Assembly (NCBI GenBank): GCA_963732385.1
Contig: CAVSZB010000002.1
Span: 64,001 to 128,000 of the forward strand
Source: an uncultured bacterium
Lineage (GTDB): Bacteria > Krumholzibacteriota > Krumholzibacteriia > LZORAL124-64-63
Length of the DNA stretch: 64,000 nucleotides
Direction of reading: 5' to 3'
The notes below the pieces were generated by a model. It was given only the letters and a program-made list of their open reading frames with translations. It had not been told where the DNA came from and did not search any database. Numbering within the stretch: the first letter of the stretch is position 1; each line of letters starts with the position of its first letter. The position numbers and the translations under genes are program-made. Below, piece after piece: positions 1 through 64,000 of this stretch.

Positions 1-553
1 CCTGGCGCAGGTGCGGGTCGCGCATGTAATCCGACACCACCGAATGCACCGAGCGGTGGCTCTTGAGGCGGATAAGCTGTGGTGCGACGCGCAGCATGCT
101 CCAGATATCCTGGAAAGGCACGGTGCCCAGTTTCAGGTAGCCCTCACGGAACACCTCTTCGGAAAAATCCAGGAAGCGCCGGTAACCATCGGCATCAGCC
201 GGACTGATGCGTGCGATGGCCGCACTCACCGCATCGACGTCGGCGTTGTATTCGAGGCTGACACCGTCCGGCCAGACCAGGCGATAAAAGGGATCGACCG
301 GCAGCATGTCGACGTAGTCGCCGATGGCGCGCCCGCTCAGCGCAAACAGCTCCTCGATCGCATTGGGGGCCGTCACGACCGTCGGGCCGGCATCGAAGCG
401 AAAGCCATCCTGCTCGTAGACATAGGCGCGACCGCCGGGCCGGTCGCGCTGCTCGAGCAGGATCGTGCGCACGCCGGCCGACTGCAGCCGGATGGCCAGC
501 GCCAGCCCGCCAAAACCGGCACCGATCACTACCACGCGCGGCGGCTGCATCAT
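1..553 (-). CDS. crtI: Phytoene desaturase (5' part; runs off window start)
   Basis: Not in the ORF track. Manual minus-strand translation from ATG 553 gives MMQPPRVVVIGAGFGGLALAIRLQSAG...PGGRAYVYEQDGFRFDAGPTVVT, the CrtI N-terminal FAD-binding motif. ATGA overlap with the crtY stop. Confidence 0.93.
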   Translation of the reverse strand, partial: MMQPPRVVVIGAGFGGLALAIRLQSAGVRTILLEQRDRPGGRAYVYEQDGFRFDAGPTVVTAPNAIEELFALSGRAIGDYVDMLPVDPFYRLVWPDGVSLEYNADVDAVSAAIARISPADADGYRRFLDFSEEVFREGYLKLGTVPFQDIWSMLRVAPQLIRLKSHRSVHSVVSDYMRDPHLRQ

Positions 554-1725
554 GCAGCGCCGATCCGGCTGGCCGAAGGCGGCAGGCAACGCAGGGCGCG
601 CAGCACCGGCACCGGCGGCCTGCCGCTGAGGATCTGCCGCGCGTCATTGAGGCTGATCCGGCCCGCATAGAAACGCTCGATCACCGGCTGGGGCAGGCGA
701 TAGAAGTGCTGCAACACCCGGTAGCGCTCTGCAGGCGCGGCGGCCAGGAACAGCATGCGGTTCAGCATGCGGAACAGGCGCTGGGCCTGCCAGCGGCGCT
801 GCGCACGGTCACGGATCCACGGACCGACATGTGCACTGGACAGATCAGCAACGCCGGCCAGATCATCGGCGAGCGCGGCAGCCTCCGGCAGCGAGTAGCC
901 GGTGGTGTGATGAAACAGCCCGGCGCGCAGACCCGAACGCGGCAATCCGGCATCGGCCAGCGGCCAGAAGCTGTCGAAATCGGCATCGAGAACGATCGGC
1001 AATACACCACGCTCCTCCCGGATAATTTCGCGCGCGCCCCAGCCGCGTGTGGACACATAGCTCTGGATATTAGACCGGAGCGATGCTGCGTCCAGATCCG
1101 GCGTATCGCTGTAGTAGGTGTCTTCGACCAGCAGCCGGTCAGGCCCGAAGGGTAGCAGGTAGACGAAGCGATAGCCGTCCTGCTGCGCCACCGTCGCGTC
1201 CATGAGCAGCGGACCGGTCAGTCCGTGTGGCGCAATGAGCCGCAGCTCCTGGCCGAGAAATTTCTGGTAGCGGAGCACCAGGCCGGCACTCTCGTTGGCG
1301 CCGCGCCCGTCGATCACCAGCCGCGCGCCGAGCGTCTGGCCGTCGGCCAGCTGTACGGTCTGTGGCCCGGTGTGCAGCGCCGGCATTTCGCACCGGATCT
1401 CGACGCCCGGCAAAGCCGACACCGCCTGCGCCAGCTTCGTCGAGCTCAGCGTGTAGTAGCGGCCATCGATGCGCCGCTGCCGCTCGGGGAAGCAAACCTC
1501 GTAGTGCGACCAGCCGTGGTCGGCAAGCGGCAGCAGCCACTCGCGTTCGGCGGGTCGCAGATCGCTGCCATGAAAAGACCAGGTGTGATTGCCGCCGGGT
1601 GCCGGGCCCGCTTCAAGCAGCGTGAGCTTCAGTTCCGGGCGCAGCGCATGCAGCCGCAGGGCAATCAGGCAGTTGGCGAGCCCGCCACCGACCAGCAAGA
1701 CATCGCTGTCGGATCTGCCGCTCAT
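550..1725 (-). CDS. crtY: Lycopene beta-cyclase
   Basis: LVGGGLAN, GGNHTWSF, YQKFLGQE, MDATVAQQDGYRFVY, IEDTYYS-like, FHHTTGYSLP motifs of CrtY; directly upstream of crtI. Confidence 0.95.
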   Translation of the reverse strand: MSGRSDSDVLLVGGGLANCLIALRLHALRPELKLTLLEAGPAPGGNHTWSFHGSDLRPAEREWLLPLADHGWSHYEVCFPERQRRIDGRYYTLSSTKLAQAVSALPGVEIRCEMPALHTGPQTVQLADGQTLGARLVIDGRGANESAGLVLRYQKFLGQELRLIAPHGLTGPLLMDATVAQQDGYRFVYLLPFGPDRLLVEDTYYSDTPDLDAASLRSNIQSYVSTRGWGAREIIREERGVLPIVLDADFDSFWPLADAGLPRSGLRAGLFHHTTGYSLPEAAALADDLAGVADLSSAHVGPWIRDRAQRRWQAQRLFRMLNRMLFLAAAPAERYRVLQHFYRLPQPVIERFYAGRISLNDARQILSGRPPVPVLRALRCLPPSASRIGAA

Positions 1726-2210
1726 TGCGCAAGCAGCTTTTCAATGACCGGCGTGATGCTGGCCTCACGCTCGGCGCTGAAGCGGCCGCGCAGGCGGGTC
1801 ACAAGCGTGCCAGCCTGGTCAAATACCAGCAGGTTCGGTGCCGTCGTATCCAGGCCGTAAGCGCTAGCCCAGCGACGTTCGACATCGATGAGCACCGGCA
1901 CATTGGCAGGCACCCTTTTCTGCAAGGTTGCGCTCACCCGGGCCATGTCGACCGGTCCTCCGGCCGGCAACTGCGCGATGTTCAGAAAGCGCAGCTGGGG
2001 ATAGCGCCCTCCCAGCGCCTCGCCCCAGCGCTGGATGGTCGACAGGCGCCGCACATCGACCACGATCGCCACGACGACCGCACCCCGGTGCGCCGCCAGC
2101 GAACCGGTATTGCCGAACTGGTCGGGCAACGACGCCTCGATGCCTGCCTCCGCAGCCATGCAGCGCACAGCGCACAACACCAGCAGCAGCGTCCCGGCGA
2201 CATGGCGCAT
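1722..2210 (-). CDS. Hypothetical exported protein, thioredoxin/peroxiredoxin-like fold without CxxC
   Basis: Signal-peptide-like N-terminus, LPDQFG and LLVFDQAG segments; ATGA overlap with crtY. Start uncertain (2210-2261). Confidence 0.55.
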   Translation of the reverse strand: MRHVAGTLLLVLCAVRCMAAEAGIEASLPDQFGNTGSLAAHRGAVVVAIVVDVRRLSTIQRWGEALGGRYPQLRFLNIAQLPAGGPVDMARVSATLQKRVPANVPVLIDVERRWASAYGLDTTAPNLLVFDQAGTLVTRLRGRFSAEREASITPVIEKLLAQ

Positions 2211-2350
2211 GGATGGCAGCGGTGCAACGGGCATGGAGGCACAACGCTCTCGGCGCGCCACGGACGGACGCGATCAGCACATTGTACCGGTGCTGCGCTT
2301 GCTGATGCGCTCAGCGCAGAATATTCAGTACCGGCAAACCCGGCGGTGGC

Positions 2351-2635
2351 TCAGAACTGGAAACGCCAGCCGACATAGACTTCTTCGGAATCGGGATCGA
2401 TGTTGAACTGCAAACCCGGCTGCGGCTCTTCGGGGAGAAATGATTCGCCGACTCGCCGGACGGTCGCCGTGCCCTGCTCCAGCAAGGTCCCCAACAGGTG
2501 CCGGATCTCGAGTTCCCGGGTGCTCATCGTCAAGGCTTCGTCCGGAGCACCCGAAGCCGACTGCAGGTTGTCGGCCATCACGGCTCCCGGCTGCACCAGC
2601 AGTACCGCCACGAACATCGCGCGCAGAACGTTCAT
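2351..2635 (-). CDS. Hypothetical exported protein
   Basis: Signal peptide MNVLRAMFVAVLLVQPGAVMA; C-terminus ends in an alternating aromatic motif (YVGWRFQF). Confidence 0.55.
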   Translation of the reverse strand: MNVLRAMFVAVLLVQPGAVMADNLQSASGAPDEALTMSTRELEIRHLLGTLLEQGTATVRRVGESFLPEEPQPGLQFNIDPDSEEVYVGWRFQF

Positions 2636-2810
2636 CAGACACCACCCGATACGGAACCGCGGCCCATTGCGATTCCTCACCCGGCAGCAACCTTAGTCGG
2701 GTGACGGACAGCGAACGCCGACCGCGTTCACTGTTCAGGCGTACATCGGCACGCAAAAACGGATTCGGTAAAACCACGCCCGCATAAGTCAAACGAGCAA
2801 TGCAGCAATG

Positions 2811-2840
2811 AAAAAAGGGAGCTCTCGCTCCCTTTTCTTT
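2811..2840. terminator. Bidirectional Rho-independent terminator after hsp20
   Basis: AAAAGGGAGC-tctc-GCTCCCTTTT perfect stem with A/T tracts on both sides. Confidence 0.85.
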
Positions 2841-3283
2841 CAGCGCACCTGGACCTCGATGGGTCTGGGCTTTTTCGCTTCGGTCTTCGGCATGCGCACG
2901 GTCAGCACACCGTCTTTGGCGTCGGCCTGGATCCTCGCCTCATCGACATCCGCCGGCAGACTGAAGCTGCGGGCAAAGCTGCCATAAAAAGACTCGATCC
3001 GGTGATGCTTCTCCTTGTCTTCGCGGGTTTCCAGCCGACGCTCACCGCGAATGGTGATCACGCCTTCGTGCACGGAGACATCGATGTCCTTCTTGTCGAC
3101 CTCGGGCAACTCGGCCTTGATCAGATAGGCCTCCGGCGTTTCCGAGATGTTCGCCACCGGCCGCCATTCAACACTGCTGTCGCCTGCCTCGGCCGCAGGC
3201 CGCGCCGAGCGGCCCAGCACCCGGCTGTACTGGTTGAAAAGGTCGTCCAGTTCGCGCAAGGGGCTCCAACTTACCAGCGTCAT
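2840..3283 (-). CDS. Hsp20/alpha-crystallin small heat-shock protein
   Basis: AELPEV..DIDV, YGSFARSFSLP and DGVLTVRMPK alpha-crystallin motifs; SD GAGGAGG. Confidence 0.95.
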   Translation of the reverse strand: MTLVSWSPLRELDDLFNQYSRVLGRSARPAAEAGDSSVEWRPVANISETPEAYLIKAELPEVDKKDIDVSVHEGVITIRGERRLETREDKEKHHRIESFYGSFARSFSLPADVDEARIQADAKDGVLTVRMPKTEAKKPRPIEVQVR

Positions 3284-3339
3284 ACTGCATCCTCCTCATG
3301 GGTTGTCGCGCAACGTAACGCACGTCGCGCATAGGCCAG

Positions 3340-3367
3340 ATGTAGGGGCAATGCCGGTATTTTCAAG
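3340..3367 (-). promoter_or_regulatory. Putative sigma32 (RpoH) promoter of hsp20
   Basis: Minus strand CTTGAAA-N13-CCCTACAT resembles the RpoH -35/-10 consensus upstream of a heat-shock gene. Confidence 0.65.
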
Positions 3368-3376
3368 CCCCGCCGG

Positions 3377-4561
3377 TCAATCCCCCAGCGCGTTGCGCAG
3401 TGCGTCGATCAGGTCATCGGCATCTTCCAGGCCGACCGACAAGCGCACGAGGCCATCGGTGATCCCGACCCGCTGCCGCTCGGCTGCTTCCACATCGGCA
3501 TGGGTCATGGTCACCGGATGGGTGATCAGTGACTCGACGGAACCGAGGTTCTCGGCCAGCGTCCACAGCTTGATGCGATCCATCAGGGCCTTGCCGGCCG
3601 CCACACCGCCCTTGACCTCAAACCAGATCATCGCGCCAAAGCCGGAGGCCTGGCGTTTGGCCAGTTCATGTTGCGGGAAGTTTTCCAGGCCCGGGTAGCT
3701 GACCTGCGCAACCTTCGGATGGGTAGCAAGAAAGCGTGCGATCGCCATGGCATTGGCAGCCTGCCGGTCCATGCGCACGGACAGCGTCTTGCAACCCTGC
3801 AGCGTCAGCCAGGCAACCTGCGGCGACATGATCATGCCGGTGGCGTTCATGATGAAACGCACCGCGCTGCCCTGTGCCTCGTTGCTGACGACGATGGCAC
3901 CGCCGACCGTGGCGTTGTGACCGTCGAAATACTTGGTGGTGCTGTGCACGACCATGTCCGCACCCAGTTCCAGCGGCCGCTGGTAGTACGGCGTCAGAAA
4001 GGTGTTGTCCACCGCATGCGGAATGCCATGTGCACGCGCCAGTGCCGAAACCGCCGCGAGATCGGTGAGCTTGAGCGTGGGATTGGCCGGCGTCTCGGTG
4101 AGGATCAGCTTCGTGTTGCTGCGGATCGCCTTGCGCACGCTGTCGGCATCGGAGGTATCGACGAAGGAAAACTCCACGCCGAAACGCGAATAGATCTTCG
4201 TGCTCAGGCGATAGGTGCCGCCGTAGACCACATCCGAAACGATCGCGTGATCGCCGGCACTCAGGAAGGCGAGGAACAGGCCATTGATGGCCGCCATGCC
4301 GGTACCAAAGCAGATGCAGTCGCTGCCGCCCTCGAGGTCGGTCAGTTTCTGCTCCAGCGCTCGCACGGTCGGATTGGCGGAGCGCGAATAGGAATATCCC
4401 TTTGCCAGGTAACGATCCACCGACTCCTGGACGTAGGTCGTGGTCTGGTAGATCGGCGTGAGAATGGCGCCGGTCAACGGATCCGGCACGACGCCGGCAT
4501 GCACCTGGCGCGTGGTAAATCCGGGCTTGGCCGGTCCGGCGGGACGCTGGTCACTGCTCAT
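3377..4561 (-). CDS. metB: PLP-dependent trans-sulfuration enzyme (cystathionine gamma-synthase/lyase family)
   Basis: YSRSANPT, ETPANP, DNTF, HSTTKYFDGH (PLP lysine), LAENLGSVESL, RLSVGLED. Exact paralog (metB/metC/megL) uncertain. Confidence 0.85.
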   Translation of the reverse strand: MSSDQRPAGPAKPGFTTRQVHAGVVPDPLTGAILTPIYQTTTYVQESVDRYLAKGYSYSRSANPTVRALEQKLTDLEGGSDCICFGTGMAAINGLFLAFLSAGDHAIVSDVVYGGTYRLSTKIYSRFGVEFSFVDTSDADSVRKAIRSNTKLILTETPANPTLKLTDLAAVSALARAHGIPHAVDNTFLTPYYQRPLELGADMVVHSTTKYFDGHNATVGGAIVVSNEAQGSAVRFIMNATGMIMSPQVAWLTLQGCKTLSVRMDRQAANAMAIARFLATHPKVAQVSYPGLENFPQHELAKRQASGFGAMIWFEVKGGVAAGKALMDRIKLWTLAENLGSVESLITHPVTMTHADVEAAERQRVGITDGLVRLSVGLEDADDLIDALRNALGD

Positions 4562-4700
4562 GGTCTGGAACTCCTGGCCACCCTGCCCTGCGGCATCCGG
4601 GTGCTTCACGTGGCTTTGGGGCCGCATAGTTTATACGGGAAGCCGCTTGCCCGAGGCCCCTGCTTTGGCCGATCATGAATGCTCTGATGCGGAGGGACAC

Positions 4701-5045
4701 ATGAGCGACAGTGCCTGGCAAGTCTTCAAGGTCGACGAACTGGCCGCGCGGGTTGCCGGGAACGAGCCCCGATTCCTGGAGTTTCTGCGCGTCCCGACGC
4801 TGTCCTGTGCGGTCTACCGGCTGCCCGCCGGGGCACGCGACATGCAGGCCCCGCACCTGGAAGACGAGGTCTATTTCGTGGTCAGCGGCCGGGCCAGGTT
4901 ACGGGTGGCCGGGCAGGACCACGAAGCCGTGCCGGGCAGCATCCTCTACGTCAAAGCCACCTCCGAGCACTCGTTCTTCGATATCGAGGAAGATTTGACG
5001 CTGATCGTGGTCTTCGGGCAAACCAAACCGCTCTGGCAAAGCTAG
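4701..5045 (+). CDS. Cupin domain protein
   Basis: PHLEDEVYFVVSG and EHSF cupin metal motifs; SD GGAGG before ATG 4701. Confidence 0.8.
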   Translation: MSDSAWQVFKVDELAARVAGNEPRFLEFLRVPTLSCAVYRLPAGARDMQAPHLEDEVYFVVSGRARLRVAGQDHEAVPGSILYVKATSEHSFFDIEEDLTLIVVFGQTKPLWQS

Positions 5046-5102
5046 CCGGGTCGTACCGCGCTGGGGACACTGGCAGGATGCGCGCTCGCGTGCTTCCCGC
5101 GA

Positions 5103-7145
5103 TCAGAGAGTTTCCATCGCACCGATATCGGCCTGGGCCTCCGGGTTGCGTGTCACGCCAAGCTGATCGGCTGCAAGTCGCGAGATGGTCGGGCCACGCT
5201 CGAGCCACACGATCGTGCGCAGCAACGGGTTCTCGACGAGCGGGCCGGTCGCGAAAAGCGAAGCCCAGGCCTCATCACCCAGCCCTTCCTGCCCCATGCC
5301 GGGAATCGCCGCCTGAGCCAGCGCGGCATCGAGCCGATGCCAGAACTCGATGTAAGGATGGTTGTACAACTCACGCGGCCAGGTCTGTGCCGGGCCAAAA
5401 AACTGCGTCGCGGCGAGCGTCAGGATCGGATTGCCACCCGTGTCCCGGTAGGGCTGCAGTCCCGGCGTGCCGGTATCGATATCGACGGCTTGCAGGAAGG
5501 CCTCGAATTCAGCCTGGAAGGCTGACGCAAAGCCCGTGAGTCCATACTGCTGCTCGACCCTGCCGAGCACGATCGACAGGAAGTTGTCCTGCGCGCCGCT
5601 GGACACCTCGTATTCAGCCAGCACATCGTCCAGCCGGTAGCTGCTGGCCGGCACCTGGTCCAGCGCTGTTCCTGACGGCCGGTAGTGCAATGGTACAGCC
5701 TCACCGCTGGCCACGCCGACGGACGGAATGACGGGATCAGTCGTGATACCCGTAGCGAGGTCAATCACGTCGGCCAGGGCGATGCCGGTCTGGTCGCCCA
5801 CCTTCGGGTAGTGCCGCCGGCTCAGGGATTCCCAGCTGCGCTCGCCGACCGGGACCAGGATCTGTCCGAAGTCGAGCTGGCCGAAGCGGTTGTAACCGGC
5901 GCTGTGGAAGTGCAGCAGCGAACCGGTGAACAGGTCGTGTGCATAGGTCGCGCCGCCGATCTCGGTGACCGTGTTGCCGGCAACGATGGAGTGGCCGATC
6001 GTCATTCTCTCCACCGCATGTGCGTTGCCGACCGTCGCGGCGATACCACCCGCAAGGTTGCGGCGGCCGAGACTGTCGGTCCGTGCACGACCACGCACCG
6101 AGTTCTCGACGACCGTGACGCTCTGCAGTTCCATGTAACCGTTCGACATGTACAGGCCAGCGCCACGCCAGTACCCCATGTTGAGCAGGAATGGCGGCAG
6201 GCCGGCGGACGGCTCCGCCAGGTTGCGCGCCACCGTCGTGTTGGTGACCCGCAGCGTGTTGGCCTTGCCGATGCCGCCGCCATCCGAATAGATGCCGGCA
6301 CCGTAGACGAACAGGCCGCGGATGGCGTTGCCGCTCACTGCTGACGAATCGATCGTAGACAGCGTCCGCGTGCTGCCTGCCCCGCCGACCGAATAGATGC
6401 CACCGCCAGCCGCACCGGCACCGAGGGCCGAGTTGCCACTCACCACGCAGCGCTGCATGTCGACGATGTCGGCGTAAACCGCACCGCCGAACGCACCCCG
6501 ATCACGCGACGAGTCGAAATCGCCTTCCACGTGGTTGTCGAACAGGCGGCAATCGCGCAGGCGGGCAACACCCCAGACGGCAACCGCACCACCGCGCGCC
6601 AGCGTCCAGGGCTGGTCGCCGGGATTCGCGACCGCGAGCGGTTCCGCCACGCTGTGACCACCGGTGACGCCGACGTTGACCAGGCTCAGATTGCCCTCGA
6701 CTGCCAGCACCCGGGCCGGTGTACCGCCTGCCCAGGCCAGCGTGATGCCCGCCGGGAGATCTGCGGCGTCAATGGTCACGTTTTTGCGTGCGACGAGTGC
6801 GGATCGCCCGTAGTCCCGATCGAACCAGCCGACCAGGTAGGACACAGGTCCGCCCGGTTCATCACGCATGCCCATCACTTCGCCCTTGAGGCGGGTATGT
6901 TCATCGGCCACGATCGACAAGGCGATCGTGCCGCCGTCGAGACTGGGGTCGAAACGGATCACTTGCCCGGAAGCCGCCGCTGCGAGAGCAGAGCGCAGCG
7001 TCACCGTGCCTGACGGAGGGTCGGAATCGTCGAAAAGGCTGTTGACGACGACGGTGCTGTCAAACGTCGAGGACGAGCCACCGCCACCGCAGGCGGCGAG
7101 CAGCGCAAGGCTCACGAAGACAACAAACCGGAAGAGGATTCGCAC
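5103..7145 (-). CDS. Surface lipoprotein with CSLREA-like N-terminus, beta-helix repeats and choice-of-anchor-Q-like C-terminus
   Basis: GTG 7145, lipobox LLAAC followed by a Gly linker; VVNSLFD..TLRSAL; repeated GGAV/GGGI and SGN motifs; C-terminal DQLGVTR...DIGAME. Confidence 0.7.
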   Translation of the reverse strand: MRILFRFVVFVSLALLAACGGGGSSSTFDSTVVVNSLFDDSDPPSGTVTLRSALAAAASGQVIRFDPSLDGGTIALSIVADEHTRLKGEVMGMRDEPGGPVSYLVGWFDRDYGRSALVARKNVTIDAADLPAGITLAWAGGTPARVLAVEGNLSLVNVGVTGGHSVAEPLAVANPGDQPWTLARGGAVAVWGVARLRDCRLFDNHVEGDFDSSRDRGAFGGAVYADIVDMQRCVVSGNSALGAGAAGGGIYSVGGAGSTRTLSTIDSSAVSGNAIRGLFVYGAGIYSDGGGIGKANTLRVTNTTVARNLAEPSAGLPPFLLNMGYWRGAGLYMSNGYMELQSVTVVENSVRGRARTDSLGRRNLAGGIAATVGNAHAVERMTIGHSIVAGNTVTEIGGATYAHDLFTGSLLHFHSAGYNRFGQLDFGQILVPVGERSWESLSRRHYPKVGDQTGIALADVIDLATGITTDPVIPSVGVASGEAVPLHYRPSGTALDQVPASSYRLDDVLAEYEVSSGAQDNFLSIVLGRVEQQYGLTGFASAFQAEFEAFLQAVDIDTGTPGLQPYRDTGGNPILTLAATQFFGPAQTWPRELYNHPYIEFWHRLDAALAQAAIPGMGQEGLGDEAWASLFATGPLVENPLLRTIVWLERGPTISRLAADQLGVTRNPEAQADIGAMETL

Positions 7146-7151
7146 AACCCT

Positions 7152-7200
7152 AACCAAGCCAAATAAGCCAACTAAGCCAAATAAGCCAAACCCGGCACTA
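7152..7200. repeat. 9-bp tandem-unit element, copy 1: (AA[A/C][T/C]AAGCC)x4 + AAACCCGGCAC
   Basis: aaccaagcc aaataagcc aactaagcc aaataagcc aaacccggcac; abuts the TAG stop of the acyl-CoA dehydrogenase. Confidence 0.85.
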
Positions 7201-8988
7201 GAAGGCCGAGTCGGGGAACGCCACCAGCGCATCGGCGCCCGCTTCGATCGCACGCAGATACGCTGTCGCCAGCGGCGAGAACTGTCCGGCATAAAAGTCC
7301 GCTGTGATCAGTTTTGCCGCCAGGAACTCCCGCTCGGCCTCGCTCGCCGCTGCGCTGGCAGCCAGCTTTTCGCTGGCTATGACTGCCGCGCGTGCCAGCT
7401 GCCAGCCACCCGTGACGGTGCCGAGCAGCATCAGCATGCTGTTTGCGACCGCGCCCGGCACCGCCGGATGCTGCGCGTAATTCGCGGCCAGCCAGCGACC
7501 TGCAGCCTCGACGCTGGCACAGCCCTCGGCATGCGCCTTGCGCACCGCGGCCAGCGCCGGGTGGCGGGCGAGATCAGCGTCGGTCGCCTGCATATCAGCC
7601 AGCAGAGCCACCAGCGAAGCCCCGCCGTCGCGCAGGATCTTGCGCGCAACCAGATCGTTGGCCTGGATGCCGGTGGTGCCCTCGTAGATCGTCGTTATGC
7701 GCGCATCGCGCAGATACTGTGCGGCACCAGTTTCTTCCGCATAACCCATGCCGCCGTGTATCTGCACGCCCAGCGAGGTCAGCAGCTGGCCGATCTCGGT
7801 ACACCAGCCCTTGACCACCGGCGTCATCAGTTCGACCCGCGCCTGGTGATGCGCGCGCGTCGCCGCATCGACATGCCGCATGCTGATATCGAGATCGGCT
7901 GCGGTGACATAGGCGATGCTGCGCATCGCCTCTATATATGACTTCATTGTCAGCAGCATGCGCCGCACATCGGCGTGCTGGATGATGGCGGCACGTCCCT
8001 GCTGCCCGGGCACCTTGCCCTGCACGCGCTCGCGCGCATAGCTGCGCGCCTTCTGGTACGCACGCTCGGCCACCGCCACGCCTTCGAGGCCGACACCGAG
8101 GCGCGCGTGATTCATCATGGTAAACATCGCGGCAAGACCGTTGTTCAGCTCGCCGACCAGGTAGCCGACGGCATTCTCGAAAGCCATCACGCAGGTCGGG
8201 CTGCCATGGATGCCGAGCTTGTGCTCCACCGACACCGGCCGCACGCCATTGCGCTCGCCGGGCGTGCCATCGGCCTTCAGCAGGAATTTCGGTGCCAGAA
8301 ACAGCGAAATGCCGCGCACGCCCGGCGGCGCGTCCGGCAACCGGGCGAGCACCAGGTGCACGACGTTCTCCGTCATGTCGTGATCGCCCCAGGTGATGAA
8401 GATCTTCTGCCCGGTGATCCGGTAGTGATCGCCTTCAGGCACCGCCTGGGTGCGCAGGGCGGCGAGATCGGAGCCGGCCTGCGGCTCGGTCAGGTTCATG
8501 GTGCCGGTCCACTCGCCCGCCACCATCTTCGGCAGATAGGCCTTGCGCAGCCCTTCCGAGGCATGGGCTTCGATCGCCCGGGCGGCGCCTTCGGTGAGCA
8601 GCGGACACAGCGACCAGGCGAGGTTCGCCGAACACCACATTTCCTCGACTGCCACACCGAGCAGGAAGGGCAAGCCCTGGCCGCCGTACTCGGCAGGCGC
8701 GGTAACGCCCGCCCAGCCACCGGACTGATACTCGCGATAGGCCGCCTTGAATTCGCCTGGAACAATGACGCCACCATGCTCGACCCGGCTGCCCTGCCGG
8801 TCACCGATCACATTGGTGGGGGCAATCACGCCACCGGCCAGCTCGGCGGCCTGTTCCAGGATGGCTTCCGCCAGATCCGGCGTGGCTTCCTCGCCGCCCG
8901 GCAAGGCCGCGACCCGATCGAGGCCGGCGAGTTCGCGGATCACAAACAGCATTTCGCGGACGGGACCGTGATATTCAGGCATCGTCAT
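7198..8988 (-). CDS. Acyl-CoA dehydrogenase (long FadE5/DmdC-like)
   Basis: GTMNLTEPQAGSDL, GQKIFITWG, EHKLGIHGSPTC, QIHGGMG, IYEGTTGIQANDL. Confidence 0.93.
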   Translation of the reverse strand: MTMPEYHGPVREMLFVIRELAGLDRVAALPGGEEATPDLAEAILEQAAELAGGVIAPTNVIGDRQGSRVEHGGVIVPGEFKAAYREYQSGGWAGVTAPAEYGGQGLPFLLGVAVEEMWCSANLAWSLCPLLTEGAARAIEAHASEGLRKAYLPKMVAGEWTGTMNLTEPQAGSDLAALRTQAVPEGDHYRITGQKIFITWGDHDMTENVVHLVLARLPDAPPGVRGISLFLAPKFLLKADGTPGERNGVRPVSVEHKLGIHGSPTCVMAFENAVGYLVGELNNGLAAMFTMMNHARLGVGLEGVAVAERAYQKARSYARERVQGKVPGQQGRAAIIQHADVRRMLLTMKSYIEAMRSIAYVTAADLDISMRHVDAATRAHHQARVELMTPVVKGWCTEIGQLLTSLGVQIHGGMGYAEETGAAQYLRDARITTIYEGTTGIQANDLVARKILRDGGASLVALLADMQATDADLARHPALAAVRKAHAEGCASVEAAGRWLAANYAQHPAVPGAVANSMLMLLGTVTGGWQLARAAVIASEKLAASAAASEAEREFLAAKLITADFYAGQFSPLATAYLRAIEAGADALVAFPDSAF

Positions 8989-9030
8989 CTGGCTCTATCT
9001 GGTGCGTCCTGGCGGCGGCGATGGCGGCCC

Positions 9031-10869
9031 TCAGGCGCGTTGACGGGATTCCCGGCGGCGATCTGTTTCCAGCAATAATTTCTTGCGCAAACGGATACTT
9101 GCCGGCGTTACTTCGACGAGTTCATCGTCATCGATGAACTCCAGTGCCTGCTCCAGGGAGAAGCGTATCGGCGGCGTCAGCAACAGGTCTTCATCCGTGC
9201 CGGCGGCGCGGATATTGGTCAGCTGCTTGGCCTTGGTCGGATTGATGACCAGGTCGCTGCCCCGGCTGTGTATGCCGCAGATCATGCCTTCGTACACCGG
9301 CTCGCCATGGCCGATGAACAAACGACCGCGCTCCTGCAGGTTGAACAGCGCATAAGCCAGCGCCTTGCCGGCCACCATGGAAATCAGCACGCCATTGTTG
9401 CGCTGGCCGATCGAGGCCGGAATGCGGCGATCGTATTTTTCGAACACGTGATAAATCAGCCCGGTGCCCGAGGTGCAGGTCAGATACTCGGTACGGAAGC
9501 CGATCAGGCCACGCGCCGGCATCCGGTACTCCAGACGCAGACGACCCGTGCCATCCGGGGTCATGGTCAGCAGCTCGCCCTTGCGCTCGGCGAGGCGGCT
9601 CATCACGGCACCCTGGAACTGCTCTTCGAAATCGACCGTGAGCTGCTCCCAGGGTTCGCAGACGACGCCGTCGATCTCCTGCTCGATCACCTCGGGCCGG
9701 GAAACTGCCAGCTCATAGCCTTCGCGACGCATGTTCTCGATGAGGATCGACAGGTGCAGTTCACCGCGGCCGGAAACCTTGAACTTGTCTGGATCCTCGG
9801 TCGGCTCCACGCGCAAGGCCACGTTGTGCTTCAGTTCGCGTTCAAGGCGTTCCTTGATGTGCCGGCTGGTCAGGAACTTGCCTTCCTTGCCGGCAAACGG
9901 CGACTTGTTCACGCAGAAAGTCATGCTGATGGTCGGCTCATCCACCTTGAGCGGCGGCAGGCCCTCGGGTACTTCGCGGTCGCAGACGGTGTCGGAGATG
10001 AAGAGTTCCTCGATGCCGCTGAACACCACGATATCGCCGGCGCTGGCCGACTCGACCTTGTAACGGTTGAGACCGAGGAAGCCGTACAGCTCGCCCAGCC
10101 GCCCGCTGCGCACCTTGCCGTTCGCACCGACGATGCTCACGGTGGATCCGGCCACGGCCCTGCCGCGCGTGATGCGGCCGATGCCGAGCATGCCCACATA
10201 GGAGTCGTAATCGAGACTGGAAACCTGCAGCTGCAGCGGACCGTTGGGATCCACTTTCGGTGGTGCCACGTGCTTGACGATGGCCTCGAAGAGCGGCGTC
10301 ATGTCGCCGGAACGCACGCTGGACTCGAGCCCGGCGTAGCCGTTCAGCGCCGAGGCGTAGATGACCGGGAAATCGAGCTGGGCATTGGTCGCACCCAGCC
10401 GGTCAAACAGCTCGAAGGTTGCATCCAGCGCCCAACCCGGGCGGGCACCATCACGGTCGATCTTGTTGATCACGACGATCGGCGTGAAACCGAAGGCAAA
10501 GGCCTTCTGGGTCACGAAGCGGGTCTGCGGCATCGGACCGTCGACGGCATCGACCAGCAACAGCACGCAATCCGCCATCGACAGCACGCGCTCGACCTCA
10601 CCACCGAAGTCGGCATGTCCGGGCGTGTCGATGATGTTGATGAAGTAGTCACCCCAGGTGATCGCGGTATTCTTGGCCAGGATGGTGATGCCGCGCTCCT
10701 TCTCGAGGTCATTCGAGTCCATGGCCCGCTCGGGCAGCTGGAAGCGCACATCAAGGGTGCCGGACTGGCGCAGCAGCTTGTCGACCAGCGTGGTTTTGCC
10801 ATGGTCGACGTGCGCGATGATGGCGATATTGCGCAGCTTGTCGGTCGGTTTGGTGACAGAGTTGTTCAT
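9031..10869 (-). CDS. typA: Translational GTPase TypA/BipA
   Basis: [47 protein letters not shown]. Confidence 0.98.
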
Positions 10870-11023
10870 CGGGGGTGCCGGGGATACGAAAGGTCGCGAA
10901 TTATAGGGGAGAAATCCGGGTCAGACTGCGTTTTCATGGCCCGGGGCGCACTTATGTGATCTCCGCGGGCGCAGTACAGTAGGGTCAGCCGTAGAGTATC
11001 GGTGCCGGATCGGGAGGGACCGG

Positions 11024-11627
11024 ATGGGTTCAGGCCAGGCCAATCACCAGGATCAGCGCCCGTCGCAGCACGCCGTCTTGTCGGCCTGCAGCGCTGGCTG
11101 CCTGTGCTGCCCTGCTCTTCCTGGCCGGGTGTGCCGCACCCCCGCAGGCGCCGGATCCGGCGGCCCGGACCCCGGTCCCGGCCAGCCCGCTGCCCCCTCC
11201 ACTGCTCGACCCCCTGCGCACACAGGTCATATTCACGGCCATGCAGATGGTCGGCGTGCCCTATCTCTGGGGCGGCAGCACACCCGCCGGCTTCGACTGC
11301 AGCGGCCTGGTGCAATACGCCTATTCGAATGCGGGCCTGCAGGTACCGCGTACCGCGGCCGCGCAGTTTGCCGCAGCGACGCCCCTCACGCTGGAGGATG
11401 CAGTTGCCGGCGACCTGCTGTTTTTCGACGATCACAGTCGCACCTCGCACGTCGCCATCTATCTGGGTGAAGGGCGTTTCGTGCATGCCCCGAATGGCGG
11501 CAACCAGGTGTCGCTCGATGACTTGAGCACCTCGTACTGGCGCACGCACTTCAGCGGCGCCGGACGCATCATCCAGTCGGACGAGTTCAGATCGTGCCCA
11601 GATACCACTCGTAGTCGAGATTGCTGA
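11024..11627 (+). CDS. NlpC/P60 (C40) peptidase lipoprotein; apparent +1 indel just after the ATG
   Basis: PYLWGG..GFDCSGL, HVAIY, FVHAP. Lipobox LFLAGC lies in the same frame upstream but has no in-frame start; removing one G from ATGGG at 11024 (after SD GGAGG) restores it. Confidence 0.8.
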
Positions 11628-12969
11628 CCTGCGCGTGGAAGGCCTCCGCCTCATGCCTGCGCGCGAGGCTGAACACGCGGCAAAACTCCGCGCCCAGATA
11701 GCCTGGCAGCAGCCGGCCGGCATCGAAGGCATCCAGCGCAGTCTCCCAGCGCGGTGACAGGCTGATCGCTTCCTTCATCACCTCGCCCTCGGCAATCATG
11801 CGCGGGGGCTCGATCTGCTGCGTGAGCCCGGCATGCACGCCGGAAAGAATTGCGGCCATCGCGAGATAGGGATTGCAGTCGGCACCCGCCACCCGATGCT
11901 CGATGCGCAGGTTGCGGTCATCCGACATGGGGATGCGCACAGCGACGTGGCGATGATTCACGCCCCAGTTCGGAGCGATCGGTGCAAAACAGCCCGGCCG
12001 GATCCGGCGGTAGGAGTTTGCGTTGGGTGCAAAGATGGCCAGCGATTCGGGCATTGCTGCGAGCAGGCCACCGACAGCATGGCGGAGAGTGTGCCCGTAT
12101 CCGCCCGCCGCCTGCCCTGGCGACGGCTGGGCAAACACGTTGCGGCCATCCCGATCGACGAGGCTGAGATGCACGTGCATGCCGGAACCGTCGATCTCGG
12201 CAAAGGGCTTGGCCATGAAGGTCGCCGCGAGGGCGTGTTTCCGGGCCACGCCGCGGATCAGTCGACGCAGCAGTATGGCGTGATCACAGGCGGCGACCGC
12301 ATCGGCAACGTGGTGGAGGTTGACCTCGAACTGGCCGGCACCGTACTCCGAGACGATGCTGCCGGCCGGAATACGCTGCGCTTCGCAGGCCGCGGTGATT
12401 TCAGCGAATAGCGGATCGAGGTCGTGCAGATCCTCGAGACTGTAGACGCGTGGCCCGGACTGCCGGCGCTGCGTGCCGGGGACGCGGCCCCGCCTGGCGC
12501 GCGGCACCTCGCCGGAGGTGTCATCCAGCAGGTAGAACTCGAACTCGACGGCGACGACAGGGGTCAGGCCGAGTTCGGCAAACCGGCTTACGACCCCGGC
12601 CAGCACGTGCCGGCAATCGGCGAAAAACGGCCGGCCATCCCGGTGCTCCAGCGCAACCAGGCACTGACCGGGGTGAGTCGCGGCCCACGGCACCGGTACC
12701 AGTGAGCCCGGCACCGGCCGGCAGACATGATCAGGATCACCATCGTCCGAGCCATAGCTGAGCCCGTCGATGAGCGCACCGCGACTGTCGAGCAGGATGC
12801 CGGTGGCCGGAAAGGTGATGCCATCACGCCAGAGTGACTGCAGTTCACGGCGGCCGATGCGCTTGCCGCGCAGAATGCCGTTGAGGTCCGGCAGCAACAG
12901 TTCGACCGCCCGGGCATCCGGCCAGGCGGCAAGAAAGTTGCGGGCCTCGTCGACGGGTCTGTCGTTCAT
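11587..12969 (-). CDS. Glutamine synthetase family protein (PuuA-like gamma-glutamyl ligase)
   Basis: DLNGILRGK, EFEFYL, SEYGAGQFEVN, ATFMAKP, GSGMHVHLS, PNANSYRR, RIEHRVAGADCNPY. Confidence 0.9.
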   Translation of the reverse strand: MNDRPVDEARNFLAAWPDARAVELLLPDLNGILRGKRIGRRELQSLWRDGITFPATGILLDSRGALIDGLSYGSDDGDPDHVCRPVPGSLVPVPWAATHPGQCLVALEHRDGRPFFADCRHVLAGVVSRFAELGLTPVVAVEFEFYLLDDTSGEVPRARRGRVPGTQRRQSGPRVYSLEDLHDLDPLFAEITAACEAQRIPAGSIVSEYGAGQFEVNLHHVADAVAACDHAILLRRLIRGVARKHALAATFMAKPFAEIDGSGMHVHLSLVDRDGRNVFAQPSPGQAAGGYGHTLRHAVGGLLAAMPESLAIFAPNANSYRRIRPGCFAPIAPNWGVNHRHVAVRIPMSDDRNLRIEHRVAGADCNPYLAMAAILSGVHAGLTQQIEPPRMIAEGEVMKEAISLSPRWETALDAFDAGRLLPGYLGAEFCRVFSLARRHEAEAFHAQVSNLDYEWYLGTI

Positions 12970-13060
12970 GGCGGTGATCCTGTTTATGGCCGGATTCTGA
13001 CCAATCCCGGCAGCCACGTCGATCCTGCTACCATTTCCTCACGCGGACAAAGAGCATGAC

Positions 13061-13924
13061 ATGAACAATCCGGCACCTTCGTACATTCTGACGGTAGTCT
13101 GCCCCGACAAGGTCGGCATCGTGGCCGCAGTCGCCGGCTACCTGACCTCGCGGAACTGGTTCATCGAAGAATCCTCGCACTTCGGCGACCGCGACACCGG
13201 CACCTTCTTCATGCGCACCCGCTTCACGGTCGCCGAGGAGGGCTTCTCCCGGACCAGCTTTGCCAGCGGCTTCGAGGATATCGCCCGGAAGTTCACCATC
13301 GAATGGCAGGTACACGACACCGCTGTCCTGCCGCGCGTGCTGATCATGGTGTCGCGCTACGACCACTGCCTCAACGACCTGCTGTATCGCTACCGCACCG
13401 GGGCACTGAAGATGGCGATTCCCGCGATCATCTCCAACCACATGGACCTGGCCGGGCTGGCCAGCTGGCACAAGGTGCCCTACTTCCACCTACCGGTGTC
13501 CGCGGCAACCCGGCAGGACGCCGAGGCACGACTGATGGATATCGCTGGCGACACGCAGGCCGAACTGATCGTGCTGGCCCGCTACATGCAGATCCTGTCG
13601 CCATCGATGTGCACGCAGTACGCGGGACGCATCATCAACATCCACCACTCCTTCCTGCCCGGCTTCAAGGGCGCCAAGCCCTACCACGAGGCACACCGGC
13701 GCGGCGTCAAGCTGATCGGCGCCACGGCGCACTATGTGACGGCAGACCTCGATGAAGGGCCGATCATTGAACAGACGGTCGAGCGGGCCGACCACACCAT
13801 GTCACCGGATGATCTCGCCGCGATCGGCCGCGACGTGGAATCAATCACCCTGGCACGGGCGGTCAAACTGCATATCGAGCATCGCGTCTTCGTCAACGGC
13901 AGCAAGACGGTGGTACTGCGCTGA
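13061..13924 (+). CDS. purU: Formyltetrahydrofolate deformylase
   Basis: N-terminal ACT domain (CPDKVGIV), HCLNDLL, LARYMQIL, INIHHSFLP, GATAHYVT..LDEGPIIEQ. Confidence 0.97.
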   Translation: MNNPAPSYILTVVCPDKVGIVAAVAGYLTSRNWFIEESSHFGDRDTGTFFMRTRFTVAEEGFSRTSFASGFEDIARKFTIEWQVHDTAVLPRVLIMVSRYDHCLNDLLYRYRTGALKMAIPAIISNHMDLAGLASWHKVPYFHLPVSAATRQDAEARLMDIAGDTQAELIVLARYMQILSPSMCTQYAGRIINIHHSFLPGFKGAKPYHEAHRRGVKLIGATAHYVTADLDEGPIIEQTVERADHTMSPDDLAAIGRDVESITLARAVKLHIEHRVFVNGSKTVVLR

Positions 13925-13928
13925 GCCT

Positions 13929-15002
13929 TCAGGCGCTCTTGCGTGCCTGCACCACCGGACGCAACAGCACAGCCAGTTCGCGCAGCGTTTTTTCGGTACT
14001 CGTCCAGTCGATGCAGCCATCCGTCACCGACACCCCGTAGCGGAGCTTGCTGCGGTCCGCGGGGATATCCTGGTTGCCCGCCTCGAGATTGCTTTCCAGC
14101 ATGAGGCCGATGATCGACCTGTTGCCGTTGACCACCTGTTCGATGCAGTCACGGGCCACGAGAGGCTGCAGCGACGGATCCTTGTTGGAATTGCCATGGC
14201 TGCAATCGATCACGATGCGATCCGGCAGCCCCGCCTTCTGCAGGGCCTGCTCGCACAGCGCGACGCTGACTGAATCGTAGTTGGTGCGGCCGGCACCGCC
14301 GCGCAATACCACATGACCGTAGTTGTTGCCGCGCGTCTGCATGACGGCCGAGCGGCCGTCCTCGTTGATGCCGAGAAAATGATGCGGCTGGCGCGCCGAC
14401 TTGAGCGCATTGATCGCGACCACCAGCGAACCATCGGTGCCGTTCTTGAAACCCACCGGCGTGGAGAGACCGCTGGCCATTTCACGATGGGTCTGCGATT
14501 CGGTGGTGCGCGCACCGATGGCATTCCAGGTGATCAGGTCGCCGAGGTACTGCGGCATGATCGGGTCCAGCGCCTCGGTGGCCGTGGGCAGGCCGAGTTC
14601 CGCCAGATCGAGCAGCAGCCTGCGTGCGATGCCGATGCCCTTCTCGATGTGAAAGGAATCGTCCATGTCCGGGTCGTTGATCAGGCCCTTCCAGCCCACC
14701 GTGGTGCGCGGCTTCTCGAAATAGACGCGCATGACCAGCACCAGCGTGTCGCTGAGCGCATCGGCCAGCGGCTTGAGCCGCCGCGCATACTCCATCGCCG
14801 CCGGAACGTCGTGAACCGAGCAGGGCCCGACCACCACGAACAGCCGCGGATCGCGGGCATCGATGATGTTCTGCAGGACCCGCCGGTTGCGCAGCACAAA
14901 ACCCTCGAGCGCCGGGGTCAGCGGATACTGCGCCTTGACCTCTGCGGGGGTGGGCAGAACGGTACGGGCGACGACGTTGACGTTGTAAATCTGGCTTTCC
15001 AT
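13929..15002 (-). CDS. aroG: Class I-alpha DAHP synthase
   Basis: GPCSVHD, RVYFEKPRTTVGWKG, IGARTTESQTHRE, DCSHGNS, SVTDGCI. aroF/G/H paralog identity uncertain. Confidence 0.95.
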   Translation of the reverse strand: MESQIYNVNVVARTVLPTPAEVKAQYPLTPALEGFVLRNRRVLQNIIDARDPRLFVVVGPCSVHDVPAAMEYARRLKPLADALSDTLVLVMRVYFEKPRTTVGWKGLINDPDMDDSFHIEKGIGIARRLLLDLAELGLPTATEALDPIMPQYLGDLITWNAIGARTTESQTHREMASGLSTPVGFKNGTDGSLVVAINALKSARQPHHFLGINEDGRSAVMQTRGNNYGHVVLRGGAGRTNYDSVSVALCEQALQKAGLPDRIVIDCSHGNSNKDPSLQPLVARDCIEQVVNGNRSIIGLMLESNLEAGNQDIPADRSKLRYGVSVTDGCIDWTSTEKTLRELAVLLRPVVQARKSA

Positions 15003-15123
15003 GCGCGAAGCATAGTGTGCTGGCCACGTAACGGGCAACCCGGCCGGCGGCTTGACGAATGCTGATGGCCACCGAATCCGCCCTGTAGAATGCCGGGTCT
15101 GTCTACAGGTCCGGAGTACACCC

Positions 15124-16074
15124 ATGGCTAACGTATCCACCATCAAGCCCTTCGCCAAGGGCGACATCCTCGTCGGCGTCACCCTTCTCAACCGCGCCGA
15201 CGACGACCATGCCGGCGATGGCCGGATCATCCAGTACGACAGCGATCTCAACGAAAAAGGCGTGCTGTGGACCAGCGGGACCAGCCACCTGATCGCCGGC
15301 CTGCGCTTCGGACCGGACAAGACCCTGTGGGCCTTCGACTGCAACGCGCATGCTGTCCTGCGCTATGGGCCGGACGGCAAGGAACTGCCGCGGATCAAAT
15401 TCGCCGACCGCTCCTTTTCCAACATCAATTTCACGGCGGACGGCAATGTGCTGTTCGGCGAGCACCTGGTCGGCAACACCATCAAGCTGCCGCCGGAACG
15501 CCCGCTTGGCACCACGCTGGCGAAGATGCCGGGCAGCGATCGCTTCGGTGACGGCCACGTCTTCAAGTTCACGCCGGATGGCAAGTTGCTCAAGGAGTAT
15601 GCGACCGAGACACACGGCGGCATGGCCGGCTTTCTCGGCGCCACCACCGCGAGCCTTGCGCCGGACAACCGGACGCTGGTGTATTGCTCGGAAACCGGCA
15701 CGCGCGTGTTCCAGTACGACATCGTCGCCGACAAACAGCTGCCCGACCTGATCACCCTGCAGCCCGGCGCCGGCGAGATGGCCCTGCTGGCGCAGCATCT
15801 GCCGGACGGCACGCTGCTGTACCTGAAGGCCAACTTCAAGACCGGCTTCAAGCTCGATCACCTGCAGGCGAACGGGGAACTCATCAAGAGCTGGGATCTG
15901 CCGGGACCAGGCTGGGCGACCGTCATCCCGCTGCAGGAACCCGGCATACTGCTGCTCGGCAATTTCTTCACCGGCACGGTGGCCAAGTTCGACATGCAGA
16001 CGGGCGCCCTCGGCGCAAAGGCCGAAACCGGCGTCAAGCGCTCACTCGCCGGTCTCGCTCAATATCCCGGCTGA
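15124..16074 (+). CDS. Hypothetical beta-propeller protein (NHL/SMP-30-like)
   Basis: Repeated F[G/T]PDG-type blade motifs; host-like codon usage; SD GGAG. Confidence 0.7.
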   Translation: MANVSTIKPFAKGDILVGVTLLNRADDDHAGDGRIIQYDSDLNEKGVLWTSGTSHLIAGLRFGPDKTLWAFDCNAHAVLRYGPDGKELPRIKFADRSFSNINFTADGNVLFGEHLVGNTIKLPPERPLGTTLAKMPGSDRFGDGHVFKFTPDGKLLKEYATETHGGMAGFLGATTASLAPDNRTLVYCSETGTRVFQYDIVADKQLPDLITLQPGAGEMALLAQHLPDGTLLYLKANFKTGFKLDHLQANGELIKSWDLPGPGWATVIPLQEPGILLLGNFFTGTVAKFDMQTGALGAKAETGVKRSLAGLAQYPG

Positions 16075-16081
16075 AACGGCT

Positions 16082-16155
16082 GTAGGAGCGCCTTCAGGCG
16101 CGATCTGGTTTTCAAACCGTGATCGCGGCTGAAGCCGCTCCTACGCCGCTCCTAC
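16082..16155. repeat. REPIN: inverted GTAG-type REP pair plus 11-bp terminal duplication
   Basis: GTAGGAGCGCCTTCAGGCGCGATC ... GATCGCGGCTGAAGCCGCTCCTAC GCCGCTCCTAC. Confidence 0.92.
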
Positions 16156-16949
16156 CAGGGCAGGACGCTGCCGTCGAAGGTCCAGAAGGTTCCGCTGTTT
16201 TCGAGGCTGAGCTGATCGGTGATGCGGATCAGGTCGCTGCCGGCCGTTTCCACCGGGCGCAGCATCTTCTTCGGCAGCATGCTCATCATGTCCGTGTCCA
16301 CCGGACCCGGATCGATCAGGGCCACGGCAACACCCTTGCTCTTCAGCTGGATCGCCAGGTTGCGCATTTCCATGTTCAGCGCCGCCTTGCTGGGCCGGTA
16401 GAAGTACAGCATGCCGTTGTTCATGCTGCCGATCGAACCCTGGCTGCTGGACACGTTGCTGATCTTCTTCTGCTGGCTGGCAAGTATGTGGGGCAGAAAG
16501 GCCTCCGCCATCTTCAAGGGCCCGATGACATTGGTACGCAGTACCAGCTCGTAAACCGGCCAGTCCATCTTTTTGGCGAACAGCTGGTTGTTGCCGCCAC
16601 CGGTAATCCCGGCATTGTTGAACAGCACATCGACAGGCTGCCCCTGATACTTCGCGGCCAGCGCATCGATCGCGGCAAGATCGGTGACATCCAGCGTCTC
16701 GATGTTCACCCGGCCCTCACTCTTTGCGGCAAGCGCGCCGAGTTCAGTCGCTTCGGCCGGCTTGCGCGCCGTGGCAATCACCTTCCAGCCCCGGGCGGCA
16801 TACTGCCGCGTCAGTTCCAGGCCGATACCCCGGTTGGCACCGGTAACCAGCACCGTCGGCACGTAGTCGTCGGCACGCGCCAGCGTGCCTGCGAACAGGG
16901 TTAGAGTGGCGAACAGCGCGAGGCTGCGGCTGAATATCCGGATCATCAT
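16152..16949 (-). CDS. SDR oxidoreductase (CsgA/C-factor-like) with Sec-type signal peptide
   Basis: TGANRGIG, NNAG, YRPSK; N-terminal hydrophobic stretch ending ARA. Confidence 0.9.
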   Translation of the reverse strand: MMIRIFSRSLALFATLTLFAGTLARADDYVPTVLVTGANRGIGLELTRQYAARGWKVIATARKPAEATELGALAAKSEGRVNIETLDVTDLAAIDALAAKYQGQPVDVLFNNAGITGGGNNQLFAKKMDWPVYELVLRTNVIGPLKMAEAFLPHILASQQKKISNVSSSQGSIGSMNNGMLYFYRPSKAALNMEMRNLAIQLKSKGVAVALIDPGPVDTDMMSMLPKKMLRPVETAGSDLIRITDQLSLENSGTFWTFDGSVLPW

Positions 16950-16974
16950 TGCTCTCCTGAGAAAGTTCCGGCAG

Positions 16975-17799
16975 CTACCAGGGCAGGATCTGTCCCTTTG
17001 TATCCAGGAACTGCCCGGTCATGGACAGGTCGAAACGGTCGATCTCGCGCACCATGTCGGTCACCGCATCGGCAACCGGGCGCAGCATCTTCTTTGGCAG
17101 GCCTTTCATGAAGTCGGTGTCGGTCGCACCCGGCGTCACCAGTCCGACGATGATGCCGCGACTTTTCAGCTGGAAAGCCAGATTGACCATCAGCATGTTC
17201 AGCGCCGACTTGCTGGACCGGTACCAGTAGAGACGCGCTGCATCGACACTGCCGATGGACCCCTGGCTGCTGGACACGGTCATCATCTTGCGCAGGCGAC
17301 TGGCCTCGACGTGTTTTACGAAGGCCTCGCAGACCTTCATCGGGCCGATCGCGTTGACCGCCATCACCTCGTTGAAGGTCGCATAGTTCAGCCGGCCGAA
17401 CAGCTGGTTTTCCATGCCGCCGCCGATGCCGGCATTGTTCAGCAGGATATCGATCGGCTGTGTTGCATAACGGGCTGCGAGCGCGTCGATGCCGGCGTGA
17501 TCCAGCACATCCAGCGGCTCAACCACGAGATTGGCATGCTTTTTCGCCAGCGCCTGCAGCGCCTCGGCCCTGCCCGGATCACGGCAGGTGGCGAGCACCC
17601 GCCAGTCGCGCGCTGCATAACGCTGCGCAAATTCCAGGCCGATGCCGCGGCTGGCACCGGTGATCAGCACTGTGGTCTGCTGATCGGCCGGCGTCGGTGT
17701 CGGCAGCGGCTCGCCTTCAGCCGCTGCCGCAATCCGGCCAGCGAGAGTACCCATGGTCGCCAGAGCCGCAGTGCTGCGGATCAGTTCGCGCCGATCCAT
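16975..17799 (-). CDS. SDR oxidoreductase with Tat signal peptide
   Basis: MDRRELIRS twin-arginine leader; TGASRGIG, NNAG, YRSSK; paralog of the adjacent SDR. Confidence 0.88.
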   Translation of the reverse strand: MDRRELIRSTAALATMGTLAGRIAAAAEGEPLPTPTPADQQTTVLITGASRGIGLEFAQRYAARDWRVLATCRDPGRAEALQALAKKHANLVVEPLDVLDHAGIDALAARYATQPIDILLNNAGIGGGMENQLFGRLNYATFNEVMAVNAIGPMKVCEAFVKHVEASRLRKMMTVSSSQGSIGSVDAARLYWYRSSKSALNMLMVNLAFQLKSRGIIVGLVTPGATDTDFMKGLPKKMLRPVADAVTDMVREIDRFDLSMTGQFLDTKGQILPW

Positions 17800-17804
17800 C
17801 CCGC

Positions 17805-18953
17805 TCAGACCACGGCCTTGATGTCGTCGCGCTGCTCGGCATATCTGGCCGGATCGACCAGCGGAATCGCGTCGAGCACCCAGCCCTTCTGGCGACGACG
17901 CGCCGGGCTGGGGATCGCATAGGCGGCCCGCTCGCCACTCGCGGCAACAGCCAGCATGTCGATTTTCCAGCCTTTGGCCGCCCATTCCTTCTGCTTGGCC
18001 CGGTAGTCGAGGATGCACTGGTCAGAGGGGACCATGTACTCCTTGTTGTTCTTTTCCGGCGTAACCATCGGGTGCAGGGCTTCGATGATCTTCACGTCCT
18101 GGTTGGCCACGTACATGTTGCGCTCCATGACGTAGGCATCGGTCTTCTCTTCCAGCGAGAAATTGCGCGCACAGACCAGGTACAGATGCGTGTTCTTCTC
18201 GTCGATCGGGCGCTCGTAAAGGTACTGGTGGATGAAGAAGTTCGGGCCCGGGTGAATGTAGGTCCAGACGTGATTGGTACCGTGATACCCGGTGCCGGCC
18301 TCCAGAGAACCCTCGCCGGCGCGATATTTCTTCAGGTCGCCCTGCAGGGGCGGCGCCTGGAAGGTGTGCCAGAAACCGCGGCCCCACGGCGCATTTTCTT
18401 CCACGCGCATGTCACCGATCTTGTATTCCTCTTCGCGCTCGCCGCTGAAGCCGTGGGTATCGTGCACATACTCGTTGTGGGCGGGATCGATGCCGTTCTC
18501 TATCGACCGCTCGTAGTAGCCATTGAGATGGAAGTCCTGCACGGTGGTGCGCCAGCCCTCCTGTCCCCATTCCTTGACCGCGAGGATCGGCGGCCGTTCA
18601 GCCTCGGGGAGATCACCGAGGAACGCGAATACCAGCCCGTAGCGCTCGTCGACCGGATACGCATCGATGCGCGTGCGCCCGGGGATGCTGGCTTTGGAGC
18701 CCAGCGACGGAATCTTCTGGCACTCGCCCTCGCCGTTGAACTGCCAGCCGTGATACGGACACTGGATGCAGTCACCCTTGATCTTGCCATTGGCCAGCGA
18801 GCCGCCGCGGTGTGTGCAGGTATTGGCCAGACAACGGGCCTGACCCTGAGAATCGCGGAAGACCACGAAATCCTGGCCGAGCGCCCGCACCTTCCGCGGC
18901 TGGTCGGTGAGTTCTGCGGTGGTCGCCATGGGGTACCAGAAATTGATGTACAT
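17805..18953 (-). CDS. Rieske non-heme iron oxygenase alpha subunit (VanA/KshA/PaO-like)
   Basis: CTHRGGSL...CPYHGW Rieske motif; ENGIDPAHNEYVH mononuclear Fe motif. Confidence 0.93.
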   Translation of the reverse strand: MYINFWYPMATTAELTDQPRKVRALGQDFVVFRDSQGQARCLANTCTHRGGSLANGKIKGDCIQCPYHGWQFNGEGECQKIPSLGSKASIPGRTRIDAYPVDERYGLVFAFLGDLPEAERPPILAVKEWGQEGWRTTVQDFHLNGYYERSIENGIDPAHNEYVHDTHGFSGEREEEYKIGDMRVEENAPWGRGFWHTFQAPPLQGDLKKYRAGEGSLEAGTGYHGTNHVWTYIHPGPNFFIHQYLYERPIDEKNTHLYLVCARNFSLEEKTDAYVMERNMYVANQDVKIIEALHPMVTPEKNNKEYMVPSDQCILDYRAKQKEWAAKGWKIDMLAVAASGERAAYAIPSPARRRQKGWVLDAIPLVDPARYAEQRDDIKAVV

Positions 18954-19065
18954 ACAAAGACTTCCTCGAACTGGATGGTTAGCGTCTGCCGGGTCGGCGC
19001 GGCAAGCCACACCTTGGTGCCCGGAATATATGCGCTTCGCTGGTCGCGGCCAAGCGGATTAGCTG

Positions 19066-20244
19066 TCAGCGACTATTTGCGGTCCTTGCAACGATGCCGA
19101 GCAGAATGCCGATGCAGGGCAACAGGATCAGCGCTGCCGTGTAAAGCGGGATGTTCACGCCGAGGGCATCGAAAAGCAGGCCGGTCAGCGGCGGCCCCAA
19201 CGCACGGCCGGCCCAACTCCCGGAGTTGTAGGTACCGAGCACGAGCCCCCGCTCGGACTCTCCCGCCTGCTGGGAAACCAGGCTGGTGACAGTCGTCATG
19301 TACAGGGCACTGCCGGCCGTTGTAAACGTGATACCGAAGACCATCATCTGCCAGGCCGGTGCCTGGGTCATGATCAGCAGGCCGAAGATATAACAAAGCA
19401 ACCCGGCGATCAGCAGCCGGCCTTCCCCGAAGATCGGCACCAGTCGGCCGACCAGCACGCCCTGAATGATGGCAACGATGGCCCCAAGATAGGTGAAGCT
19501 CAGGCCGATCTGGCGCGGCCCCCAGTCGAAGCGGGCGCCGGCCCAGAAGGGGAAGATGGATTCGAAAAGCGCCATGGCCAGATAAACCATGAAGCCGACG
19601 AGCACGATTCTGGCCAGCAGCGGCCGGGCCATGACCATGCGCAGGGCTGCCAGGCCACCCGGTCCTTTTGCTGCCCCCGCCTTGGCGCGTTTTTCCGGCG
19701 GCAGGCTTTCCTTGAGGAAAAAAATCGCACCGACCAGCATGACGGCACTGACGAATACCGCCGCAAGTCCGGGCCACAACAGGGTCGCACTGGCAGCGTC
19801 CCTGCCACCGAGCAGGCCACCGAGCATCGGTCCGACGATGAATCCCATGCTCAGCGAACCGCCCACGTAACCCATCGACTTCGCACGCTGCTCGGGCGGC
19901 GTCAGATCGGAAACATAGGCCATGGCCAATGCGAGACTGCCACCCATCAGGCCGGTGAGCAGCCGCCCGAGACCGAGCAGCCACAGATTCGATGCGAAGG
20001 CGAGAATGAGATAGCTGACCAGCCCGCCGGCAATGCTGATCACCAGCAGTGGCTTGCGCCCATAGCGGTCGGAAAGGCGCCCCCAGACGGGCGTAGACAG
20101 CACCTGGCCTACGGCGTAGAGGCCGAGGATCGTGGTTGCCACTGCCGATGAGGCGCCGAGCTTCGTCGCCACGAAAGGAAAACCGGGCAGGATCAGACCG
20201 AAGCCCATCCCGGAAAGAAGGATGGTCAGAAACAGTATCGGCAT
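19066..20244 (-). CDS. MFS transporter (TetA/DHA1-like)
   Basis: GRLSDRYGRKP motif A; about 12 hydrophobic segments. Confidence 0.92.
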   Translation of the reverse strand: MPILFLTILLSGMGFGLILPGFPFVATKLGASSAVATTILGLYAVGQVLSTPVWGRLSDRYGRKPLLVISIAGGLVSYLILAFASNLWLLGLGRLLTGLMGGSLALAMAYVSDLTPPEQRAKSMGYVGGSLSMGFIVGPMLGGLLGGRDAASATLLWPGLAAVFVSAVMLVGAIFFLKESLPPEKRAKAGAAKGPGGLAALRMVMARPLLARIVLVGFMVYLAMALFESIFPFWAGARFDWGPRQIGLSFTYLGAIVAIIQGVLVGRLVPIFGEGRLLIAGLLCYIFGLLIMTQAPAWQMMVFGITFTTAGSALYMTTVTSLVSQQAGESERGLVLGTYNSGSWAGRALGPPLTGLLFDALGVNIPLYTAALILLPCIGILLGIVARTANSR

Positions 20245-20276
20245 GGGGATCCCTGGCGACCTGAAAGACTTTTCCC

Positions 20277-20383
20277 GCAGGAGCGCCTTCTGTGTGGGAG
20301 CGCCTTCAGGCGCGATTCCCGTACGCAGGCGCGGCTTCAGCTCCTGCGTACGGGTTTGGGATCGCGGCTGAAGCCGCTCCTAC
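20277..20383. repeat. REPIN with nested hairpin and partial 5' duplication
   Basis: gcaggagcgccttc + GTGGGAGCGCCTTCAGGCGCGAT; inner perfect 12-bp stem cccgtacgcagg/cctgcgtacggg; ATCGCGGCTGAAGCCGCTCCTAC. Confidence 0.9.
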
Positions 20384-21333
20384 CGCCGCCGCTTCTTGCC
20401 GACGTGGCCACCAACCGGCTTGTCATGCAGCAGGCGCACCTGCGTGTCGTTCTGGTAGTCCGGGTTCTCGAAGTCGGGCGGACCATGCGGATGGTTGTGG
20501 CCATCCGAGTTCACCCACTGGTACAGCGCCGGACGCTTGCGATAGAGATTGGCCGCAGCACGCAGCTTGTTCTCGTCCGGATTCGTCCACGGGTTGAAGT
20601 GGAAATAGTTGAACAGCACCGAATCGGTACGGCCAAAGGCAATGGTGCCGTACTTGCAACGGAAGGAGCCGTGGTTGATGTACGGCGGCCGCCAGAAGTA
20701 GCCACCGGTCGGCAGTTCACCGAACTGCATCATCCAGGAGCTGCCCCAGATGTGATACGACTCTTCGGCACTGTCGTGATAGCTGATGTTGTCCTGGGCA
20801 AACTGCGGGGTCATGCAGTAGAGGAAGCTCAGCGCCTCGGTCATCACGTCATAGTGCAGCACCTTGATCAGGCAGCCTGAAGCCACCGACGGGTTGACGA
20901 GATTGCCGGGCGCCCAGGGGCGATCCTCATAGCTGTTCACCGAGGAAAACGCATCGGTGAGCGCCAGACGATGATGCTGGTCGGTCTCCGCGAAGCTCGG
21001 CTCGCTGTCGTTGAACATCAACAGCACTTCGGCGCCCTGCGGCACCTCGATGGCGCCGATGGCCATGCCGGCCGGAATGAAAGCGTAGTGGCCCTCGATC
21101 CAGACCTGCTTGCCAACCTTGATCTGGCCGTTCAGGACGAAGATTTCTGCATCCGAGTAACTGAGGCCGGGCTTGCGCCTGAAGCCGCCATCGAAGCGGA
21201 CTTTCAGCGTGCAGGCACCGGTGTCCTTGTCCAGGGACAGGACCTTGTAGTGACTGCCCTTGAAGCCGGTCAGGTCGAATTTCTTGAAGGGATGATCGAG
21301 CTCGACGTACGGCTCTATATGCGGTCGTGCCAC
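20380..21333 (-). CDS. Bicupin protein, DUF4437-like
   Basis: MARPHIE start, KVLSLDKDTGACT, HDSAEESY and GGYFWRPPYINHG cupin motifs. Confidence 0.65.
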   Translation of the reverse strand: MARPHIEPYVELDHPFKKFDLTGFKGSHYKVLSLDKDTGACTLKVRFDGGFRRKPGLSYSDAEIFVLNGQIKVGKQVWIEGHYAFIPAGMAIGAIEVPQGAEVLLMFNDSEPSFAETDQHHRLALTDAFSSVNSYEDRPWAPGNLVNPSVASGCLIKVLHYDVMTEALSFLYCMTPQFAQDNISYHDSAEESYHIWGSSWMMQFGELPTGGYFWRPPYINHGSFRCKYGTIAFGRTDSVLFNYFHFNPWTNPDENKLRAAANLYRKRPALYQWVNSDGHNHPHGPPDFENPDYQNDTQVRLLHDKPVGGHVGKKRRR

Positions 21334-21345
21334 GGGGATTACTCC

Positions 21346-21612
21346 TTAAAAAACTACCTGGTGCTTGCCTTTCGGCTTCTTGGCGATCTCGCTCGGTTTG
21401 ACGATGCGTTTCATGTCGCCGCTGACGTTGAAGCCCCGGGTCTGGATGATCTGCAGGAACTGTTCAACCCACTTTTCACGCTGGGGTCCGAGTTCGTCCT
21501 GTTCCTTGACGATCGCTGCGTAGCGCTTTTTCTGCTCCGCAAGGTTTTCCCTGATCCACTGCAGCGCTTCAGCCTTGCGCGCCGGCTTGGTGTCTTGAAC
21601 TCGTTTGGCCAT
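21346..21612 (-). CDS. Small hypothetical protein (88 aa, helical, basic)
   Basis: SD AGGAG; host-like codon usage; in-operon position. Confidence 0.75.
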   Translation of the reverse strand: MAKRVQDTKPARKAEALQWIRENLAEQKKRYAAIVKEQDELGPQREKWVEQFLQIIQTRGFNVSGDMKRIVKPSEIAKKPKGKHQVVF

Positions 21613-21623
21613 TTTCTACTCCT

Positions 21624-21759
21624 GTTGGAGCGGCTTCAGCCGCGATCCATTATTGTAGCGATCGCGCCTCTGCAGGCGCGATCCATCGTAGGAGCGCCTT
21701 CAGCGCGATCCATCGTTGTTCGGTATCGCGCCTGAAGCCGCTCCTACGGGCGCTCCTAC
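21624..21759. repeat. REP cluster (three direct, partly degenerate copies, one inverted copy, 12-bp terminal stutter)
   Basis: gttggagcggcttcagccgcgatccat; ..gcaggcgcgatccat; gtaggagcgccttcagcgcgatccat; atcgcgcctgaagccgctcctac gggcgctcctac. Confidence 0.9.
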
Positions 21760-22649
21760 TTGCGATACCAGTCGTTGACCTCGTCGCCGGTCGTCAGCCA
21801 CACGTCCTTGTGACTGGCGATATGCGCAAAAGCCCGCTTGAGGTGCTTGAACTTGTTTGGCTGACCGACCCAGAAAGTATGCAGGCAGATCGGCATGCAG
21901 CGGGCGTTGTCAGCTCCCTCACTGTATAGCACATCAAACTGGTCGACAATCATATCGCCAAACGCCTCTGAACTGACGCCGACATTGGCAAAAGCCGGGA
22001 TGTCATTCAGTTCGACGGTATACGGCACCGAAATCAGGCTGCCCTTCTTCACATTGAACGGGAAGGGATGATCATCGGCGGTGTAGTCGCACAGGTACTC
22101 GACGCCCATGTCGGCAAGGATGCTCGGCGTGTTGTTGGTATGCGTCAGGAAGGGCGAGAGCCAGCCTTTGGTCTTGCGGCCAATGGCCTTCTCCATTGCC
22201 TTCAGCACGCCGCCGATGATCTCGCGCTCCTTCTTCTCGTCGATGCCGGACAGGAAATTGGCCGGGGCGTTGTTGATGCCATGGCCGATGAATGCCCACT
22301 TGCGCTTGTTGGTTTCCTCGATGATGCGCGGATACTCGCGGATGATCTCGGAGTTGAGACAGACCGTGCCGCGCATGCCGATCTGGTCCATGAGTTCGAT
22401 CATTCTCCACAGCCCGACCCGGTTGCCGTAGTCGCGCCAGCCGTAGTTCAGCGGATCCGGGTTGAACTGCTGCGTGCCGGGGATGATCGCGGTACCGGGA
22501 ATATTGTGCGGAAAGTGCTCGATGTTGATGTACGGGATGACGGCAACGCGGGCGCCCTTCGGCAGCTTGAACTTCGGCCGGTCGATGATCGGCACGTAGT
22601 CATAGTGCGGGCTCTGCGTCAGCTTGCTGCGATCAACTTTGGTGGCCAT
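21756..22649 (-). CDS. Polysaccharide deacetylase family (PuuE allantoinase-like cyclic amide hydrolase)
   Basis: NIEHF, YGWRDYGNRVGLWR, IGHG, KGWLSP, PYTVELND, LHTFWVGQP. Alternative TTG start at 22676. Confidence 0.85.
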   Translation of the reverse strand: MATKVDRSKLTQSPHYDYVPIIDRPKFKLPKGARVAVIPYINIEHFPHNIPGTAIIPGTQQFNPDPLNYGWRDYGNRVGLWRMIELMDQIGMRGTVCLNSEIIREYPRIIEETNKRKWAFIGHGINNAPANFLSGIDEKKEREIIGGVLKAMEKAIGRKTKGWLSPFLTHTNNTPSILADMGVEYLCDYTADDHPFPFNVKKGSLISVPYTVELNDIPAFANVGVSSEAFGDMIVDQFDVLYSEGADNARCMPICLHTFWVGQPNKFKHLKRAFAHIASHKDVWLTTGDEVNDWYRK

Positions 22650-22672
22650 GGCTTTTCCTTTTGCAGTTGTTG

Positions 22673-23326
22673 TCAACGTGCCTTCTTGACGGCCTTGAGG
22701 CTCCGGATGTACTTGAGTGCCTCGGTCTTGCTGATGACATCGCCATACTTGGCATTGATGTCGAAGAGATTGGCTTCGTGCGGACCATCGTGCCGGTCAC
22801 CAACGCATTCGCGGACCACGATCGGGCGAAAACCGTTCTGCACCGCATCCACCGCCGATGCGCGGACGCACCCGGAGGTGGTGCAGCCGGTGATCATCAG
22901 CGTGTCGATGCCCGCAGCAGTCAAGGTGGCCGCCAGCGAGGTGCCGAAGAAAACACTCGCGTAGTTCTTGACGATGACCAGTTCGCCCTTGCCCGGCTCC
23001 ACGCCCTTGCAGAACTGGGCATACTTGTTGCCCGGCACCAGGCTCTTCAGGACCGGCGCCTTTTTGATCCAGACTCCGCCGTCGATGAAATCCGACGGGT
23101 TGTAGAACACCCGGGTGTGGATGACCGGCATTTTCTTCTGCCGGGCCAGCTTCAGCAGCTCCGGCATCTCCTTGACGGCCTTGACCACGCCCGGCGCGAA
23201 CAATGGCGCACCTTTCAGCGTGTAGCCCTGCAGCAGGTCGATCACGATCAGAGCGGTCTTGCGGCCGAAGCCCAGCCGGTTGTCCCAGACGCCTGCGTAA
23301 TTGCTGGCTGCCGTAGTCTGCGCCAT
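22673..23326 (-). CDS. Isochorismatase-family cysteine hydrolase (maleamate/N-carbamoylsarcosine amidohydrolase-like)
   Basis: LGFGRKTALIVID, KNYASVFFGT, GCTTSGCVRASAVDA, CVGDRH..PHEANLFDINAKYGDV. Confidence 0.9.
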   Translation of the reverse strand: MAQTTAASNYAGVWDNRLGFGRKTALIVIDLLQGYTLKGAPLFAPGVVKAVKEMPELLKLARQKKMPVIHTRVFYNPSDFIDGGVWIKKAPVLKSLVPGNKYAQFCKGVEPGKGELVIVKNYASVFFGTSLAATLTAAGIDTLMITGCTTSGCVRASAVDAVQNGFRPIVVRECVGDRHDGPHEANLFDINAKYGDVISKTEALKYIRSLKAVKKAR

Positions 23327-23474
23327 GGTTGTTTCCCTTGATGATTGCGAAGCGCATAGTTCCACCGAACGGCGCGCCCCGCAAGCCGCCGTTCACACGG
23401 TGGCCACGCATCAAACGCAGGCGAATGAAGCACCGCGACACGGACCAGAATGCAGGTCTACAGGAGGATCCGCC

Positions 23475-24086
23475 ATGAACACCACATCTGCCAACGCACC
23501 GATCATTGCCGAAGTTCCCCCGCATGCACCCAAGGCGGCCGCCGGGGCCGCAAACCAGTACAAGACCCTCAGCGGCTTCGAAGGTCATGAAGAGGAACTC
23601 GGCCGCTCGATGTCGATTCTGCTGAAGATGCTCGGCAATCACACCGGCTACGCGCACGAGATGAATGACCCGCTGGTCAAGGCGCACCTGCTGGCCATCC
23701 AGTTTGCCAAGAACCAGGGCAAGCTCGCCGAGTACATCGCCCACGACATCAAGACCATGGCACCGATCAACCTGCGCATGAAGCAGATCATCGAAAAGAC
23801 CGGCCATCCGGAAATCGCCCTGGTGGCGCTGTTCGACCGCACCGCCTGCCACTACGCGCTGGCGCTGACCAGCACTGGCGATGGTGACAGCCGCACCTGG
23901 AAAGATCCCTTCGGCTGGGTGCTGACCCAGTGCCACAAGATCGGCCAGTTCGACCTGACTTCGCAGGAGATCCACGAGACCTGGACCACGCCCCGCCTGC
24001 TCGGCTATGGCGAGGCGATGGGGGTGAAACTGAAGGTCACCCCGTGGCAGGAAGACGGGATGATCACCTGCTCGCTGGTCCGCTGA
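23475..24086 (+). CDS. Hypothetical protein
   Basis: SD AGGAGG; strong codon bias; two CH dipeptides (TACHY, TQCHK); no family recognised. Confidence 0.8.
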   Translation: MNTTSANAPIIAEVPPHAPKAAAGAANQYKTLSGFEGHEEELGRSMSILLKMLGNHTGYAHEMNDPLVKAHLLAIQFAKNQGKLAEYIAHDIKTMAPINLRMKQIIEKTGHPEIALVALFDRTACHYALALTSTGDGDSRTWKDPFGWVLTQCHKIGQFDLTSQEIHETWTTPRLLGYGEAMGVKLKVTPWQEDGMITCSLVR

Positions 24087-24148
24087 CTGGCTGGCATGCT
24101 CCGGTTATGGTATTTGTCTGTGGACTTCAATTCAGGGGGGACGCCTGC

Positions 24149-26386
24149 ATGAACCAACGCCAGCCGATGACCACGAGACTGGGCCAGATTGCCCTGGGGG
24201 CCGCGCTTGCTGCCGGCTCCCTGCCCGCCCAGGCCGCAATCGACGAAATCCTCGTTACCGCCCAGCGGCGTGAACAGAACCTGCAGGTCGTACCGCTGGC
24301 AGTCAGCGCCTTCGACATCAACCAGATCAGAACCCGGCAGATCGACACCGTAAAGGATATCGGCCGGAACGTCCCGAACCTGCAGACCTATACGGTGACG
24401 GCCGGCGCACAGGCCATACAGGTGCACTCGCGCGGTGCCAGCGTGCAGAACCCGGGCTTCAATCTTTCCGAATCGCCGGTCGGCATCTACATCGATGACG
24501 TTTATTTCGGTCGACTCGCAAGCGTGAACCTCGACCTGTCGGATGTGGAACGCATCGAGGTACTGCGCGGTCCACAGGGCACGTTGTACGGTCGCAACAC
24601 GATCGCCGGTGCCGTCAAGATCATCACGCGCACGCCGGGCGACGAGAGCTGGGCAACCGGATCAGTGGGCATCGGCAACTATGAAACCACCAAGATTGCC
24701 GGCTCCTTCGGCGGTCCGATCGAGGAAGGCGCCTTGGCTGCCTCGATCTCCGCAGTCTACGACAATCGCGATGAAGGCTGGCAGAACAACCCGATCACCG
24801 GTGCTGATCCCGGCGAGTACAAGAACAAGGCAGCGCGTGCAAAATTGCACTGGTATGGCACCCGGAATTTCGATGCGGTGCTGACCGCATGGGTTGTCGA
24901 CCTCGAGAACGATGGTTACAACGGCGTTCCCTATGCACCCTTTGCCAATGCAGGCACGAACGCCAATTTCGATCCGGCTCCTCCAGGCGGACCATTGGAC
25001 GGCTTTTATGCCAACTTCGATCCACCAGGTGTGAACTACGGCAGTTCGGATCAGGCCGGGACCAACCTCGCGCTGAGCTTCGAGTTTGGCGGCGTCACCC
25101 TGAAGTCCATCACGGGCTACGCAAACATCGATGACCAGTTCGGCTTTGATCTGGCCGGTGGCGGCAACCAGGGCGTGGCCGGCGCCACCGGCCTGCTGAT
25201 CACCTCCGACTCGACCCTCGACCAGTTCAGCCAGGAGTTCCAGCTGCTGGGACGGCTCGGCGACAGTTTCGACTGGCAGCTCGGCCTGTTCTACCTGAAC
25301 GAGGATGGCTCACAGTCATTTGCGGGTGACGCCGGTGCCTTTGTCGGCAATTTTGCCGAGCAGATCGAGAACGAGACAGACAGCTACGCGGTGTTTGCCG
25401 AGGGCACATACAAGTTCACCGATGCGCTCTCGCTTACCGGCGGCCTGCGCTGGACCCAGGACGAAAAAGAGTACAGTGACACCTGCCTGAGCACGCCGTC
25501 GGTGCTGAACCTGCTGGCCTGCCAGCCGGCCAGCGGCGCCACGGTGGATCTGGACGATGACTGGGACGAACTCACCGGCAAGCTGTCCCTCAACTACCAG
25601 CTCAACGACGACCAGCTGGTCTACCTGGGTTTCTCCCAGGGCTACCAGTCGGGCGGATACCGCACGCTGTGCTTCGGCAACCTCACCGCGGCCTGTGGTG
25701 GCACGCCGTTCGACCCGCAGACTGTCGACAGCATCGAGGCCGGCTGGAAGGCCGAGCTTTTCGACAACCGTCTGCGCCTCAACGCGGTGGCGTTCTACGC
25801 CATGTATGAAGATATCCAGCAGGTCGTCACGAACTTTGCCGGCGGTTTTCCGATCGACAACATCGGTGATGTGGATGTCTATGGCCTTGAACTCGAGATC
25901 CTCTGGGCGCCGATCGATGACCTGAACGTCTACGCCAACCTCGGCATCCAGGAAAGCGACTTCGGTTCGGTGAGCCCGCTGTCACCGCCGGGTGGCCTGG
26001 GTGACTCCTGCGTGGACGACCCGACGCCCCCCTGCGCAACACCGACCGACGAACTGCCCTCCAACCCGAAATGGCAGGGCAAGATCGGCTTTGACTACAC
26101 CATTCCGCTGGAGAACAGCCTCGCCTTCTTCTACGGCCTGGACATCTACCATTCAGACGACTACTACAGCGAGGCCCGCAACCTCATCGAGATCGAAAGC
26201 TATACGCGGCTGAATGGCTTCATCGGCTTTGGTGCCGACGACCAGCACTGGCAGGTCATCCTGAGTGGCAAGAACATCACCGACGAAGAAGACAACGTGT
26301 CGGGCATCTTCGCCAACAACTTCACCAATATCCGTACGCCGCTGCCACCGGCCGAGTACATGCTGAGCTTCAAGGTCAACTACTGA
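24149..26386 (+). CDS. TonB-dependent receptor
   Basis: Signal peptide, EILVTAQRRE TonB box, ERIEVLRGPQGTLYGRNTIAGAV plug motif, C-terminal aromatic residue. Confidence 0.96.
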   Translation: MNQRQPMTTRLGQIALGAALAAGSLPAQAAIDEILVTAQRREQNLQVVPLAVSAFDINQIRTRQIDTVKDIGRNVPNLQTYTVTAGAQAIQVHSRGASVQNPGFNLSESPVGIYIDDVYFGRLASVNLDLSDVERIEVLRGPQGTLYGRNTIAGAVKIITRTPGDESWATGSVGIGNYETTKIAGSFGGPIEEGALAASISAVYDNRDEGWQNNPITGADPGEYKNKAARAKLHWYGTRNFDAVLTAWVVDLENDGYNGVPYAPFANAGTNANFDPAPPGGPLDGFYANFDPPGVNYGSSDQAGTNLALSFEFGGVTLKSITGYANIDDQFGFDLAGGGNQGVAGATGLLITSDSTLDQFSQEFQLLGRLGDSFDWQLGLFYLNEDGSQSFAGDAGAFVGNFAEQIENETDSYAVFAEGTYKFTDALSLTGGLRWTQDEKEYSDTCLSTPSVLNLLACQPASGATVDLDDDWDELTGKLSLNYQLNDDQLVYLGFSQGYQSGGYRTLCFGNLTAACGGTPFDPQTVDSIEAGWKAELFDNRLRLNAVAFYAMYEDIQQVVTNFAGGFPIDNIGDVDVYGLELEILWAPIDDLNVYANLGIQESDFGSVSPLSPPGGLGDSCVDDPTPPCATPTDELPSNPKWQGKIGFDYTIPLENSLAFFYGLDIYHSDDYYSEARNLIEIESYTRLNGFIGFGADDQHWQVILSGKNITDEEDNVSGIFANNFTNIRTPLPPAEYMLSFKVNY

Positions 26387-26432
26387 GATTTAGCACGGCG
26401 ACGGCTGTCACCGGCCGGAAATGAAAGGGTGA

Positions 26433-26469
26433 AAGGGGTCAGAGCCACAGGCTCTGGCCCCTTTTTTTC
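26433..26469 (+). terminator. Rho-independent terminator after the TonB receptor
   Basis: GGGGTCAGAGCC-aca-GGCTCTGGCCCC followed by a T-tract. Confidence 0.85.
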
Positions 26470-26554
26470 AGCGCAGTTTCGGCAGCACCTGCTCGGCCCT
26501 GCCGCCAATGGCTGGCTGTTCTGGGATCTGGCACGGCCGGTGCAGTAAGCCGGT

Positions 26555-27622
26555 TCAGAACCGTCCGCTCGCTCCGCCACCACCGAACTCGCCGCCCTGC
26601 CCCTGAACCCCGACTGGTGGCGGCGTGCTCGGCGCCGGCGCGAGATGCGCCGTGCCAACCACCTGCACCAAATCCAGCCCGGCGGGCTCCTCGATGGCCG
26701 CCGACGTGATGCCCTGCGTTCGCCGGTGCAGCTGACGGTCCAGCACGATCGCCGCTGCGAGCAACACCGCTCCGCCCGCTACCATTTGCCAGTGCGTGGG
26801 CCAGGGCAGCAGGCGGTGCAGCGAATACGCCGCGCAGACCATGTTGCCCAGCGCGCCGATCAGCGGCGCATGCTGGCGGCGTATCACGCCCACGGTGATG
26901 TTGGCGGCGAGAAAACCCAGCGCCACGGCCAGCGCGATGCCGTGCGTGATGGCGGTTCCGCTGCCGCTGTACTCCACCAGCCAGCCATAGCCGAGCCATG
27001 GCATCACGATCACGAACCCGTCGAGCATGCGGTCATGGAAGGGACGCTGGTACTCACGGCTGCCTGCTGCCAGTGCCGCGATCGCGAGCAAGGCGCAGGC
27101 CACTCCGGCCCAGAGGGTGTTCATGTTGACGCCGACCAGGCGGCCATCGACGAAGGCGATGGCCAGCGAGAAACCGATCGCAGCGAGCGTGGTCAGCAGC
27201 GGATTGAGCAACCGCCATCCCGCAAGCAGCACAGCCGTGGAAATGAGCGCAGCCCCGATCCACTCGTTGCCGCCACGGGAGTTCCAGATGAGCACCTGCA
27301 CGACAATGGCGATGGCGCCGCAGAGATACAGGGCTTCCTCCACGCCGGAGCGAAGTACGCGGCGCTGTGCCACCATCCATTCGGCCGCCACCACCAGCAT
27401 CACGCCACCCACCAGCCATGGCGCTGGCGCCTGTGACAGCACGCCGGCGAACATGGCCGTACCCACGATGCCCAGCACGAACCCGAGGCAGCGCGCCAGC
27501 CATGTGCCGGTCTTCCATCCGCCACCATTGCCGGACTGGGCCACCGCCCCATGCAGGGCAGCGTATCGATCAGCCAGCACCAGCCAGCGTTCCTCACTGA
27601 TGGTGGGACGGGCAAACATCAT
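26555..27622 (-). CDS. Multi-pass membrane protein with Gly-rich GGGGASGRF tail
   Basis: About 10 TM segments; SGVEEAL motif; ATGA-coupled to the upstream gene. Confidence 0.75.
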   Translation of the reverse strand: MMFARPTISEERWLVLADRYAALHGAVAQSGNGGGWKTGTWLARCLGFVLGIVGTAMFAGVLSQAPAPWLVGGVMLVVAAEWMVAQRRVLRSGVEEALYLCGAIAIVVQVLIWNSRGGNEWIGAALISTAVLLAGWRLLNPLLTTLAAIGFSLAIAFVDGRLVGVNMNTLWAGVACALLAIAALAAGSREYQRPFHDRMLDGFVIVMPWLGYGWLVEYSGSGTAITHGIALAVALGFLAANITVGVIRRQHAPLIGALGNMVCAAYSLHRLLPWPTHWQMVAGGAVLLAAAIVLDRQLHRRTQGITSAAIEEPAGLDLVQVVGTAHLAPAPSTPPPVGVQGQGGEFGGGGASGRF

Positions 27623-28569
27623 GCTGCCGACTCCTTGAGTCGTGCGCGCAGATTCAGGAGCAACGCCATTGCACCGGCCACCGTGAACAGGCCCAGCCAC
27701 GAGACCAGCACCGAGTCGCGCACCACCAGCACCTCCAGCCAGATCAACCCGATGGTGCTGTAGCCCACGGCATAGAGCAGAAAGCTCTGGCGTCTCTCAC
27801 GCAGGCCAAATCGCCCGACGATCGCCGCAAGGGCCAACAGCAGCAGCGCACCGATCCAGCGCGTGGCGTCGTCACCACCCAGCGCCAGGGCGCCCCAGAA
27901 GCCGAAGTTGGCGGCAAACTGCAGGTAGACGTCGCGAAAACCACCGCCCGCTTCCTGACCCTCGACCGGGTGGTACCGACTACCGAGAAAGAACACCAGC
28001 GCGCAGAACAGGCTGCGCGGGCCTGCGCCGAAGTAGGGATACAACGGATCCACCACCGTACCGAGTCGCGTCTCCACGCCAACCCACGCCGCGAAGGCCG
28101 TCAGCGCAACCGACAACACCAGGCGCGAGAGGAAATAGTAGGCCGTGGCGACATGCCACACGGCTAGCAGCAGCAGATGCCGCGACCAGCTGGCGCCAAA
28201 TACATGGAACTGCACTTCGACGTAAACCACGCTGACACTGAACAGCAGCGCGCCGAGCAGCAGAACGTAGTCCTCACCCAGCGAACGCTCCCGGCCCGCC
28301 ATCCGGGCACGCAGCGCAACGGCGTAACACAGGGCCGATGCCACGAGGATGCCGGTGAGCAGGGCCATCGGACCAATTCGATCGAGGTTGGCCTTGACCA
28401 GCAGGCCAACACCGCCGACCAACGTGGCCACGCCCAAGTACAGCGCGACCAGCAGTTCGCGTCGCACCGAAAACACCTCACGCTGCTCGAGCCGCAACGC
28501 GGTGGCACGCGCGTCATCCGCAACGGCGTCCGCTGGAAGCGCACTAACCTCGGCAGAGAGATCGTGCAT
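27619..28569 (-). CDS. DUF2157-like membrane protein
   Basis: FSVRRELLVALYLG..GGVGLLV motif; multiple TM segments. Confidence 0.7.
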   Translation of the reverse strand: MHDLSAEVSALPADAVADDARATALRLEQREVFSVRRELLVALYLGVATLVGGVGLLVKANLDRIGPMALLTGILVASALCYAVALRARMAGRERSLGEDYVLLLGALLFSVSVVYVEVQFHVFGASWSRHLLLLAVWHVATAYYFLSRLVLSVALTAFAAWVGVETRLGTVVDPLYPYFGAGPRSLFCALVFFLGSRYHPVEGQEAGGGFRDVYLQFAANFGFWGALALGGDDATRWIGALLLLALAAIVGRFGLRERRQSFLLYAVGYSTIGLIWLEVLVVRDSVLVSWLGLFTVAGAMALLLNLRARLKESAA

Positions 28570-28603
28570 CAGGAACGCTCCGCCGTCGCCTTGCGCCAGT
28601 ACT

Positions 28604-29878
28604 TCAATCGAACCGCCGAGTCCGTCGAGATCGCCGCCATAATGGTATGAACGCGCTCGCCAGCAACACGAGAGTCCAAGGATCAACGCCACCACCACCA
28701 CCGCCGCCACCACTGCCGGCACTCGCCTGTGAGACCGTATATGGGATTCGAACGATAACTTCCTCGTCCCCGTCCAGGAGCACCTTTACGGTGACCACGT
28801 TGTTCGAGATTCCTGAGGGCCCCAGGTAAATTCCGCGGACTCGGCGGCCATTGATCTGAGTTGCAGTATTCATGACCTCCTGTCGCTGGTCGCCAGATTG
28901 AACATACAGTCCCGAGTACCCCACAAATGCCAGATCGCCGTCCTCCGAGACGGCCACGGAGGCAAAGTCGTCAAAAGGTCGTGCTCCGCCACTGCCCCTC
29001 TCCGTTCCCTCGACAACGAGACGAATCTGCCCGCTTTTCCAGACATACAGGGAGTCGGGCAGGCCGACAGGTTTGCCGATAAAGGCCACGTCTCCTCCCC
29101 CGCCGTGGCTGTGAATCCGGTTGGGGGTTAGCTCTTCTAGTTGGCCATTGGGAAGTGGCGTTCCCGGGGTTGCAATGACGGAGAGCGCTCCAGCGTCGCT
29201 CACGACCAGGCTTGTGGTCGAACTGCCGGGAAGGCCCATACTTGTAATAAAGCTGACCTCAGTTCCGTCGGTGGATGCACGATGGAATCCACCGATAGTC
29301 CCGCCGCCCGGTGCCGGATCACCACGTAAAGCAATGGCGCCTGATGGTACCGGTGTGAGCCGTACAATGTATCCTTCGTCGATGCTCTGAACAAATAGTC
29401 CACTTCCTCTTGCCGCCACATAGCTGAGCGGCAAAATCTCCGCAAGCTCAGGCAAGGGAGCAGAGCTGTCGACCACTGTCGTCAGGTTTCCGCCGCTAAA
29501 CCGATAGACACCCGAGAATTGCGAGGTGCCGGCAAGGCTTGCGGGGAACAGAACAGCACCGTTGGCTACAACTGGAAGTCCGAAATCGGCAAAGTTCGAG
29601 TTACTACCCGGTGCTGGATCGGTATCGTCAGCGACGGCCTGGAGGTTTCCGGACTCCCAGAGATAGACACCTCTGTCGAAGGCGTTATTGCTTCCAACGA
29701 ACGCAATGGTCCCATTTTCTATGGACGGTTCGGTGAGGTAGCGGAACGTTCCCATCCCACCAGGGATGGCAGTGCTGGCACCAACGATGCCTTCAACCGT
29801 GGCGGTGATCGCAGCGCCCGCTGCCCCCCATGAAAGACTGAGTCCAAGAACAGCAGCTACTCGTCCGAAGTTCGCCAT
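28604..29878 (-). CDS. Secreted repeat protein with GlyGly-CTERM-like sorting signal; AT-richer than flanks
   Basis: Signal peptide; GxVAFxG repeats; C-terminal Gly run + VDPWTLVLLASAF + basic tail; many A/T-ending codons. Confidence 0.75.
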   Translation of the reverse strand: MANFGRVAAVLGLSLSWGAAGAAITATVEGIVGASTAIPGGMGTFRYLTEPSIENGTIAFVGSNNAFDRGVYLWESGNLQAVADDTDPAPGSNSNFADFGLPVVANGAVLFPASLAGTSQFSGVYRFSGGNLTTVVDSSAPLPELAEILPLSYVAARGSGLFVQSIDEGYIVRLTPVPSGAIALRGDPAPGGGTIGGFHRASTDGTEVSFITSMGLPGSSTTSLVVSDAGALSVIATPGTPLPNGQLEELTPNRIHSHGGGGDVAFIGKPVGLPDSLYVWKSGQIRLVVEGTERGSGGARPFDDFASVAVSEDGDLAFVGYSGLYVQSGDQRQEVMNTATQINGRRVRGIYLGPSGISNNVVTVKVLLDGDEEVIVRIPYTVSQASAGSGGGGGGGGVDPWTLVLLASAFIPLWRRSRRTRRFD

Positions 29879-29932
29879 GCTCCTTTCCTTCACATACCTG
29901 TCGCGGAAGATATGCAGGGAGTTTATAGCATC

Positions 29933-30007
29933 CGGGGAGAGGCGCTCGGCGCGAGTAAGTCCTGCGCACGCAGGCGCTGACGAACTGCTGGTCAGCGAAT
30001 CTCCCCG
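29933..30007. other. Intergenic four-way-junction (cloverleaf-like) structured element
   Basis: Closing stem cggggaga/tctccccg; internal stems gctcg/cgagt, cctgc/gcagg, cgctgac/gtcagcg. Confidence 0.45.
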
Positions 30008-30030
30008 CTACGCCAACGAGAAAATAGATC

Positions 30031-31065
30031 TCAGCGCAACTTCGGCAGCACCTGCTCCGCAAACACCCGCGCCTGTGCCACCAACCCGGCCTGGCGCTCG
30101 CCATGCGGTGCGGCCACGGGCGATCCGCCCAGCACGTTGACGTGATCCAGCCCGAGGGCGATCAGCTGCTGCAGGCGCTCCAGGCACTTGGAAGCCGGAC
30201 CGCAGATGGAAAACCAGTCGACAAAGGCATCGTCGACCATGCCGAGGTGTTTGCCGTCGTGCTGCGCGTGGCGGGCCATGTCGTAACCGGACTTCATCTG
30301 TTCGGCCAGCCCCTTGAGTTGTGGCGGCAGGTGTTCGGTCGGTGAATTCCGCATGCCGGCGAAATGCGCGACCATGCCGGAAATCATCCGGCCCAGGTCG
30401 ATCGCGCGCTGCTCGTCCGGATCGCAGACCAGGTTGACGAAAGCACCCACGCTCAACGACGCGCGGTCGCGTCCGGTCTCGGCCAGACGCGCCTGCAGGA
30501 TGTCCAGTGCCCAGCTGATGCGCTCGGGCGCACTGCCCACGGCAAAGCTCACGCGGTCGGCGATATCTGCGGCCATGCGGATGGTGGCCGGTCCGGTGCA
30601 GGCAAGATCGATCGGCACCGTGGGGAAGTCGCCAGGCTGTATCCAGCGCATGCGTGAACTGGTCTCGCCGCGCATCACCTCGTCACCGCGCAGATAGCCG
30701 CGCAGCTGCTCGATATAGCTGCGCAGTTCTGCCGTCGTGGCATTGCGTCGGCCGATATGCGCGGCCGAGGAATCGCCCCGGCCGATGCCACAGCGTGCCC
30801 GGCCACCCGACTCGATCTGCAGGGTCGCCAGCGCACCGGCAGTGACCGATGAATCACGCGTCAGGGGGTTGGTCACCCCGGTGCCCAGGAACAGCCGCGT
30901 GGTGCGCGCCGCTGCCAGGCTGAGCTGACCATAGGGATCAGGGCTGAGGCACTGCGTATCGGGGCACAGCAGCGCATCGAAGCCCATCGCTTCGATCTCG
31001 GCGGCGAGTCTCGCGGTGTAGCCCGCCGAGGGCTCCATCACCATACCGACTTCAAGCGGCCTCAT
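30031..31065 (-). CDS. LLM-class flavin/F420-dependent oxidoreductase (Mer-like)
   Basis: PDTQ, LGTGVTNP..R, SGGRARCGIGRGDS, ACTGP. Confidence 0.88.
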   Translation of the reverse strand: MRPLEVGMVMEPSAGYTARLAAEIEAMGFDALLCPDTQCLSPDPYGQLSLAAARTTRLFLGTGVTNPLTRDSSVTAGALATLQIESGGRARCGIGRGDSSAAHIGRRNATTAELRSYIEQLRGYLRGDEVMRGETSSRMRWIQPGDFPTVPIDLACTGPATIRMAADIADRVSFAVGSAPERISWALDILQARLAETGRDRASLSVGAFVNLVCDPDEQRAIDLGRMISGMVAHFAGMRNSPTEHLPPQLKGLAEQMKSGYDMARHAQHDGKHLGMVDDAFVDWFSICGPASKCLERLQQLIALGLDHVNVLGGSPVAAPHGERQAGLVAQARVFAEQVLPKLR

Positions 31066-31093
31066 TGGCTGCAGTCCGTCAATGCGGCTTGAC

Positions 31094-32032
31094 TCATCCG
31101 TTGCCACCGGGTCGCGGACCGGTGCTGCCGATCACGTTCTTGGCCAGCGCCACCATCGAGGCCAGGTCACTGAGGTTGGCAGGCACCACCAGCGTATTGC
31201 CGGCCTTGGCGAGATTGCCGAACTGGAGCAGATAGCTCTCCGCAACCCGCAACTGCATGGCTTCGGCACCACCCGGTTCACGCAGACTGATGGCCACCTG
31301 GCGCAGACCTTCGGCAGTTGCCGTTGCCACGGCGAGAATCGCCGCTGCCTCGCCATCGGCCTCGTTGATCTGCCGTTGCTTGGCCGCCTCGGAGGCCTTG
31401 ATCACGCGCTGCTTGTCGCCCTCGGCCTCGTTGATCTTCGCATCGCGCTCGCCTTCGGAGGTCAGCACCACGGCGCGCTTTTCGCGCTCGGCGCGCATCT
31501 GCTTTTCCATCGCCGAGAGAACGTCACGCGGCGGATTGATGTTCTTGATCTCGTAGCGCATCACCTTGACGCCCCAGGGCTCCGAGGCCTTGTCGAGCTC
31601 GGCAACCACGTTGGCGTTGATGGCCGCCCGCACCTCGAAGGTCCGATCCAGGTCGATCTTGCCGATCTCGCTGCGCAGTGCGGTCTGCGCCAGCTGGATG
31701 ATGGCGAAGATGTAATCCGTGATGCCGTAGGAGGTGAGCTGTGGATCAAGCACCCGCAGATACAGCACACCGTCGATGCCCACCTGCACGTTGTCGCGCG
31801 TGATGCAGGTCTGCTCCGGGATATCGATGGCCTGTTCCTTCAGCGAATGCCGGTAAGCAACGACCTCGACGAAAGGCACCAGGATATGGAACCCGGCCGA
31901 CAGCGTGCGGCTGTACTTGCCGAGATACTCGACCACATAGGCGCTCTGCTGTGGTACCACGACGGCGGTCTTGAGCAAAACGACGATCGCCAGAATGGCG
32001 AGTGCGAGGCCGACTCCGAATCCAAGGTTCAT
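31094..32032 (-). CDS. qmcA: SPFH/band-7 (stomatin-like) protein
   Basis: QTCITRDNV, AQTALRSEIG, WGVKVMRYEIKNI, MEKQMRAERE. Confidence 0.9.
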   Translation of the reverse strand: MNLGFGVGLALAILAIVVLLKTAVVVPQQSAYVVEYLGKYSRTLSAGFHILVPFVEVVAYRHSLKEQAIDIPEQTCITRDNVQVGIDGVLYLRVLDPQLTSYGITDYIFAIIQLAQTALRSEIGKIDLDRTFEVRAAINANVVAELDKASEPWGVKVMRYEIKNINPPRDVLSAMEKQMRAEREKRAVVLTSEGERDAKINEAEGDKQRVIKASEAAKQRQINEADGEAAAILAVATATAEGLRQVAISLREPGGAEAMQLRVAESYLLQFGNLAKAGNTLVVPANLSDLASMVALAKNVIGSTGPRPGGNG

Positions 32033-32060
32033 GTGCGTACTCTCCTGCCTGCGTCCGTAT

Positions 32061-32504
32061 TCATGCCTGTTCCGGCACTGCTTCGACCTGCAGCCCGATG
32101 CCCGCCACCGCCGTGATGCGCGCGCGACCGCCCGCGGGAATCGCCACACTCCCCGTATTGCGCACCTGCCAGGTGGAACCACGAATCTCCATGCGGCAGA
32201 CCTCTCCGGGTGGCAGGAGTTCCGGAATGCGCAGTTCGTCACCGACGAAATCATCCTTCAGGCCCGGTGCCTGGGTGCGCAGCGCCGTGTAAACCCGCTT
32301 GCGGAACAGCACCATGGCAGCCAGCGCGATGCCGGCAAACAGCAGCCACTGGGCCCACAGCGGGATCCACGGCAATGCCAGCACCATGCCACCGACGATC
32401 AGCGCCGACACGCCAATGAACACCAGAAAGAACTCCGCCTCGATGAACATCAGCTCGGCACCGAGCAGCAGCGCTCCGATGACTATCCAGCCCCACCACG
32501 GCAT
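32061..32504 (-). CDS. NfeD-like (YbbJ) partner of the SPFH protein
   Basis: WWGWIVIG..LLGAE TM region; OB-fold RGSTW; adjacent to the SPFH gene. Confidence 0.85.
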   Translation of the reverse strand: MPWWGWIVIGALLLGAELMFIEAEFFLVFIGVSALIVGGMVLALPWIPLWAQWLLFAGIALAAMVLFRKRVYTALRTQAPGLKDDFVGDELRIPELLPPGEVCRMEIRGSTWQVRNTGSVAIPAGGRARITAVAGIGLQVEAVPEQA

Positions 32505-32538
32505 AGGCGTTCTCCCTCGGGCAGCGACCCGGAACCGA

Positions 32539-33594
32539 TTATGGCACCGGAAGGGTGCCGAAGACTGACCGCACCACCTCTTCCGCTGCACCACGCACGT
32601 CGAGCAGCGAACGCGCCGCCGCCAGCTGGCTGGCCGCGCGCACCTGGTTGTGCGCGCTGCGGCTCGGGTAGCGGCTGGCGTCCCAGCCGAAGTAATTTTC
32701 GTTCAGTGCATCGGCACAGAAACGTGCGGCCAGCTCCACGTAGATCGTCAGAGTCGCGGGCACGATGGCACTGTACTCCGCCGGCAGGATCCAGCCCGCG
32801 GCACCCGCGGCATAGCCCTCCACCGCTCCCCGGAAAAGCGCCAGCGAGAAGGCTGAACTCTGATCATCCTCACCGCGCGGGTTGCACCAGGAGCGGAATG
32901 CATCACCCAGCTCCAGCGGCAGGGGCATGCGACCCAGCGTGTCCAGATCGATCAGGCACAGCGCCTTGTCGCTGACCGGATCAAACAGGATGTTGTTGAT
33001 CTTCGGATCGCCATGCACGAGCCGGTCGGGCAGCACGGGCAGCGGCTCGAGCGCAGCGGCCAGCGCGAGGATTTCCTCGGCCAGCGGCCGCACGACGGGA
33101 TACTGCGGATGGGTACGGTGTTCGCTGAGCGCACGACGCAAATTGGCCAGGTGGCGCGGCGTGTCGTGCACGCCGACCCGGGCACTGCGAAACTCGTGCT
33201 GGCAGTCATCAAGCGCACGATGGAAACGAGCCAGCAGCGCGCCCGCCTCCTGCGCCTGCGCAACCGTGCTCAACCGCTCGTGACTCCTGCCCGCCACCCA
33301 GCTCATCAGCCGGTAGACGCCACCCTCATGCAACTGCCAGTAACTGCCATCCGCTGCGGGGAGCAATTCCGGTGCAATCAGGCCCCCGGCACGCAGATGC
33401 CCGGTGACGATGCGGATATCCTCGTTGACGGCCGGCGGAAACAGCGGGTTGACCTGCTGCATGACACGACGGTCGGTACCTGTCTCGATGAGCCAGGTGC
33501 GATTGATCAGCCCGCTGCCGAGCAGCGATACCCGGGCCTCAGAAAGGCCCCAGGCACGCAGCATCTGCGGCGGCGGAAGATCAGTGTCCGGCAT
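32539..33594 (-). CDS. Aminoglycoside phosphotransferase-fold kinase (N-acetylhexosamine-kinase-like)
   Basis: GSGLINRT, VHGDPKINN, LIDLDT motifs. Confidence 0.85.
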   Translation of the reverse strand: MPDTDLPPPQMLRAWGLSEARVSLLGSGLINRTWLIETGTDRRVMQQVNPLFPPAVNEDIRIVTGHLRAGGLIAPELLPAADGSYWQLHEGGVYRLMSWVAGRSHERLSTVAQAQEAGALLARFHRALDDCQHEFRSARVGVHDTPRHLANLRRALSEHRTHPQYPVVRPLAEEILALAAALEPLPVLPDRLVHGDPKINNILFDPVSDKALCLIDLDTLGRMPLPLELGDAFRSWCNPRGEDDQSSAFSLALFRGAVEGYAAGAAGWILPAEYSAIVPATLTIYVELAARFCADALNENYFGWDASRYPSRSAHNQVRAASQLAAARSLLDVRGAAEEVVRSVFGTLPVP

Positions 33595-33680
33595 ATGCAC
33601 TCCATTCCCGGGCGGCAGAGCAATTGGCGTCATTGTCGCATCCTGCCAGCGCTGCCCCGCAACTGGCTGCGCCGCCGCGT

Positions 33681-33715
33681 TCAGCTTGACAGCATCGCGA
33701 GCTGACGGTTAGCTT
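33681..33715 (+). promoter_or_regulatory. Putative sigma70 promoter of erpA (possibly leaderless) overlapped by an imperfect palindrome
   Basis: TTGACA-N18-TAGCTT ends 7 nt before the ATG; no SD; TCAGCTTG-N9-CGAGCTGA dyad. Confidence 0.45.
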
Positions 33716-33722
33716 TCCCCTC

Positions 33723-34076
33723 ATGAACACCGAAGCTGCCACTGGCGCACCGACCCTGGTTTTTTCCGATTCTGCTGCGGCCAAAGTTGCCCAACTGATC
33801 AGCGAAGAAGCCAACCCCAACCTGAAACTGCGCGTATTCATCTCGGGCGGCGGCTGCTCGGGTTTCCAGTATGGCTTCACCTTCGATGAGAACCTCGAGG
33901 ACGGTGACACCCAGGTACAGAACCAGGATGTCACCCTGCTCATCGATCCGATGAGCATCCAGTACCTGGCCGGCGCCGAGATCGACTACAAGGAAGATCT
34001 GGAAGGTTCCCGCTTCGTCATCCGGAACCCGAATGCCGCCACCACCTGTGGCTGCGGTTCCAGCTTTTCCACCTGA
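33723..34076 (+). CDS. erpA: Fe-S cluster insertion protein ErpA
   Basis: [25 protein letters not shown]. Confidence 0.96.
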
Positions 34077-34098
34077 TTCACAAAGAAGTAACACAACA

Positions 34099-34716
34099 AT
34101 GAGCCTGGACCCCGAAGTTCGCGATGCGATCGATGGCCTGCTGCGTGAAAACCGCGTGGTGCTGTTCATGAAAGGCAACCGCGCCCAGCCGCAGTGCGGA
34201 TTTTCCGCCAAAACCGTTGAAGCACTGGACATGATCCTGCCCGACTATCAGGTTGTCGACGTACTCAGGAATCCCGAGGTGCGCGAAGGCATCAAGGCCT
34301 ACGGCAACTGGCCGACGATCCCGCAGCTCTATGTCGCCGGCGAACTGGTTGGCGGCTGCGACATCGTCAAGGAAATGTTCGATTCGGGTGAGCTCGGCAC
34401 ATTGCTCGGCGTGACGGCGACAACGCCCGATCACCCACCCGCGATCCGGATCAGTCCGGCTGCCATGGACATCATGCAGAACGCGCTGGAGAAAAATCCC
34501 GGCAAGGCGATCTGCCTGCGGATCAACGGCAGCTGGAAACACAGCCTGTCGCTCGAGGCGCCGCGACCCGGCAGCATGACCGTCAGCGTTGCACCGATCA
34601 CCATCGACGTGGATGCCTGGAGCGCAACGCGCGCTGACGGCTTGTCTATCGACGTGCTGGACAGCGTGCAGGGCCGCGGCTTCCGCTTCGACAATCCAAA
34701 CGCGCCGGCTGACTGA
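34099..34716 (+). CDS. grxD: Monothiol glutaredoxin (CGFS) with a C-terminal A-type-carrier-like domain
   Basis: LFMKG..PQCGFS, WPTIPQLY, GGCD; C-terminal extension ends GFRFDNPNA. Confidence 0.9.
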   Translation: MSLDPEVRDAIDGLLRENRVVLFMKGNRAQPQCGFSAKTVEALDMILPDYQVVDVLRNPEVREGIKAYGNWPTIPQLYVAGELVGGCDIVKEMFDSGELGTLLGVTATTPDHPPAIRISPAAMDIMQNALEKNPGKAICLRINGSWKHSLSLEAPRPGSMTVSVAPITIDVDAWSATRADGLSIDVLDSVQGRGFRFDNPNAPAD

Positions 34717-34731
34717 AATCGCCGGCAAATC

Positions 34732-36276
34732 TCAGAGCAGGTCGTCGACCACCATCACGGCCGGAGGCTTGCCATCGCTCGATACCGAGCGGGCCGTATC
34801 CACGAGCACGACGGTGAAGACACTCCCGCTGGCCGCATTGAAATCCGCACTGGCCAGCACGGTCTTGGTGCCGGCAGTGGTGAAGCTCACCGTATAAAGC
34901 CCCGGCTCAAAGCTGAAGTGTCCCGTCGAGCTGCCCGCTACAAGGCCGCCCAGGCTGGCGTTTTCATTCGTGATGTCCGTGCCCTGCAGCTCGATGTAAA
35001 CGTCCACGGAATTGCCGGCCGGCGCAGCATCGACAATCCGCAGCTTGGTGGTTCTTGCAAACGGTCGTACGTCATCGCTGAGTACGGTCAGATTCTTCGC
35101 GACAACCGTGTCGCCTGAGGGCACCGGCACCAGGCCGAGCGCCAGCAGCGAGTTGCGCCGGCCCTGCACCAGCGACAGATTGGCACCGAACAGGATGGTC
35201 GCCGGCACACCGGTCGCAGCCACCTTGAACGAATAGGCGTTTGCGGAATTCAGCAACAGGTAGCCGGCCGGCGGCGGGACACTGAAGTCGAGGCTCGCGT
35301 AACCGTGCGCGGCGGGATAGCCCAGCCCCGTCACCAGGGTCGTGACTTCGGGCGCCGGTGCCACACACTGCACGTCGCTGGAGGCCAGCGTGGGATCGTA
35401 GATGCAGGGCGAAGCCAGCGGCGGATCCGGCGGCACCGTATCCTTGCGCAGGGCGCGTTCGGCCGTGGCGGTCAACGCGGGCAGGTCCGGCGACACGTTG
35501 TAAACCCGCACATCGGCCGGCGTCGTGACATCCAGGATCTCACCGCCAAAGGTGCCGTCATTGGTCACCAGTGATATCGGTGCCGTACCGGTCCCCGTGT
35601 TGGGAACCACGACGAACAGCAGGCTGACCGACGCGCGCAGCGTCTCCGGCCCGGAATCCAGCAGGATCGTTGCCTTGTCACCGGCCGGCGTGACACGGAT
35701 GCGCCAGCTTTCAGCATCGCCGGAGAGGAAATCCTGTTGCGCGGATATCTCCCGGAATCCGGCCAGCGTAAACGCTGGCGTGGCCGCATCCAGGCTGTCG
35801 GTCGGGGCCGTCAGGTACACATCGATGGCGGCCGTATCCGGTACCGCGTGCACGAACTGCAGGCGCGTCGTTCCGGCTGGAACCACCGCGATCGCGTTAT
35901 CGATATTCAGCATCTGCAGCGTCGAGCTGCCATTCTCACCCAGCTTGCCGACCGCAATCGTGGTGTATTCGCGCCCGGCCAGCAGCGACCTGGACTCCTC
36001 AATGAGGACGTCATCACCCGGCAGGACCACCTCCAGGCCCATCGCCCGGGGCGCCGGTGTCAGATAGGTGTATCGCGTACCGGATTTGTAGTCGAGCGGG
36101 AAAAAGAGCACGTTGTCGACCAGAAAATTGATCGGTGGCGCATCGGGCGACGCATTGATGACGCGCAGGCGCAGTTCATTGTCGAGACTGCCGCTACCGC
36201 CGCCACAGGCCGCCACCCAGGCTGCCATGCAGGCCAGCACGGCAGTCAGTTTTACGGCCCTGAAAATGCGCTTCAT
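34732..36276 (-). CDS. DUF4397-like repeat lipoprotein
   Basis: Lipobox VAAC; repeated RVINASPDAP / FVHAVPD / VYNVSPD / IVDAAP motifs. Confidence 0.8.
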   Translation of the reverse strand: MKRIFRAVKLTAVLACMAAWVAACGGGSGSLDNELRLRVINASPDAPPINFLVDNVLFFPLDYKSGTRYTYLTPAPRAMGLEVVLPGDDVLIEESRSLLAGREYTTIAVGKLGENGSSTLQMLNIDNAIAVVPAGTTRLQFVHAVPDTAAIDVYLTAPTDSLDAATPAFTLAGFREISAQQDFLSGDAESWRIRVTPAGDKATILLDSGPETLRASVSLLFVVVPNTGTGTAPISLVTNDGTFGGEILDVTTPADVRVYNVSPDLPALTATAERALRKDTVPPDPPLASPCIYDPTLASSDVQCVAPAPEVTTLVTGLGYPAAHGYASLDFSVPPPAGYLLLNSANAYSFKVAATGVPATILFGANLSLVQGRRNSLLALGLVPVPSGDTVVAKNLTVLSDDVRPFARTTKLRIVDAAPAGNSVDVYIELQGTDITNENASLGGLVAGSSTGHFSFEPGLYTVSFTTAGTKTVLASADFNAASGSVFTVVLVDTARSVSSDGKPPAVMVVDDLL

Positions 36277-36335
36277 CAGACTACACCCAATCCGGATCGG
36301 CGCTCACCTTAGCCGGTTCCTTCAGTTCAAGCCAG

Positions 36336-38009
36336 TCAGTCGGAAGCCGGCGGAAATTCCAGCCTCACCTCACCATTGAGCGCGGCCAGCAGGGCCGGAT
36401 CACGGTCATAGACATCGGGCAGAAACCTGAGGCGGCCGGCAGCATCCAGCTCGGCCGTCCAGTACAGCATCAGCACCGGCCACGGCCGGGGCAGGCTCAC
36501 CCTCTGCGTTTTGCCGGTATCGATGGCGGCCTGCAGGCTCTGGCGATTCCAGCGGGCCGGGTCAGCCAGCAGGATTTCGGCCAGTGACAGCGGATCCTCG
36601 ATCCGCACGCATCCCGAACTGAGCAGACGCCGGGTACGCTCGAACAGCTCACGGGCCGGTGTGTCGTGCAGGAACACGGCATGTGGATTCGGGAACATGA
36701 ACTTGATCCGGCCGAGCGAGTTTTTCGGCCCGGGTGCCTGGCGGAAGGTCCAGGGCGGCCGATCACCCACGCGCTGCCAGTCAATCGTGCGCGGATCCAC
36801 CACCCGCCCGCGTGCATCGATGACACTGAGCTGGTGCTCGGCCAGGTAGCCCGGATCGCGGCGCAGGCGCGGCAACACGTCCTCGCGCAGGATCGTCGGC
36901 GGCACGGTCCAGGTCGGATTCAGCTCCAGCCAGGTCATCGCCCCGCGGAAGACCGGTGTCTGGCGGTTGACGCGCCCGACCACCGCACGCCGCGCCCAGA
37001 AACGCTCGCCGTTACGCACCGCGTAGACCTCGGAACCGGCGATGTTGACCACGATGACCTCGCCAGCGGTGTCGTCGGCCACCCAGCGCGCGCGCTCGAG
37101 CGAGAGGCGCAGCTGATCGATGCGCGTCTCGACCGGGACATTCATTGCGGCGAACGTGGCAGCGCCGGCAACACCATCTGCAGCCAGCGCATGCCGTTTC
37201 TGAAACGTGCGTACGCCCTCCGCAAGCGCGGCATCGAACTGCGCATCAGCGGTATCGGCTGCGGGCGGCAGATCGCCAACGATGAGCAGATGCCGGCGCA
37301 GGGTCGGCACCCGCGCATCGCGATCGCCCTCGCGCAGGACCGGGCCAGGCCGAATCATCGGCCAGCCACCGGTATCGGCAATATGGCGATAGTTCACCAG
37401 GGCCTTCTGCAGATCACGGTAGAGCGGCGACCGCCCGATCCAGCTGTCGACGTATGCCTGCAGCGAGGGGGCCGCAATCACCTCCTGCAAGGTCGACAGC
37501 GGCTCACGACCCGGACGGAACTGGCGGCTGAAGTTCCAGGTGGGCTCCATGCGGGCCGGATTGACCTTGCCGAAGCGCTGGTGATAGCCAAAGCGGACCA
37601 GGCTTTCGGTCAGCAGCAGCTCCAGTGCCGCGCCCGTCGCAGGATCACTGTCCAGCTGGTATTGCTCGCGCAATTTGCGGAGCTGCGGCAGATGGTAGTC
37701 GTCTGGATCCAGGCCATGACTCTCGGCAGTGGCCAGCAGATCGAAGAGTTCCCCGATACGCGCACCGCTGGTCCAGACAGGTACGTAATCGCGCGCTGCA
37801 TAGAAGTCCACCAGCAGCGATGCCGAGGCGATGGCGAGTCCCTGCACATAGATCCCGCCGGCTTCACGCAGTCGCAGCACCTGCGACTGCAGTTCGGCCG
37901 CTACGGCAGCAGGCGGCGCGTCGGCCTGCGACACCGGCAGCCAAAGGAGCATTGCGGCAACGGCGAGGGCGCGCCGGCACTGACGTGACCAGCTTGGCAA
38001 TTTGCGCAT
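36336..38009 (-). CDS. ldtD: L,D-transpeptidase (YcbB/LdtD)
   Basis: Peptidoglycan-binding domain (FQKRHAL..DG), NPTWTVP, LGRIKFMFPN, LHDTP, SSGCVR, DVYDRD. Confidence 0.93.
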   Translation of the reverse strand: MRKLPSWSRQCRRALAVAAMLLWLPVSQADAPPAAVAAELQSQVLRLREAGGIYVQGLAIASASLLVDFYAARDYVPVWTSGARIGELFDLLATAESHGLDPDDYHLPQLRKLREQYQLDSDPATGAALELLLTESLVRFGYHQRFGKVNPARMEPTWNFSRQFRPGREPLSTLQEVIAAPSLQAYVDSWIGRSPLYRDLQKALVNYRHIADTGGWPMIRPGPVLREGDRDARVPTLRRHLLIVGDLPPAADTADAQFDAALAEGVRTFQKRHALAADGVAGAATFAAMNVPVETRIDQLRLSLERARWVADDTAGEVIVVNIAGSEVYAVRNGERFWARRAVVGRVNRQTPVFRGAMTWLELNPTWTVPPTILREDVLPRLRRDPGYLAEHQLSVIDARGRVVDPRTIDWQRVGDRPPWTFRQAPGPKNSLGRIKFMFPNPHAVFLHDTPARELFERTRRLLSSGCVRIEDPLSLAEILLADPARWNRQSLQAAIDTGKTQRVSLPRPWPVLMLYWTAELDAAGRLRFLPDVYDRDPALLAALNGEVRLEFPPASD

Positions 38010-38114
38010 CCAGCCAGGGAAATCGGCGCGGCGACTGCGGTTCGGACTTGCCCCGAGGCTACCGCGTCTGGAACAATCGTCCGCTTGAGGCCGACCCTCC
38101 GACGGAGCAAAAGA

Positions 38115-38654
38115 ATGGCGGGACCCACAACCAGCAGACGGCAATTCCTGGCCTTTGGTGTCCTTTCCGCCCCAGTTCTGATGTGGCCCGGGCTGCTGCA
38201 TGCGACTGCCGCGCCCCGGCGCCTGGCCTTTCATCACACCCACACCGGCGAAGCACTGGATGTCGAATACAGCGAAGCCGGCCGGTACATTCCGGACGCG
38301 CTGCTGACCATCAACCATCTGCTGCGCGATTTCCGCAGCGGTCAGGTGCACCCCATCGATCCGGCGCTGCTCGACGTCCTGCATGCCCTCCGGCAGCAGG
38401 TCGGCGGTCGGGCGCCGTTTGAAATCATTTCCGCCTTCCGCTCGCCGGAGACCAACGCGATGCTGGCCGGCCACAGCAGCGGCGTCGCCACCAAGAGCCT
38501 GCATCTGTCCGGTCGCGCCATCGATATCCGCTTGCCGGGCGTTGCGACCGCTGAGCTGCGTGATGCAGGCATGCGCCTGCGTGCCGGCGGTGTCGGCTAC
38601 TACCGGGAGTCTGACTTCATTCATGTCGATACGGGCCGCGTCCGCTACTGGTAA
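38115..38654 (+). CDS. mepK: DUF882/YcbK Tat-exported M15 peptidase
   Basis: SRRQFL Tat motif; HTGE, LRDFR, SAFRSPETN, SLHLSGRAID, FIHVDTG. Confidence 0.9.
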   Translation: MAGPTTSRRQFLAFGVLSAPVLMWPGLLHATAAPRRLAFHHTHTGEALDVEYSEAGRYIPDALLTINHLLRDFRSGQVHPIDPALLDVLHALRQQVGGRAPFEIISAFRSPETNAMLAGHSSGVATKSLHLSGRAIDIRLPGVATAELRDAGMRLRAGGVGYYRESDFIHVDTGRVRYW

Positions 38655-38671
38655 CCGGTCGGCCCCGGCGC

Positions 38672-39211
38672 TCAGCGCGCATTCTCCTCTTCGCACTGAC
38701 GGATCTGCGCACGCAGCCTGAGCGCCTCTTGTGCGTCTGGCGCGAGGCCCAGCTCGCCGCGTTCCCAGGCCGTTGCCAGCCGCTCGAGCGCCAGGCGATG
38801 GCGGCCTGCCGCGGCGCGCTGGTACCAGCCGAGTGCCACCGCCGCATCATGCGGCAGTTCAGGGCCACTCTCCGACTGCCACGCCAGCCAGTACTGCGCT
38901 TCGGAAACATCCCGCTCGGCCGCCGAACGGATCAGGGGAATCGCCGCGGCGGGATTCCATTCACCGCCCAGCCCCAGATGGAAGAGCGCCAGCTGGTAGG
39001 TGGCATCGGCATCGCCTGCCTCGGCTTCGGCCGTACAGCTGGCACGCACCGCGGCGATCGCGGCCGGGTCCGGCTGCGCCTGCAGCAGCAGTGGCCGCAA
39101 TTCACTCCGGCACACGCCGGCATGAGCCGGCATCTGGGCACCGAGCCACACCAGCATCCCGACCAGCAGCACAGGCGACCACGCATGACTGCTCATTCCC
39201 GGATGGCTCAT
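38672..39211 (-). CDS. Sel1-repeat exported protein
   Basis: AEAGDADATYQL, AAERDVSEAQYWL, WYQRAA repeats. Confidence 0.8.
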   Translation of the reverse strand: MSHPGMSSHAWSPVLLVGMLVWLGAQMPAHAGVCRSELRPLLLQAQPDPAAIAAVRASCTAEAEAGDADATYQLALFHLGLGGEWNPAAAIPLIRSAAERDVSEAQYWLAWQSESGPELPHDAAVALGWYQRAAAGRHRLALERLATAWERGELGLAPDAQEALRLRAQIRQCEEENAR

Positions 39212-40146
39212 TTTTTCGCGTGCTGCTGCCGGTAGAGAAAGAACATGTTGGTAAACCCTTCCCACGGTACCGGCCGCGCAAACCACTGCGGATGGATCTT
39301 CTCCATGGCCGTCCGGGTGGTTGCCGGCAGATCGTCGAGGCTGAAGAGCTTCTTGCCGGCCTCATGCCAGACGACAAAACCCGGCCGCTGCTCCATCTTC
39401 ATCCACGGCAACCAGTCGGAGGTCGCCTGATAAAAGTACTCCGTGGGCACCGCGGCCTGCGCCGGATCCAGCACGTCGCGCAGATTCGACTTCATGGTGG
39501 TGATGGAAGACACGTTGATCGGTGTTTTCGGCGTCTCGTCCGGAAACTGCTTGATATCCAGCCACTGGGGGATGCCCCAGATGTACATCTCCTTGATCAT
39601 CCACAGATCGTCGCCGGCCCGCCGCCAGCGCTGATGGAAGGGCTCGGTCTTTTCCTCGAACGGTGTGGGCAGACCGATGAGCCTGGGCTGACGCTCGGCG
39701 CTGTACTCGAAAGTCACCGGCCCTTCGCGGTAGTGAAAAGGCTGAACCTTGTCGCCGGTTATCGGGTTGACGACCTCGTCGACGATCTCGTCGCTCTCCA
39801 CATCGCGATAAACACTGGCTTCCCAGTCAGTCACGTGCCAGGTGTGTTCGGCCAGGCGCTGCGTACGCCGCAGGATGACGGTTTCGACGTTGATGATCGG
39901 CCGGATGGGCTCGCCGGGCATGGCGAGATCAAGTCCGCCGGTAAACCAGAAGTACACATCCTGGGATTCCAGGCTGGCGCGCATCTTCATCCACGCTGTC
40001 AGGTTGTCTTCGGGCCTGTCCAGATCGAGTTGCAGCGGTGTTGATGGCAGCAGTGGTGCGGCAGGCAAGGCGCCAGCCACGGCGCTGCCGCCCAGTACGC
40101 CGAGCATCGCCCGGCGATCGATCAGACGTGTCTTTCCGTCAGCCAT
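39208..40146 (-). CDS. DUF1838-like protein with Tat signal
   Basis: DRRAML leader; LDLDRPEDN, NPITG, WLPWMKM motifs. Confidence 0.7.
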   Translation of the reverse strand: MADGKTRLIDRRAMLGVLGGSAVAGALPAAPLLPSTPLQLDLDRPEDNLTAWMKMRASLESQDVYFWFTGGLDLAMPGEPIRPIINVETVILRRTQRLAEHTWHVTDWEASVYRDVESDEIVDEVVNPITGDKVQPFHYREGPVTFEYSAERQPRLIGLPTPFEEKTEPFHQRWRRAGDDLWMIKEMYIWGIPQWLDIKQFPDETPKTPINVSSITTMKSNLRDVLDPAQAAVPTEYFYQATSDWLPWMKMEQRPGFVVWHEAGKKLFSLDDLPATTRTAMEKIHPQWFARPVPWEGFTNMFFLYRQQHAKK

Positions 40147-40296
40147 TTTGGTCCCCTGTCAGCCACAAGCAGATGTCGCGTGATTCTAATGGAGGCCACC
40201 GACCAGCGGCCACCTGCGTTTGCCGGCCATTTCGCGCCTTGCAGCCCCACGGTGTAGCATCACCCCATCCAGCAGCCGTGACCAGGAAAGCCAGAC

Positions 40297-41742
40297 ATGC
40301 AGAACATTTCAGGGATCAGCCGCCGCAGCATCCTCAAGGGCATCAGCGCAATACCCGTGGCTGCGGCGCTTGGACCGGTGCGGGCGCAGAACCGCTCGAA
40401 AGTCATTGTCATCGGCGCCGGGCTCTCGGGCCTCAATGCCGCCCTGCTGCTCGAGGAACAGGGCATCGACGTACAGGTCATCGAAGGCCGGAACCGCATC
40501 GGCGGCCGGATACTGTCCCACCGCAACGTGAACGGCAATCCGGAATCCGGCGGCACCTCCTTCGGCCCCGGCTACGCGCGACTGATGGACGCCTGCAAGC
40601 GCTTCAAGGTCGGGCTCATCGACGTCACCCCGATCGTGCCCTTCTTCAACGATCGCGAACTGGTGCTGGACGGCACGGCGATTCCCAAAGCCGACTGGCC
40701 GACACATGCAAAAAACCCGTTCCCGGAGGGCATGAAGCAACTGCCGCCCTGGGCCTACCTGATGCCGATCATCGGCAAGAACAATCCGCTCAAGACCGGC
40801 GATGCCTGGCTCGATCCGGCCAATGCCAGATACGACATCTCGCTGCATGACTGGCTGGTCAGCCTCGGTGTGTCCAGCGAGATCATCGAGCTGTGCTGGA
40901 ACAACAATCCCAATCACGGCACCACGGCACACGATGTGTCCGCGATGATGGTGCTGTTCGGCCACACCTTCGCCATGATCCAGGCGCAACTCGGCGGCAA
41001 GACCTTCGGGTACACGGCCACGGGCGGCAACCAGTCGATCCCCGAAGCGATGGCCGGCGGCCTGAAAACACCGGTGCTGTTCGACCGCAACGTGATCGGC
41101 ATGCGCACCACGACTTCAGGTGCCGAAGTGCACTGCGCAGACGGCACGGTATACAAAGCCGATCACGTGATCTGCTCCATGCCGATGTCGGTGCTCCGGC
41201 GTGTGCATATCGACCCGCTGGTTGGCGGCAGGCAGGCCCTTGCCATCAACACCCTCGCCTCCCAGCCCGTCAATATCCTCCACCTCAACATCAAGCGCCC
41301 CTTCTGGGAAGAAGATGGCCGCAACCCGAACATCTTCAGCAATGGCCTTGCCGGCATGGTGGTTGCCGAACGCAAGGGCAAGACGCCCCAGGAAGTGACC
41401 AGCCTCACCATCTGGATCCGCGGGCGCAACGCCACCTGGATGGACACCATGGACGAAAAGGCTGCGGTCGCCGCAATCATGGACGACTTCTACAAGGTAC
41501 GTCCGGCTGCCCAGGGCAAGGTCGAAGTGGGCGCCTATCACTCCTGGTACCGGCAGCCCTTCTCCGCCGGCGACTGGGCCCTGTGGGCACCGGGCCAGGT
41601 GAGCGCCTTTGCCAGTGCGGTCGGCACTGCCCACGGCCGCATTCATTTCTGCGGCGAACACACCGCCGTGTCAAATCGCGGCATGGAAGGCGCGATGGAA
41701 TCCGGTGAACGCGCCGCTTTCGAGGTGCTGGGACTGAGCTGA
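40297..41742 (+). CDS. Flavin monoamine oxidase family protein, Tat-exported
   Basis: SRRSILK leader; IGAGLSG, EGRNRIGGR, GGNQSIP, FCGEHT, GMEGAMESGERAA. Confidence 0.92.
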   Translation: MQNISGISRRSILKGISAIPVAAALGPVRAQNRSKVIVIGAGLSGLNAALLLEEQGIDVQVIEGRNRIGGRILSHRNVNGNPESGGTSFGPGYARLMDACKRFKVGLIDVTPIVPFFNDRELVLDGTAIPKADWPTHAKNPFPEGMKQLPPWAYLMPIIGKNNPLKTGDAWLDPANARYDISLHDWLVSLGVSSEIIELCWNNNPNHGTTAHDVSAMMVLFGHTFAMIQAQLGGKTFGYTATGGNQSIPEAMAGGLKTPVLFDRNVIGMRTTTSGAEVHCADGTVYKADHVICSMPMSVLRRVHIDPLVGGRQALAINTLASQPVNILHLNIKRPFWEEDGRNPNIFSNGLAGMVVAERKGKTPQEVTSLTIWIRGRNATWMDTMDEKAAVAAIMDDFYKVRPAAQGKVEVGAYHSWYRQPFSAGDWALWAPGQVSAFASAVGTAHGRIHFCGEHTAVSNRGMEGAMESGERAAFEVLGLS

Positions 41743-41788
41743 TCAGCGCTGCCCCGGCCCGCCTCCCACGTCATTCAGGACTTTGCAC

Positions 41789-43030
41789 ATGTCTACACTC
41801 ATCCGCCCGTTCCGGGCGCTGCGGCCAGTGCCGGAACAGGCTGCTGCCGTCGCCGCGCCGCCCTACGATGTACTCAACAGCGCCGAGGCGCGCACGCGCG
41901 CGGCCGGCCGGCCGTTCAGTTTCCTGCATATTTCGAAGCCCGAGATCGATTTGCCGGAAGACACCGATCCGTATGCCGCCGAGGTCTATGCCAAAGGTGC
42001 TGCAAACCTGCATGCACTCATCGAGGCCGGTGTACTGATCCGCGACCGCAAGCCCTGTTACTACATCTACCGGCTGCAGATGGGCGAGCACGTGCAGACC
42101 GGTATCGCCTGCGTGGGGAGCGTGGCCGAGTACGACCGCAACCGGATCCGCAAGCACGAGTTCACCCGCCCCGACAAGGAAGACGACCGCGTCCGCCAGA
42201 TCAGTGCGCTGAATGCGCAGACCGGGCCGGTACTGCTCGCCTATCGTGCCAACACCGCACTCGGCGCCATCATCAGCACCGCCACACAGGGCGCACCGTT
42301 TTGCGATGTGGTGGCAGATGATGGCGTGCGACACACGCTGTGGATCCTGGATGAAGAACTGCCGATCCGGCGCATCACGCAGATCGTGAATGCAATGGAA
42401 GCGCTGTATATCGCCGACGGCCATCACCGCTCGGCCTCGGCCTCACGCGTGGCCGCACAGCGCGCGGCCGCCAACCCCCGCCATGACGGCGATGAGGACT
42501 ACAACCATTTCCTGTGCGTGGCCTTTCCGCACGACGAGATGCGCATCCTCGACTACAACCGGCTGGTCAAGGATCTGCACGGCCAGGCTGCGAAGGATTT
42601 TCTCGCCCGCATCAGCAGGCAGTTCACGGTGACAGCCGTCGCGGGCCAGGCGCGGCCTGGCCGTGTCGGGCAATTCGGCCTGTACCTGGACAAGCGCTGG
42701 TACCAGCTCGACATCAAACCGGAACTGATTCCCGCCGACCCGGTGGCCAGCCTCGACGTCAGCCTGCTGCAGGAACATCTGCTGGCACCGGTGCTCGGCA
42801 TCGGCGACCCGCGGCGCGACAAACGCATCGACTTCGTCGGCGGCATCCGCGGGCTGTCAGAACTCGAGCGTCGGGTCGACAGCGGCGAGATGGCCGTGGC
42901 TTTTGCCCTGTTCCCCACCAGCCTCGAAGCGCTGATGGCGGTAGCCGATGCCAATCAGGTCATGCCGCCAAAATCGACCTGGTTCGAACCCAAGCTGGCC
43001 GACGGACTGCTGTCGCACCTGCTCGACTGA
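41789..43030 (+). CDS. DUF1015 family protein
   Basis: PPYDV, IRKHEFTRPDKE, YIADGHHR, MPPKSTWFEPKL. Confidence 0.9.
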   Translation: MSTLIRPFRALRPVPEQAAAVAAPPYDVLNSAEARTRAAGRPFSFLHISKPEIDLPEDTDPYAAEVYAKGAANLHALIEAGVLIRDRKPCYYIYRLQMGEHVQTGIACVGSVAEYDRNRIRKHEFTRPDKEDDRVRQISALNAQTGPVLLAYRANTALGAIISTATQGAPFCDVVADDGVRHTLWILDEELPIRRITQIVNAMEALYIADGHHRSASASRVAAQRAAANPRHDGDEDYNHFLCVAFPHDEMRILDYNRLVKDLHGQAAKDFLARISRQFTVTAVAGQARPGRVGQFGLYLDKRWYQLDIKPELIPADPVASLDVSLLQEHLLAPVLGIGDPRRDKRIDFVGGIRGLSELERRVDSGEMAVAFALFPTSLEALMAVADANQVMPPKSTWFEPKLADGLLSHLLD

Positions 43031-43040
43031 GCCACTCGCA

Positions 43041-44576
43041 CTACAGGTACTTTTCCAGCGGGAACAGGCGAAAGAAGCCCGACTTGAAACGCGTCCAGAA
43101 CCCGGTCATCGGCTCCCTGGTCACAACCACCGGCCCATCAGCGGTCTCGGTGTGCCATTCAATACCGCCGGATGAGCGAGGCAGGACCTGCCAGCTGCTG
43201 TCCGGCGCCATCAACTCCTCGATGGATTGGGCAATCCGTTCGGCCAGCACCGGACTGTCGATGATCAGTGCGGTTTCGGAATTCAGGTAGGTGGAGCGCA
43301 GATTGATGTTGAATGAGCCCACATAAACCGTGCGCCGGTCGACGACCAGCGACTTCGAATGCAGGGCGAATTCACGCTCGTCCGCGCAGCCCCCGGCAGT
43401 CACGACCAGCCGCTGGCAGGCTCTCGCATCCGGGCGCAACTCGAACACCTCCATGCCACTGTCGAGCATCTCCCGTCGATGCCGCGCATAGCCGGAGTGA
43501 TTGGTAACCAGATCATTCGAGGCCAGGGAATTGGTCAGCGCACGGATGCGGACGCCACGCGCCGTGAGCATGCCCGCCTCGGCAAAGGTCTGCTCATCGA
43601 GAATCAGATAGGCGGACTCGATCAGGATCTCGCGCTGCGCTGATGTGGCCAGCGCGCGCAAGGCCATGGCGACAGCCTGTGGCTGCGACGAATCGGCCAT
43701 GCCGTCCTGATCCGGCGGCAGATCGAAAACCAGTCGCACGGGGACCCAGAGCAGGCGGTCGGGCAACCCGGTGGCGTAGGTACCCGGATCTGCCCGGACT
43801 GCAGGCAGTTCATGACCAAGCGCACGCAGCTCATCCGCAGCGCCATCCAGTCGACCGAGCGCTGCCTTGAGTTGTTCCGGACTGAGTGGCGCGTCGATTG
43901 CCAGCGTGCTTGCCAGTTGTGTCCACCGGCTCGTCCAGAAGGCCTCGAAGCCGGCAGCCACCTCGGCAACCACCGGTCCTGCAGCCAGGATATCGCGGTC
44001 GCGGAAATTGCTGACCGGGTCGAGGTCAAAATATTCGTTGCCGATATTCCGGCCACCGACGATGGTGACGGCGCGGTCGACGGTAAACGACTTGTTGTGC
44101 ATGCGCCGGTTGAGCCGGCTGAACTCGCGGACAAAGCCGAACAGGCGCGCGACGCCGGAACGCGCTGCAGTCGGATTGTAGACACGGATCTCGACGCGCG
44201 GATGTGCGGCCAGGGCCACGAGTGCGGCATCGCGACCCGCGATATTGATGTCATCGAGCAGGATCCGTACCCGCACCCCGCGTTCGGCAGCCGCCAGCAG
44301 GCGCGCGGCCAGATAGCGTCCGGAGGCATCCGAATTCCAGATGTAGTACTGGGCGTCGATCGTGTGGGCTGCGGCTTCGATCAGGGCATCGCGTTCGTCC
44401 AGGGCCGCAGCTGCCCGTATCCACCAGCAGCACACCAGAGGTGCCGGGATGCCCGGCAGAAGCTGCCTTGACTGCCCGGCCGAGCGGGACTCTCGTCAGC
44501 CAGGGCGGATGCCGACAGGCCGATCTGCAACACGAGCACGATCAGCGGGAGGCAGAAAACATTCCTGCCTGGCCAT
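43041..44576 (-). CDS. clsC: Phospholipase D / cardiolipin synthase ClsC-like; apparent indels in the 5' region
   Basis: Two HxK motifs (RMHNKSF..D, LHSKSL..D), GGRNIGNEYF, GSFNINLRS. The signal peptide and HPGTSGVLLVDTG segment lie in other frames at about 44410-44576. Confidence 0.8.
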
Positions 44577-44656
44577 CGGACGGCAAATCCGCCTGTCCAT
44601 ATGCCGCGAAGATGGTTTAAAGTCATGCTATCAATCGACATCGGGAGATGTTCACC

Positions 44657-44770
44657 ATGTCCAAATCCGGCAACATAGGCCGCTATATCGAAATCGGCAT
44701 CATCGCGATACTGGCGGTGGCGGCTCTGGCCGGCATCATCCGCTTCATCATTCTCGCCGAGATCTTCTGA
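44657..44770 (+). CDS. Small membrane protein (37 aa)
   Basis: MSKSGNIGRYIEIGIIAILAVAALAGIIRFIILAEIF*; SD GGGAG 9 nt upstream; fills an intergenic gap; below the ORF-track cutoff. Confidence 0.6.
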   Translation: MSKSGNIGRYIEIGIIAILAVAALAGIIRFIILAEIF

Positions 44771-44777
44771 GCCGTCA

Positions 44778-45271
44778 TTACAACACGAACGGCGCGTTGG
44801 GCAATTCGTTGCGGTCACCGGACCGGGCCGGGAAGTTCGCCACTGCCAGATCGCTGAGTCGCCCGATGGCCCGCACTGTCCCAGGGCCATAGTCGCGTTG
44901 CGGAATGCCGTCGACATCTCGCTGCAGATATCCGCCCATACCGGTTCGGCAAGCCGATCGCTGAAGCCGCGGTCGGCAACGATCTCGATGTCGCGTTCGG
45001 CCAGCAACACATAGACGAGTATCCCGTTGCGAGCGGCCGTATCGGCCATACCCAGCCGGGACCAGATTTCCTGCGCCCGCTCCCGGCAACTGACGCCCCG
45101 CCACAGATGGCCAACCGGCAGCGCGGTCTCAACTGCAAAGCGGATCTCTGCCTGATGCTGCTGCTCGGATGCAGTGATCGCCGCATCGATGCCAGCCAGC
45201 ACCCCGGGCGGGAAGCAGCGCCGCAGCGTGAAATGCGTGGTGCCGAGATGCCTGAGCCAGCGTCTGATCAT
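44778..45271 (-). CDS. TPM-domain protein (short type); apparent indel near 44900
   Basis: EIRFAVE, NGILVYVLLAERDIEIVADRG; C-terminal DRNELPNAP is in a second frame. Confidence 0.75.
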
Positions 45272-45284
45272 CAGCGATATCCCG

Positions 45285-46143
45285 TTACCAGCGACCGGAG
45301 GCACCACCGCCCCCGAATCCACCGCCACCCCCGCTGAAACCCCCGCCGCGACCGCCGAAGCTGCCACCGCCGAAACCACCGCGCGAATGACTTGCCCAGC
45401 GTCCGGCCCGGCCCGCCGGCATCAGGCTGAGCACGAAGCCGATCACCGCCATCAGCAGGGCCAGGCCGAGTGCACCGGCCAGCAACCAGCTGAGCCCGCC
45501 GACCAGCAGTCCGGTAACTGCGGCACCCGGCAACTGGCCGAGTACCCGGCGCAGGACTGCGCCCACCACGATGCTGACGAACAGCACGATCGGCAGGAGG
45601 CTCCCGAAACTGTCCTGTGCCGATGCGCGGACGAACAGGCTCCGGCAAGCGCTTCACCATCGACCAGACCGATCAGCCGGTCGACACCCGCGACGATACC
45701 GCCGGCGAAATCGCCAGCCCGAAACTGCGGCAGGATGAATTCATCGATGATCCGGTTGGCGGTGGCATCGGGAATGGCACCTTCCAGCCCGTAGCCCACC
45801 TCGATGCGCACCGCGCGATCGTCGCGGGCAACGATGAGCAGCACGCCATCATCGACGCCCTTGCGGCCCGGCCGCCAGGCCTCGACGACCCGCAGCGAGT
45901 ATTGCTCGATGGCTTCCGGCCGCGTGGTCGCGCACCAGCAGCACGACGATCTGGCTGCCCTTGCGGGCCTCGAGGTCGGCGAGTTTTGCTTCCAGCGCGG
46001 ACTGCTGTGGCGCGGACAGCAGGCCGATGGTGTCAACGACGCGCCCGCTGAGCGCGGGCACCGGCAGAACCGCAGCGACGGCAGTCTGCACTGCCGCATG
46101 CCAGCACCGCCAGCATCAGTCCGGCACGCAGGACACCGTGCAT
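45285..46143 (-). CDS. TPM-domain protein (YgcG-like); several apparent indels
   Basis: VPALSGRVVD, GRKGVDDGVLL, RIEVGYGLEGAIPD and Gly-rich GGGASGRW tail are spread over three frames. Confidence 0.75.
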
Positions 46144-46165
46144 CGCGGTCAGGACCGGCTGATCG

Positions 46166-46774
46166 TCAGTCCGGCTTGCCAAAGTTCACTTCGGGCGGCT
46201 TGCTGATCTCCGCCTCGTTGGCCACCGTGAAGCTGGGCTTGATCTTGTGACCAAACAGCATGGCAGTCAGGTTGCTCGGGAAGGAGCGCACCAGCGTGTT
46301 GTACTCGCGCGTGGCCTCGATGAAGCGGTTGCGGGCCACCGTGATGCGGTTTTCCGTACCCTCGAGCTGCGCCTGCAGGTCGCGGAAATTCTGGTCGGAC
46401 TTCAGTTCCGGATAGCGCTCCACCACCACCAGCAGGCGCGACAGGGCACTGCTCAGCTCACCCTGCGCGGCCTGGAAATTCTCGAAAGCCTGCGGGTCGT
46501 TGAGCGTTTCCGGCGTGGCCTGAACGGCACCCACGCGCGAGCGTGCCTCGGTCACCTGGATCAGCACCTCGCGTTCCTGCTGGGCAAATCCCTGCACGGT
46601 ACGCACCAGATTCGGGATCAGGTCGGAACGCCGCTGATACTGGTTCAGCACCTCGGCCCATGCCGCCTTGACGCCCTCATCACCGCTCTGGATCGCGTTA
46701 TAGCCGCAACCGGACAACAGCAGCACGCTCAGGGAAGCCGCAAGGGCCAGCAGCACTCTCTTCATGACATCCAT
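46166..46774 (-). CDS. lemA: LemA family lipoprotein
   Basis: LSGCGYN, YQRRSDLIPNLV, ERYPELKS, LEGTENRI. Confidence 0.95.
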   Translation of the reverse strand: MDVMKRVLLALAASLSVLLLSGCGYNAIQSGDEGVKAAWAEVLNQYQRRSDLIPNLVRTVQGFAQQEREVLIQVTEARSRVGAVQATPETLNDPQAFENFQAAQGELSSALSRLLVVVERYPELKSDQNFRDLQAQLEGTENRITVARNRFIEATREYNTLVRSFPSNLTAMLFGHKIKPSFTVANEAEISKPPEVNFGKPD

Positions 46775-46855
46775 CCTCTGCGAGGTGAGTGAAACCGGAA
46801 AGCGGAATGATTATATGCTTGCCCCGCACCAGAACCGGCTGAAGGAGTGCTGCCC

Positions 46856-47287
46856 ATGCTGCAAGGCTTCCACCACGCTGCGATTTCCACCCCCGACCTG
46901 GAACGTGCGCTGCGCTTCTACAAGGGACTGCTCGGTTGTGAAACGGTGCGCGAGTTCGGCTGGCCCGCCGGCATCGCCGCCGCCGACGCGCTCACCGGCC
47001 TCAAGGATTCTGCCGCCCGCGCGGTACTGCTGAAGCTCGGCGACAGTTTCCTGGAGATCTTCGAGTTCAGCTCGCCAAAACCGCAGCCCGGCGACCCCGA
47101 CCGGCCGGCCTGCGATCACGGCATCACGCACATCTGCCTGGCGGTAAAAGACTGTCAGTACGAGTACCAGCGACTGCAGGCCGCCGGCATGCGCTTTCAC
47201 GCCCCGCCACAGGCCCAGGACGGCGGCTTCGTCTGCTACGGACGCGACCCCGACGGCAACATCATCGAGTTGCTGGAGCTGGTGTGA
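46856..47287 (+). CDS. VOC/glyoxalase family protein
   Basis: HHAAIST, LEIFEF, GITHICL, RDPDGNIIEL. Confidence 0.9.
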   Translation: MLQGFHHAAISTPDLERALRFYKGLLGCETVREFGWPAGIAAADALTGLKDSAARAVLLKLGDSFLEIFEFSSPKPQPGDPDRPACDHGITHICLAVKDCQYEYQRLQAAGMRFHAPPQAQDGGFVCYGRDPDGNIIELLELV

Positions 47288-47504
47288 CTTGCTGCAAATC
47301 AGTCGTAACTTGCTGTTTGCTTTTGGAGTCCAGCTCAGGACGCAAATTGCATTATGACAAGTGATGGAGAGCCGATGACTGTGAAAAAGAACACTTTGCT
47401 TTTCCATGTAGACATGGTCTAGTCTGGACTTGAACCAATACAAAGCCGGGACCCGTCCTCGACGGCGTATCCGGAAAGCAGCAACGAACATGTGGGGAAC
47501 AAGC

Positions 47505-48147
47505 GTGAGAAGTATCAGGTTGCCGATGGCTGCGCTTGTCGCGATATCCATGTTCCATGTCGGTAGCGCCCAGGCGATGCCGGTGAGTTATTCAACCACC
47601 TACAATGGTTCCATCAATGTGACTACCGGTGCGGGTGCCAACACCGCCCTGCCGGTACCGGGTTCGGATTTCTACGGCAATACCTTTACCGCACCCACAC
47701 TGAATTTCACTGCCCCGGCGGCAGCGACCGGTTTCGGTTTCTACGACGATTTCATCTTCACGATTCCGGTGGGTGCCGGAACAAATTCCGTAACCTCGTC
47801 CATCAGCATCCCCGGGTCGCTTGCAGATCAGTGGCCTGCAGTCGCGGTTGTTTGCGTTGCCCCTGGGTTATACGGGCGGCGCGCTGGGCACTTGTCCCGG
47901 CGGTTGCCTGGCGGTCTGGGGTGCAGAGGTACTCGCAGCCAATGTCACTTACACGGTGCTGAATCCAACCCTGCTTGGGCCCGGCAGCTATGTCCTGCAG
48001 ATCCGCGGTGATGCCACGGGCGCCTTCGGTGGCAGCTACTCCGGTGTGCTCAACCTGACCGCCATTCCCGTGCCGGCTGCCGTCTGGTTGTTTGGCAGTG
48101 CCCTGGGTGGTCTCGGTTTACTGAAGCGCCGGCGTGTTGCCGACTGA
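47505..48147 (+). CDS. PEP-CTERM/VPLPA-CTERM surface protein; apparent indel near 47820
   Basis: Signal peptide ending AQA; FYDDFIF; C-terminal IPVPAAVWLFGSAL..KRRR in a second frame. Confidence 0.75.
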
Positions 48148-48173
48148 CCTCTGCTCGAGTCGCACCGCTCGAG

Positions 48174-48204
48174 AAAAGCCCCCGCTTGCCGGGGGCTTTT
48201 TTTT
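48174..48204. terminator. Bidirectional terminator between convergent VPLPA-CTERM genes
   Basis: AAAAGCCCCCG-cttgc-CGGGGGCTTTTTTTT. Confidence 0.9.
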
Positions 48205-48208
48205 GGAA

Positions 48209-48955
48209 TCAGATCCCGCCTGCAGAGCAGGCGCCTGTACCGCGTCGCCTTGCGCCCATCAGCGCCACGACTGCAGAACCCATCAACCACGCTGCTGCCG
48301 GTACAGGAACGACGGCGACGTTGGTACTGACCGCCAGCCATTCACTGCTGCCGTAACTGAGGATGGTCGCATCGCCCCAGAATGCACTGCGGGTACCACC
48401 GTTGTAGAACACGCTGGATGCGGCGAGCAACTCGACACCATCCTGGTAGGCCCTGACCTGGTCACCATCTGCCTGTCCGTCAACCTCGAGCCGGTAGGTG
48501 TGAAACATGTCATCGGTATCAACCGTGGCAGATGCGGAGATGCTGTTGTTGCCATTGCGGATCCAGATCGAATCGCTGGCAATCTCCAGCGTGGCGAAAT
48601 TGCCGTTGTCGAAGCCGATGCCAACCACAACCGGCGCACGCCACCAGCCAGCGGCGCTTGCGCCGTAGCCGAGCTTCAGCGTCGCCTCGATCCAGTAGCT
48701 GCCGCTGGCGGGAAATGCCACGCCTGCATCACTGATGCCGTAGTACATCTGGCGGCTGTAGTCTGCCTCGGTGGTCAGCGTCAGGACGCCTGCGCTCAGC
48801 ACGGGATCATGAACGGTACTGCCGTCACTGAGTGCCCAGGGGCCCGCCTGATCAGGCAACAGGCCACCGGCCGCATTCCAGCTGATGACGGCAGCAGCAG
48901 CCGGGTTGGCAAGCAGCGCTGCATGGAGCAGCAGCGCAATTCGAATGCATTTCAT
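48209..48955 (-). CDS. VPLPA-CTERM surface protein (lectin-like beta-sandwich)
   Basis: Signal peptide; FHTYRL; VPVPAAAWLMGSA..RRR tail. Confidence 0.8.
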   Translation of the reverse strand: MKCIRIALLLHAALLANPAAAAVISWNAAGGLLPDQAGPWALSDGSTVHDPVLSAGVLTLTTEADYSRQMYYGISDAGVAFPASGSYWIEATLKLGYGASAAGWWRAPVVVGIGFDNGNFATLEIASDSIWIRNGNNSISASATVDTDDMFHTYRLEVDGQADGDQVRAYQDGVELLAASSVFYNGGTRSAFWGDATILSYGSSEWLAVSTNVAVVPVPAAAWLMGSAVVALMGARRRGTGACSAGGI

Positions 48956-48982
48956 CGCGATAATTCCGGAAAATGAGGAATG

Positions 48983-49020
48983 GTGCCGGGTTTGGCTTAT
49001 TTGGCTTATTTGGCTTGTTT
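48983..49020. repeat. 9-bp tandem-unit element, copy 2 (reverse orientation)
   Basis: Reverse complement reads aaacaagcc aaataagcc aaataagcc aaacccggcac; contains the TAA stop of the 49006-49686 gene. Confidence 0.85.
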
Positions 49021-49686
49021 GCGACGAACCAGCCCCATCAACCCCAGCGCCGACCCGAGCAACCAGCCCGCAGCCGGCACCGGCACGGTGGTGGCACCGA
49101 TATCGCCCGGATGAACGGCCATGGCCCGGATGGCGCCGGCCTTGTTGTTGACGTACTGATTGCCGCCACCGAAGTAGAACTGCCAGGCGTAGGTGCTGAG
49201 GGTGGCGACCGAGGTGGAAGACCAGTACTGATTGGACGTCAGGTTGGTGAACAGGCTGTAGTTGGCGTTGTGGAAGTCTTCGATGTTGGTGCCATTGCCG
49301 GCCACACCACCGAGTTCGTTGTAGAAGAGATGGCCCATCTCGCTGCCCGTGCAGTTCCAGCCACCGTTGCCGAACGAATACTGGTTGGCACAGCTGCTGT
49401 CCGGTTGCAGGGTGGTCGGCAGACGCCAGTCGCTGAAGCCGCCGTAGGTGAGTTGATCCGCCCAGGCCATGGCATAGGCGTGAGTCATCAGGCCATCCGT
49501 TGCGTCCTGGGTGTCATAGCCGCTGGTATAGGCGTAGTTGGCATCGGCCAGCCAGGTGATGTTCAGATCGGTGTCGTAGATCAGTCCGCCACCACGGTCG
49601 ACAAGTGCGGCATTGGCAATGCCAGGCAGGGCAAAAAAAACGCAAATCATGACGGCGGTCGACAGACCGCCTGGATGGCGACGCAT
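49006..49686 (-). CDS. DUF1566-like VPLPA-CTERM surface protein
   Basis: YDTDLNITWLADAN, GGFSDWRLP, SEMGHLFY, YWSST; VPVPAAGWLLGSAL tail. Confidence 0.85.
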   Translation of the reverse strand: MRRHPGGLSTAVMICVFFALPGIANAALVDRGGGLIYDTDLNITWLADANYAYTSGYDTQDATDGLMTHAYAMAWADQLTYGGFSDWRLPTTLQPDSSCANQYSFGNGGWNCTGSEMGHLFYNELGGVAGNGTNIEDFHNANYSLFTNLTSNQYWSSTSVATLSTYAWQFYFGGGNQYVNNKAGAIRAMAVHPGDIGATTVPVPAAGWLLGSALGLMGLVRRKQAK

Positions 49687-49805
49687 CGGAGTTCTCCACG
49701 GCTGGCTGGGTTACGGTGCAGGCAGCGGCAGGATACCGCAGGCGCGCCAGTGCCATGAATGGATGCTGACATAATCCCCGCGGAAGCGGCAGATCCTGCC
49801 AGTCT

Positions 49806-50240
49806 TCAACGACGCTCCCAGAACCTCTGCATCTCGATGTACATGAATGACGCCGTCCAGGTAATCAGCACCAGACCGGTCAGTGTTTCCAGACCGGCAA
49901 GAAAACGCAGATTACCGATGGGAACAATGTCGCCTATGCCCAGCGACGTGTACGTCACGAACGAGAAATACACCGAGTCCAGCAGCGAGTGCTGGTAGTT
50001 GCCCACCAGGTTGCCGAATGCCGGGTTCATCACCAGAAAATAAAAACCGGCACCAAATACCCAGATCTCGATCACATGGGCAGTGAGCGCCCCAAGCAAC
50101 CCCATGACAACCTTCATGCGGTGCTGTATCGGCCATCTGGGAATGAGCACCGACAGCACACGCAGAATTTCATAGTGGATCACCACTGCGACGGCGATCA
50201 GTGCGCCGTTGATGATCCAGGCCTGGAGAATGATTGGCAT
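49806..50240 (-). CDS. Small ion-channel (Ion_trans_2) family protein
   Basis: YFSFVTYTSLGIGDIVP pore loop flanked by TM helices. Confidence 0.85.
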   Translation of the reverse strand: MPIILQAWIINGALIAVAVVIHYEILRVLSVLIPRWPIQHRMKVVMGLLGALTAHVIEIWVFGAGFYFLVMNPAFGNLVGNYQHSLLDSVYFSFVTYTSLGIGDIVPIGNLRFLAGLETLTGLVLITWTASFMYIEMQRFWERR

Positions 50241-50307
50241 GGTTGATCCGGGATCAGCCCTGCGTCTGGTTGACAGTCATCGAGCCATTCACCTTCGTTG
50301 CCACCGC

Positions 50308-50757
50308 TCAGCCTTTTCGGCCAACTCGTGCAATTTTACGGCCGGCAGGACGGTCGGATCGGGCTCCGGCGATCCGCGCCAGTGCTGCCTCGGCAATAAA
50401 GCCGGAGCGGCTCGTATTCTCCGCAGCTGCCGCACGATCGATCTGGGTGAGCAAGCGCTCCGGCAACGTAATGTTTACACGCCTTGCGCCGCTCATCAGC
50501 CGCGATGGGTTGATTTCGACCATGAACCAGATGCCACCGCGATACTCGCGCCTGCGTTGGAACGCTTCGACCGGCAGCATTTCAGGTAACAATTCCCCAT
50601 CTTCCAACATGCCTTCGAGGTGAAGTTCGATGGCTTGGCGGGCATGGATCAGCGCCTCGTCGATGGATTCACCAGCTGAAAAGCAACCAGGCAGTGCAGG
50701 AACCGTCACCCCATAATCGGATATCCGGTCTTTGTGAATGACGACGGGGACAAGCAT
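50308..50757 (-). CDS. hicB: HicB antitoxin
   Basis: YGVTVPALPGCFSAGES; C-terminal RHH segment RVNITLP...SRSGFI. Confidence 0.92.
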   Translation of the reverse strand: MLVPVVIHKDRISDYGVTVPALPGCFSAGESIDEALIHARQAIELHLEGMLEDGELLPEMLPVEAFQRRREYRGGIWFMVEINPSRLMSGARRVNITLPERLLTQIDRAAAAENTSRSGFIAEAALARIAGARSDRPAGRKIARVGRKG

Positions 50758-50758
50758 G

Positions 50759-50965
50759 TCAATCTTCTCTCATTCTGGCGTTGGGCCAGATCCAGCCCGC
50801 CTGCCGGAAAATGCTCCGCAACGTACCGATCGGCAAATCCTTGACTGGATGCGGCACAGTGACGCGGCGCGCCCCAAGCATGTATTGCCTATGGCTTCCC
50901 TTGGTGCGGACCAGCCGCCAGCCCTCGCGTTCCAGTCTGCGGATGCAGCCTGCCGAACCAGTCAT
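50759..50965 (-). CDS. hicA: HicA toxin
   Basis: LEREGW..RTKGSH..VTVPHP.KDLPIGTLRSIFRQAG. Confidence 0.9.
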   Translation of the reverse strand: MTGSAGCIRRLEREGWRLVRTKGSHRQYMLGARRVTVPHPVKDLPIGTLRSIFRQAGWIWPNARMRED

Positions 50966-50998
50966 GGATGATATACACACCAATACACACGCTACAAG
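50966..50998 (-). promoter_or_regulatory. hicAB promoter/operator (likely leaderless)
   Basis: TTGTAG...TATCAT directly before the ATG, with tandem GTGTGTAT repeats in the spacer. Confidence 0.5.
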
Positions 50999-51113
50999 CG
51001 CGCCATCGTGTGAGCGTGAACTCGCGTGTTGCAGATTGCCTGCTGCAAATCGGCCGCGTTTGATAAGAAACGGGACCGCACGGCCAGCCAACTTGGCAGA
51101 CCCGGTCTGACCA

Positions 51114-51145
51114 ATACTTAAACAATCAAATGCCCCGGCACCGAG
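51114..51145 (+). repeat. Imperfect direct repeat, left copy
   Basis: atacttaaacaatcaaatgccccggcaccgag matches 53804-53835 at 27/32 positions. Confidence 0.7.
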
Positions 51146-51149
51146 GCTC

Positions 51150-51914
51150 TCACCACGGCAGTGACGATCCGTCGTAATTGAGGAATTGCCCGGCGTCGGT
51201 GGCATCCAGCCTGTCGATCACGCCGATCATGCCCTGCACGGCGACTTCGGCCGTAATGAGCTGGATGACCCCGGCACGCACCAGCGCGACGATCGGTGCC
51301 ATGTCCTCGGGAGGCGGTTCGTCAGGGCGCAGCCTGAGCAAGCCGCGCGTGTCGGCGAGCCCCGGATTGACCAGGCCGACAACGATGCCGCGGGGTGCCA
51401 GTTCGAGCGCAAGCCCGCGCGCCAGCAGGTGGGCGGCTGCCTTGCTGGCCCGGTAGGCGTAGAGATTCATCGGCGGACGCAACAGGGCGATCGCACCTGC
51501 GGCACTGCCAAGGAACACGATCTTTTTCAGGGCGCTGCGCGCCACGTGCCCGACGAAAGCCTCGGCAACGCGCAGCGGACCCGTGGCATTGGCGGCGAAC
51601 GAGTCGGCAAAGAGCGCGCTGTCGAGGCCGCCGAAGCGCTGGCCCGTCTGCGGCCCGAGGAATGCGGAATTGAGCAGCAGCAGGTCGATCGGCGTGGCCT
51701 CGAGTCGTGCTGCGAGGTCGACACCCTGGCTTTGCACCGTGACATCGAGTGCCTCGATGACGACCGCTGGCGCCTGCGCCGCCAACTCGCGCAACTGTGC
51801 AGCCTCACCGGGCTGCCGACAGGTCGCAATGACCCGCCACCCGGCAGCCGCGTACTGACGGGCAAACTCCAGACCCAGGCCACGGTTGGCCCCGGTGATC
51901 AGCACTGTCGGCAT
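51150..51914 (-). CDS. SDR oxidoreductase (CsgA-like, no export signal)
   Basis: TGANRGLG, YRASK; same DG..LPW C-terminus as the SDRs at 16-17 kb. Confidence 0.9.
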   Translation of the reverse strand: MPTVLITGANRGLGLEFARQYAAAGWRVIATCRQPGEAAQLRELAAQAPAVVIEALDVTVQSQGVDLAARLEATPIDLLLLNSAFLGPQTGQRFGGLDSALFADSFAANATGPLRVAEAFVGHVARSALKKIVFLGSAAGAIALLRPPMNLYAYRASKAAAHLLARGLALELAPRGIVVGLVNPGLADTRGLLRLRPDEPPPEDMAPIVALVRAGVIQLITAEVAVQGMIGVIDRLDATDAGQFLNYDGSSLPW

Positions 51915-51944
51915 CGATGCGCTTCCTCTTGCGTGTCCTGTTGT

Positions 51945-53072
51945 TCAGCCTTCAGCCACGAATGGCACCGGCGGATAAATCCAGTGCTGCGGATCGCTGC
52001 GCCGTGCCGGCGAGGGAATCACCCGCACCTCGCCATTCTGCTCGCTCGCAGCGAGCGCGAGACGATCGATCTGCCAGCCGCGGCTGCGCAGCTCGCGCAT
52101 GAGCTTCCAGTACGCCTGCATCAACAGGTCTTCACGGTCGATCTTGATGGCCGGAAAATCCGGCACGTCCGGTGCGCGTTTGGGCAGGTGCGCCTCGGCA
52201 ATCGGCTTGTCCTGGTAGACGTTGCGCAGGTTGCGCTGCAGGTGATCCTTGTCCTTGTCTTCCTCGAGCATGAAGTTCCGGAAGGCGATGAGGTACATCT
52301 TCGTGTTCTCCTCGTCGATTGGCGTCGACATCGAATAGAACACGTTGCAGAAGCTGCTGCCCGGCATGCCGATCTGCACCTTGCCGTACAGTGTGAAGCC
52401 CGGCAGGTAGAACGTCAGCCACGAGTTGACCTCGGTGCGCCCCTCGCGCATCTTCGCCCAGCTGCCGGCGGGCGGTGGCGGCCGCGAGACGAGATGGGTG
52501 CGGAAGCCGTTGTCCAGCCATTCCACGCTGTGCTCGGAGGGCCGGCTCGGGTTCTCCTCGTTGAGCGGAATGCCATGCACGATGTGCAGGTGCACCTGGT
52601 CGAGGTCGACCATCTTCGCCCAGTGCACGTTGGCCTTCCAGGTATCGGAGAAGGTCACCCGGCGCCATTCGGGATTGTTGTCCTCGGGCATGTCGAAGAG
52701 TTGATGGGCCTCGTCCTGGCGGTCGCCGAGAAATACCCAGACCAGGCCGTGGCGTTCCTGCACCGGATAGCTGTCGACCTTGGCCGCGGCCGGGATGTCG
52801 GCGGTCGGCTTCAGCTGCGAGGGAATGCAGGTGCAGCGACCCTGCGCATCGAAACGCCAGCCGTGGAACACGCAGGACAGCGTGCCATCGTCCTGACGCT
52901 TGCCCTGTGCGAGGCTCGCACCACGGTGACAGCAGGTGTTGCTGAGGCACACGGCCCGGCCTTCGAGATCGCGATAGAGCACGAATTCGCGCCCCAGCAT
53001 CTTGACCTTGACGGGCTGCGCCGTGACGTTTTCGCTCCACTCGGCGATGTACCAGACATTGGCGAACATCAT
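51945..53072 (-). CDS. Rieske non-heme iron oxygenase alpha subunit
   Basis: CCHRGASL...CVFHGW; DQVHLHIVH; shares the IPSPARR C-terminal motif with the 17805-18953 gene. Confidence 0.92.
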   Translation of the reverse strand: MMFANVWYIAEWSENVTAQPVKVKMLGREFVLYRDLEGRAVCLSNTCCHRGASLAQGKRQDDGTLSCVFHGWRFDAQGRCTCIPSQLKPTADIPAAAKVDSYPVQERHGLVWVFLGDRQDEAHQLFDMPEDNNPEWRRVTFSDTWKANVHWAKMVDLDQVHLHIVHGIPLNEENPSRPSEHSVEWLDNGFRTHLVSRPPPPAGSWAKMREGRTEVNSWLTFYLPGFTLYGKVQIGMPGSSFCNVFYSMSTPIDEENTKMYLIAFRNFMLEEDKDKDHLQRNLRNVYQDKPIAEAHLPKRAPDVPDFPAIKIDREDLLMQAYWKLMRELRSRGWQIDRLALAASEQNGEVRVIPSPARRSDPQHWIYPPVPFVAEG

Positions 53073-53752
53073 GATTTTTTTCTCCTGCTGAATTCACTGA
53101 CGGGCTGCGCTGGCAGTGCGGCGGCTGACTGTGCAACCCTTGTCGCTACATCGGTAGCTTCGCGATGCGGAAGCCCCAGCATCTGCAACACCAGAACGGA
53201 AAACTGGCGCTCGACGTCTGGCGGTGCCCGGCCGAGCAACATGTCCTGAAGCAACGGACAGGCAGCACCGCGTATCGCCGCTGCCGCGACTCCCGGATCG
53301 CCAACCCGGAAGCGGCCCTTGCGCAAGCCGGCAGCGATCATCCGCACCAGGGCATCACCGGCGCGCTTGTGACCGACTTCCTGCAGACTGCCCTGGCGCA
53401 CCATGACCCAGGCCACCGCCGGGTCTTTGCGGGCCACGCTCAGGGTATGGATGGCGTTCATCGCAATCGCCTCGGCGGGATCCGCCGTCCGGGAGAAAAC
53501 CCCGACCTTGTGGGCAATGTCGGCCTCGAAGAAATCGGCCGCGATCGCCTCGATGAGCGAATCCAGGGAAACAAAGTGATTGTAGAAGGACGGTTGCGAG
53601 ACCCCTGCTTCGCGCACGATCTCCATCACGGTCGCCGCAGATGCGCCTTTGCGGGCGAGCACCCGGCGTCCGGCATCGAGCAGCGCGCGGCGGGTGCGCT
53701 CCCAGCGCGGGTCCGTCCGGGTGGATTCGGGCAGGCGTGGTACGGCGGTCAT
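53069..53752 (-). CDS. TetR/AcrR family regulator
   Basis: N-terminal HTH: TVMEIVREAGVSQPSFYNHF. Confidence 0.93.
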   Translation of the reverse strand: MTAVPRLPESTRTDPRWERTRRALLDAGRRVLARKGASAATVMEIVREAGVSQPSFYNHFVSLDSLIEAIAADFFEADIAHKVGVFSRTADPAEAIAMNAIHTLSVARKDPAVAWVMVRQGSLQEVGHKRAGDALVRMIAAGLRKGRFRVGDPGVAAAAIRGAACPLLQDMLLGRAPPDVERQFSVLVLQMLGLPHREATDVATRVAQSAAALPAQPVSEFSRRKKS

Positions 53753-53753
53753 G

Positions 53754-53785
53754 GCATCTATTTAGCAACATGCTAAATAAGATGC
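53754..53785. promoter_or_regulatory. Putative TetR operator palindrome
   Basis: GCATC TATTTAGCA-aca-TGCTAAATA a GATGC immediately upstream of the tetR ATG. Confidence 0.75.
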
Positions 53786-53803
53786 AAGGGGGTGCTCACC
53801 GCG

Positions 53804-53835
53804 ATACTCGAATAATCAAATGCGCCGGCACCGGG
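53804..53835 (+). repeat. Imperfect direct repeat, right copy (mrcB upstream region)
   Basis: atactcgaataatcaaatgcgccggcaccggg. Confidence 0.7.
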
Positions 53836-53846
53836 TAAACTGCGTC

Positions 53847-56162
53847 ATGGCCCGACGTTCCCGGAAAAACCTGCGCCAGTACCTGAGCCGCCGCCTGCTC
53901 TTCGGGCTGGCGGGGCTGGCCGTGCTGCTGGTGTCTGCGCTGGCGATCTGGATCTGGCTGCTCGACCGCCAGATCGTGCAGCAGTTCGAGGGCCGACGCT
54001 GGGATCTGCCGGCCCAGGTGTATGCGCGACCGCTGGAACTCTATGCCGGCCAGCGGCTCAGCGCCGACGAACTGCAGCGCGAACTCACCGCACTCGGCTA
54101 CTCGACCGCTTCCACCATCAAGACCCAGGGCACCTTTGCACGCCTGAGCGGCCGGATCGTGTTGATGACCCGTCCCTTCCAGTTCTGGGACAGTGCACAA
54201 CCGGCGCAGAAGGCCACCATCAGCTTCGGTGCCGACGGCATCACCGCGCTGAACGATGAGCGCGGCCGCGACCTGCCGCTGCTGCGCCTCGACCCACCCT
54301 TCATCGGCAATATCTTCACCGCCCACGGCGAAGACCGGATGGTGCTGGGCCCGGACCAGGTGCCCGAACTGCTGCTGGAGTCGCTCAAGATCGTCGAGGA
54401 CCGCGACTTCGACAGGCACGGCGGCATCTCCCTGCGCGCCATCACCCGCGCCATGTGGGCGAATATCCGCGCCGGCGGCATCGAACAGGGCGGCAGCACG
54501 CTCACCCAGCAGCTGGTGCGCAGCTATTTCCTGGACAACAGCCGCACGCTGAGCCGCAAGCTGCGCGAAGCGCTGATGTCCATCCTGCTGGAACTGCACT
54601 TCGACAAGCCGGACTGCTCAACGCCTACGTCAACGAGATCTACCTGGGCCAGGCCGGCGACCGCGCGATTCACGGCTTCGGACTGGCCAGCCAGTTCTAC
54701 TTCGGCAAACCGCTGACCGAACTCGAGCCGCAGGAAACGGCACTGCTGATCGCGGTGGTCCGCGGCCCCTCCTGGTACGACCCCAGGCGTCAGCCGGAAC
54801 GCACGCGCAAGCGCCGCGACATGATCCTGGATCTGATGGCCGAGTTCGAGCTGATTCCGGAAGCGGTCGCCAGCAAGGCCAAACAGCGCGAACTGGGCGT
54901 GCGTGGAAAAGCCACCAGCTTCGCCAGCTACAACCCGACCTTCATGGATCTGGTACGGCGCGAACTGCGCGCCGACTACAAGGAGGAGGATCTGCTCAAC
55001 GCCGGGCTGCGCATCATGACCACGCTGGATCCGCGCATCCAGGCACTGGCCGAGCAGCGCCTGAAGGAAGGCCTGGATGAGCTGGAAACCAGCCGGAAGC
55101 GCAAGGCCGGTTCACTCGACGGCGCCATCGTGGTCACCGGCACCCAGACGCCGGACGTGGTGGCGATCGTCGGTGGCCGCAATGCGCGCATGCAGGGCTT
55201 CAACCGGGCACTGGACGCGAAGCGGCCGATCGGTTCGCTGGTCAAACCGGTGGTCTTTCTGGCCGGCTTCGAGTCGGGGCGTTACACCGCCGCCACGCTC
55301 ATCGACGATGCGCCACTCAGCATCCGCCTCGATACCGGCAAGACCTGGAGTCCGCAGAACTACGATCGCCAGTATCGGGGTCCGGTGCCCGCCGTGCGCG
55401 CGCTGGCGGAGTCCCTGAACACGCCGACCGTGCGCATGGGCATGGACGTGGGGCCGAAAAAAGTTGCCCGGCTGCTTCAAGTCACTGGGCTTGACCAAGG
55501 CGCCGCAGCCATTGCCATCCCTGCTGCTGGGGGCCGTGGACCTCACGCCGATGGAAGTTGCCCAGGTTTACAACAGCCTTGGCAATGGCGGGTTTCACGC
55601 CCCGCTCAAGGCCGTGCGCGCGGTACTCGATGCCGACGGCAAACCGCTGGAACGCTATCAACTGAAGATCAATCGCGCGGCCGACCCCTCCGCCGTCGCA
55701 CAACTGACCGCCAGCATGCTGCAGGTCGTTGACCGCGGTACCGCGCGGGGGGCCAGACGCTGGCTGCCGGCCGATCTGGGCGTGGCCGGCAAGACCGGCA
55801 CTTCCGATGATCTGCGCGACAGCTGGTTTGCCGGCTTCACCAATGATCACGTCGTGGTGGTCTGGGTCGGCGCAGACGACAACTCGCCGACCGGACTCAG
55901 CGGCGCCTCCGGTGCATTGCCGATATGGGCGCGTCTGGTCGCCGGCTTCGGCGACCTCGGTTACGAGGCGCTGCCGGCGGAAGACCTGGCGGATGTGTCT
56001 TTCGACTATGCAACTGGCATGATGGCGCGCGCAGAGTGCGGCGACCTGATCAGCTTGCCGCTGCCGGCGGGAACAGTCCTGCCAGCACGACCAGACTGCA
56101 TACCGGAATCCGACAATCTCACCAGGCGTGGCATCGAATGGCTGAAGGATTTGCTCAACTGA
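53847..56162 (+). CDS. mrcB: Penicillin-binding protein 1B; two apparent indels (about 54614 and 55477)
   Basis: UB2H region, EDRDF, QGGSTLTQQLV, EIYLGQ, IGSLVKP (SxxK), SLN and KTGT motifs across three frames. Confidence 0.9.
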
Positions 56163-56662
56163 AACCGCACGGCAACCTTGTCCGGACCATTGCGCCTGCC
56201 CTGCTGCTGATCGCGACGCTCAGCGGCTGCGTCCCGCCCGGACCTGCCACCCGGCCATCCGAACCGAAGGCGCCGGTACCGGCCACCCCCCGCCCCGTGC
56301 CGGCACCCGCACCCACGCCGGCGCCGCCACCCGCAGCGCCGGCAATTCCAACACCCGCACCACCATCGGCCCCGGTACGCGTCATTCCGCCGGTGAGCCC
56401 GGCCAGTCAGGCGCTGCTCAACGAGAGTCGCAGCCATGCCGCCGCCGGACGCAACGCGCAGGCCGCCGCTTCCATCGAGCGTGCGCTGCGCATCGAACCG
56501 CGCCATCCGCTGCTGTGGCTTGAACTCGGCAACCTGCGACTGAAAGAAGGTGACTACGCCCAGGCCGAGAGCCTCGGCCGCAAGGCGCTGAGCCTCAGCG
56601 CCGGCGACGCCGCAATTTCGGCCCGCGCCCAGCAACTGATCAGCGCTGCAAAAAAACGGTAG
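56138..56662 (+). CDS. TPR lipoprotein, LpoP-like PBP1B activator
   Basis: Lipobox LSGC, Pro-rich linker, TPR (AAASIERALRIEP); directly downstream of mrcB. Start uncertain. Confidence 0.75.
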   Translation: MAEGFAQLKPHGNLVRTIAPALLLIATLSGCVPPGPATRPSEPKAPVPATPRPVPAPAPTPAPPPAAPAIPTPAPPSAPVRVIPPVSPASQALLNESRSHAAAGRNAQAAASIERALRIEPRHPLLWLELGNLRLKEGDYAQAESLGRKALSLSAGDAAISARAQQLISAAKKR

Positions 56663-56752
56663 GAGCGCCTTCATGTGGGAGCGCCTTCATGTGGGAGCGC
56701 CTTCAGGCGCGATCTCCCGGCGGGCAAAAGTCGCGGCTGAAGCCGCTCCTAC
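56659..56752. repeat. REPIN with two 16-bp 5' stutters
   Basis: gtaggagcgccttcat gtgggagcgccttcat gtgggagcgccttcaggcgcgatc ... tcgcggctgaagccgctcctac. Confidence 0.92.
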
Positions 56753-57690
56753 GCGCGCGGCGCAGCGGCCCGTTGCAGACGGTCGTTTATCGCCGCACCC
56801 AGACCGTGCTCGGGCACCGGTGCAACGGCAATGCTCGCCACCCCGCTGTCATCCAGTGTGCGCAGCATCGCAAACAGATTGGCAGCCGCTTCAGCCAGGT
56901 CACCGCGGCGGGACAGGTTCAGGCTGCCCTCACGCTGGTGCGGACCAAAACCGAGAAAGGCCTCGCCTGGTTCGGGCGCAACCGCATTGATGCGCAACCG
57001 CGCGCGCGGCGCATAGTGCGAAGCGAGCTGGCCCGGCGCTTCGATGCGCCCGGCCGGCAGCACGGAAATTTCATCGACGACCGTCAGCAGTGCCTCGCGA
57101 CTCACGCCACCGGGGCGCAGCAAGCGCACTGGCTCCCCCGGCAGCACGGCGACGATGGTCGATTCCAGCCCGACCTGCGCCGGCCCGGCATCGAGCACCA
57201 GGCCAGACCGCTCGCCGAGTTCTGCAACCACGTCCTGTGCCGTGGTCGGACTGATATGCCCGGAACGATTGGCAGACGGTGCCGCCAGCGGGCGACCAAA
57301 GGCACGGATCAGCGCCAGCGCCACCGGATGCCCCGGCATGCGCAGCGCCACTGTCGGCAGACCCGCACGTGCCAGCTCACAGACCCGGCCCGTGGGCGCA
57401 ACGGGCAATACCAGGGTCAGCGGTCCGGGCCAGAACCGCGCGGCGAGACGCCGTGCACGCTCGTCGAACACGGCCTCGCTGGTCGCCATCTCGAGACTGG
57501 CGACATGTGCGATCAGCGGATTGAACTGCGGGCGGCCCTTTGCGGCATAGATGCGGGCGACGGCGAGATCACTGCCCGCATCGGCGGCCAGCCCGTAGAC
57601 GGTCTCGGTCGGCAGTCCCACGAACTCGCCACGCTGCAAACGCTCGACCGCCTCGGCGATGGCCGACTCGCCCGCATCAACGATATCCAT
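56749..57690 (-). CDS. tsaC: L-threonylcarbamoyladenylate synthase (Sua5-type)
   Basis: PTETVYGL, KGRPQFNPLI, FWPGPLT, APSAN, PGQLASHYAP, AINDRL. Confidence 0.95.
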   Translation of the reverse strand: MDIVDAGESAIAEAVERLQRGEFVGLPTETVYGLAADAGSDLAVARIYAAKGRPQFNPLIAHVASLEMATSEAVFDERARRLAARFWPGPLTLVLPVAPTGRVCELARAGLPTVALRMPGHPVALALIRAFGRPLAAPSANRSGHISPTTAQDVVAELGERSGLVLDAGPAQVGLESTIVAVLPGEPVRLLRPGGVSREALLTVVDEISVLPAGRIEAPGQLASHYAPRARLRINAVAPEPGEAFLGFGPHQREGSLNLSRRGDLAEAAANLFAMLRTLDDSGVASIAVAPVPEHGLGAAINDRLQRAAAPRA

Positions 57691-57712
57691 GCGCCAGCCT
57701 CATGCGCGGCAC

Positions 57713-58963
57713 TCAGGCGGCTGCCGGCCTGTTCGCCGGGAAGGCCGGCAGTCGTGCCAGCAGAAGCGTGGCGACAGTCAGCATCGCGGCATGCACCAGC
57801 AGAATTTCCGTATAGCCGCCCAAACGATCCACCGCATTGGCAGTGGCCAGCGGACCGAGACCCGCACCGAGTGAGTAGGCGCTGTAGTACCAGGCATAGA
57901 TGCTGCTGAAGTGATGCAGGCCGAAATAGCGGCTGACCAGATAGGCGGTGACATCCACCTCGGCACCGGCGGCCAGGCCGGTGAGTATCCCGGCCACGAA
58001 TGCCAGCCAGCCACTGGCGCCCGATGCGAGCAGGAAGATCGCGACGATGGGTCCCAGCAAGAAGGCGATCGCCACGCGCGGCGCGAAGATGCGATCCATC
58101 AGCCAGCCGGCTGCGACACGGCCAAACACCAGCGCCACGGCAAGTATCGACAGTGCATTGGCCGCACGCATCGGCGTGACACCCCGACTGACGAGCAGCG
58201 GCACCAGATGCACCTGGATGCTGGTCACGGCGACACCGATGAGCAGAAAGACCACCAGCATCGTCCAGAAGTGGCGCGTGGCGAGCGCCTCCTTCAGGGT
58301 CAGGCCAGGTGCCGCGCCGCGGTCCGCTGGGTTGGGCTTGCTGCGCACCACGGCATCACCATCCGGCAGAAGCCCCATCGACTGCGGCGAGTCCCGCACC
58401 ACCAGCAGGACGATCGTGCCTCCGAAGACGACGATCGCCGCTGCGATCACCAGCCATGCGCTGCGCCAGCCGTAGTTATCTATGGCCCACTGCGTCAGGA
58501 TCGGCCAGGCAAAACCGCCTATGCCGACACCGGCCAGCGTCACGCCCAGCGCAAGCCCGCGCTGGCGATCGAACCACAGCGCGACGATCCGCGTGAAGGC
58601 AATGTGCGTCGTGCCGACACCGAACACGGCCAGGGCGATGTAGCGCAGATAGAAAGTGAGGAGGTTTGCGTCCTGGAAGTAGAAGGAAGCCACCAGTGCC
58701 GCCTCCAGGACCAGGCCGACCAGGATCACGCGCCTCGCGCCCAGCCTGTCCACCAGCATGCCGAAGAACGGCGCCACGAAAGTGATCGTCAGCACCGACA
58801 GGAAGAGCGCCGTGAACGCTTCAGTCTGCGACCAGCCGAACTCCTGTCGCAGCGGCGTGACAAACACGCCAAAGGTATAGGTCAGTACGGTGGCAAGACC
58901 GCAGGCGAGACCGATGCCGCAGGCAAGCGCGACATACCAGCCATAGAAGATTTTCCTGTTCAT
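57713..58963 (-). CDS. MFS transporter (OFA/MCT-like)
   Basis: GMLVDRLGARR, WFDRQRGLALG, GAEVD; about 12 TM segments. Confidence 0.92.
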   Translation of the reverse strand: MNRKIFYGWYVALACGIGLACGLATVLTYTFGVFVTPLRQEFGWSQTEAFTALFLSVLTITFVAPFFGMLVDRLGARRVILVGLVLEAALVASFYFQDANLLTFYLRYIALAVFGVGTTHIAFTRIVALWFDRQRGLALGVTLAGVGIGGFAWPILTQWAIDNYGWRSAWLVIAAAIVVFGGTIVLLVVRDSPQSMGLLPDGDAVVRSKPNPADRGAAPGLTLKEALATRHFWTMLVVFLLIGVAVTSIQVHLVPLLVSRGVTPMRAANALSILAVALVFGRVAAGWLMDRIFAPRVAIAFLLGPIVAIFLLASGASGWLAFVAGILTGLAAGAEVDVTAYLVSRYFGLHHFSSIYAWYYSAYSLGAGLGPLATANAVDRLGGYTEILLVHAAMLTVATLLLARLPAFPANRPAAA

Positions 58964-58973
58964 CCGCGCCGAC

Positions 58974-59987
58974 TCAGGTCTTGGCGTCAGACTCCGAATA
59001 CACCTGCACGTCGGTGATATTGAACAGCGACTTCCAGTCCTTGGCGATCAGCAGGTCCATCAACTCGGAGGGCTTGCCGGCCTTCTTGCGCTCCATCTCG
59101 GCATCGATGGTGATCAGCGCCTGGTCGACTTCCGGGCCAAACAGGTAGCGCAGATATTCGGTAGGCACGCGCGGCTCTTCGCTGAATCGGCCTTCAGCAT
59201 CGAAAGAGGCCGGCAGGATCGGCGGGACATAGAACACATTTGGCTCGGTGCCGAACTCGGGGTGCAGCGGCAACGCCACCTTCCACTGGTGCACGAGCTT
59301 GTGGATCGGGCCATCCAGGTCCTCGAGGAAGCCGACGAAGCGCAGACGGCCGGGACACTGGCGCGCGCAGGCCGGCGCCACGCCCTGCTCGACGCGCGGA
59401 AAGCAGAAGATGCACTTCTGCGACTTGCGCTTCACATAGTTGTAGTAAACCTTGTCATAGGGACAGGCGCGGTTGCAGAGGCGAAAGCCCTGGCACTTGT
59501 CCTGGTCGACGAGCACGATGCCGTCCTTCTCGCGCTTGTAGATCGCGCGCACCGGGCAGGCTTCGAGGCAGGCCGGCTTGGTGCAGTGGTTGCACAGGCG
59601 CGGCAGGTAGAAGTGATAGTTGTTCGGATAATCACCGGAACTGGTGTCTTCATCCCAGTTGGCACCGTACTCCATCGGCTCGGTCTGCTGCAGCCGCTCG
59701 GCCGTACCCTTGAAGTACACGTCCTCGTGATTCAGCGGGATCGGCCCGCCGTAGTTCTTCTGGTCATGCAGATCGCCGAACTGCAGCTTGCCGTCCTTCC
59801 AGCCCGACTTCGCACCCTTGGCTTCCCATTCCTTCGGATAGCCGCGACCGGGCTTGGTCTCGACATTGTTCCAGAGCATGTACTCCTGGCCTTCCTCATC
59901 GGTCCACAGCGACTTGCAGGCTGCGGTGCAGGCCTGGCAGCCGATGCACTTGTTGAGGTCGATCACCATTGCAACTTGTCTGGACAT
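58974..59987 (-). CDS. DMSO-reductase type II family Fe-S (beta) subunit (EbdB/NarH-like)
   Basis: DLNKCIGCQAC, WNNVETKP, YLPRLCNHC..PACLEACP, CPYDK, KCIFCFPR, CPGRLR, PEFGTEPNVFY. Confidence 0.95.
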   Translation of the reverse strand: MSRQVAMVIDLNKCIGCQACTAACKSLWTDEEGQEYMLWNNVETKPGRGYPKEWEAKGAKSGWKDGKLQFGDLHDQKNYGGPIPLNHEDVYFKGTAERLQQTEPMEYGANWDEDTSSGDYPNNYHFYLPRLCNHCTKPACLEACPVRAIYKREKDGIVLVDQDKCQGFRLCNRACPYDKVYYNYVKRKSQKCIFCFPRVEQGVAPACARQCPGRLRFVGFLEDLDGPIHKLVHQWKVALPLHPEFGTEPNVFYVPPILPASFDAEGRFSEEPRVPTEYLRYLFGPEVDQALITIDAEMERKKAGKPSELMDLLIAKDWKSLFNITDVQVYSESDAKT

Positions 59988-62833
59988 TTCAGGTTTCCTG
60001 GGTAATTCCTGGGGTCGCGGCTGAAGCCGCTCCTACGGCCGCTCCTACGGCCGCTCCTACGGCCGCGTCCGATGTATTTTTCGAAATTCACCGTGTGGTC
60101 GTGATAGGTCTGGTTGGGTACGTAATCGGGCGTACGGTAACCGATATGCCCGTAGTCGCCGACCAGTGAGGTGGGCTTCAGGAGACCACCGGTCGGAATC
60201 ACGCCGCTGAAGTTCTGCCGGCCGCGGAACATCATCGGGTCCCAGCCATGGAACATGAACATCTGGCCCGGCTGCATGCTGGAACTGACGTGGGCCATGG
60301 CGATGAATGCCCCCAGCTTGTTGAAAGTCCGGATCAGGTCGCCATCTTTCACCCCGCGCGCTGCGGCATCGTCCGGATTGACGTACACATCCGGCTCGCC
60401 GCGCTGCAGGCTCACCAGCAAGGCATCGTCGCGCCACATGCTGTGCACGCCGTGCCGCGCGTGGCCCATGGTCAGGCGCAGGGGATAGCCCTTGATGGCC
60501 AGCGGATCGACGTAGACCGGCAGCTCCTCGCCTTCCTGCAGGAACCAGTCGTGGTCCATGTAGAACTGCTGCCGGCCGGTCAGCGTGGCATAGGGCTTCT
60601 TGTCGCGGGTACTGGCAAGGATCTGGTAGCTGTAGGGCGCACCGGGGCCGAACTGCACATCAGCCGAATCCTCGACGCGGATGAAGCCCTTGCTGGCCAG
60701 TTCCTCGAAAGTGACCTTGGGGATGCCTGCCGAGTTGTCGAGCAGGAACTGCGCGAGATCGCGCGAATTGGTGATCTTGCCGTTGAGCGTGAACAACTCA
60801 TGCAGCCGCGCGTAATCGTGGGTGATGGGCTGGCCAAATACCACATCCTTGATTGGCGGCAGCTGACGCGCCCTGGCCTTGGCGCTGATGGACTTTGCCA
60901 GGCGCTCCATGATCGTCCAGTCATCCGCCGACTCGCCGAGCGGCGGCACGGCCTGGTCGAGCACCTGCACATAGGGCGTACGGCCTTCCTGGACAAAATC
61001 GCGTCGCTCATAGTGCTGAGCGACCGGCAGGACATAGTCGGAATACATCGCCGTGACGCTCATGTCGGGCGTCATGGTGACGATCGTTTCGAGCTTTGCC
61101 AGCACGGTTTTGCGGAAGCGCGTACCCGCCGCACGCCAGTTGGCCGTGTTGTGGCCCGCCATGATCGCCATCTTCCAGGGCGTCTTGCTGTAATCGGGCA
61201 ACCAGCCGTTCTTGATGGACTGCTGATAGTGGGTATCGATGTGATTGGCGAATTCGTCGCCATATACCTGGGCATTGAGCCCCTTGCCGTCGGCCTTGGC
61301 ATAGTCCCACACGGAGATCGCGGCGACTTTCAGGCGCGGACCCACACCTTCAAAGACGAACTTCAGCAGGCCGTCGGCCTTGCCGAGCTGCGTGGTCTGC
61401 ATGCCGCCACCAGGGCGCCCCGTATCGCCGGTGAGCGCACACATCAGCAGCCAGGCCCGATGCAGCTTGTCGCCATGCAGCCATTTGCAGGAACGGTAGC
61501 CGGCGTAAATCATGCCAGCGCCGGATTTGGCAAAGCTGCGCGCGATGGTGCGGATATTGTCGGCGTGCACGCCGGTGATCTGCTGCGCCTTTTCGGGCGT
61601 GTAGTCACGATTGCAGAGCTGGCGCGTCAGTTCAAAGACAGTGGTGACCTCGACCTTGCCCTGCGGCGTCTTGATCTTCCAGCGGCCTTCAAGCGCCGGC
61701 TTCAGGCCATTGAGCGCCAGGGTTTCCGGCTCACGCGGCACCTGCGGTGCCGCCGGATGCTGGCCATAGCCGGTGGCGGGCGCCTTTACCGGCTTGCGGG
61801 TGGCCTCGTCCCAGAAATAGAAAACGCTGTCGGCACGCTCGCCGGTTTCGCCGAAGTCGCTGGCACGCAGGAACTTCTGGTTGTCGGTGCGCACGAGGAA
61901 CGGCAGATCGGTCTGCTCGCGGATGTAGTCCCAGTCGATCAGGCGGTCGGCGATGATGGTCTGCGCCATCGCCATCGCCAGTGCCGTATCCGTGCCGGGT
62001 TTCGGATTCAGCCACTTCGAGGCGTGGATTGCCGAGGCGCTGAACTCCGGCGAAATGACCACCACTTCAGTGCCGTTGTACTTCGCTTCCCAGAAAAAAT
62101 GTGCATCGGGAATGCGCGTCGCGGCCGGGTTTGCCGCCCATACCAGGCAGCACTTTGATTTGTAGATTGCTGCCATGTTGTCGCCCGGCAATTCGTAGCC
62201 CAGCGTCATGTAGGCGCCGACCGGCAGGTCGCCGACGCCGGCGAAGGTCTCCGGCACGACGATGCCGGTGGCATTGGCGAAACGGAACATCGCGGTGAAA
62301 GATGCCTTTTTCAGGATCATCTGCGTGCCCATCGCGAAGGTGACCGAATCCGGGCCGGACTCTGTCGCGTGCTCGATGATCTTGTCGGAAATCTCGCTGA
62401 CCGCCTGGTCCCAGCCGATGCGCTCCCACTTGCCGGCACCGCGCTCGCCCACCCGTTTCATCGGGTAGAGCACACGCTGCTTGCCGTACATGTATTTGGA
62501 GTGGCGCATGCCCTTCTGGCAGCCACGCGGCCCGTAATCGGGCGTGTTCTCGTCACCGGAGCGGCCGTACTCGCCCTGCTGCTCTTCGCGCCAGACGATG
62601 CCGTTCTTGACGTATACGTTGAAGGCACAGTGCCCGGTGCAGTTGATGCCGCGACTGCCGCGCACGACCCGGTCCCAGGTCCACTTCTTGCGCATCAGGT
62701 CTTCCCAGACCCCGTACACAGGCTGCGCAGCGGCGGCCATGGCGTCACCGGGCACCATGTACTTGAGCGAGAGGGCTGCCGCCGCGACACCGGAATGTTT
62801 GAGGAACGTTCTTCTGTCAGTGGTCGCCGTCAT
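59963..62833 (-). CDS. DMSO-reductase type II family Mo-bisPGD catalytic (alpha) subunit, Tat-exported
   Basis: DRRTFLK Tat motif; NCTGHC..PRGCQKG FS0 motif; GDLP Asp ligand; HARHGVHS. True 3' end may be the TAG at 60057. Confidence 0.93.
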   Translation of the reverse strand: MTATTDRRTFLKHSGVAAAALSLKYMVPGDAMAAAAQPVYGVWEDLMRKKWTWDRVVRGSRGINCTGHCAFNVYVKNGIVWREEQQGEYGRSGDENTPDYGPRGCQKGMRHSKYMYGKQRVLYPMKRVGERGAGKWERIGWDQAVSEISDKIIEHATESGPDSVTFAMGTQMILKKASFTAMFRFANATGIVVPETFAGVGDLPVGAYMTLGYELPGDNMAAIYKSKCCLVWAANPAATRIPDAHFFWEAKYNGTEVVVISPEFSASAIHASKWLNPKPGTDTALAMAMAQTIIADRLIDWDYIREQTDLPFLVRTDNQKFLRASDFGETGERADSVFYFWDEATRKPVKAPATGYGQHPAAPQVPREPETLALNGLKPALEGRWKIKTPQGKVEVTTVFELTRQLCNRDYTPEKAQQITGVHADNIRTIARSFAKSGAGMIYAGYRSCKWLHGDKLHRAWLLMCALTGDTGRPGGGMQTTQLGKADGLLKFVFEGVGPRLKVAAISVWDYAKADGKGLNAQVYGDEFANHIDTHYQQSIKNGWLPDYSKTPWKMAIMAGHNTANWRAAGTRFRKTVLAKLETIVTMTPDMSVTAMYSDYVLPVAQHYERRDFVQEGRTPYVQVLDQAVPPLGESADDWTIMERLAKSISAKARARQLPPIKDVVFGQPITHDYARLHELFTLNGKITNSRDLAQFLLDNSAGIPKVTFEELASKGFIRVEDSADVQFGPGAPYSYQILASTRDKKPYATLTGRQQFYMDHDWFLQEGEELPVYVDPLAIKGYPLRLTMGHARHGVHSMWRDDALLVSLQRGEPDVYVNPDDAAARGVKDGDLIRTFNKLGAFIAMAHVSSSMQPGQMFMFHGWDPMMFRGRQNFSGVIPTGGLLKPTSLVGDYGHIGYRTPDYVPNQTYHDHTVNFEKYIGRGRRSGRRSGRRSGFSRDPRNYPGNLKCPDKLQW
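60015..60066. repeat. Single REP with 12-bp tandem stutters between the alpha and beta genes
   Basis: tcgcggctgaagccgctcctac ggccgctcctac ggccgctcctac ggccgc. Confidence 0.9.
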
Positions 62834-62892
62834 TGGTCGCGCTCCCGCCCCGATACCAGGTCACCGATCATAAAGTATCGAAGCTGTATGTG

Positions 62893-63996
62893 TTACAGCA
62901 AACCCGACTTCACCAGCCGCTCGATATTCGCCTCCTGCCGGCGCCGGAATACATCGCGGCTCGGCGGCTCCACGACCTTGCCATCCTGTAGCAGGAAATT
63001 CGGCTGGTGGTACTGCGCCCTGGCATAGGTGCTGGCATAGATGTCAAAGGGCTGACGCGACATCACGTTGGACATCGCGGTGCGACGCCGCGTGCGCCGC
63101 AAGGCGCCGATATCGATCACGGCATTGGAATTGAAGGCCTCGCCGCCCTGCGCGGCCTCGGCCAGCACGTGGCCGTTGAAGTCCACGATCTTCGACATCG
63201 CACTGCAGGTATAGGCCGGGATCGGCGTGTCGTCGATGCTCGCGCTGTTGGCCGCAACCACGAACACCTGGTTCTCGATGGCCCGCGCCCGCCGGCAGAC
63301 TTCCTTGATCGTGAGTTCCGCACTGCCCGGCTCGCTGGTCGGGTGGAGGATCACTTCGGCACCACGCAGCGCGAGGCAGCGCGTGATCTCCGGGTAGAGG
63401 ATTTCCTCGGAAGCGATGGTGCCAAGGTTGCCGATCTCGGTCTTTGCAACCGGGAACACGCTCTCCTCACCGTAGATGCCCAGGTACTTGTCCCAGACAT
63501 CGTGCGGGGTCGGCTCAAAGCAGGAGGTGAGGCGGCGATAACGCAGAATCACATTGCCGTTCGGGCCGATGATGAAGCAGGTCTGGAAATACAGCTCCGG
63601 GAAGTGCGGATCGATTTCATACACGTTGCCGGACAGGTACAGGTTGTTGGCCTGGGCGATCTTGCCGAGCGCCTCGTACTCCGGACCGTTCTGCTCCAGG
63701 CAGGCACGGTCACGCCACTCCTGCACCGACTCGCGCATCGGGAAGCCGGTCAGGGTGTACTCGGGCAGGGCCACCAGCCTGACAGGCAGACCATAAAAGA
63801 AACGCAGGAAGTTGGCCGCGGTGGTGGTGAACTCGCCGATGCGCCGGATGTTCTCGTCGATCTTCGCGCGGGATGATGCCCGGTCCGTACACCGATTGAC
63901 GCCCTTGACTGAAACCTGGAGCGCAACGCCGATGAATTCCGGTCCGTCCTGCGTGCCGCTGGCCGGTGCCACACCAGCCTGATGATGATCCGCCAT
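62893..63996 (-). CDS. Nitrilase/carbon-nitrogen hydrolase fold protein with non-canonical triad
   Basis: LVALPEY (Glu), ILRYRRL (Arg at the Lys position), GTIASEEILYPE (Ser at the Cys position), RARAIENQ. Confidence 0.88.
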   Translation of the reverse strand: MADHHQAGVAPASGTQDGPEFIGVALQVSVKGVNRCTDRASSRAKIDENIRRIGEFTTTAANFLRFFYGLPVRLVALPEYTLTGFPMRESVQEWRDRACLEQNGPEYEALGKIAQANNLYLSGNVYEIDPHFPELYFQTCFIIGPNGNVILRYRRLTSCFEPTPHDVWDKYLGIYGEESVFPVAKTEIGNLGTIASEEILYPEITRCLALRGAEVILHPTSEPGSAELTIKEVCRRARAIENQVFVVAANSASIDDTPIPAYTCSAMSKIVDFNGHVLAEAAQGGEAFNSNAVIDIGALRRTRRRTAMSNVMSRQPFDIYASTYARAQYHQPNFLLQDGKVVEPPSRDVFRRRQEANIERLVKSGLL

Positions 63997-64000
63997 GTCG

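Follow-up and report, generated by a model that had tools for sequence, protein, structure and literature searches.

One of the closest described counterparts of the locus is the plant PAO/phyllobilin pathway (PAO, RCCR). Bacterial homologues of PAO and RCCR have been predicted in a 2026 preprint (bioRxiv 10.64898/2026.03.19.712979), the accessible part of which terms the prokaryotic part in chlorophyll degradation unknown. The account in that part ends at RCCR, and uptake, bicupin, imide-hydrolysis and maleate steps are not described there. Chlorophyll turnover is about 10^12 kg/year, and the reported products of chlorophyll and heme include maleimides and hematinic acid (PMC7318184). As in the plant pathway, carriers of the locus combine a Rieske oxygenase with an RCCR-like reductase, and chlorophyllase-like neighbours occur in relatives, but the Rieske protein here has a VanA_C domain rather than a PaO domain and the RCCR gene is outside the cluster. 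With the aerobic nicotinate (maleamate) pathway, which has NicF and a maleate isomerase, it shares a NicF-type Asp-Lys-Cys amidase and an Amdase-family gene in the five carrier genomes tested, yet it adds a TonB-dependent receptor (TBDR), a Rieske enzyme, a bicupin and a PuuE-like ring opener. The PuuE-like protein has the CE4 fold and the Glu/His/His positions of PuuE allantoinase, although it has HGINN instead of HGYRW and purine genes are absent nearby. There is precedent for a cyclic imide hydrolase of the PuuE type. Citraconate/dimethylmaleate-type lower pathways use a LeuCD-like hydratase, a CoA transferase and a malate-derivative lyase; these families flank related clusters and LeuC-like genes are present in carriers, whereas the cluster studied here is without them. 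The preliminary description knew of no described pathway with such genes, and a search of literature listings by pathway terms likewise turned up no description of the set, although the supplements of the preprint may list these genomes. Searches on DUF4437 returned nothing and on DUF1838 unrelated work only. The locus is very probably an undescribed N-heterocycle catabolic cluster. Its substrate is probably tetrapyrrole-derived, an assignment that rests on guilt by association.

The window, being the whole stretch of 64,000 nucleotides analysed, is gammaproteobacterial DNA, and this contig segment is foreign to its own assembly (G000). All of the genes named in the preliminary description were found between 15124 and 26386, where there are 11 real genes with intact catalytic residues. 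Eight of these form a minus-strand run, encoding in order the NicF-like and PuuE-like hydrolases, an 88-aa protein, the DUF4437 bicupin, an MFS transporter, the Rieske oxygenase, and the Tat and Sec SDRs, with gaps of 5–143 bp. On one side of the run lies a divergent pair on the plus strand, 23475 and the TonB receptor gene; on the other is a convergent plus-strand propeller gene (15124). The divergent intergenic region (23327..23474) presumably carries the promoters for both transcription units. No tetrapyrrole-specific family was found inside the cluster.

The PuuE-like protein (21756..22649, minus strand) is a carbohydrate-esterase-4 hydrolase and a candidate cyclic-imide/lactam hydrolase. 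It matches PDB 3cl6 (E=1e-21), to which both active-site histidines (H123, H257) align, and E44, H123, W163, D216 and H257 are invariant in 36 of 36 orthologues. The conserved Glu has a role in the CE4 active site. Adjacent is the NicF/N-carbamoylsarcosine-amidase-like cysteine hydrolase (22673..23326, minus strand), a candidate amic-acid amidase whose closest solved structures are PDB entries 26st, 1nba, 4l07 and 3ot4 (all E≤5e-38) and which has a D30-K120-C153 triad invariant across 35 orthologues. The genes neighbouring related clusters include those for LeuCD, CoA transferase and HMGL lyase. Together with the intact catalytic residues, these lend support to the conversion of imide to amic acid to diacid that had been proposed. 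Likewise, the expected link to a maleate-isomerase-like (Amdase family) gene is seen in the carriers tested, 5/5 of which have both this gene and a LeuC-like gene (63–64%).

The Rieske non-heme iron oxygenase (17805..18953, minus strand; Rieske and VanA_C domains) has both the Rieske cluster and the mononuclear Fe ligands, with C46/H48/C65/H68, H159/H164, D156 and D286 conserved in 35–36 of 36 homologues. Its assignment to the PaO type was not borne out, as the PaO C-terminal domain PF08417 had no match at E≤0.1, VanA_C being there instead. PaO was over the cut-off in none of five carrier genomes. Among PDB structures it comes closest to phthalate 4,5-dioxygenase, KshA, SxtT and NdmA, and the Rieske tree, from which characterised reference sequences are absent, does not give the family placement. 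There is no reductase gene for this enzyme within the cluster. The DUF4437/ChrR-like bicupin (20380..21333, minus strand) has only 2qdr as a PDB match; its invariant H186, E190/E191 and H221 are probably a metal site, which makes it a candidate dioxygenase. The 88-aa protein (21346..21612, minus strand) belongs to no known family and is conserved beside the bicupin: its gene is present in 71 of the best 80 of 212 loci and is nearly always immediately upstream, the gap to the bicupin gene being between -7 and 98 bp for 47 of the 48 loci in which it was measured.

The TonB-dependent receptor (24149..26386, plus strand, starting at 24149 or 24167) has plug and barrel domains. It reached the cut-off of no specific NCBIfam model, scoring 55 bits against 316.85 for the heme/hemoglobin receptor model TIGR01785. 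For the MFS protein (19066..20244, minus strand), listed in the preliminary description among the genes of an import-and-degrade cluster, a role as importer is not supported: it is TetA/DHA1-like, its best NCBIfam matches being Tet efflux models (203 bits, cut-off 475), and export is therefore more likely than import, so that it is likely an exporter or antiporter. The two SDRs described as exported do have leaders by eye, one a Sec-type signal peptide (16152..16949, minus strand) and the other a twin-arginine (Tat) leader (16975..17799, minus strand). They are 54% identical and YxxxK is intact in both; the Sec SDR has an NADP(H)-type Arg, and its residues are conserved across 15 orthologues. 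The convergent gene (15124..16074, plus strand) encodes a cytoplasmic protein of 316 aa with a weak match to SGL (E=2e-4, below cut-off) and with D27, D28, H29, E113, H114 and E190 invariant in 18 orthologues. It is probably a beta-propeller hydrolase/lactonase-like enzyme.

The 203-aa product of 23475..24086 (plus strand) represents a new family, with sequence searches finding only its own members (634 proteins; 133 representatives) and no Pfam or PDB match. H61 is invariant in the family alignment, as is Y59. The structure check that had been suggested gave a model (pLDDT 87.5) with a predicted H-NOX/V4R/TRAPP-like ligand-binding fold; the scores to TRAPPC3, BcsD, H-NOX, VirS and PoxR are middling (Z 5.4–6.4, rmsd 3.9–4.8 over 99–131 aligned residues) and the best Foldseek match has E=4e-3. 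The likeness to the H-NOX/V4R/TRAPP-Bet3 fold is one of predicted structure; in sequence this is a stand-alone family with no similarity to it. An Atlas lead to ATC hydrolase (PF14196) scored 0.87, with that family on 23% of members, and hhalign with a thin 5-sequence profile gave a probability of 0.2. A DUF1838 gene outside the studied cluster (39211..40146, minus strand) is probably part of its regulon. The link to DUF1838 had been anticipated; such a gene directly follows the bicupin in 6 of the best 80 of 212 loci. A DUF1838 model resembles the barrels of bilin lyases and nitrobindins, again with middling scores; it matches Rv2717c, CpeS, nitrobindins and CpeT (Z 6.7–8.5), with Rv2717c, CpeS and BFA1 at the top (Z 8.4–8.5, rmsd 3.2–3.6), although outer-membrane barrels tie at Z 8.0–8.1. 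An Atlas search for it gave no usable match.

The cluster genes are kept together in many uncultured Gammaproteobacteria, as the preliminary description had predicted, and their grouping exceeds chance. Among the best 80 of 212 loci fetched by the bicupin, with the window's own locus left out and many contigs short, the NicF-PuuE-88aa-bicupin core was kept in operon order in 28. In the same 80 loci the 88-aa gene was present in 71, NicF in 35, PuuE in 33, the TBDR in 31, Rieske in 27, 23475 in 25, MFS in 23, SDR in 22 and the propeller in 14. The core with 6–10 of the 10 tested genes was kept in 18 of 42 loci with long flanks. Genes in the fetched loci were called with a purpose-made composition filter. 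Because it misses a number of genuine genes, the cluster maps are lower bounds.

The predicted links to RCC-reductase-like and CpcT-like genes were evident in an order sample of 121 genomes, where 43 of 46 bicupin carriers had either gene, compared with 9 of 75 others. RCC reductase and 23475 were found together in 31 of the 121, one alone in 2 and 3, and neither in 85. All 27 carriers of a close PuuE orthologue also have RCC reductase. In the Gammaproteobacteria sampled as background, RCC reductase was present in 1/330 and the bicupin in 3/331. The RCC reductase gene itself belongs to a conserved block apart from the cluster, in which 13 of 20 loci have a two-component pair and 12 of 20 a ferredoxin. 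In the assembly of the window neither RCC reductase nor CpcT was found; these blank searches were set aside because the contig segment is foreign to it. In a single gene tree, built from TypA for 60 genomes, there are 8 changes each for RCC reductase and for 23475, with about 5 independent pairs concordant and 0 opposite, for which the pair tests are not significant (p=0.06–0.25). Most of the co-occurrence tests proposed in the preliminary description were thus passed. The tetrapyrrole substrate that it put forward as a hypothesis is still a matter of guilt by association, and the kinship-corrected test is not significant (p=0.06).

The presence of a receptor, an oxygenase and ring-opening amide-type hydrolases, travelling with rare relatives of chlorophyll- and bile-pigment proteins, suggests that this is likely part of an undescribed route for eating chlorophyll or heme remains. 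The conserved cluster would, somewhat more probably than otherwise, make up the middle section of a pathway whose genes are dispersed, for the uptake of tetrapyrroles or their oxidation products, oxidative cutting, and opening of pyrrole imides for C and N. From the genes, order, catalytic residues and co-occurrence directly observed, we infer the following steps. The TonB receptor would import a pigment or fragment, which the exported SDRs (and DUF1838 barrels) may modify or hold in the periplasm. The Rieske enzyme and metal bicupin, the latter probably with the putative 88-aa partner, would break inter-ring bridges, and the electron source may be the ferredoxin whose gene is close to that of the RCC-reductase-like protein. 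The PuuE-like enzyme would open a substituted maleimide ring and the NicF-like enzyme release ammonia to give a substituted maleate. Enzymes with genes in other places, namely LeuCD-like hydratases, a CoA transferase and an HMGL-type lyase, could then split this to pyruvate and an acyl-CoA. Intermediates that are toxic or dead-end may leave through the MFS protein, and 23475 may bind or carry a hydrophobic ligand. The fuller proposal has not quite even chances: that the cluster is central to the first complete pathway by which bacteria mineralise tetrapyrroles. It would combine TonB uptake, periplasmic handling by DUF1838 barrels and exported SDRs, oxygenolytic cleavage in which a new Rieske subfamily acts along with a DUF4437 dioxygenase of two proteins, and hydrolysis of maleimides, and even streamlined genomes of 1.4 Mb retain it.

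It is rather unlikely that the compound degraded here via an imide or maleamate is a different N-heterocycle, of the indole, quinoline, pyridine, flavin/pteridine or alkaloid type, and that bilin-fold genes co-occur simply through the scavenging of detritus by bacteria rich in catabolic islands. The substrates of the Rieske enzyme's nearest solved relatives are aromatics, steroids, saxitoxin and methylxanthines, and the hydrolase pair is modular, its 43–45% relatives being located in aromatic-dioxygenase clusters. Plasmids of Sphingomonas and Sphingobium carry comparable clusters in which no tetrapyrrole gene is annotated. In the Kordiimonas order a close bicupin is present in 13 of 201 genomes and RCC reductase in 1 of 201 with zero overlap, leaving the 13 alphaproteobacterial bicupin carriers without RCC reductase. 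Against this, 23475 and PuuE are near one-to-one with the rare RCC reductase, including in genomes of 1.3–1.5 Mb. In addition, one alphaproteobacterial island of about 50 kb (G566) contains two RCC reductases, two Rieske enzymes (35–38% identical to the window's), a chlorophyllase-like hydrolase, a TBDR, NicF-PuuE-PuuE-LeuCD, an HMGL lyase and two Amdase-family genes, its NicF and PuuE being just 35–38% identical to those of the window. Two further physical links count for the tetrapyrrole reading: in another genome (G122) a Rieske gene (36%) adjoins RCC reductase, and two loci (L033, L034) that also contain DUF1838 and bicupins have a 45% Rieske gene beside one resembling coproporphyrinogen oxidase.

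That separate modules lacking a common substrate were assembled as a mosaic within a single lineage is quite improbable. NicF-PuuE does occur alone (G087, G054), as does 88aa-bicupin with a CoA transferase (G055, G118), and where modules are separated 23475-Rieske-SDR-propeller is located elsewhere in the genome; however, the modules coexist per genome even when scattered, and the operon order is kept as described above. The possibility that this is a known pathway in variant form, whether for purines (PuuE), nicotinate (Nic) or sterol demethylation (SdmAB), can be all but dismissed, in agreement with the preliminary description, since the top library matches are to PuuE, NicF-type amidases and SdmA but the scores are far under the cut-offs (119.5 bits against 424.6 for PuuE allantoinase TIGR03212; 97.6 against 600 for SdmA NF052579), none of the 15 genes scanned near the PuuE-like gene is for purine catabolism, and the cluster has no other nic gene or further gene of these pathways.

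If the tetrapyrrole reading is true, the steps missing past ring opening would gain named enzymes that can be expressed, DUF4437, DUF1838 and two new families would gain functions, and a widespread group of Gammaproteobacteria without cultured members would gain a defined niche. These bacteria would be a main sink for chlorophyll and heme remains if the complete mineralising pathway exists. Even with another heterocycle as substrate, PuuE/NicF is a candidate imidase/half-amidase module, one that a transposon of the catabolic type has also taken up: a closer NicF/PuuE pair (62%/72%) is present on a Ralstonia plasmid, without tetrapyrrole genes and flanked by IS1071 elements.

The 11 open reading frames of the cluster (15124..26386) are all present in the window, and with them every gene of the preliminary description: a TonB receptor, an MFS transporter, a Rieske oxygenase, two SDRs, a bicupin, PuuE-like and NicF-like hydrolases and three unassignable proteins. 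Eight are consecutive on the minus strand, 5–143 bp apart, in the order NicF-like (22673..23326), PuuE-like (21756..22649), 88-aa protein (21346..21612), DUF4437 bicupin (20380..21333), MFS, Rieske, Tat-leader SDR and Sec-leader SDR. On the plus strand, ORF 23475 and the TonB receptor gene point away from this series, and the propeller-like gene 15124 converges on it from the opposite side. In a scan of the family library, none of the cluster genes scored above the curated threshold for any function that has been characterised. D30-K120-C153 is kept in 35 of 35 NicF orthologues, E44/H123/H257 in 36 of 36 PuuE orthologues, and the Rieske and iron ligands in 35–36 of 36 homologues. H186, E190/E191 and H221 are invariant across 47 bicupin sequences, and both SDRs have YxxxK. 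The MFS has its nearest relatives among Tet efflux pumps, and this speaks against its acting as an importer.

The bicupin search returned 212 relatives, of which the best 80 loci were kept; some genomes contribute two loci and the window's own is excluded. Of these 80, 71 have the 88-aa gene and 28 have the NicF-PuuE-88aa-bicupin core. Among loci with long flanks the core is present in 18 of 42, and 4 of these 18 have all 10 genes tested. The suggested association with DUF1838 is seen within 13 of the 80 loci, immediately after the bicupin in 6. Kordiimonas- and Emcibacter-type loci have the bicupin pair with genes for CoA transferases, amidohydrolase, nitrilase, LeuCD-like proteins, HMGL-lyase and hydantoinase. 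Two sphingomonad plasmids group a TonB-dependent receptor (TBDR), a cupin, two LeuCD pairs, a CoA transferase, an HMGL lyase, an isochorismatase and two deacetylases.

By the tests run, the cluster falls outside the PuuE, nic, SdmAB and PaO systems, as predicted for the purine, nicotinate and steroid pathways. Bacterial homologues of the plant enzymes up to RCC reductase have been found, with RCC reductase counted as rare, and that preprint (bioRxiv 10.64898/2026.03.19.712979), as far as covered here, describes no downstream pathway or gene cluster; RCC reductase is treated in plants in PMC9306834. Literature on DUF1838, DUF4437 and the pathway, taking in few subscription papers, gave no account of this gene set. 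The enzyme classes are known, the pathway appears to be undescribed, and there is a sizeable chance that the cluster is the missing bacterial tetrapyrrole-mineralising route.

From the gene content, gene order, residues and distributions, which are direct observations, we infer the steps of a pathway. The TBDR would take up the substrate, periplasmic redox or isomerase steps would follow, and the Rieske enzyme and bicupin would carry out oxygenolytic cleavage. The PuuE-like enzyme would convert an imide to an amic acid, and the NicF-like enzyme the amic acid to a diacid and ammonia. LeuCD, CoA transferase and HMGL lyase, encoded elsewhere, may then perform hydration and retro-aldol cleavage, chemistry modelled on the citraconate and dimethylmaleate routes. 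It is very likely that the cluster serves to break down an N-heterocycle by way of an imide or amide; that the substrate derives from a tetrapyrrole source, as first hypothesised, is somewhat probable. Maleimides, hematinic acid, propentdyopents and BOXes are reported to arise when chlorophyll and heme are oxidised (PMC7318184), and the cluster may therefore act on fragments of this kind instead of on the whole ring.

RCC reductase is present in 19 of 37 genomes behind the kept bicupin loci. In 121 genomes drawn evenly from the order of the gammaproteobacterial carriers, 33 have RCC reductase, 34 the ORF 23475 family and 31 both. A close PuuE orthologue (at least 76%) occurs in 27, all 27 with RCC reductase. 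A close bicupin occurs in 46 (47 matches, one weak one dropped), 31 of them with RCC reductase, and CpcT in 40, of which 32 have the bicupin. The predicted co-occurrence with RCC-reductase-like and CpcT-like genes is borne out, uncorrected for kinship, with either family in 43 of 46 bicupin carriers versus 9 of 75 others. Since related genomes are not independent, a TypA tree was built from 60 of the 91 genomes that gave a TypA match (all 19 RCC reductase carriers and 41 of 72 others). On this tree RCC reductase and ORF 23475 each change 8 times, with approximately 5 concordant and 0 discordant independent pairs (median p=0.06); the same test with PuuE gave p=0.25. The kinship-corrected association, from one gene tree and incomplete genomes, is consistent with a link and is not significant. 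In a class-wide sample, the only one of 330 genomes to have RCC reductase was the centre genome, and 3 of 331 had the bicupin. The order of Kordiimonas has a close bicupin in 13 of 201 genomes and RCC reductase in 1, with no overlap, which counts against a strict link between the two. Among five genomes, all sampled as carriers, the maleate-isomerase-like (Amdase family) genes expected to co-occur with the cluster are present in 5, as is a 63–64% LeuC-like gene; CpcT is present in 4 and PaO above the cut-off in 0.

RCC reductase is not within the cluster, and the 20 RCC reductase loci fetched mostly adjoin genes for a 2Fe-2S ferredoxin and a two-component pair. Its distance to the bicupin is 9–18 kb in G137 and several small genomes, where unrelated genes separate the two. 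The sole RCC reductase genome in the order of Kordiimonas (G566) holds an island of approximately 50 kb. This island has two genes each for RCC reductase, Rieske enzymes and Amdase-family proteins, NicF-PuuE-PuuE-LeuC-LeuD together with a second LeuCD, and genes for a TBDR, a TetA-like MFS, an HMGL lyase and a chlorophyllase-like hydrolase; its proteins are only 35–38% identical to those of the window cluster. A Rieske gene directly adjoins RCC reductase in genome G122, and at two loci with bicupin relatives (L033/L034) a Rieske gene (45% to the cluster's) adjoins a coproporphyrinogen-oxidase-like gene. Counting against a tetrapyrrole link, the closest plasmid NicF/PuuE pair (62%/72% to the window's) is in an IS1071-bounded segment without tetrapyrrole genes, and 43–45% relatives are in actinobacterial aromatic-dioxygenase clusters. 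On the Ralstonia sp. RRA.1 plasmid (L147:12505-25645) two IS1071 transposases enclose that pair and a porin gene, and the segment may be a module for imide degradation that was mobilised recently.

Two SDRs on the window's contig C2 (C2:51303-52109 and C2:134031-134828) are 40–46% identical to the SDRs on the flanks of RCC reductase in genomes G566 and G122, and presumably resemble the chlorophyll b reductase NOL. The RCC-reductase profile built here weakly matches L132:12299-13090, L167:9776-10522 and L034:5406-6362 (E 1.5e-4 to 0.26). These proteins, unannotated or coproporphyrinogen-oxidase-like, are possible further bilin-reductase-fold families.

Contig C2, of which the window covers 64001-128000, deviates from the other contigs of its assembly in tetranucleotide use and GC. 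It has 17 REP matches (20–132 kb), against 0 for the remaining 8 contigs. The TypA encoded on it shares 97% identity with the TypA of G114, a genome from the order to which the gammaproteobacterial carriers belong. Approximately 1–165 kb is gammaproteobacterial with GC 0.63–0.66, followed by a stretch of 0.51 GC and then by GC 0.73–0.75 with different genes. C2 looks chimeric and mis-binned. Searches of its own assembly gave no match to RCC reductase or CpcT; because C2 differs in composition, REP and TypA, these are uninformative on the true host. Intergenic REP-like inverted repeats are found at window 16082-16155, 20294-20383, 21688-21759, 56659-56752 and 60036-60060.

The ORF 23475 family has no Pfam or PDB sequence matches, and many of its distant members have apparent export leaders. 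The structure model (pLDDT 87.5) matches TRAPP/Bet3, BcsD, H-NOX, VirS and PoxR/DmpR at Z 4.7–6.4, with a designed protein higher at 7.6. The modelled fold is likely to be ligand-binding, and such matches would fall short of proof of heme binding. The DUF1838 model from C2 is a beta-barrel (pLDDT 90.6) that matches best, at Z 8.4–8.5, the bilin lyase CpeS, BFA1 and Rv2717c. Membrane barrels tie with these, and CpeT and nitrobindins rank next. Two DUF1838 genes each adjoin a TonB receptor (C2:30251-33683 and C2:128982-132481), and a third adjoins an exported flavin amine oxidase (window 39211-41739).

Secreted proteins are encoded at window 28607-29893 and 48212-49686, one of which contains DUF7453 repeats and ends in a hydrophobic tail; neither is conserved beside the cluster in relatives. 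At 51153-53752 there is a second Rieske gene (34% to the cluster's), accompanied by genes for a TetR regulator and an SDR. A nitrilase, a Tat-exported molybdopterin enzyme, an FeS subunit and an MFS are encoded at 57716-63972, the nitrilase being 50% identical to that of alphaproteobacterial bicupin clusters. In two genomes (G055 and G109) an operon resembling this one, as judged from N-terminal motifs only, lies just before NicF-PuuE.
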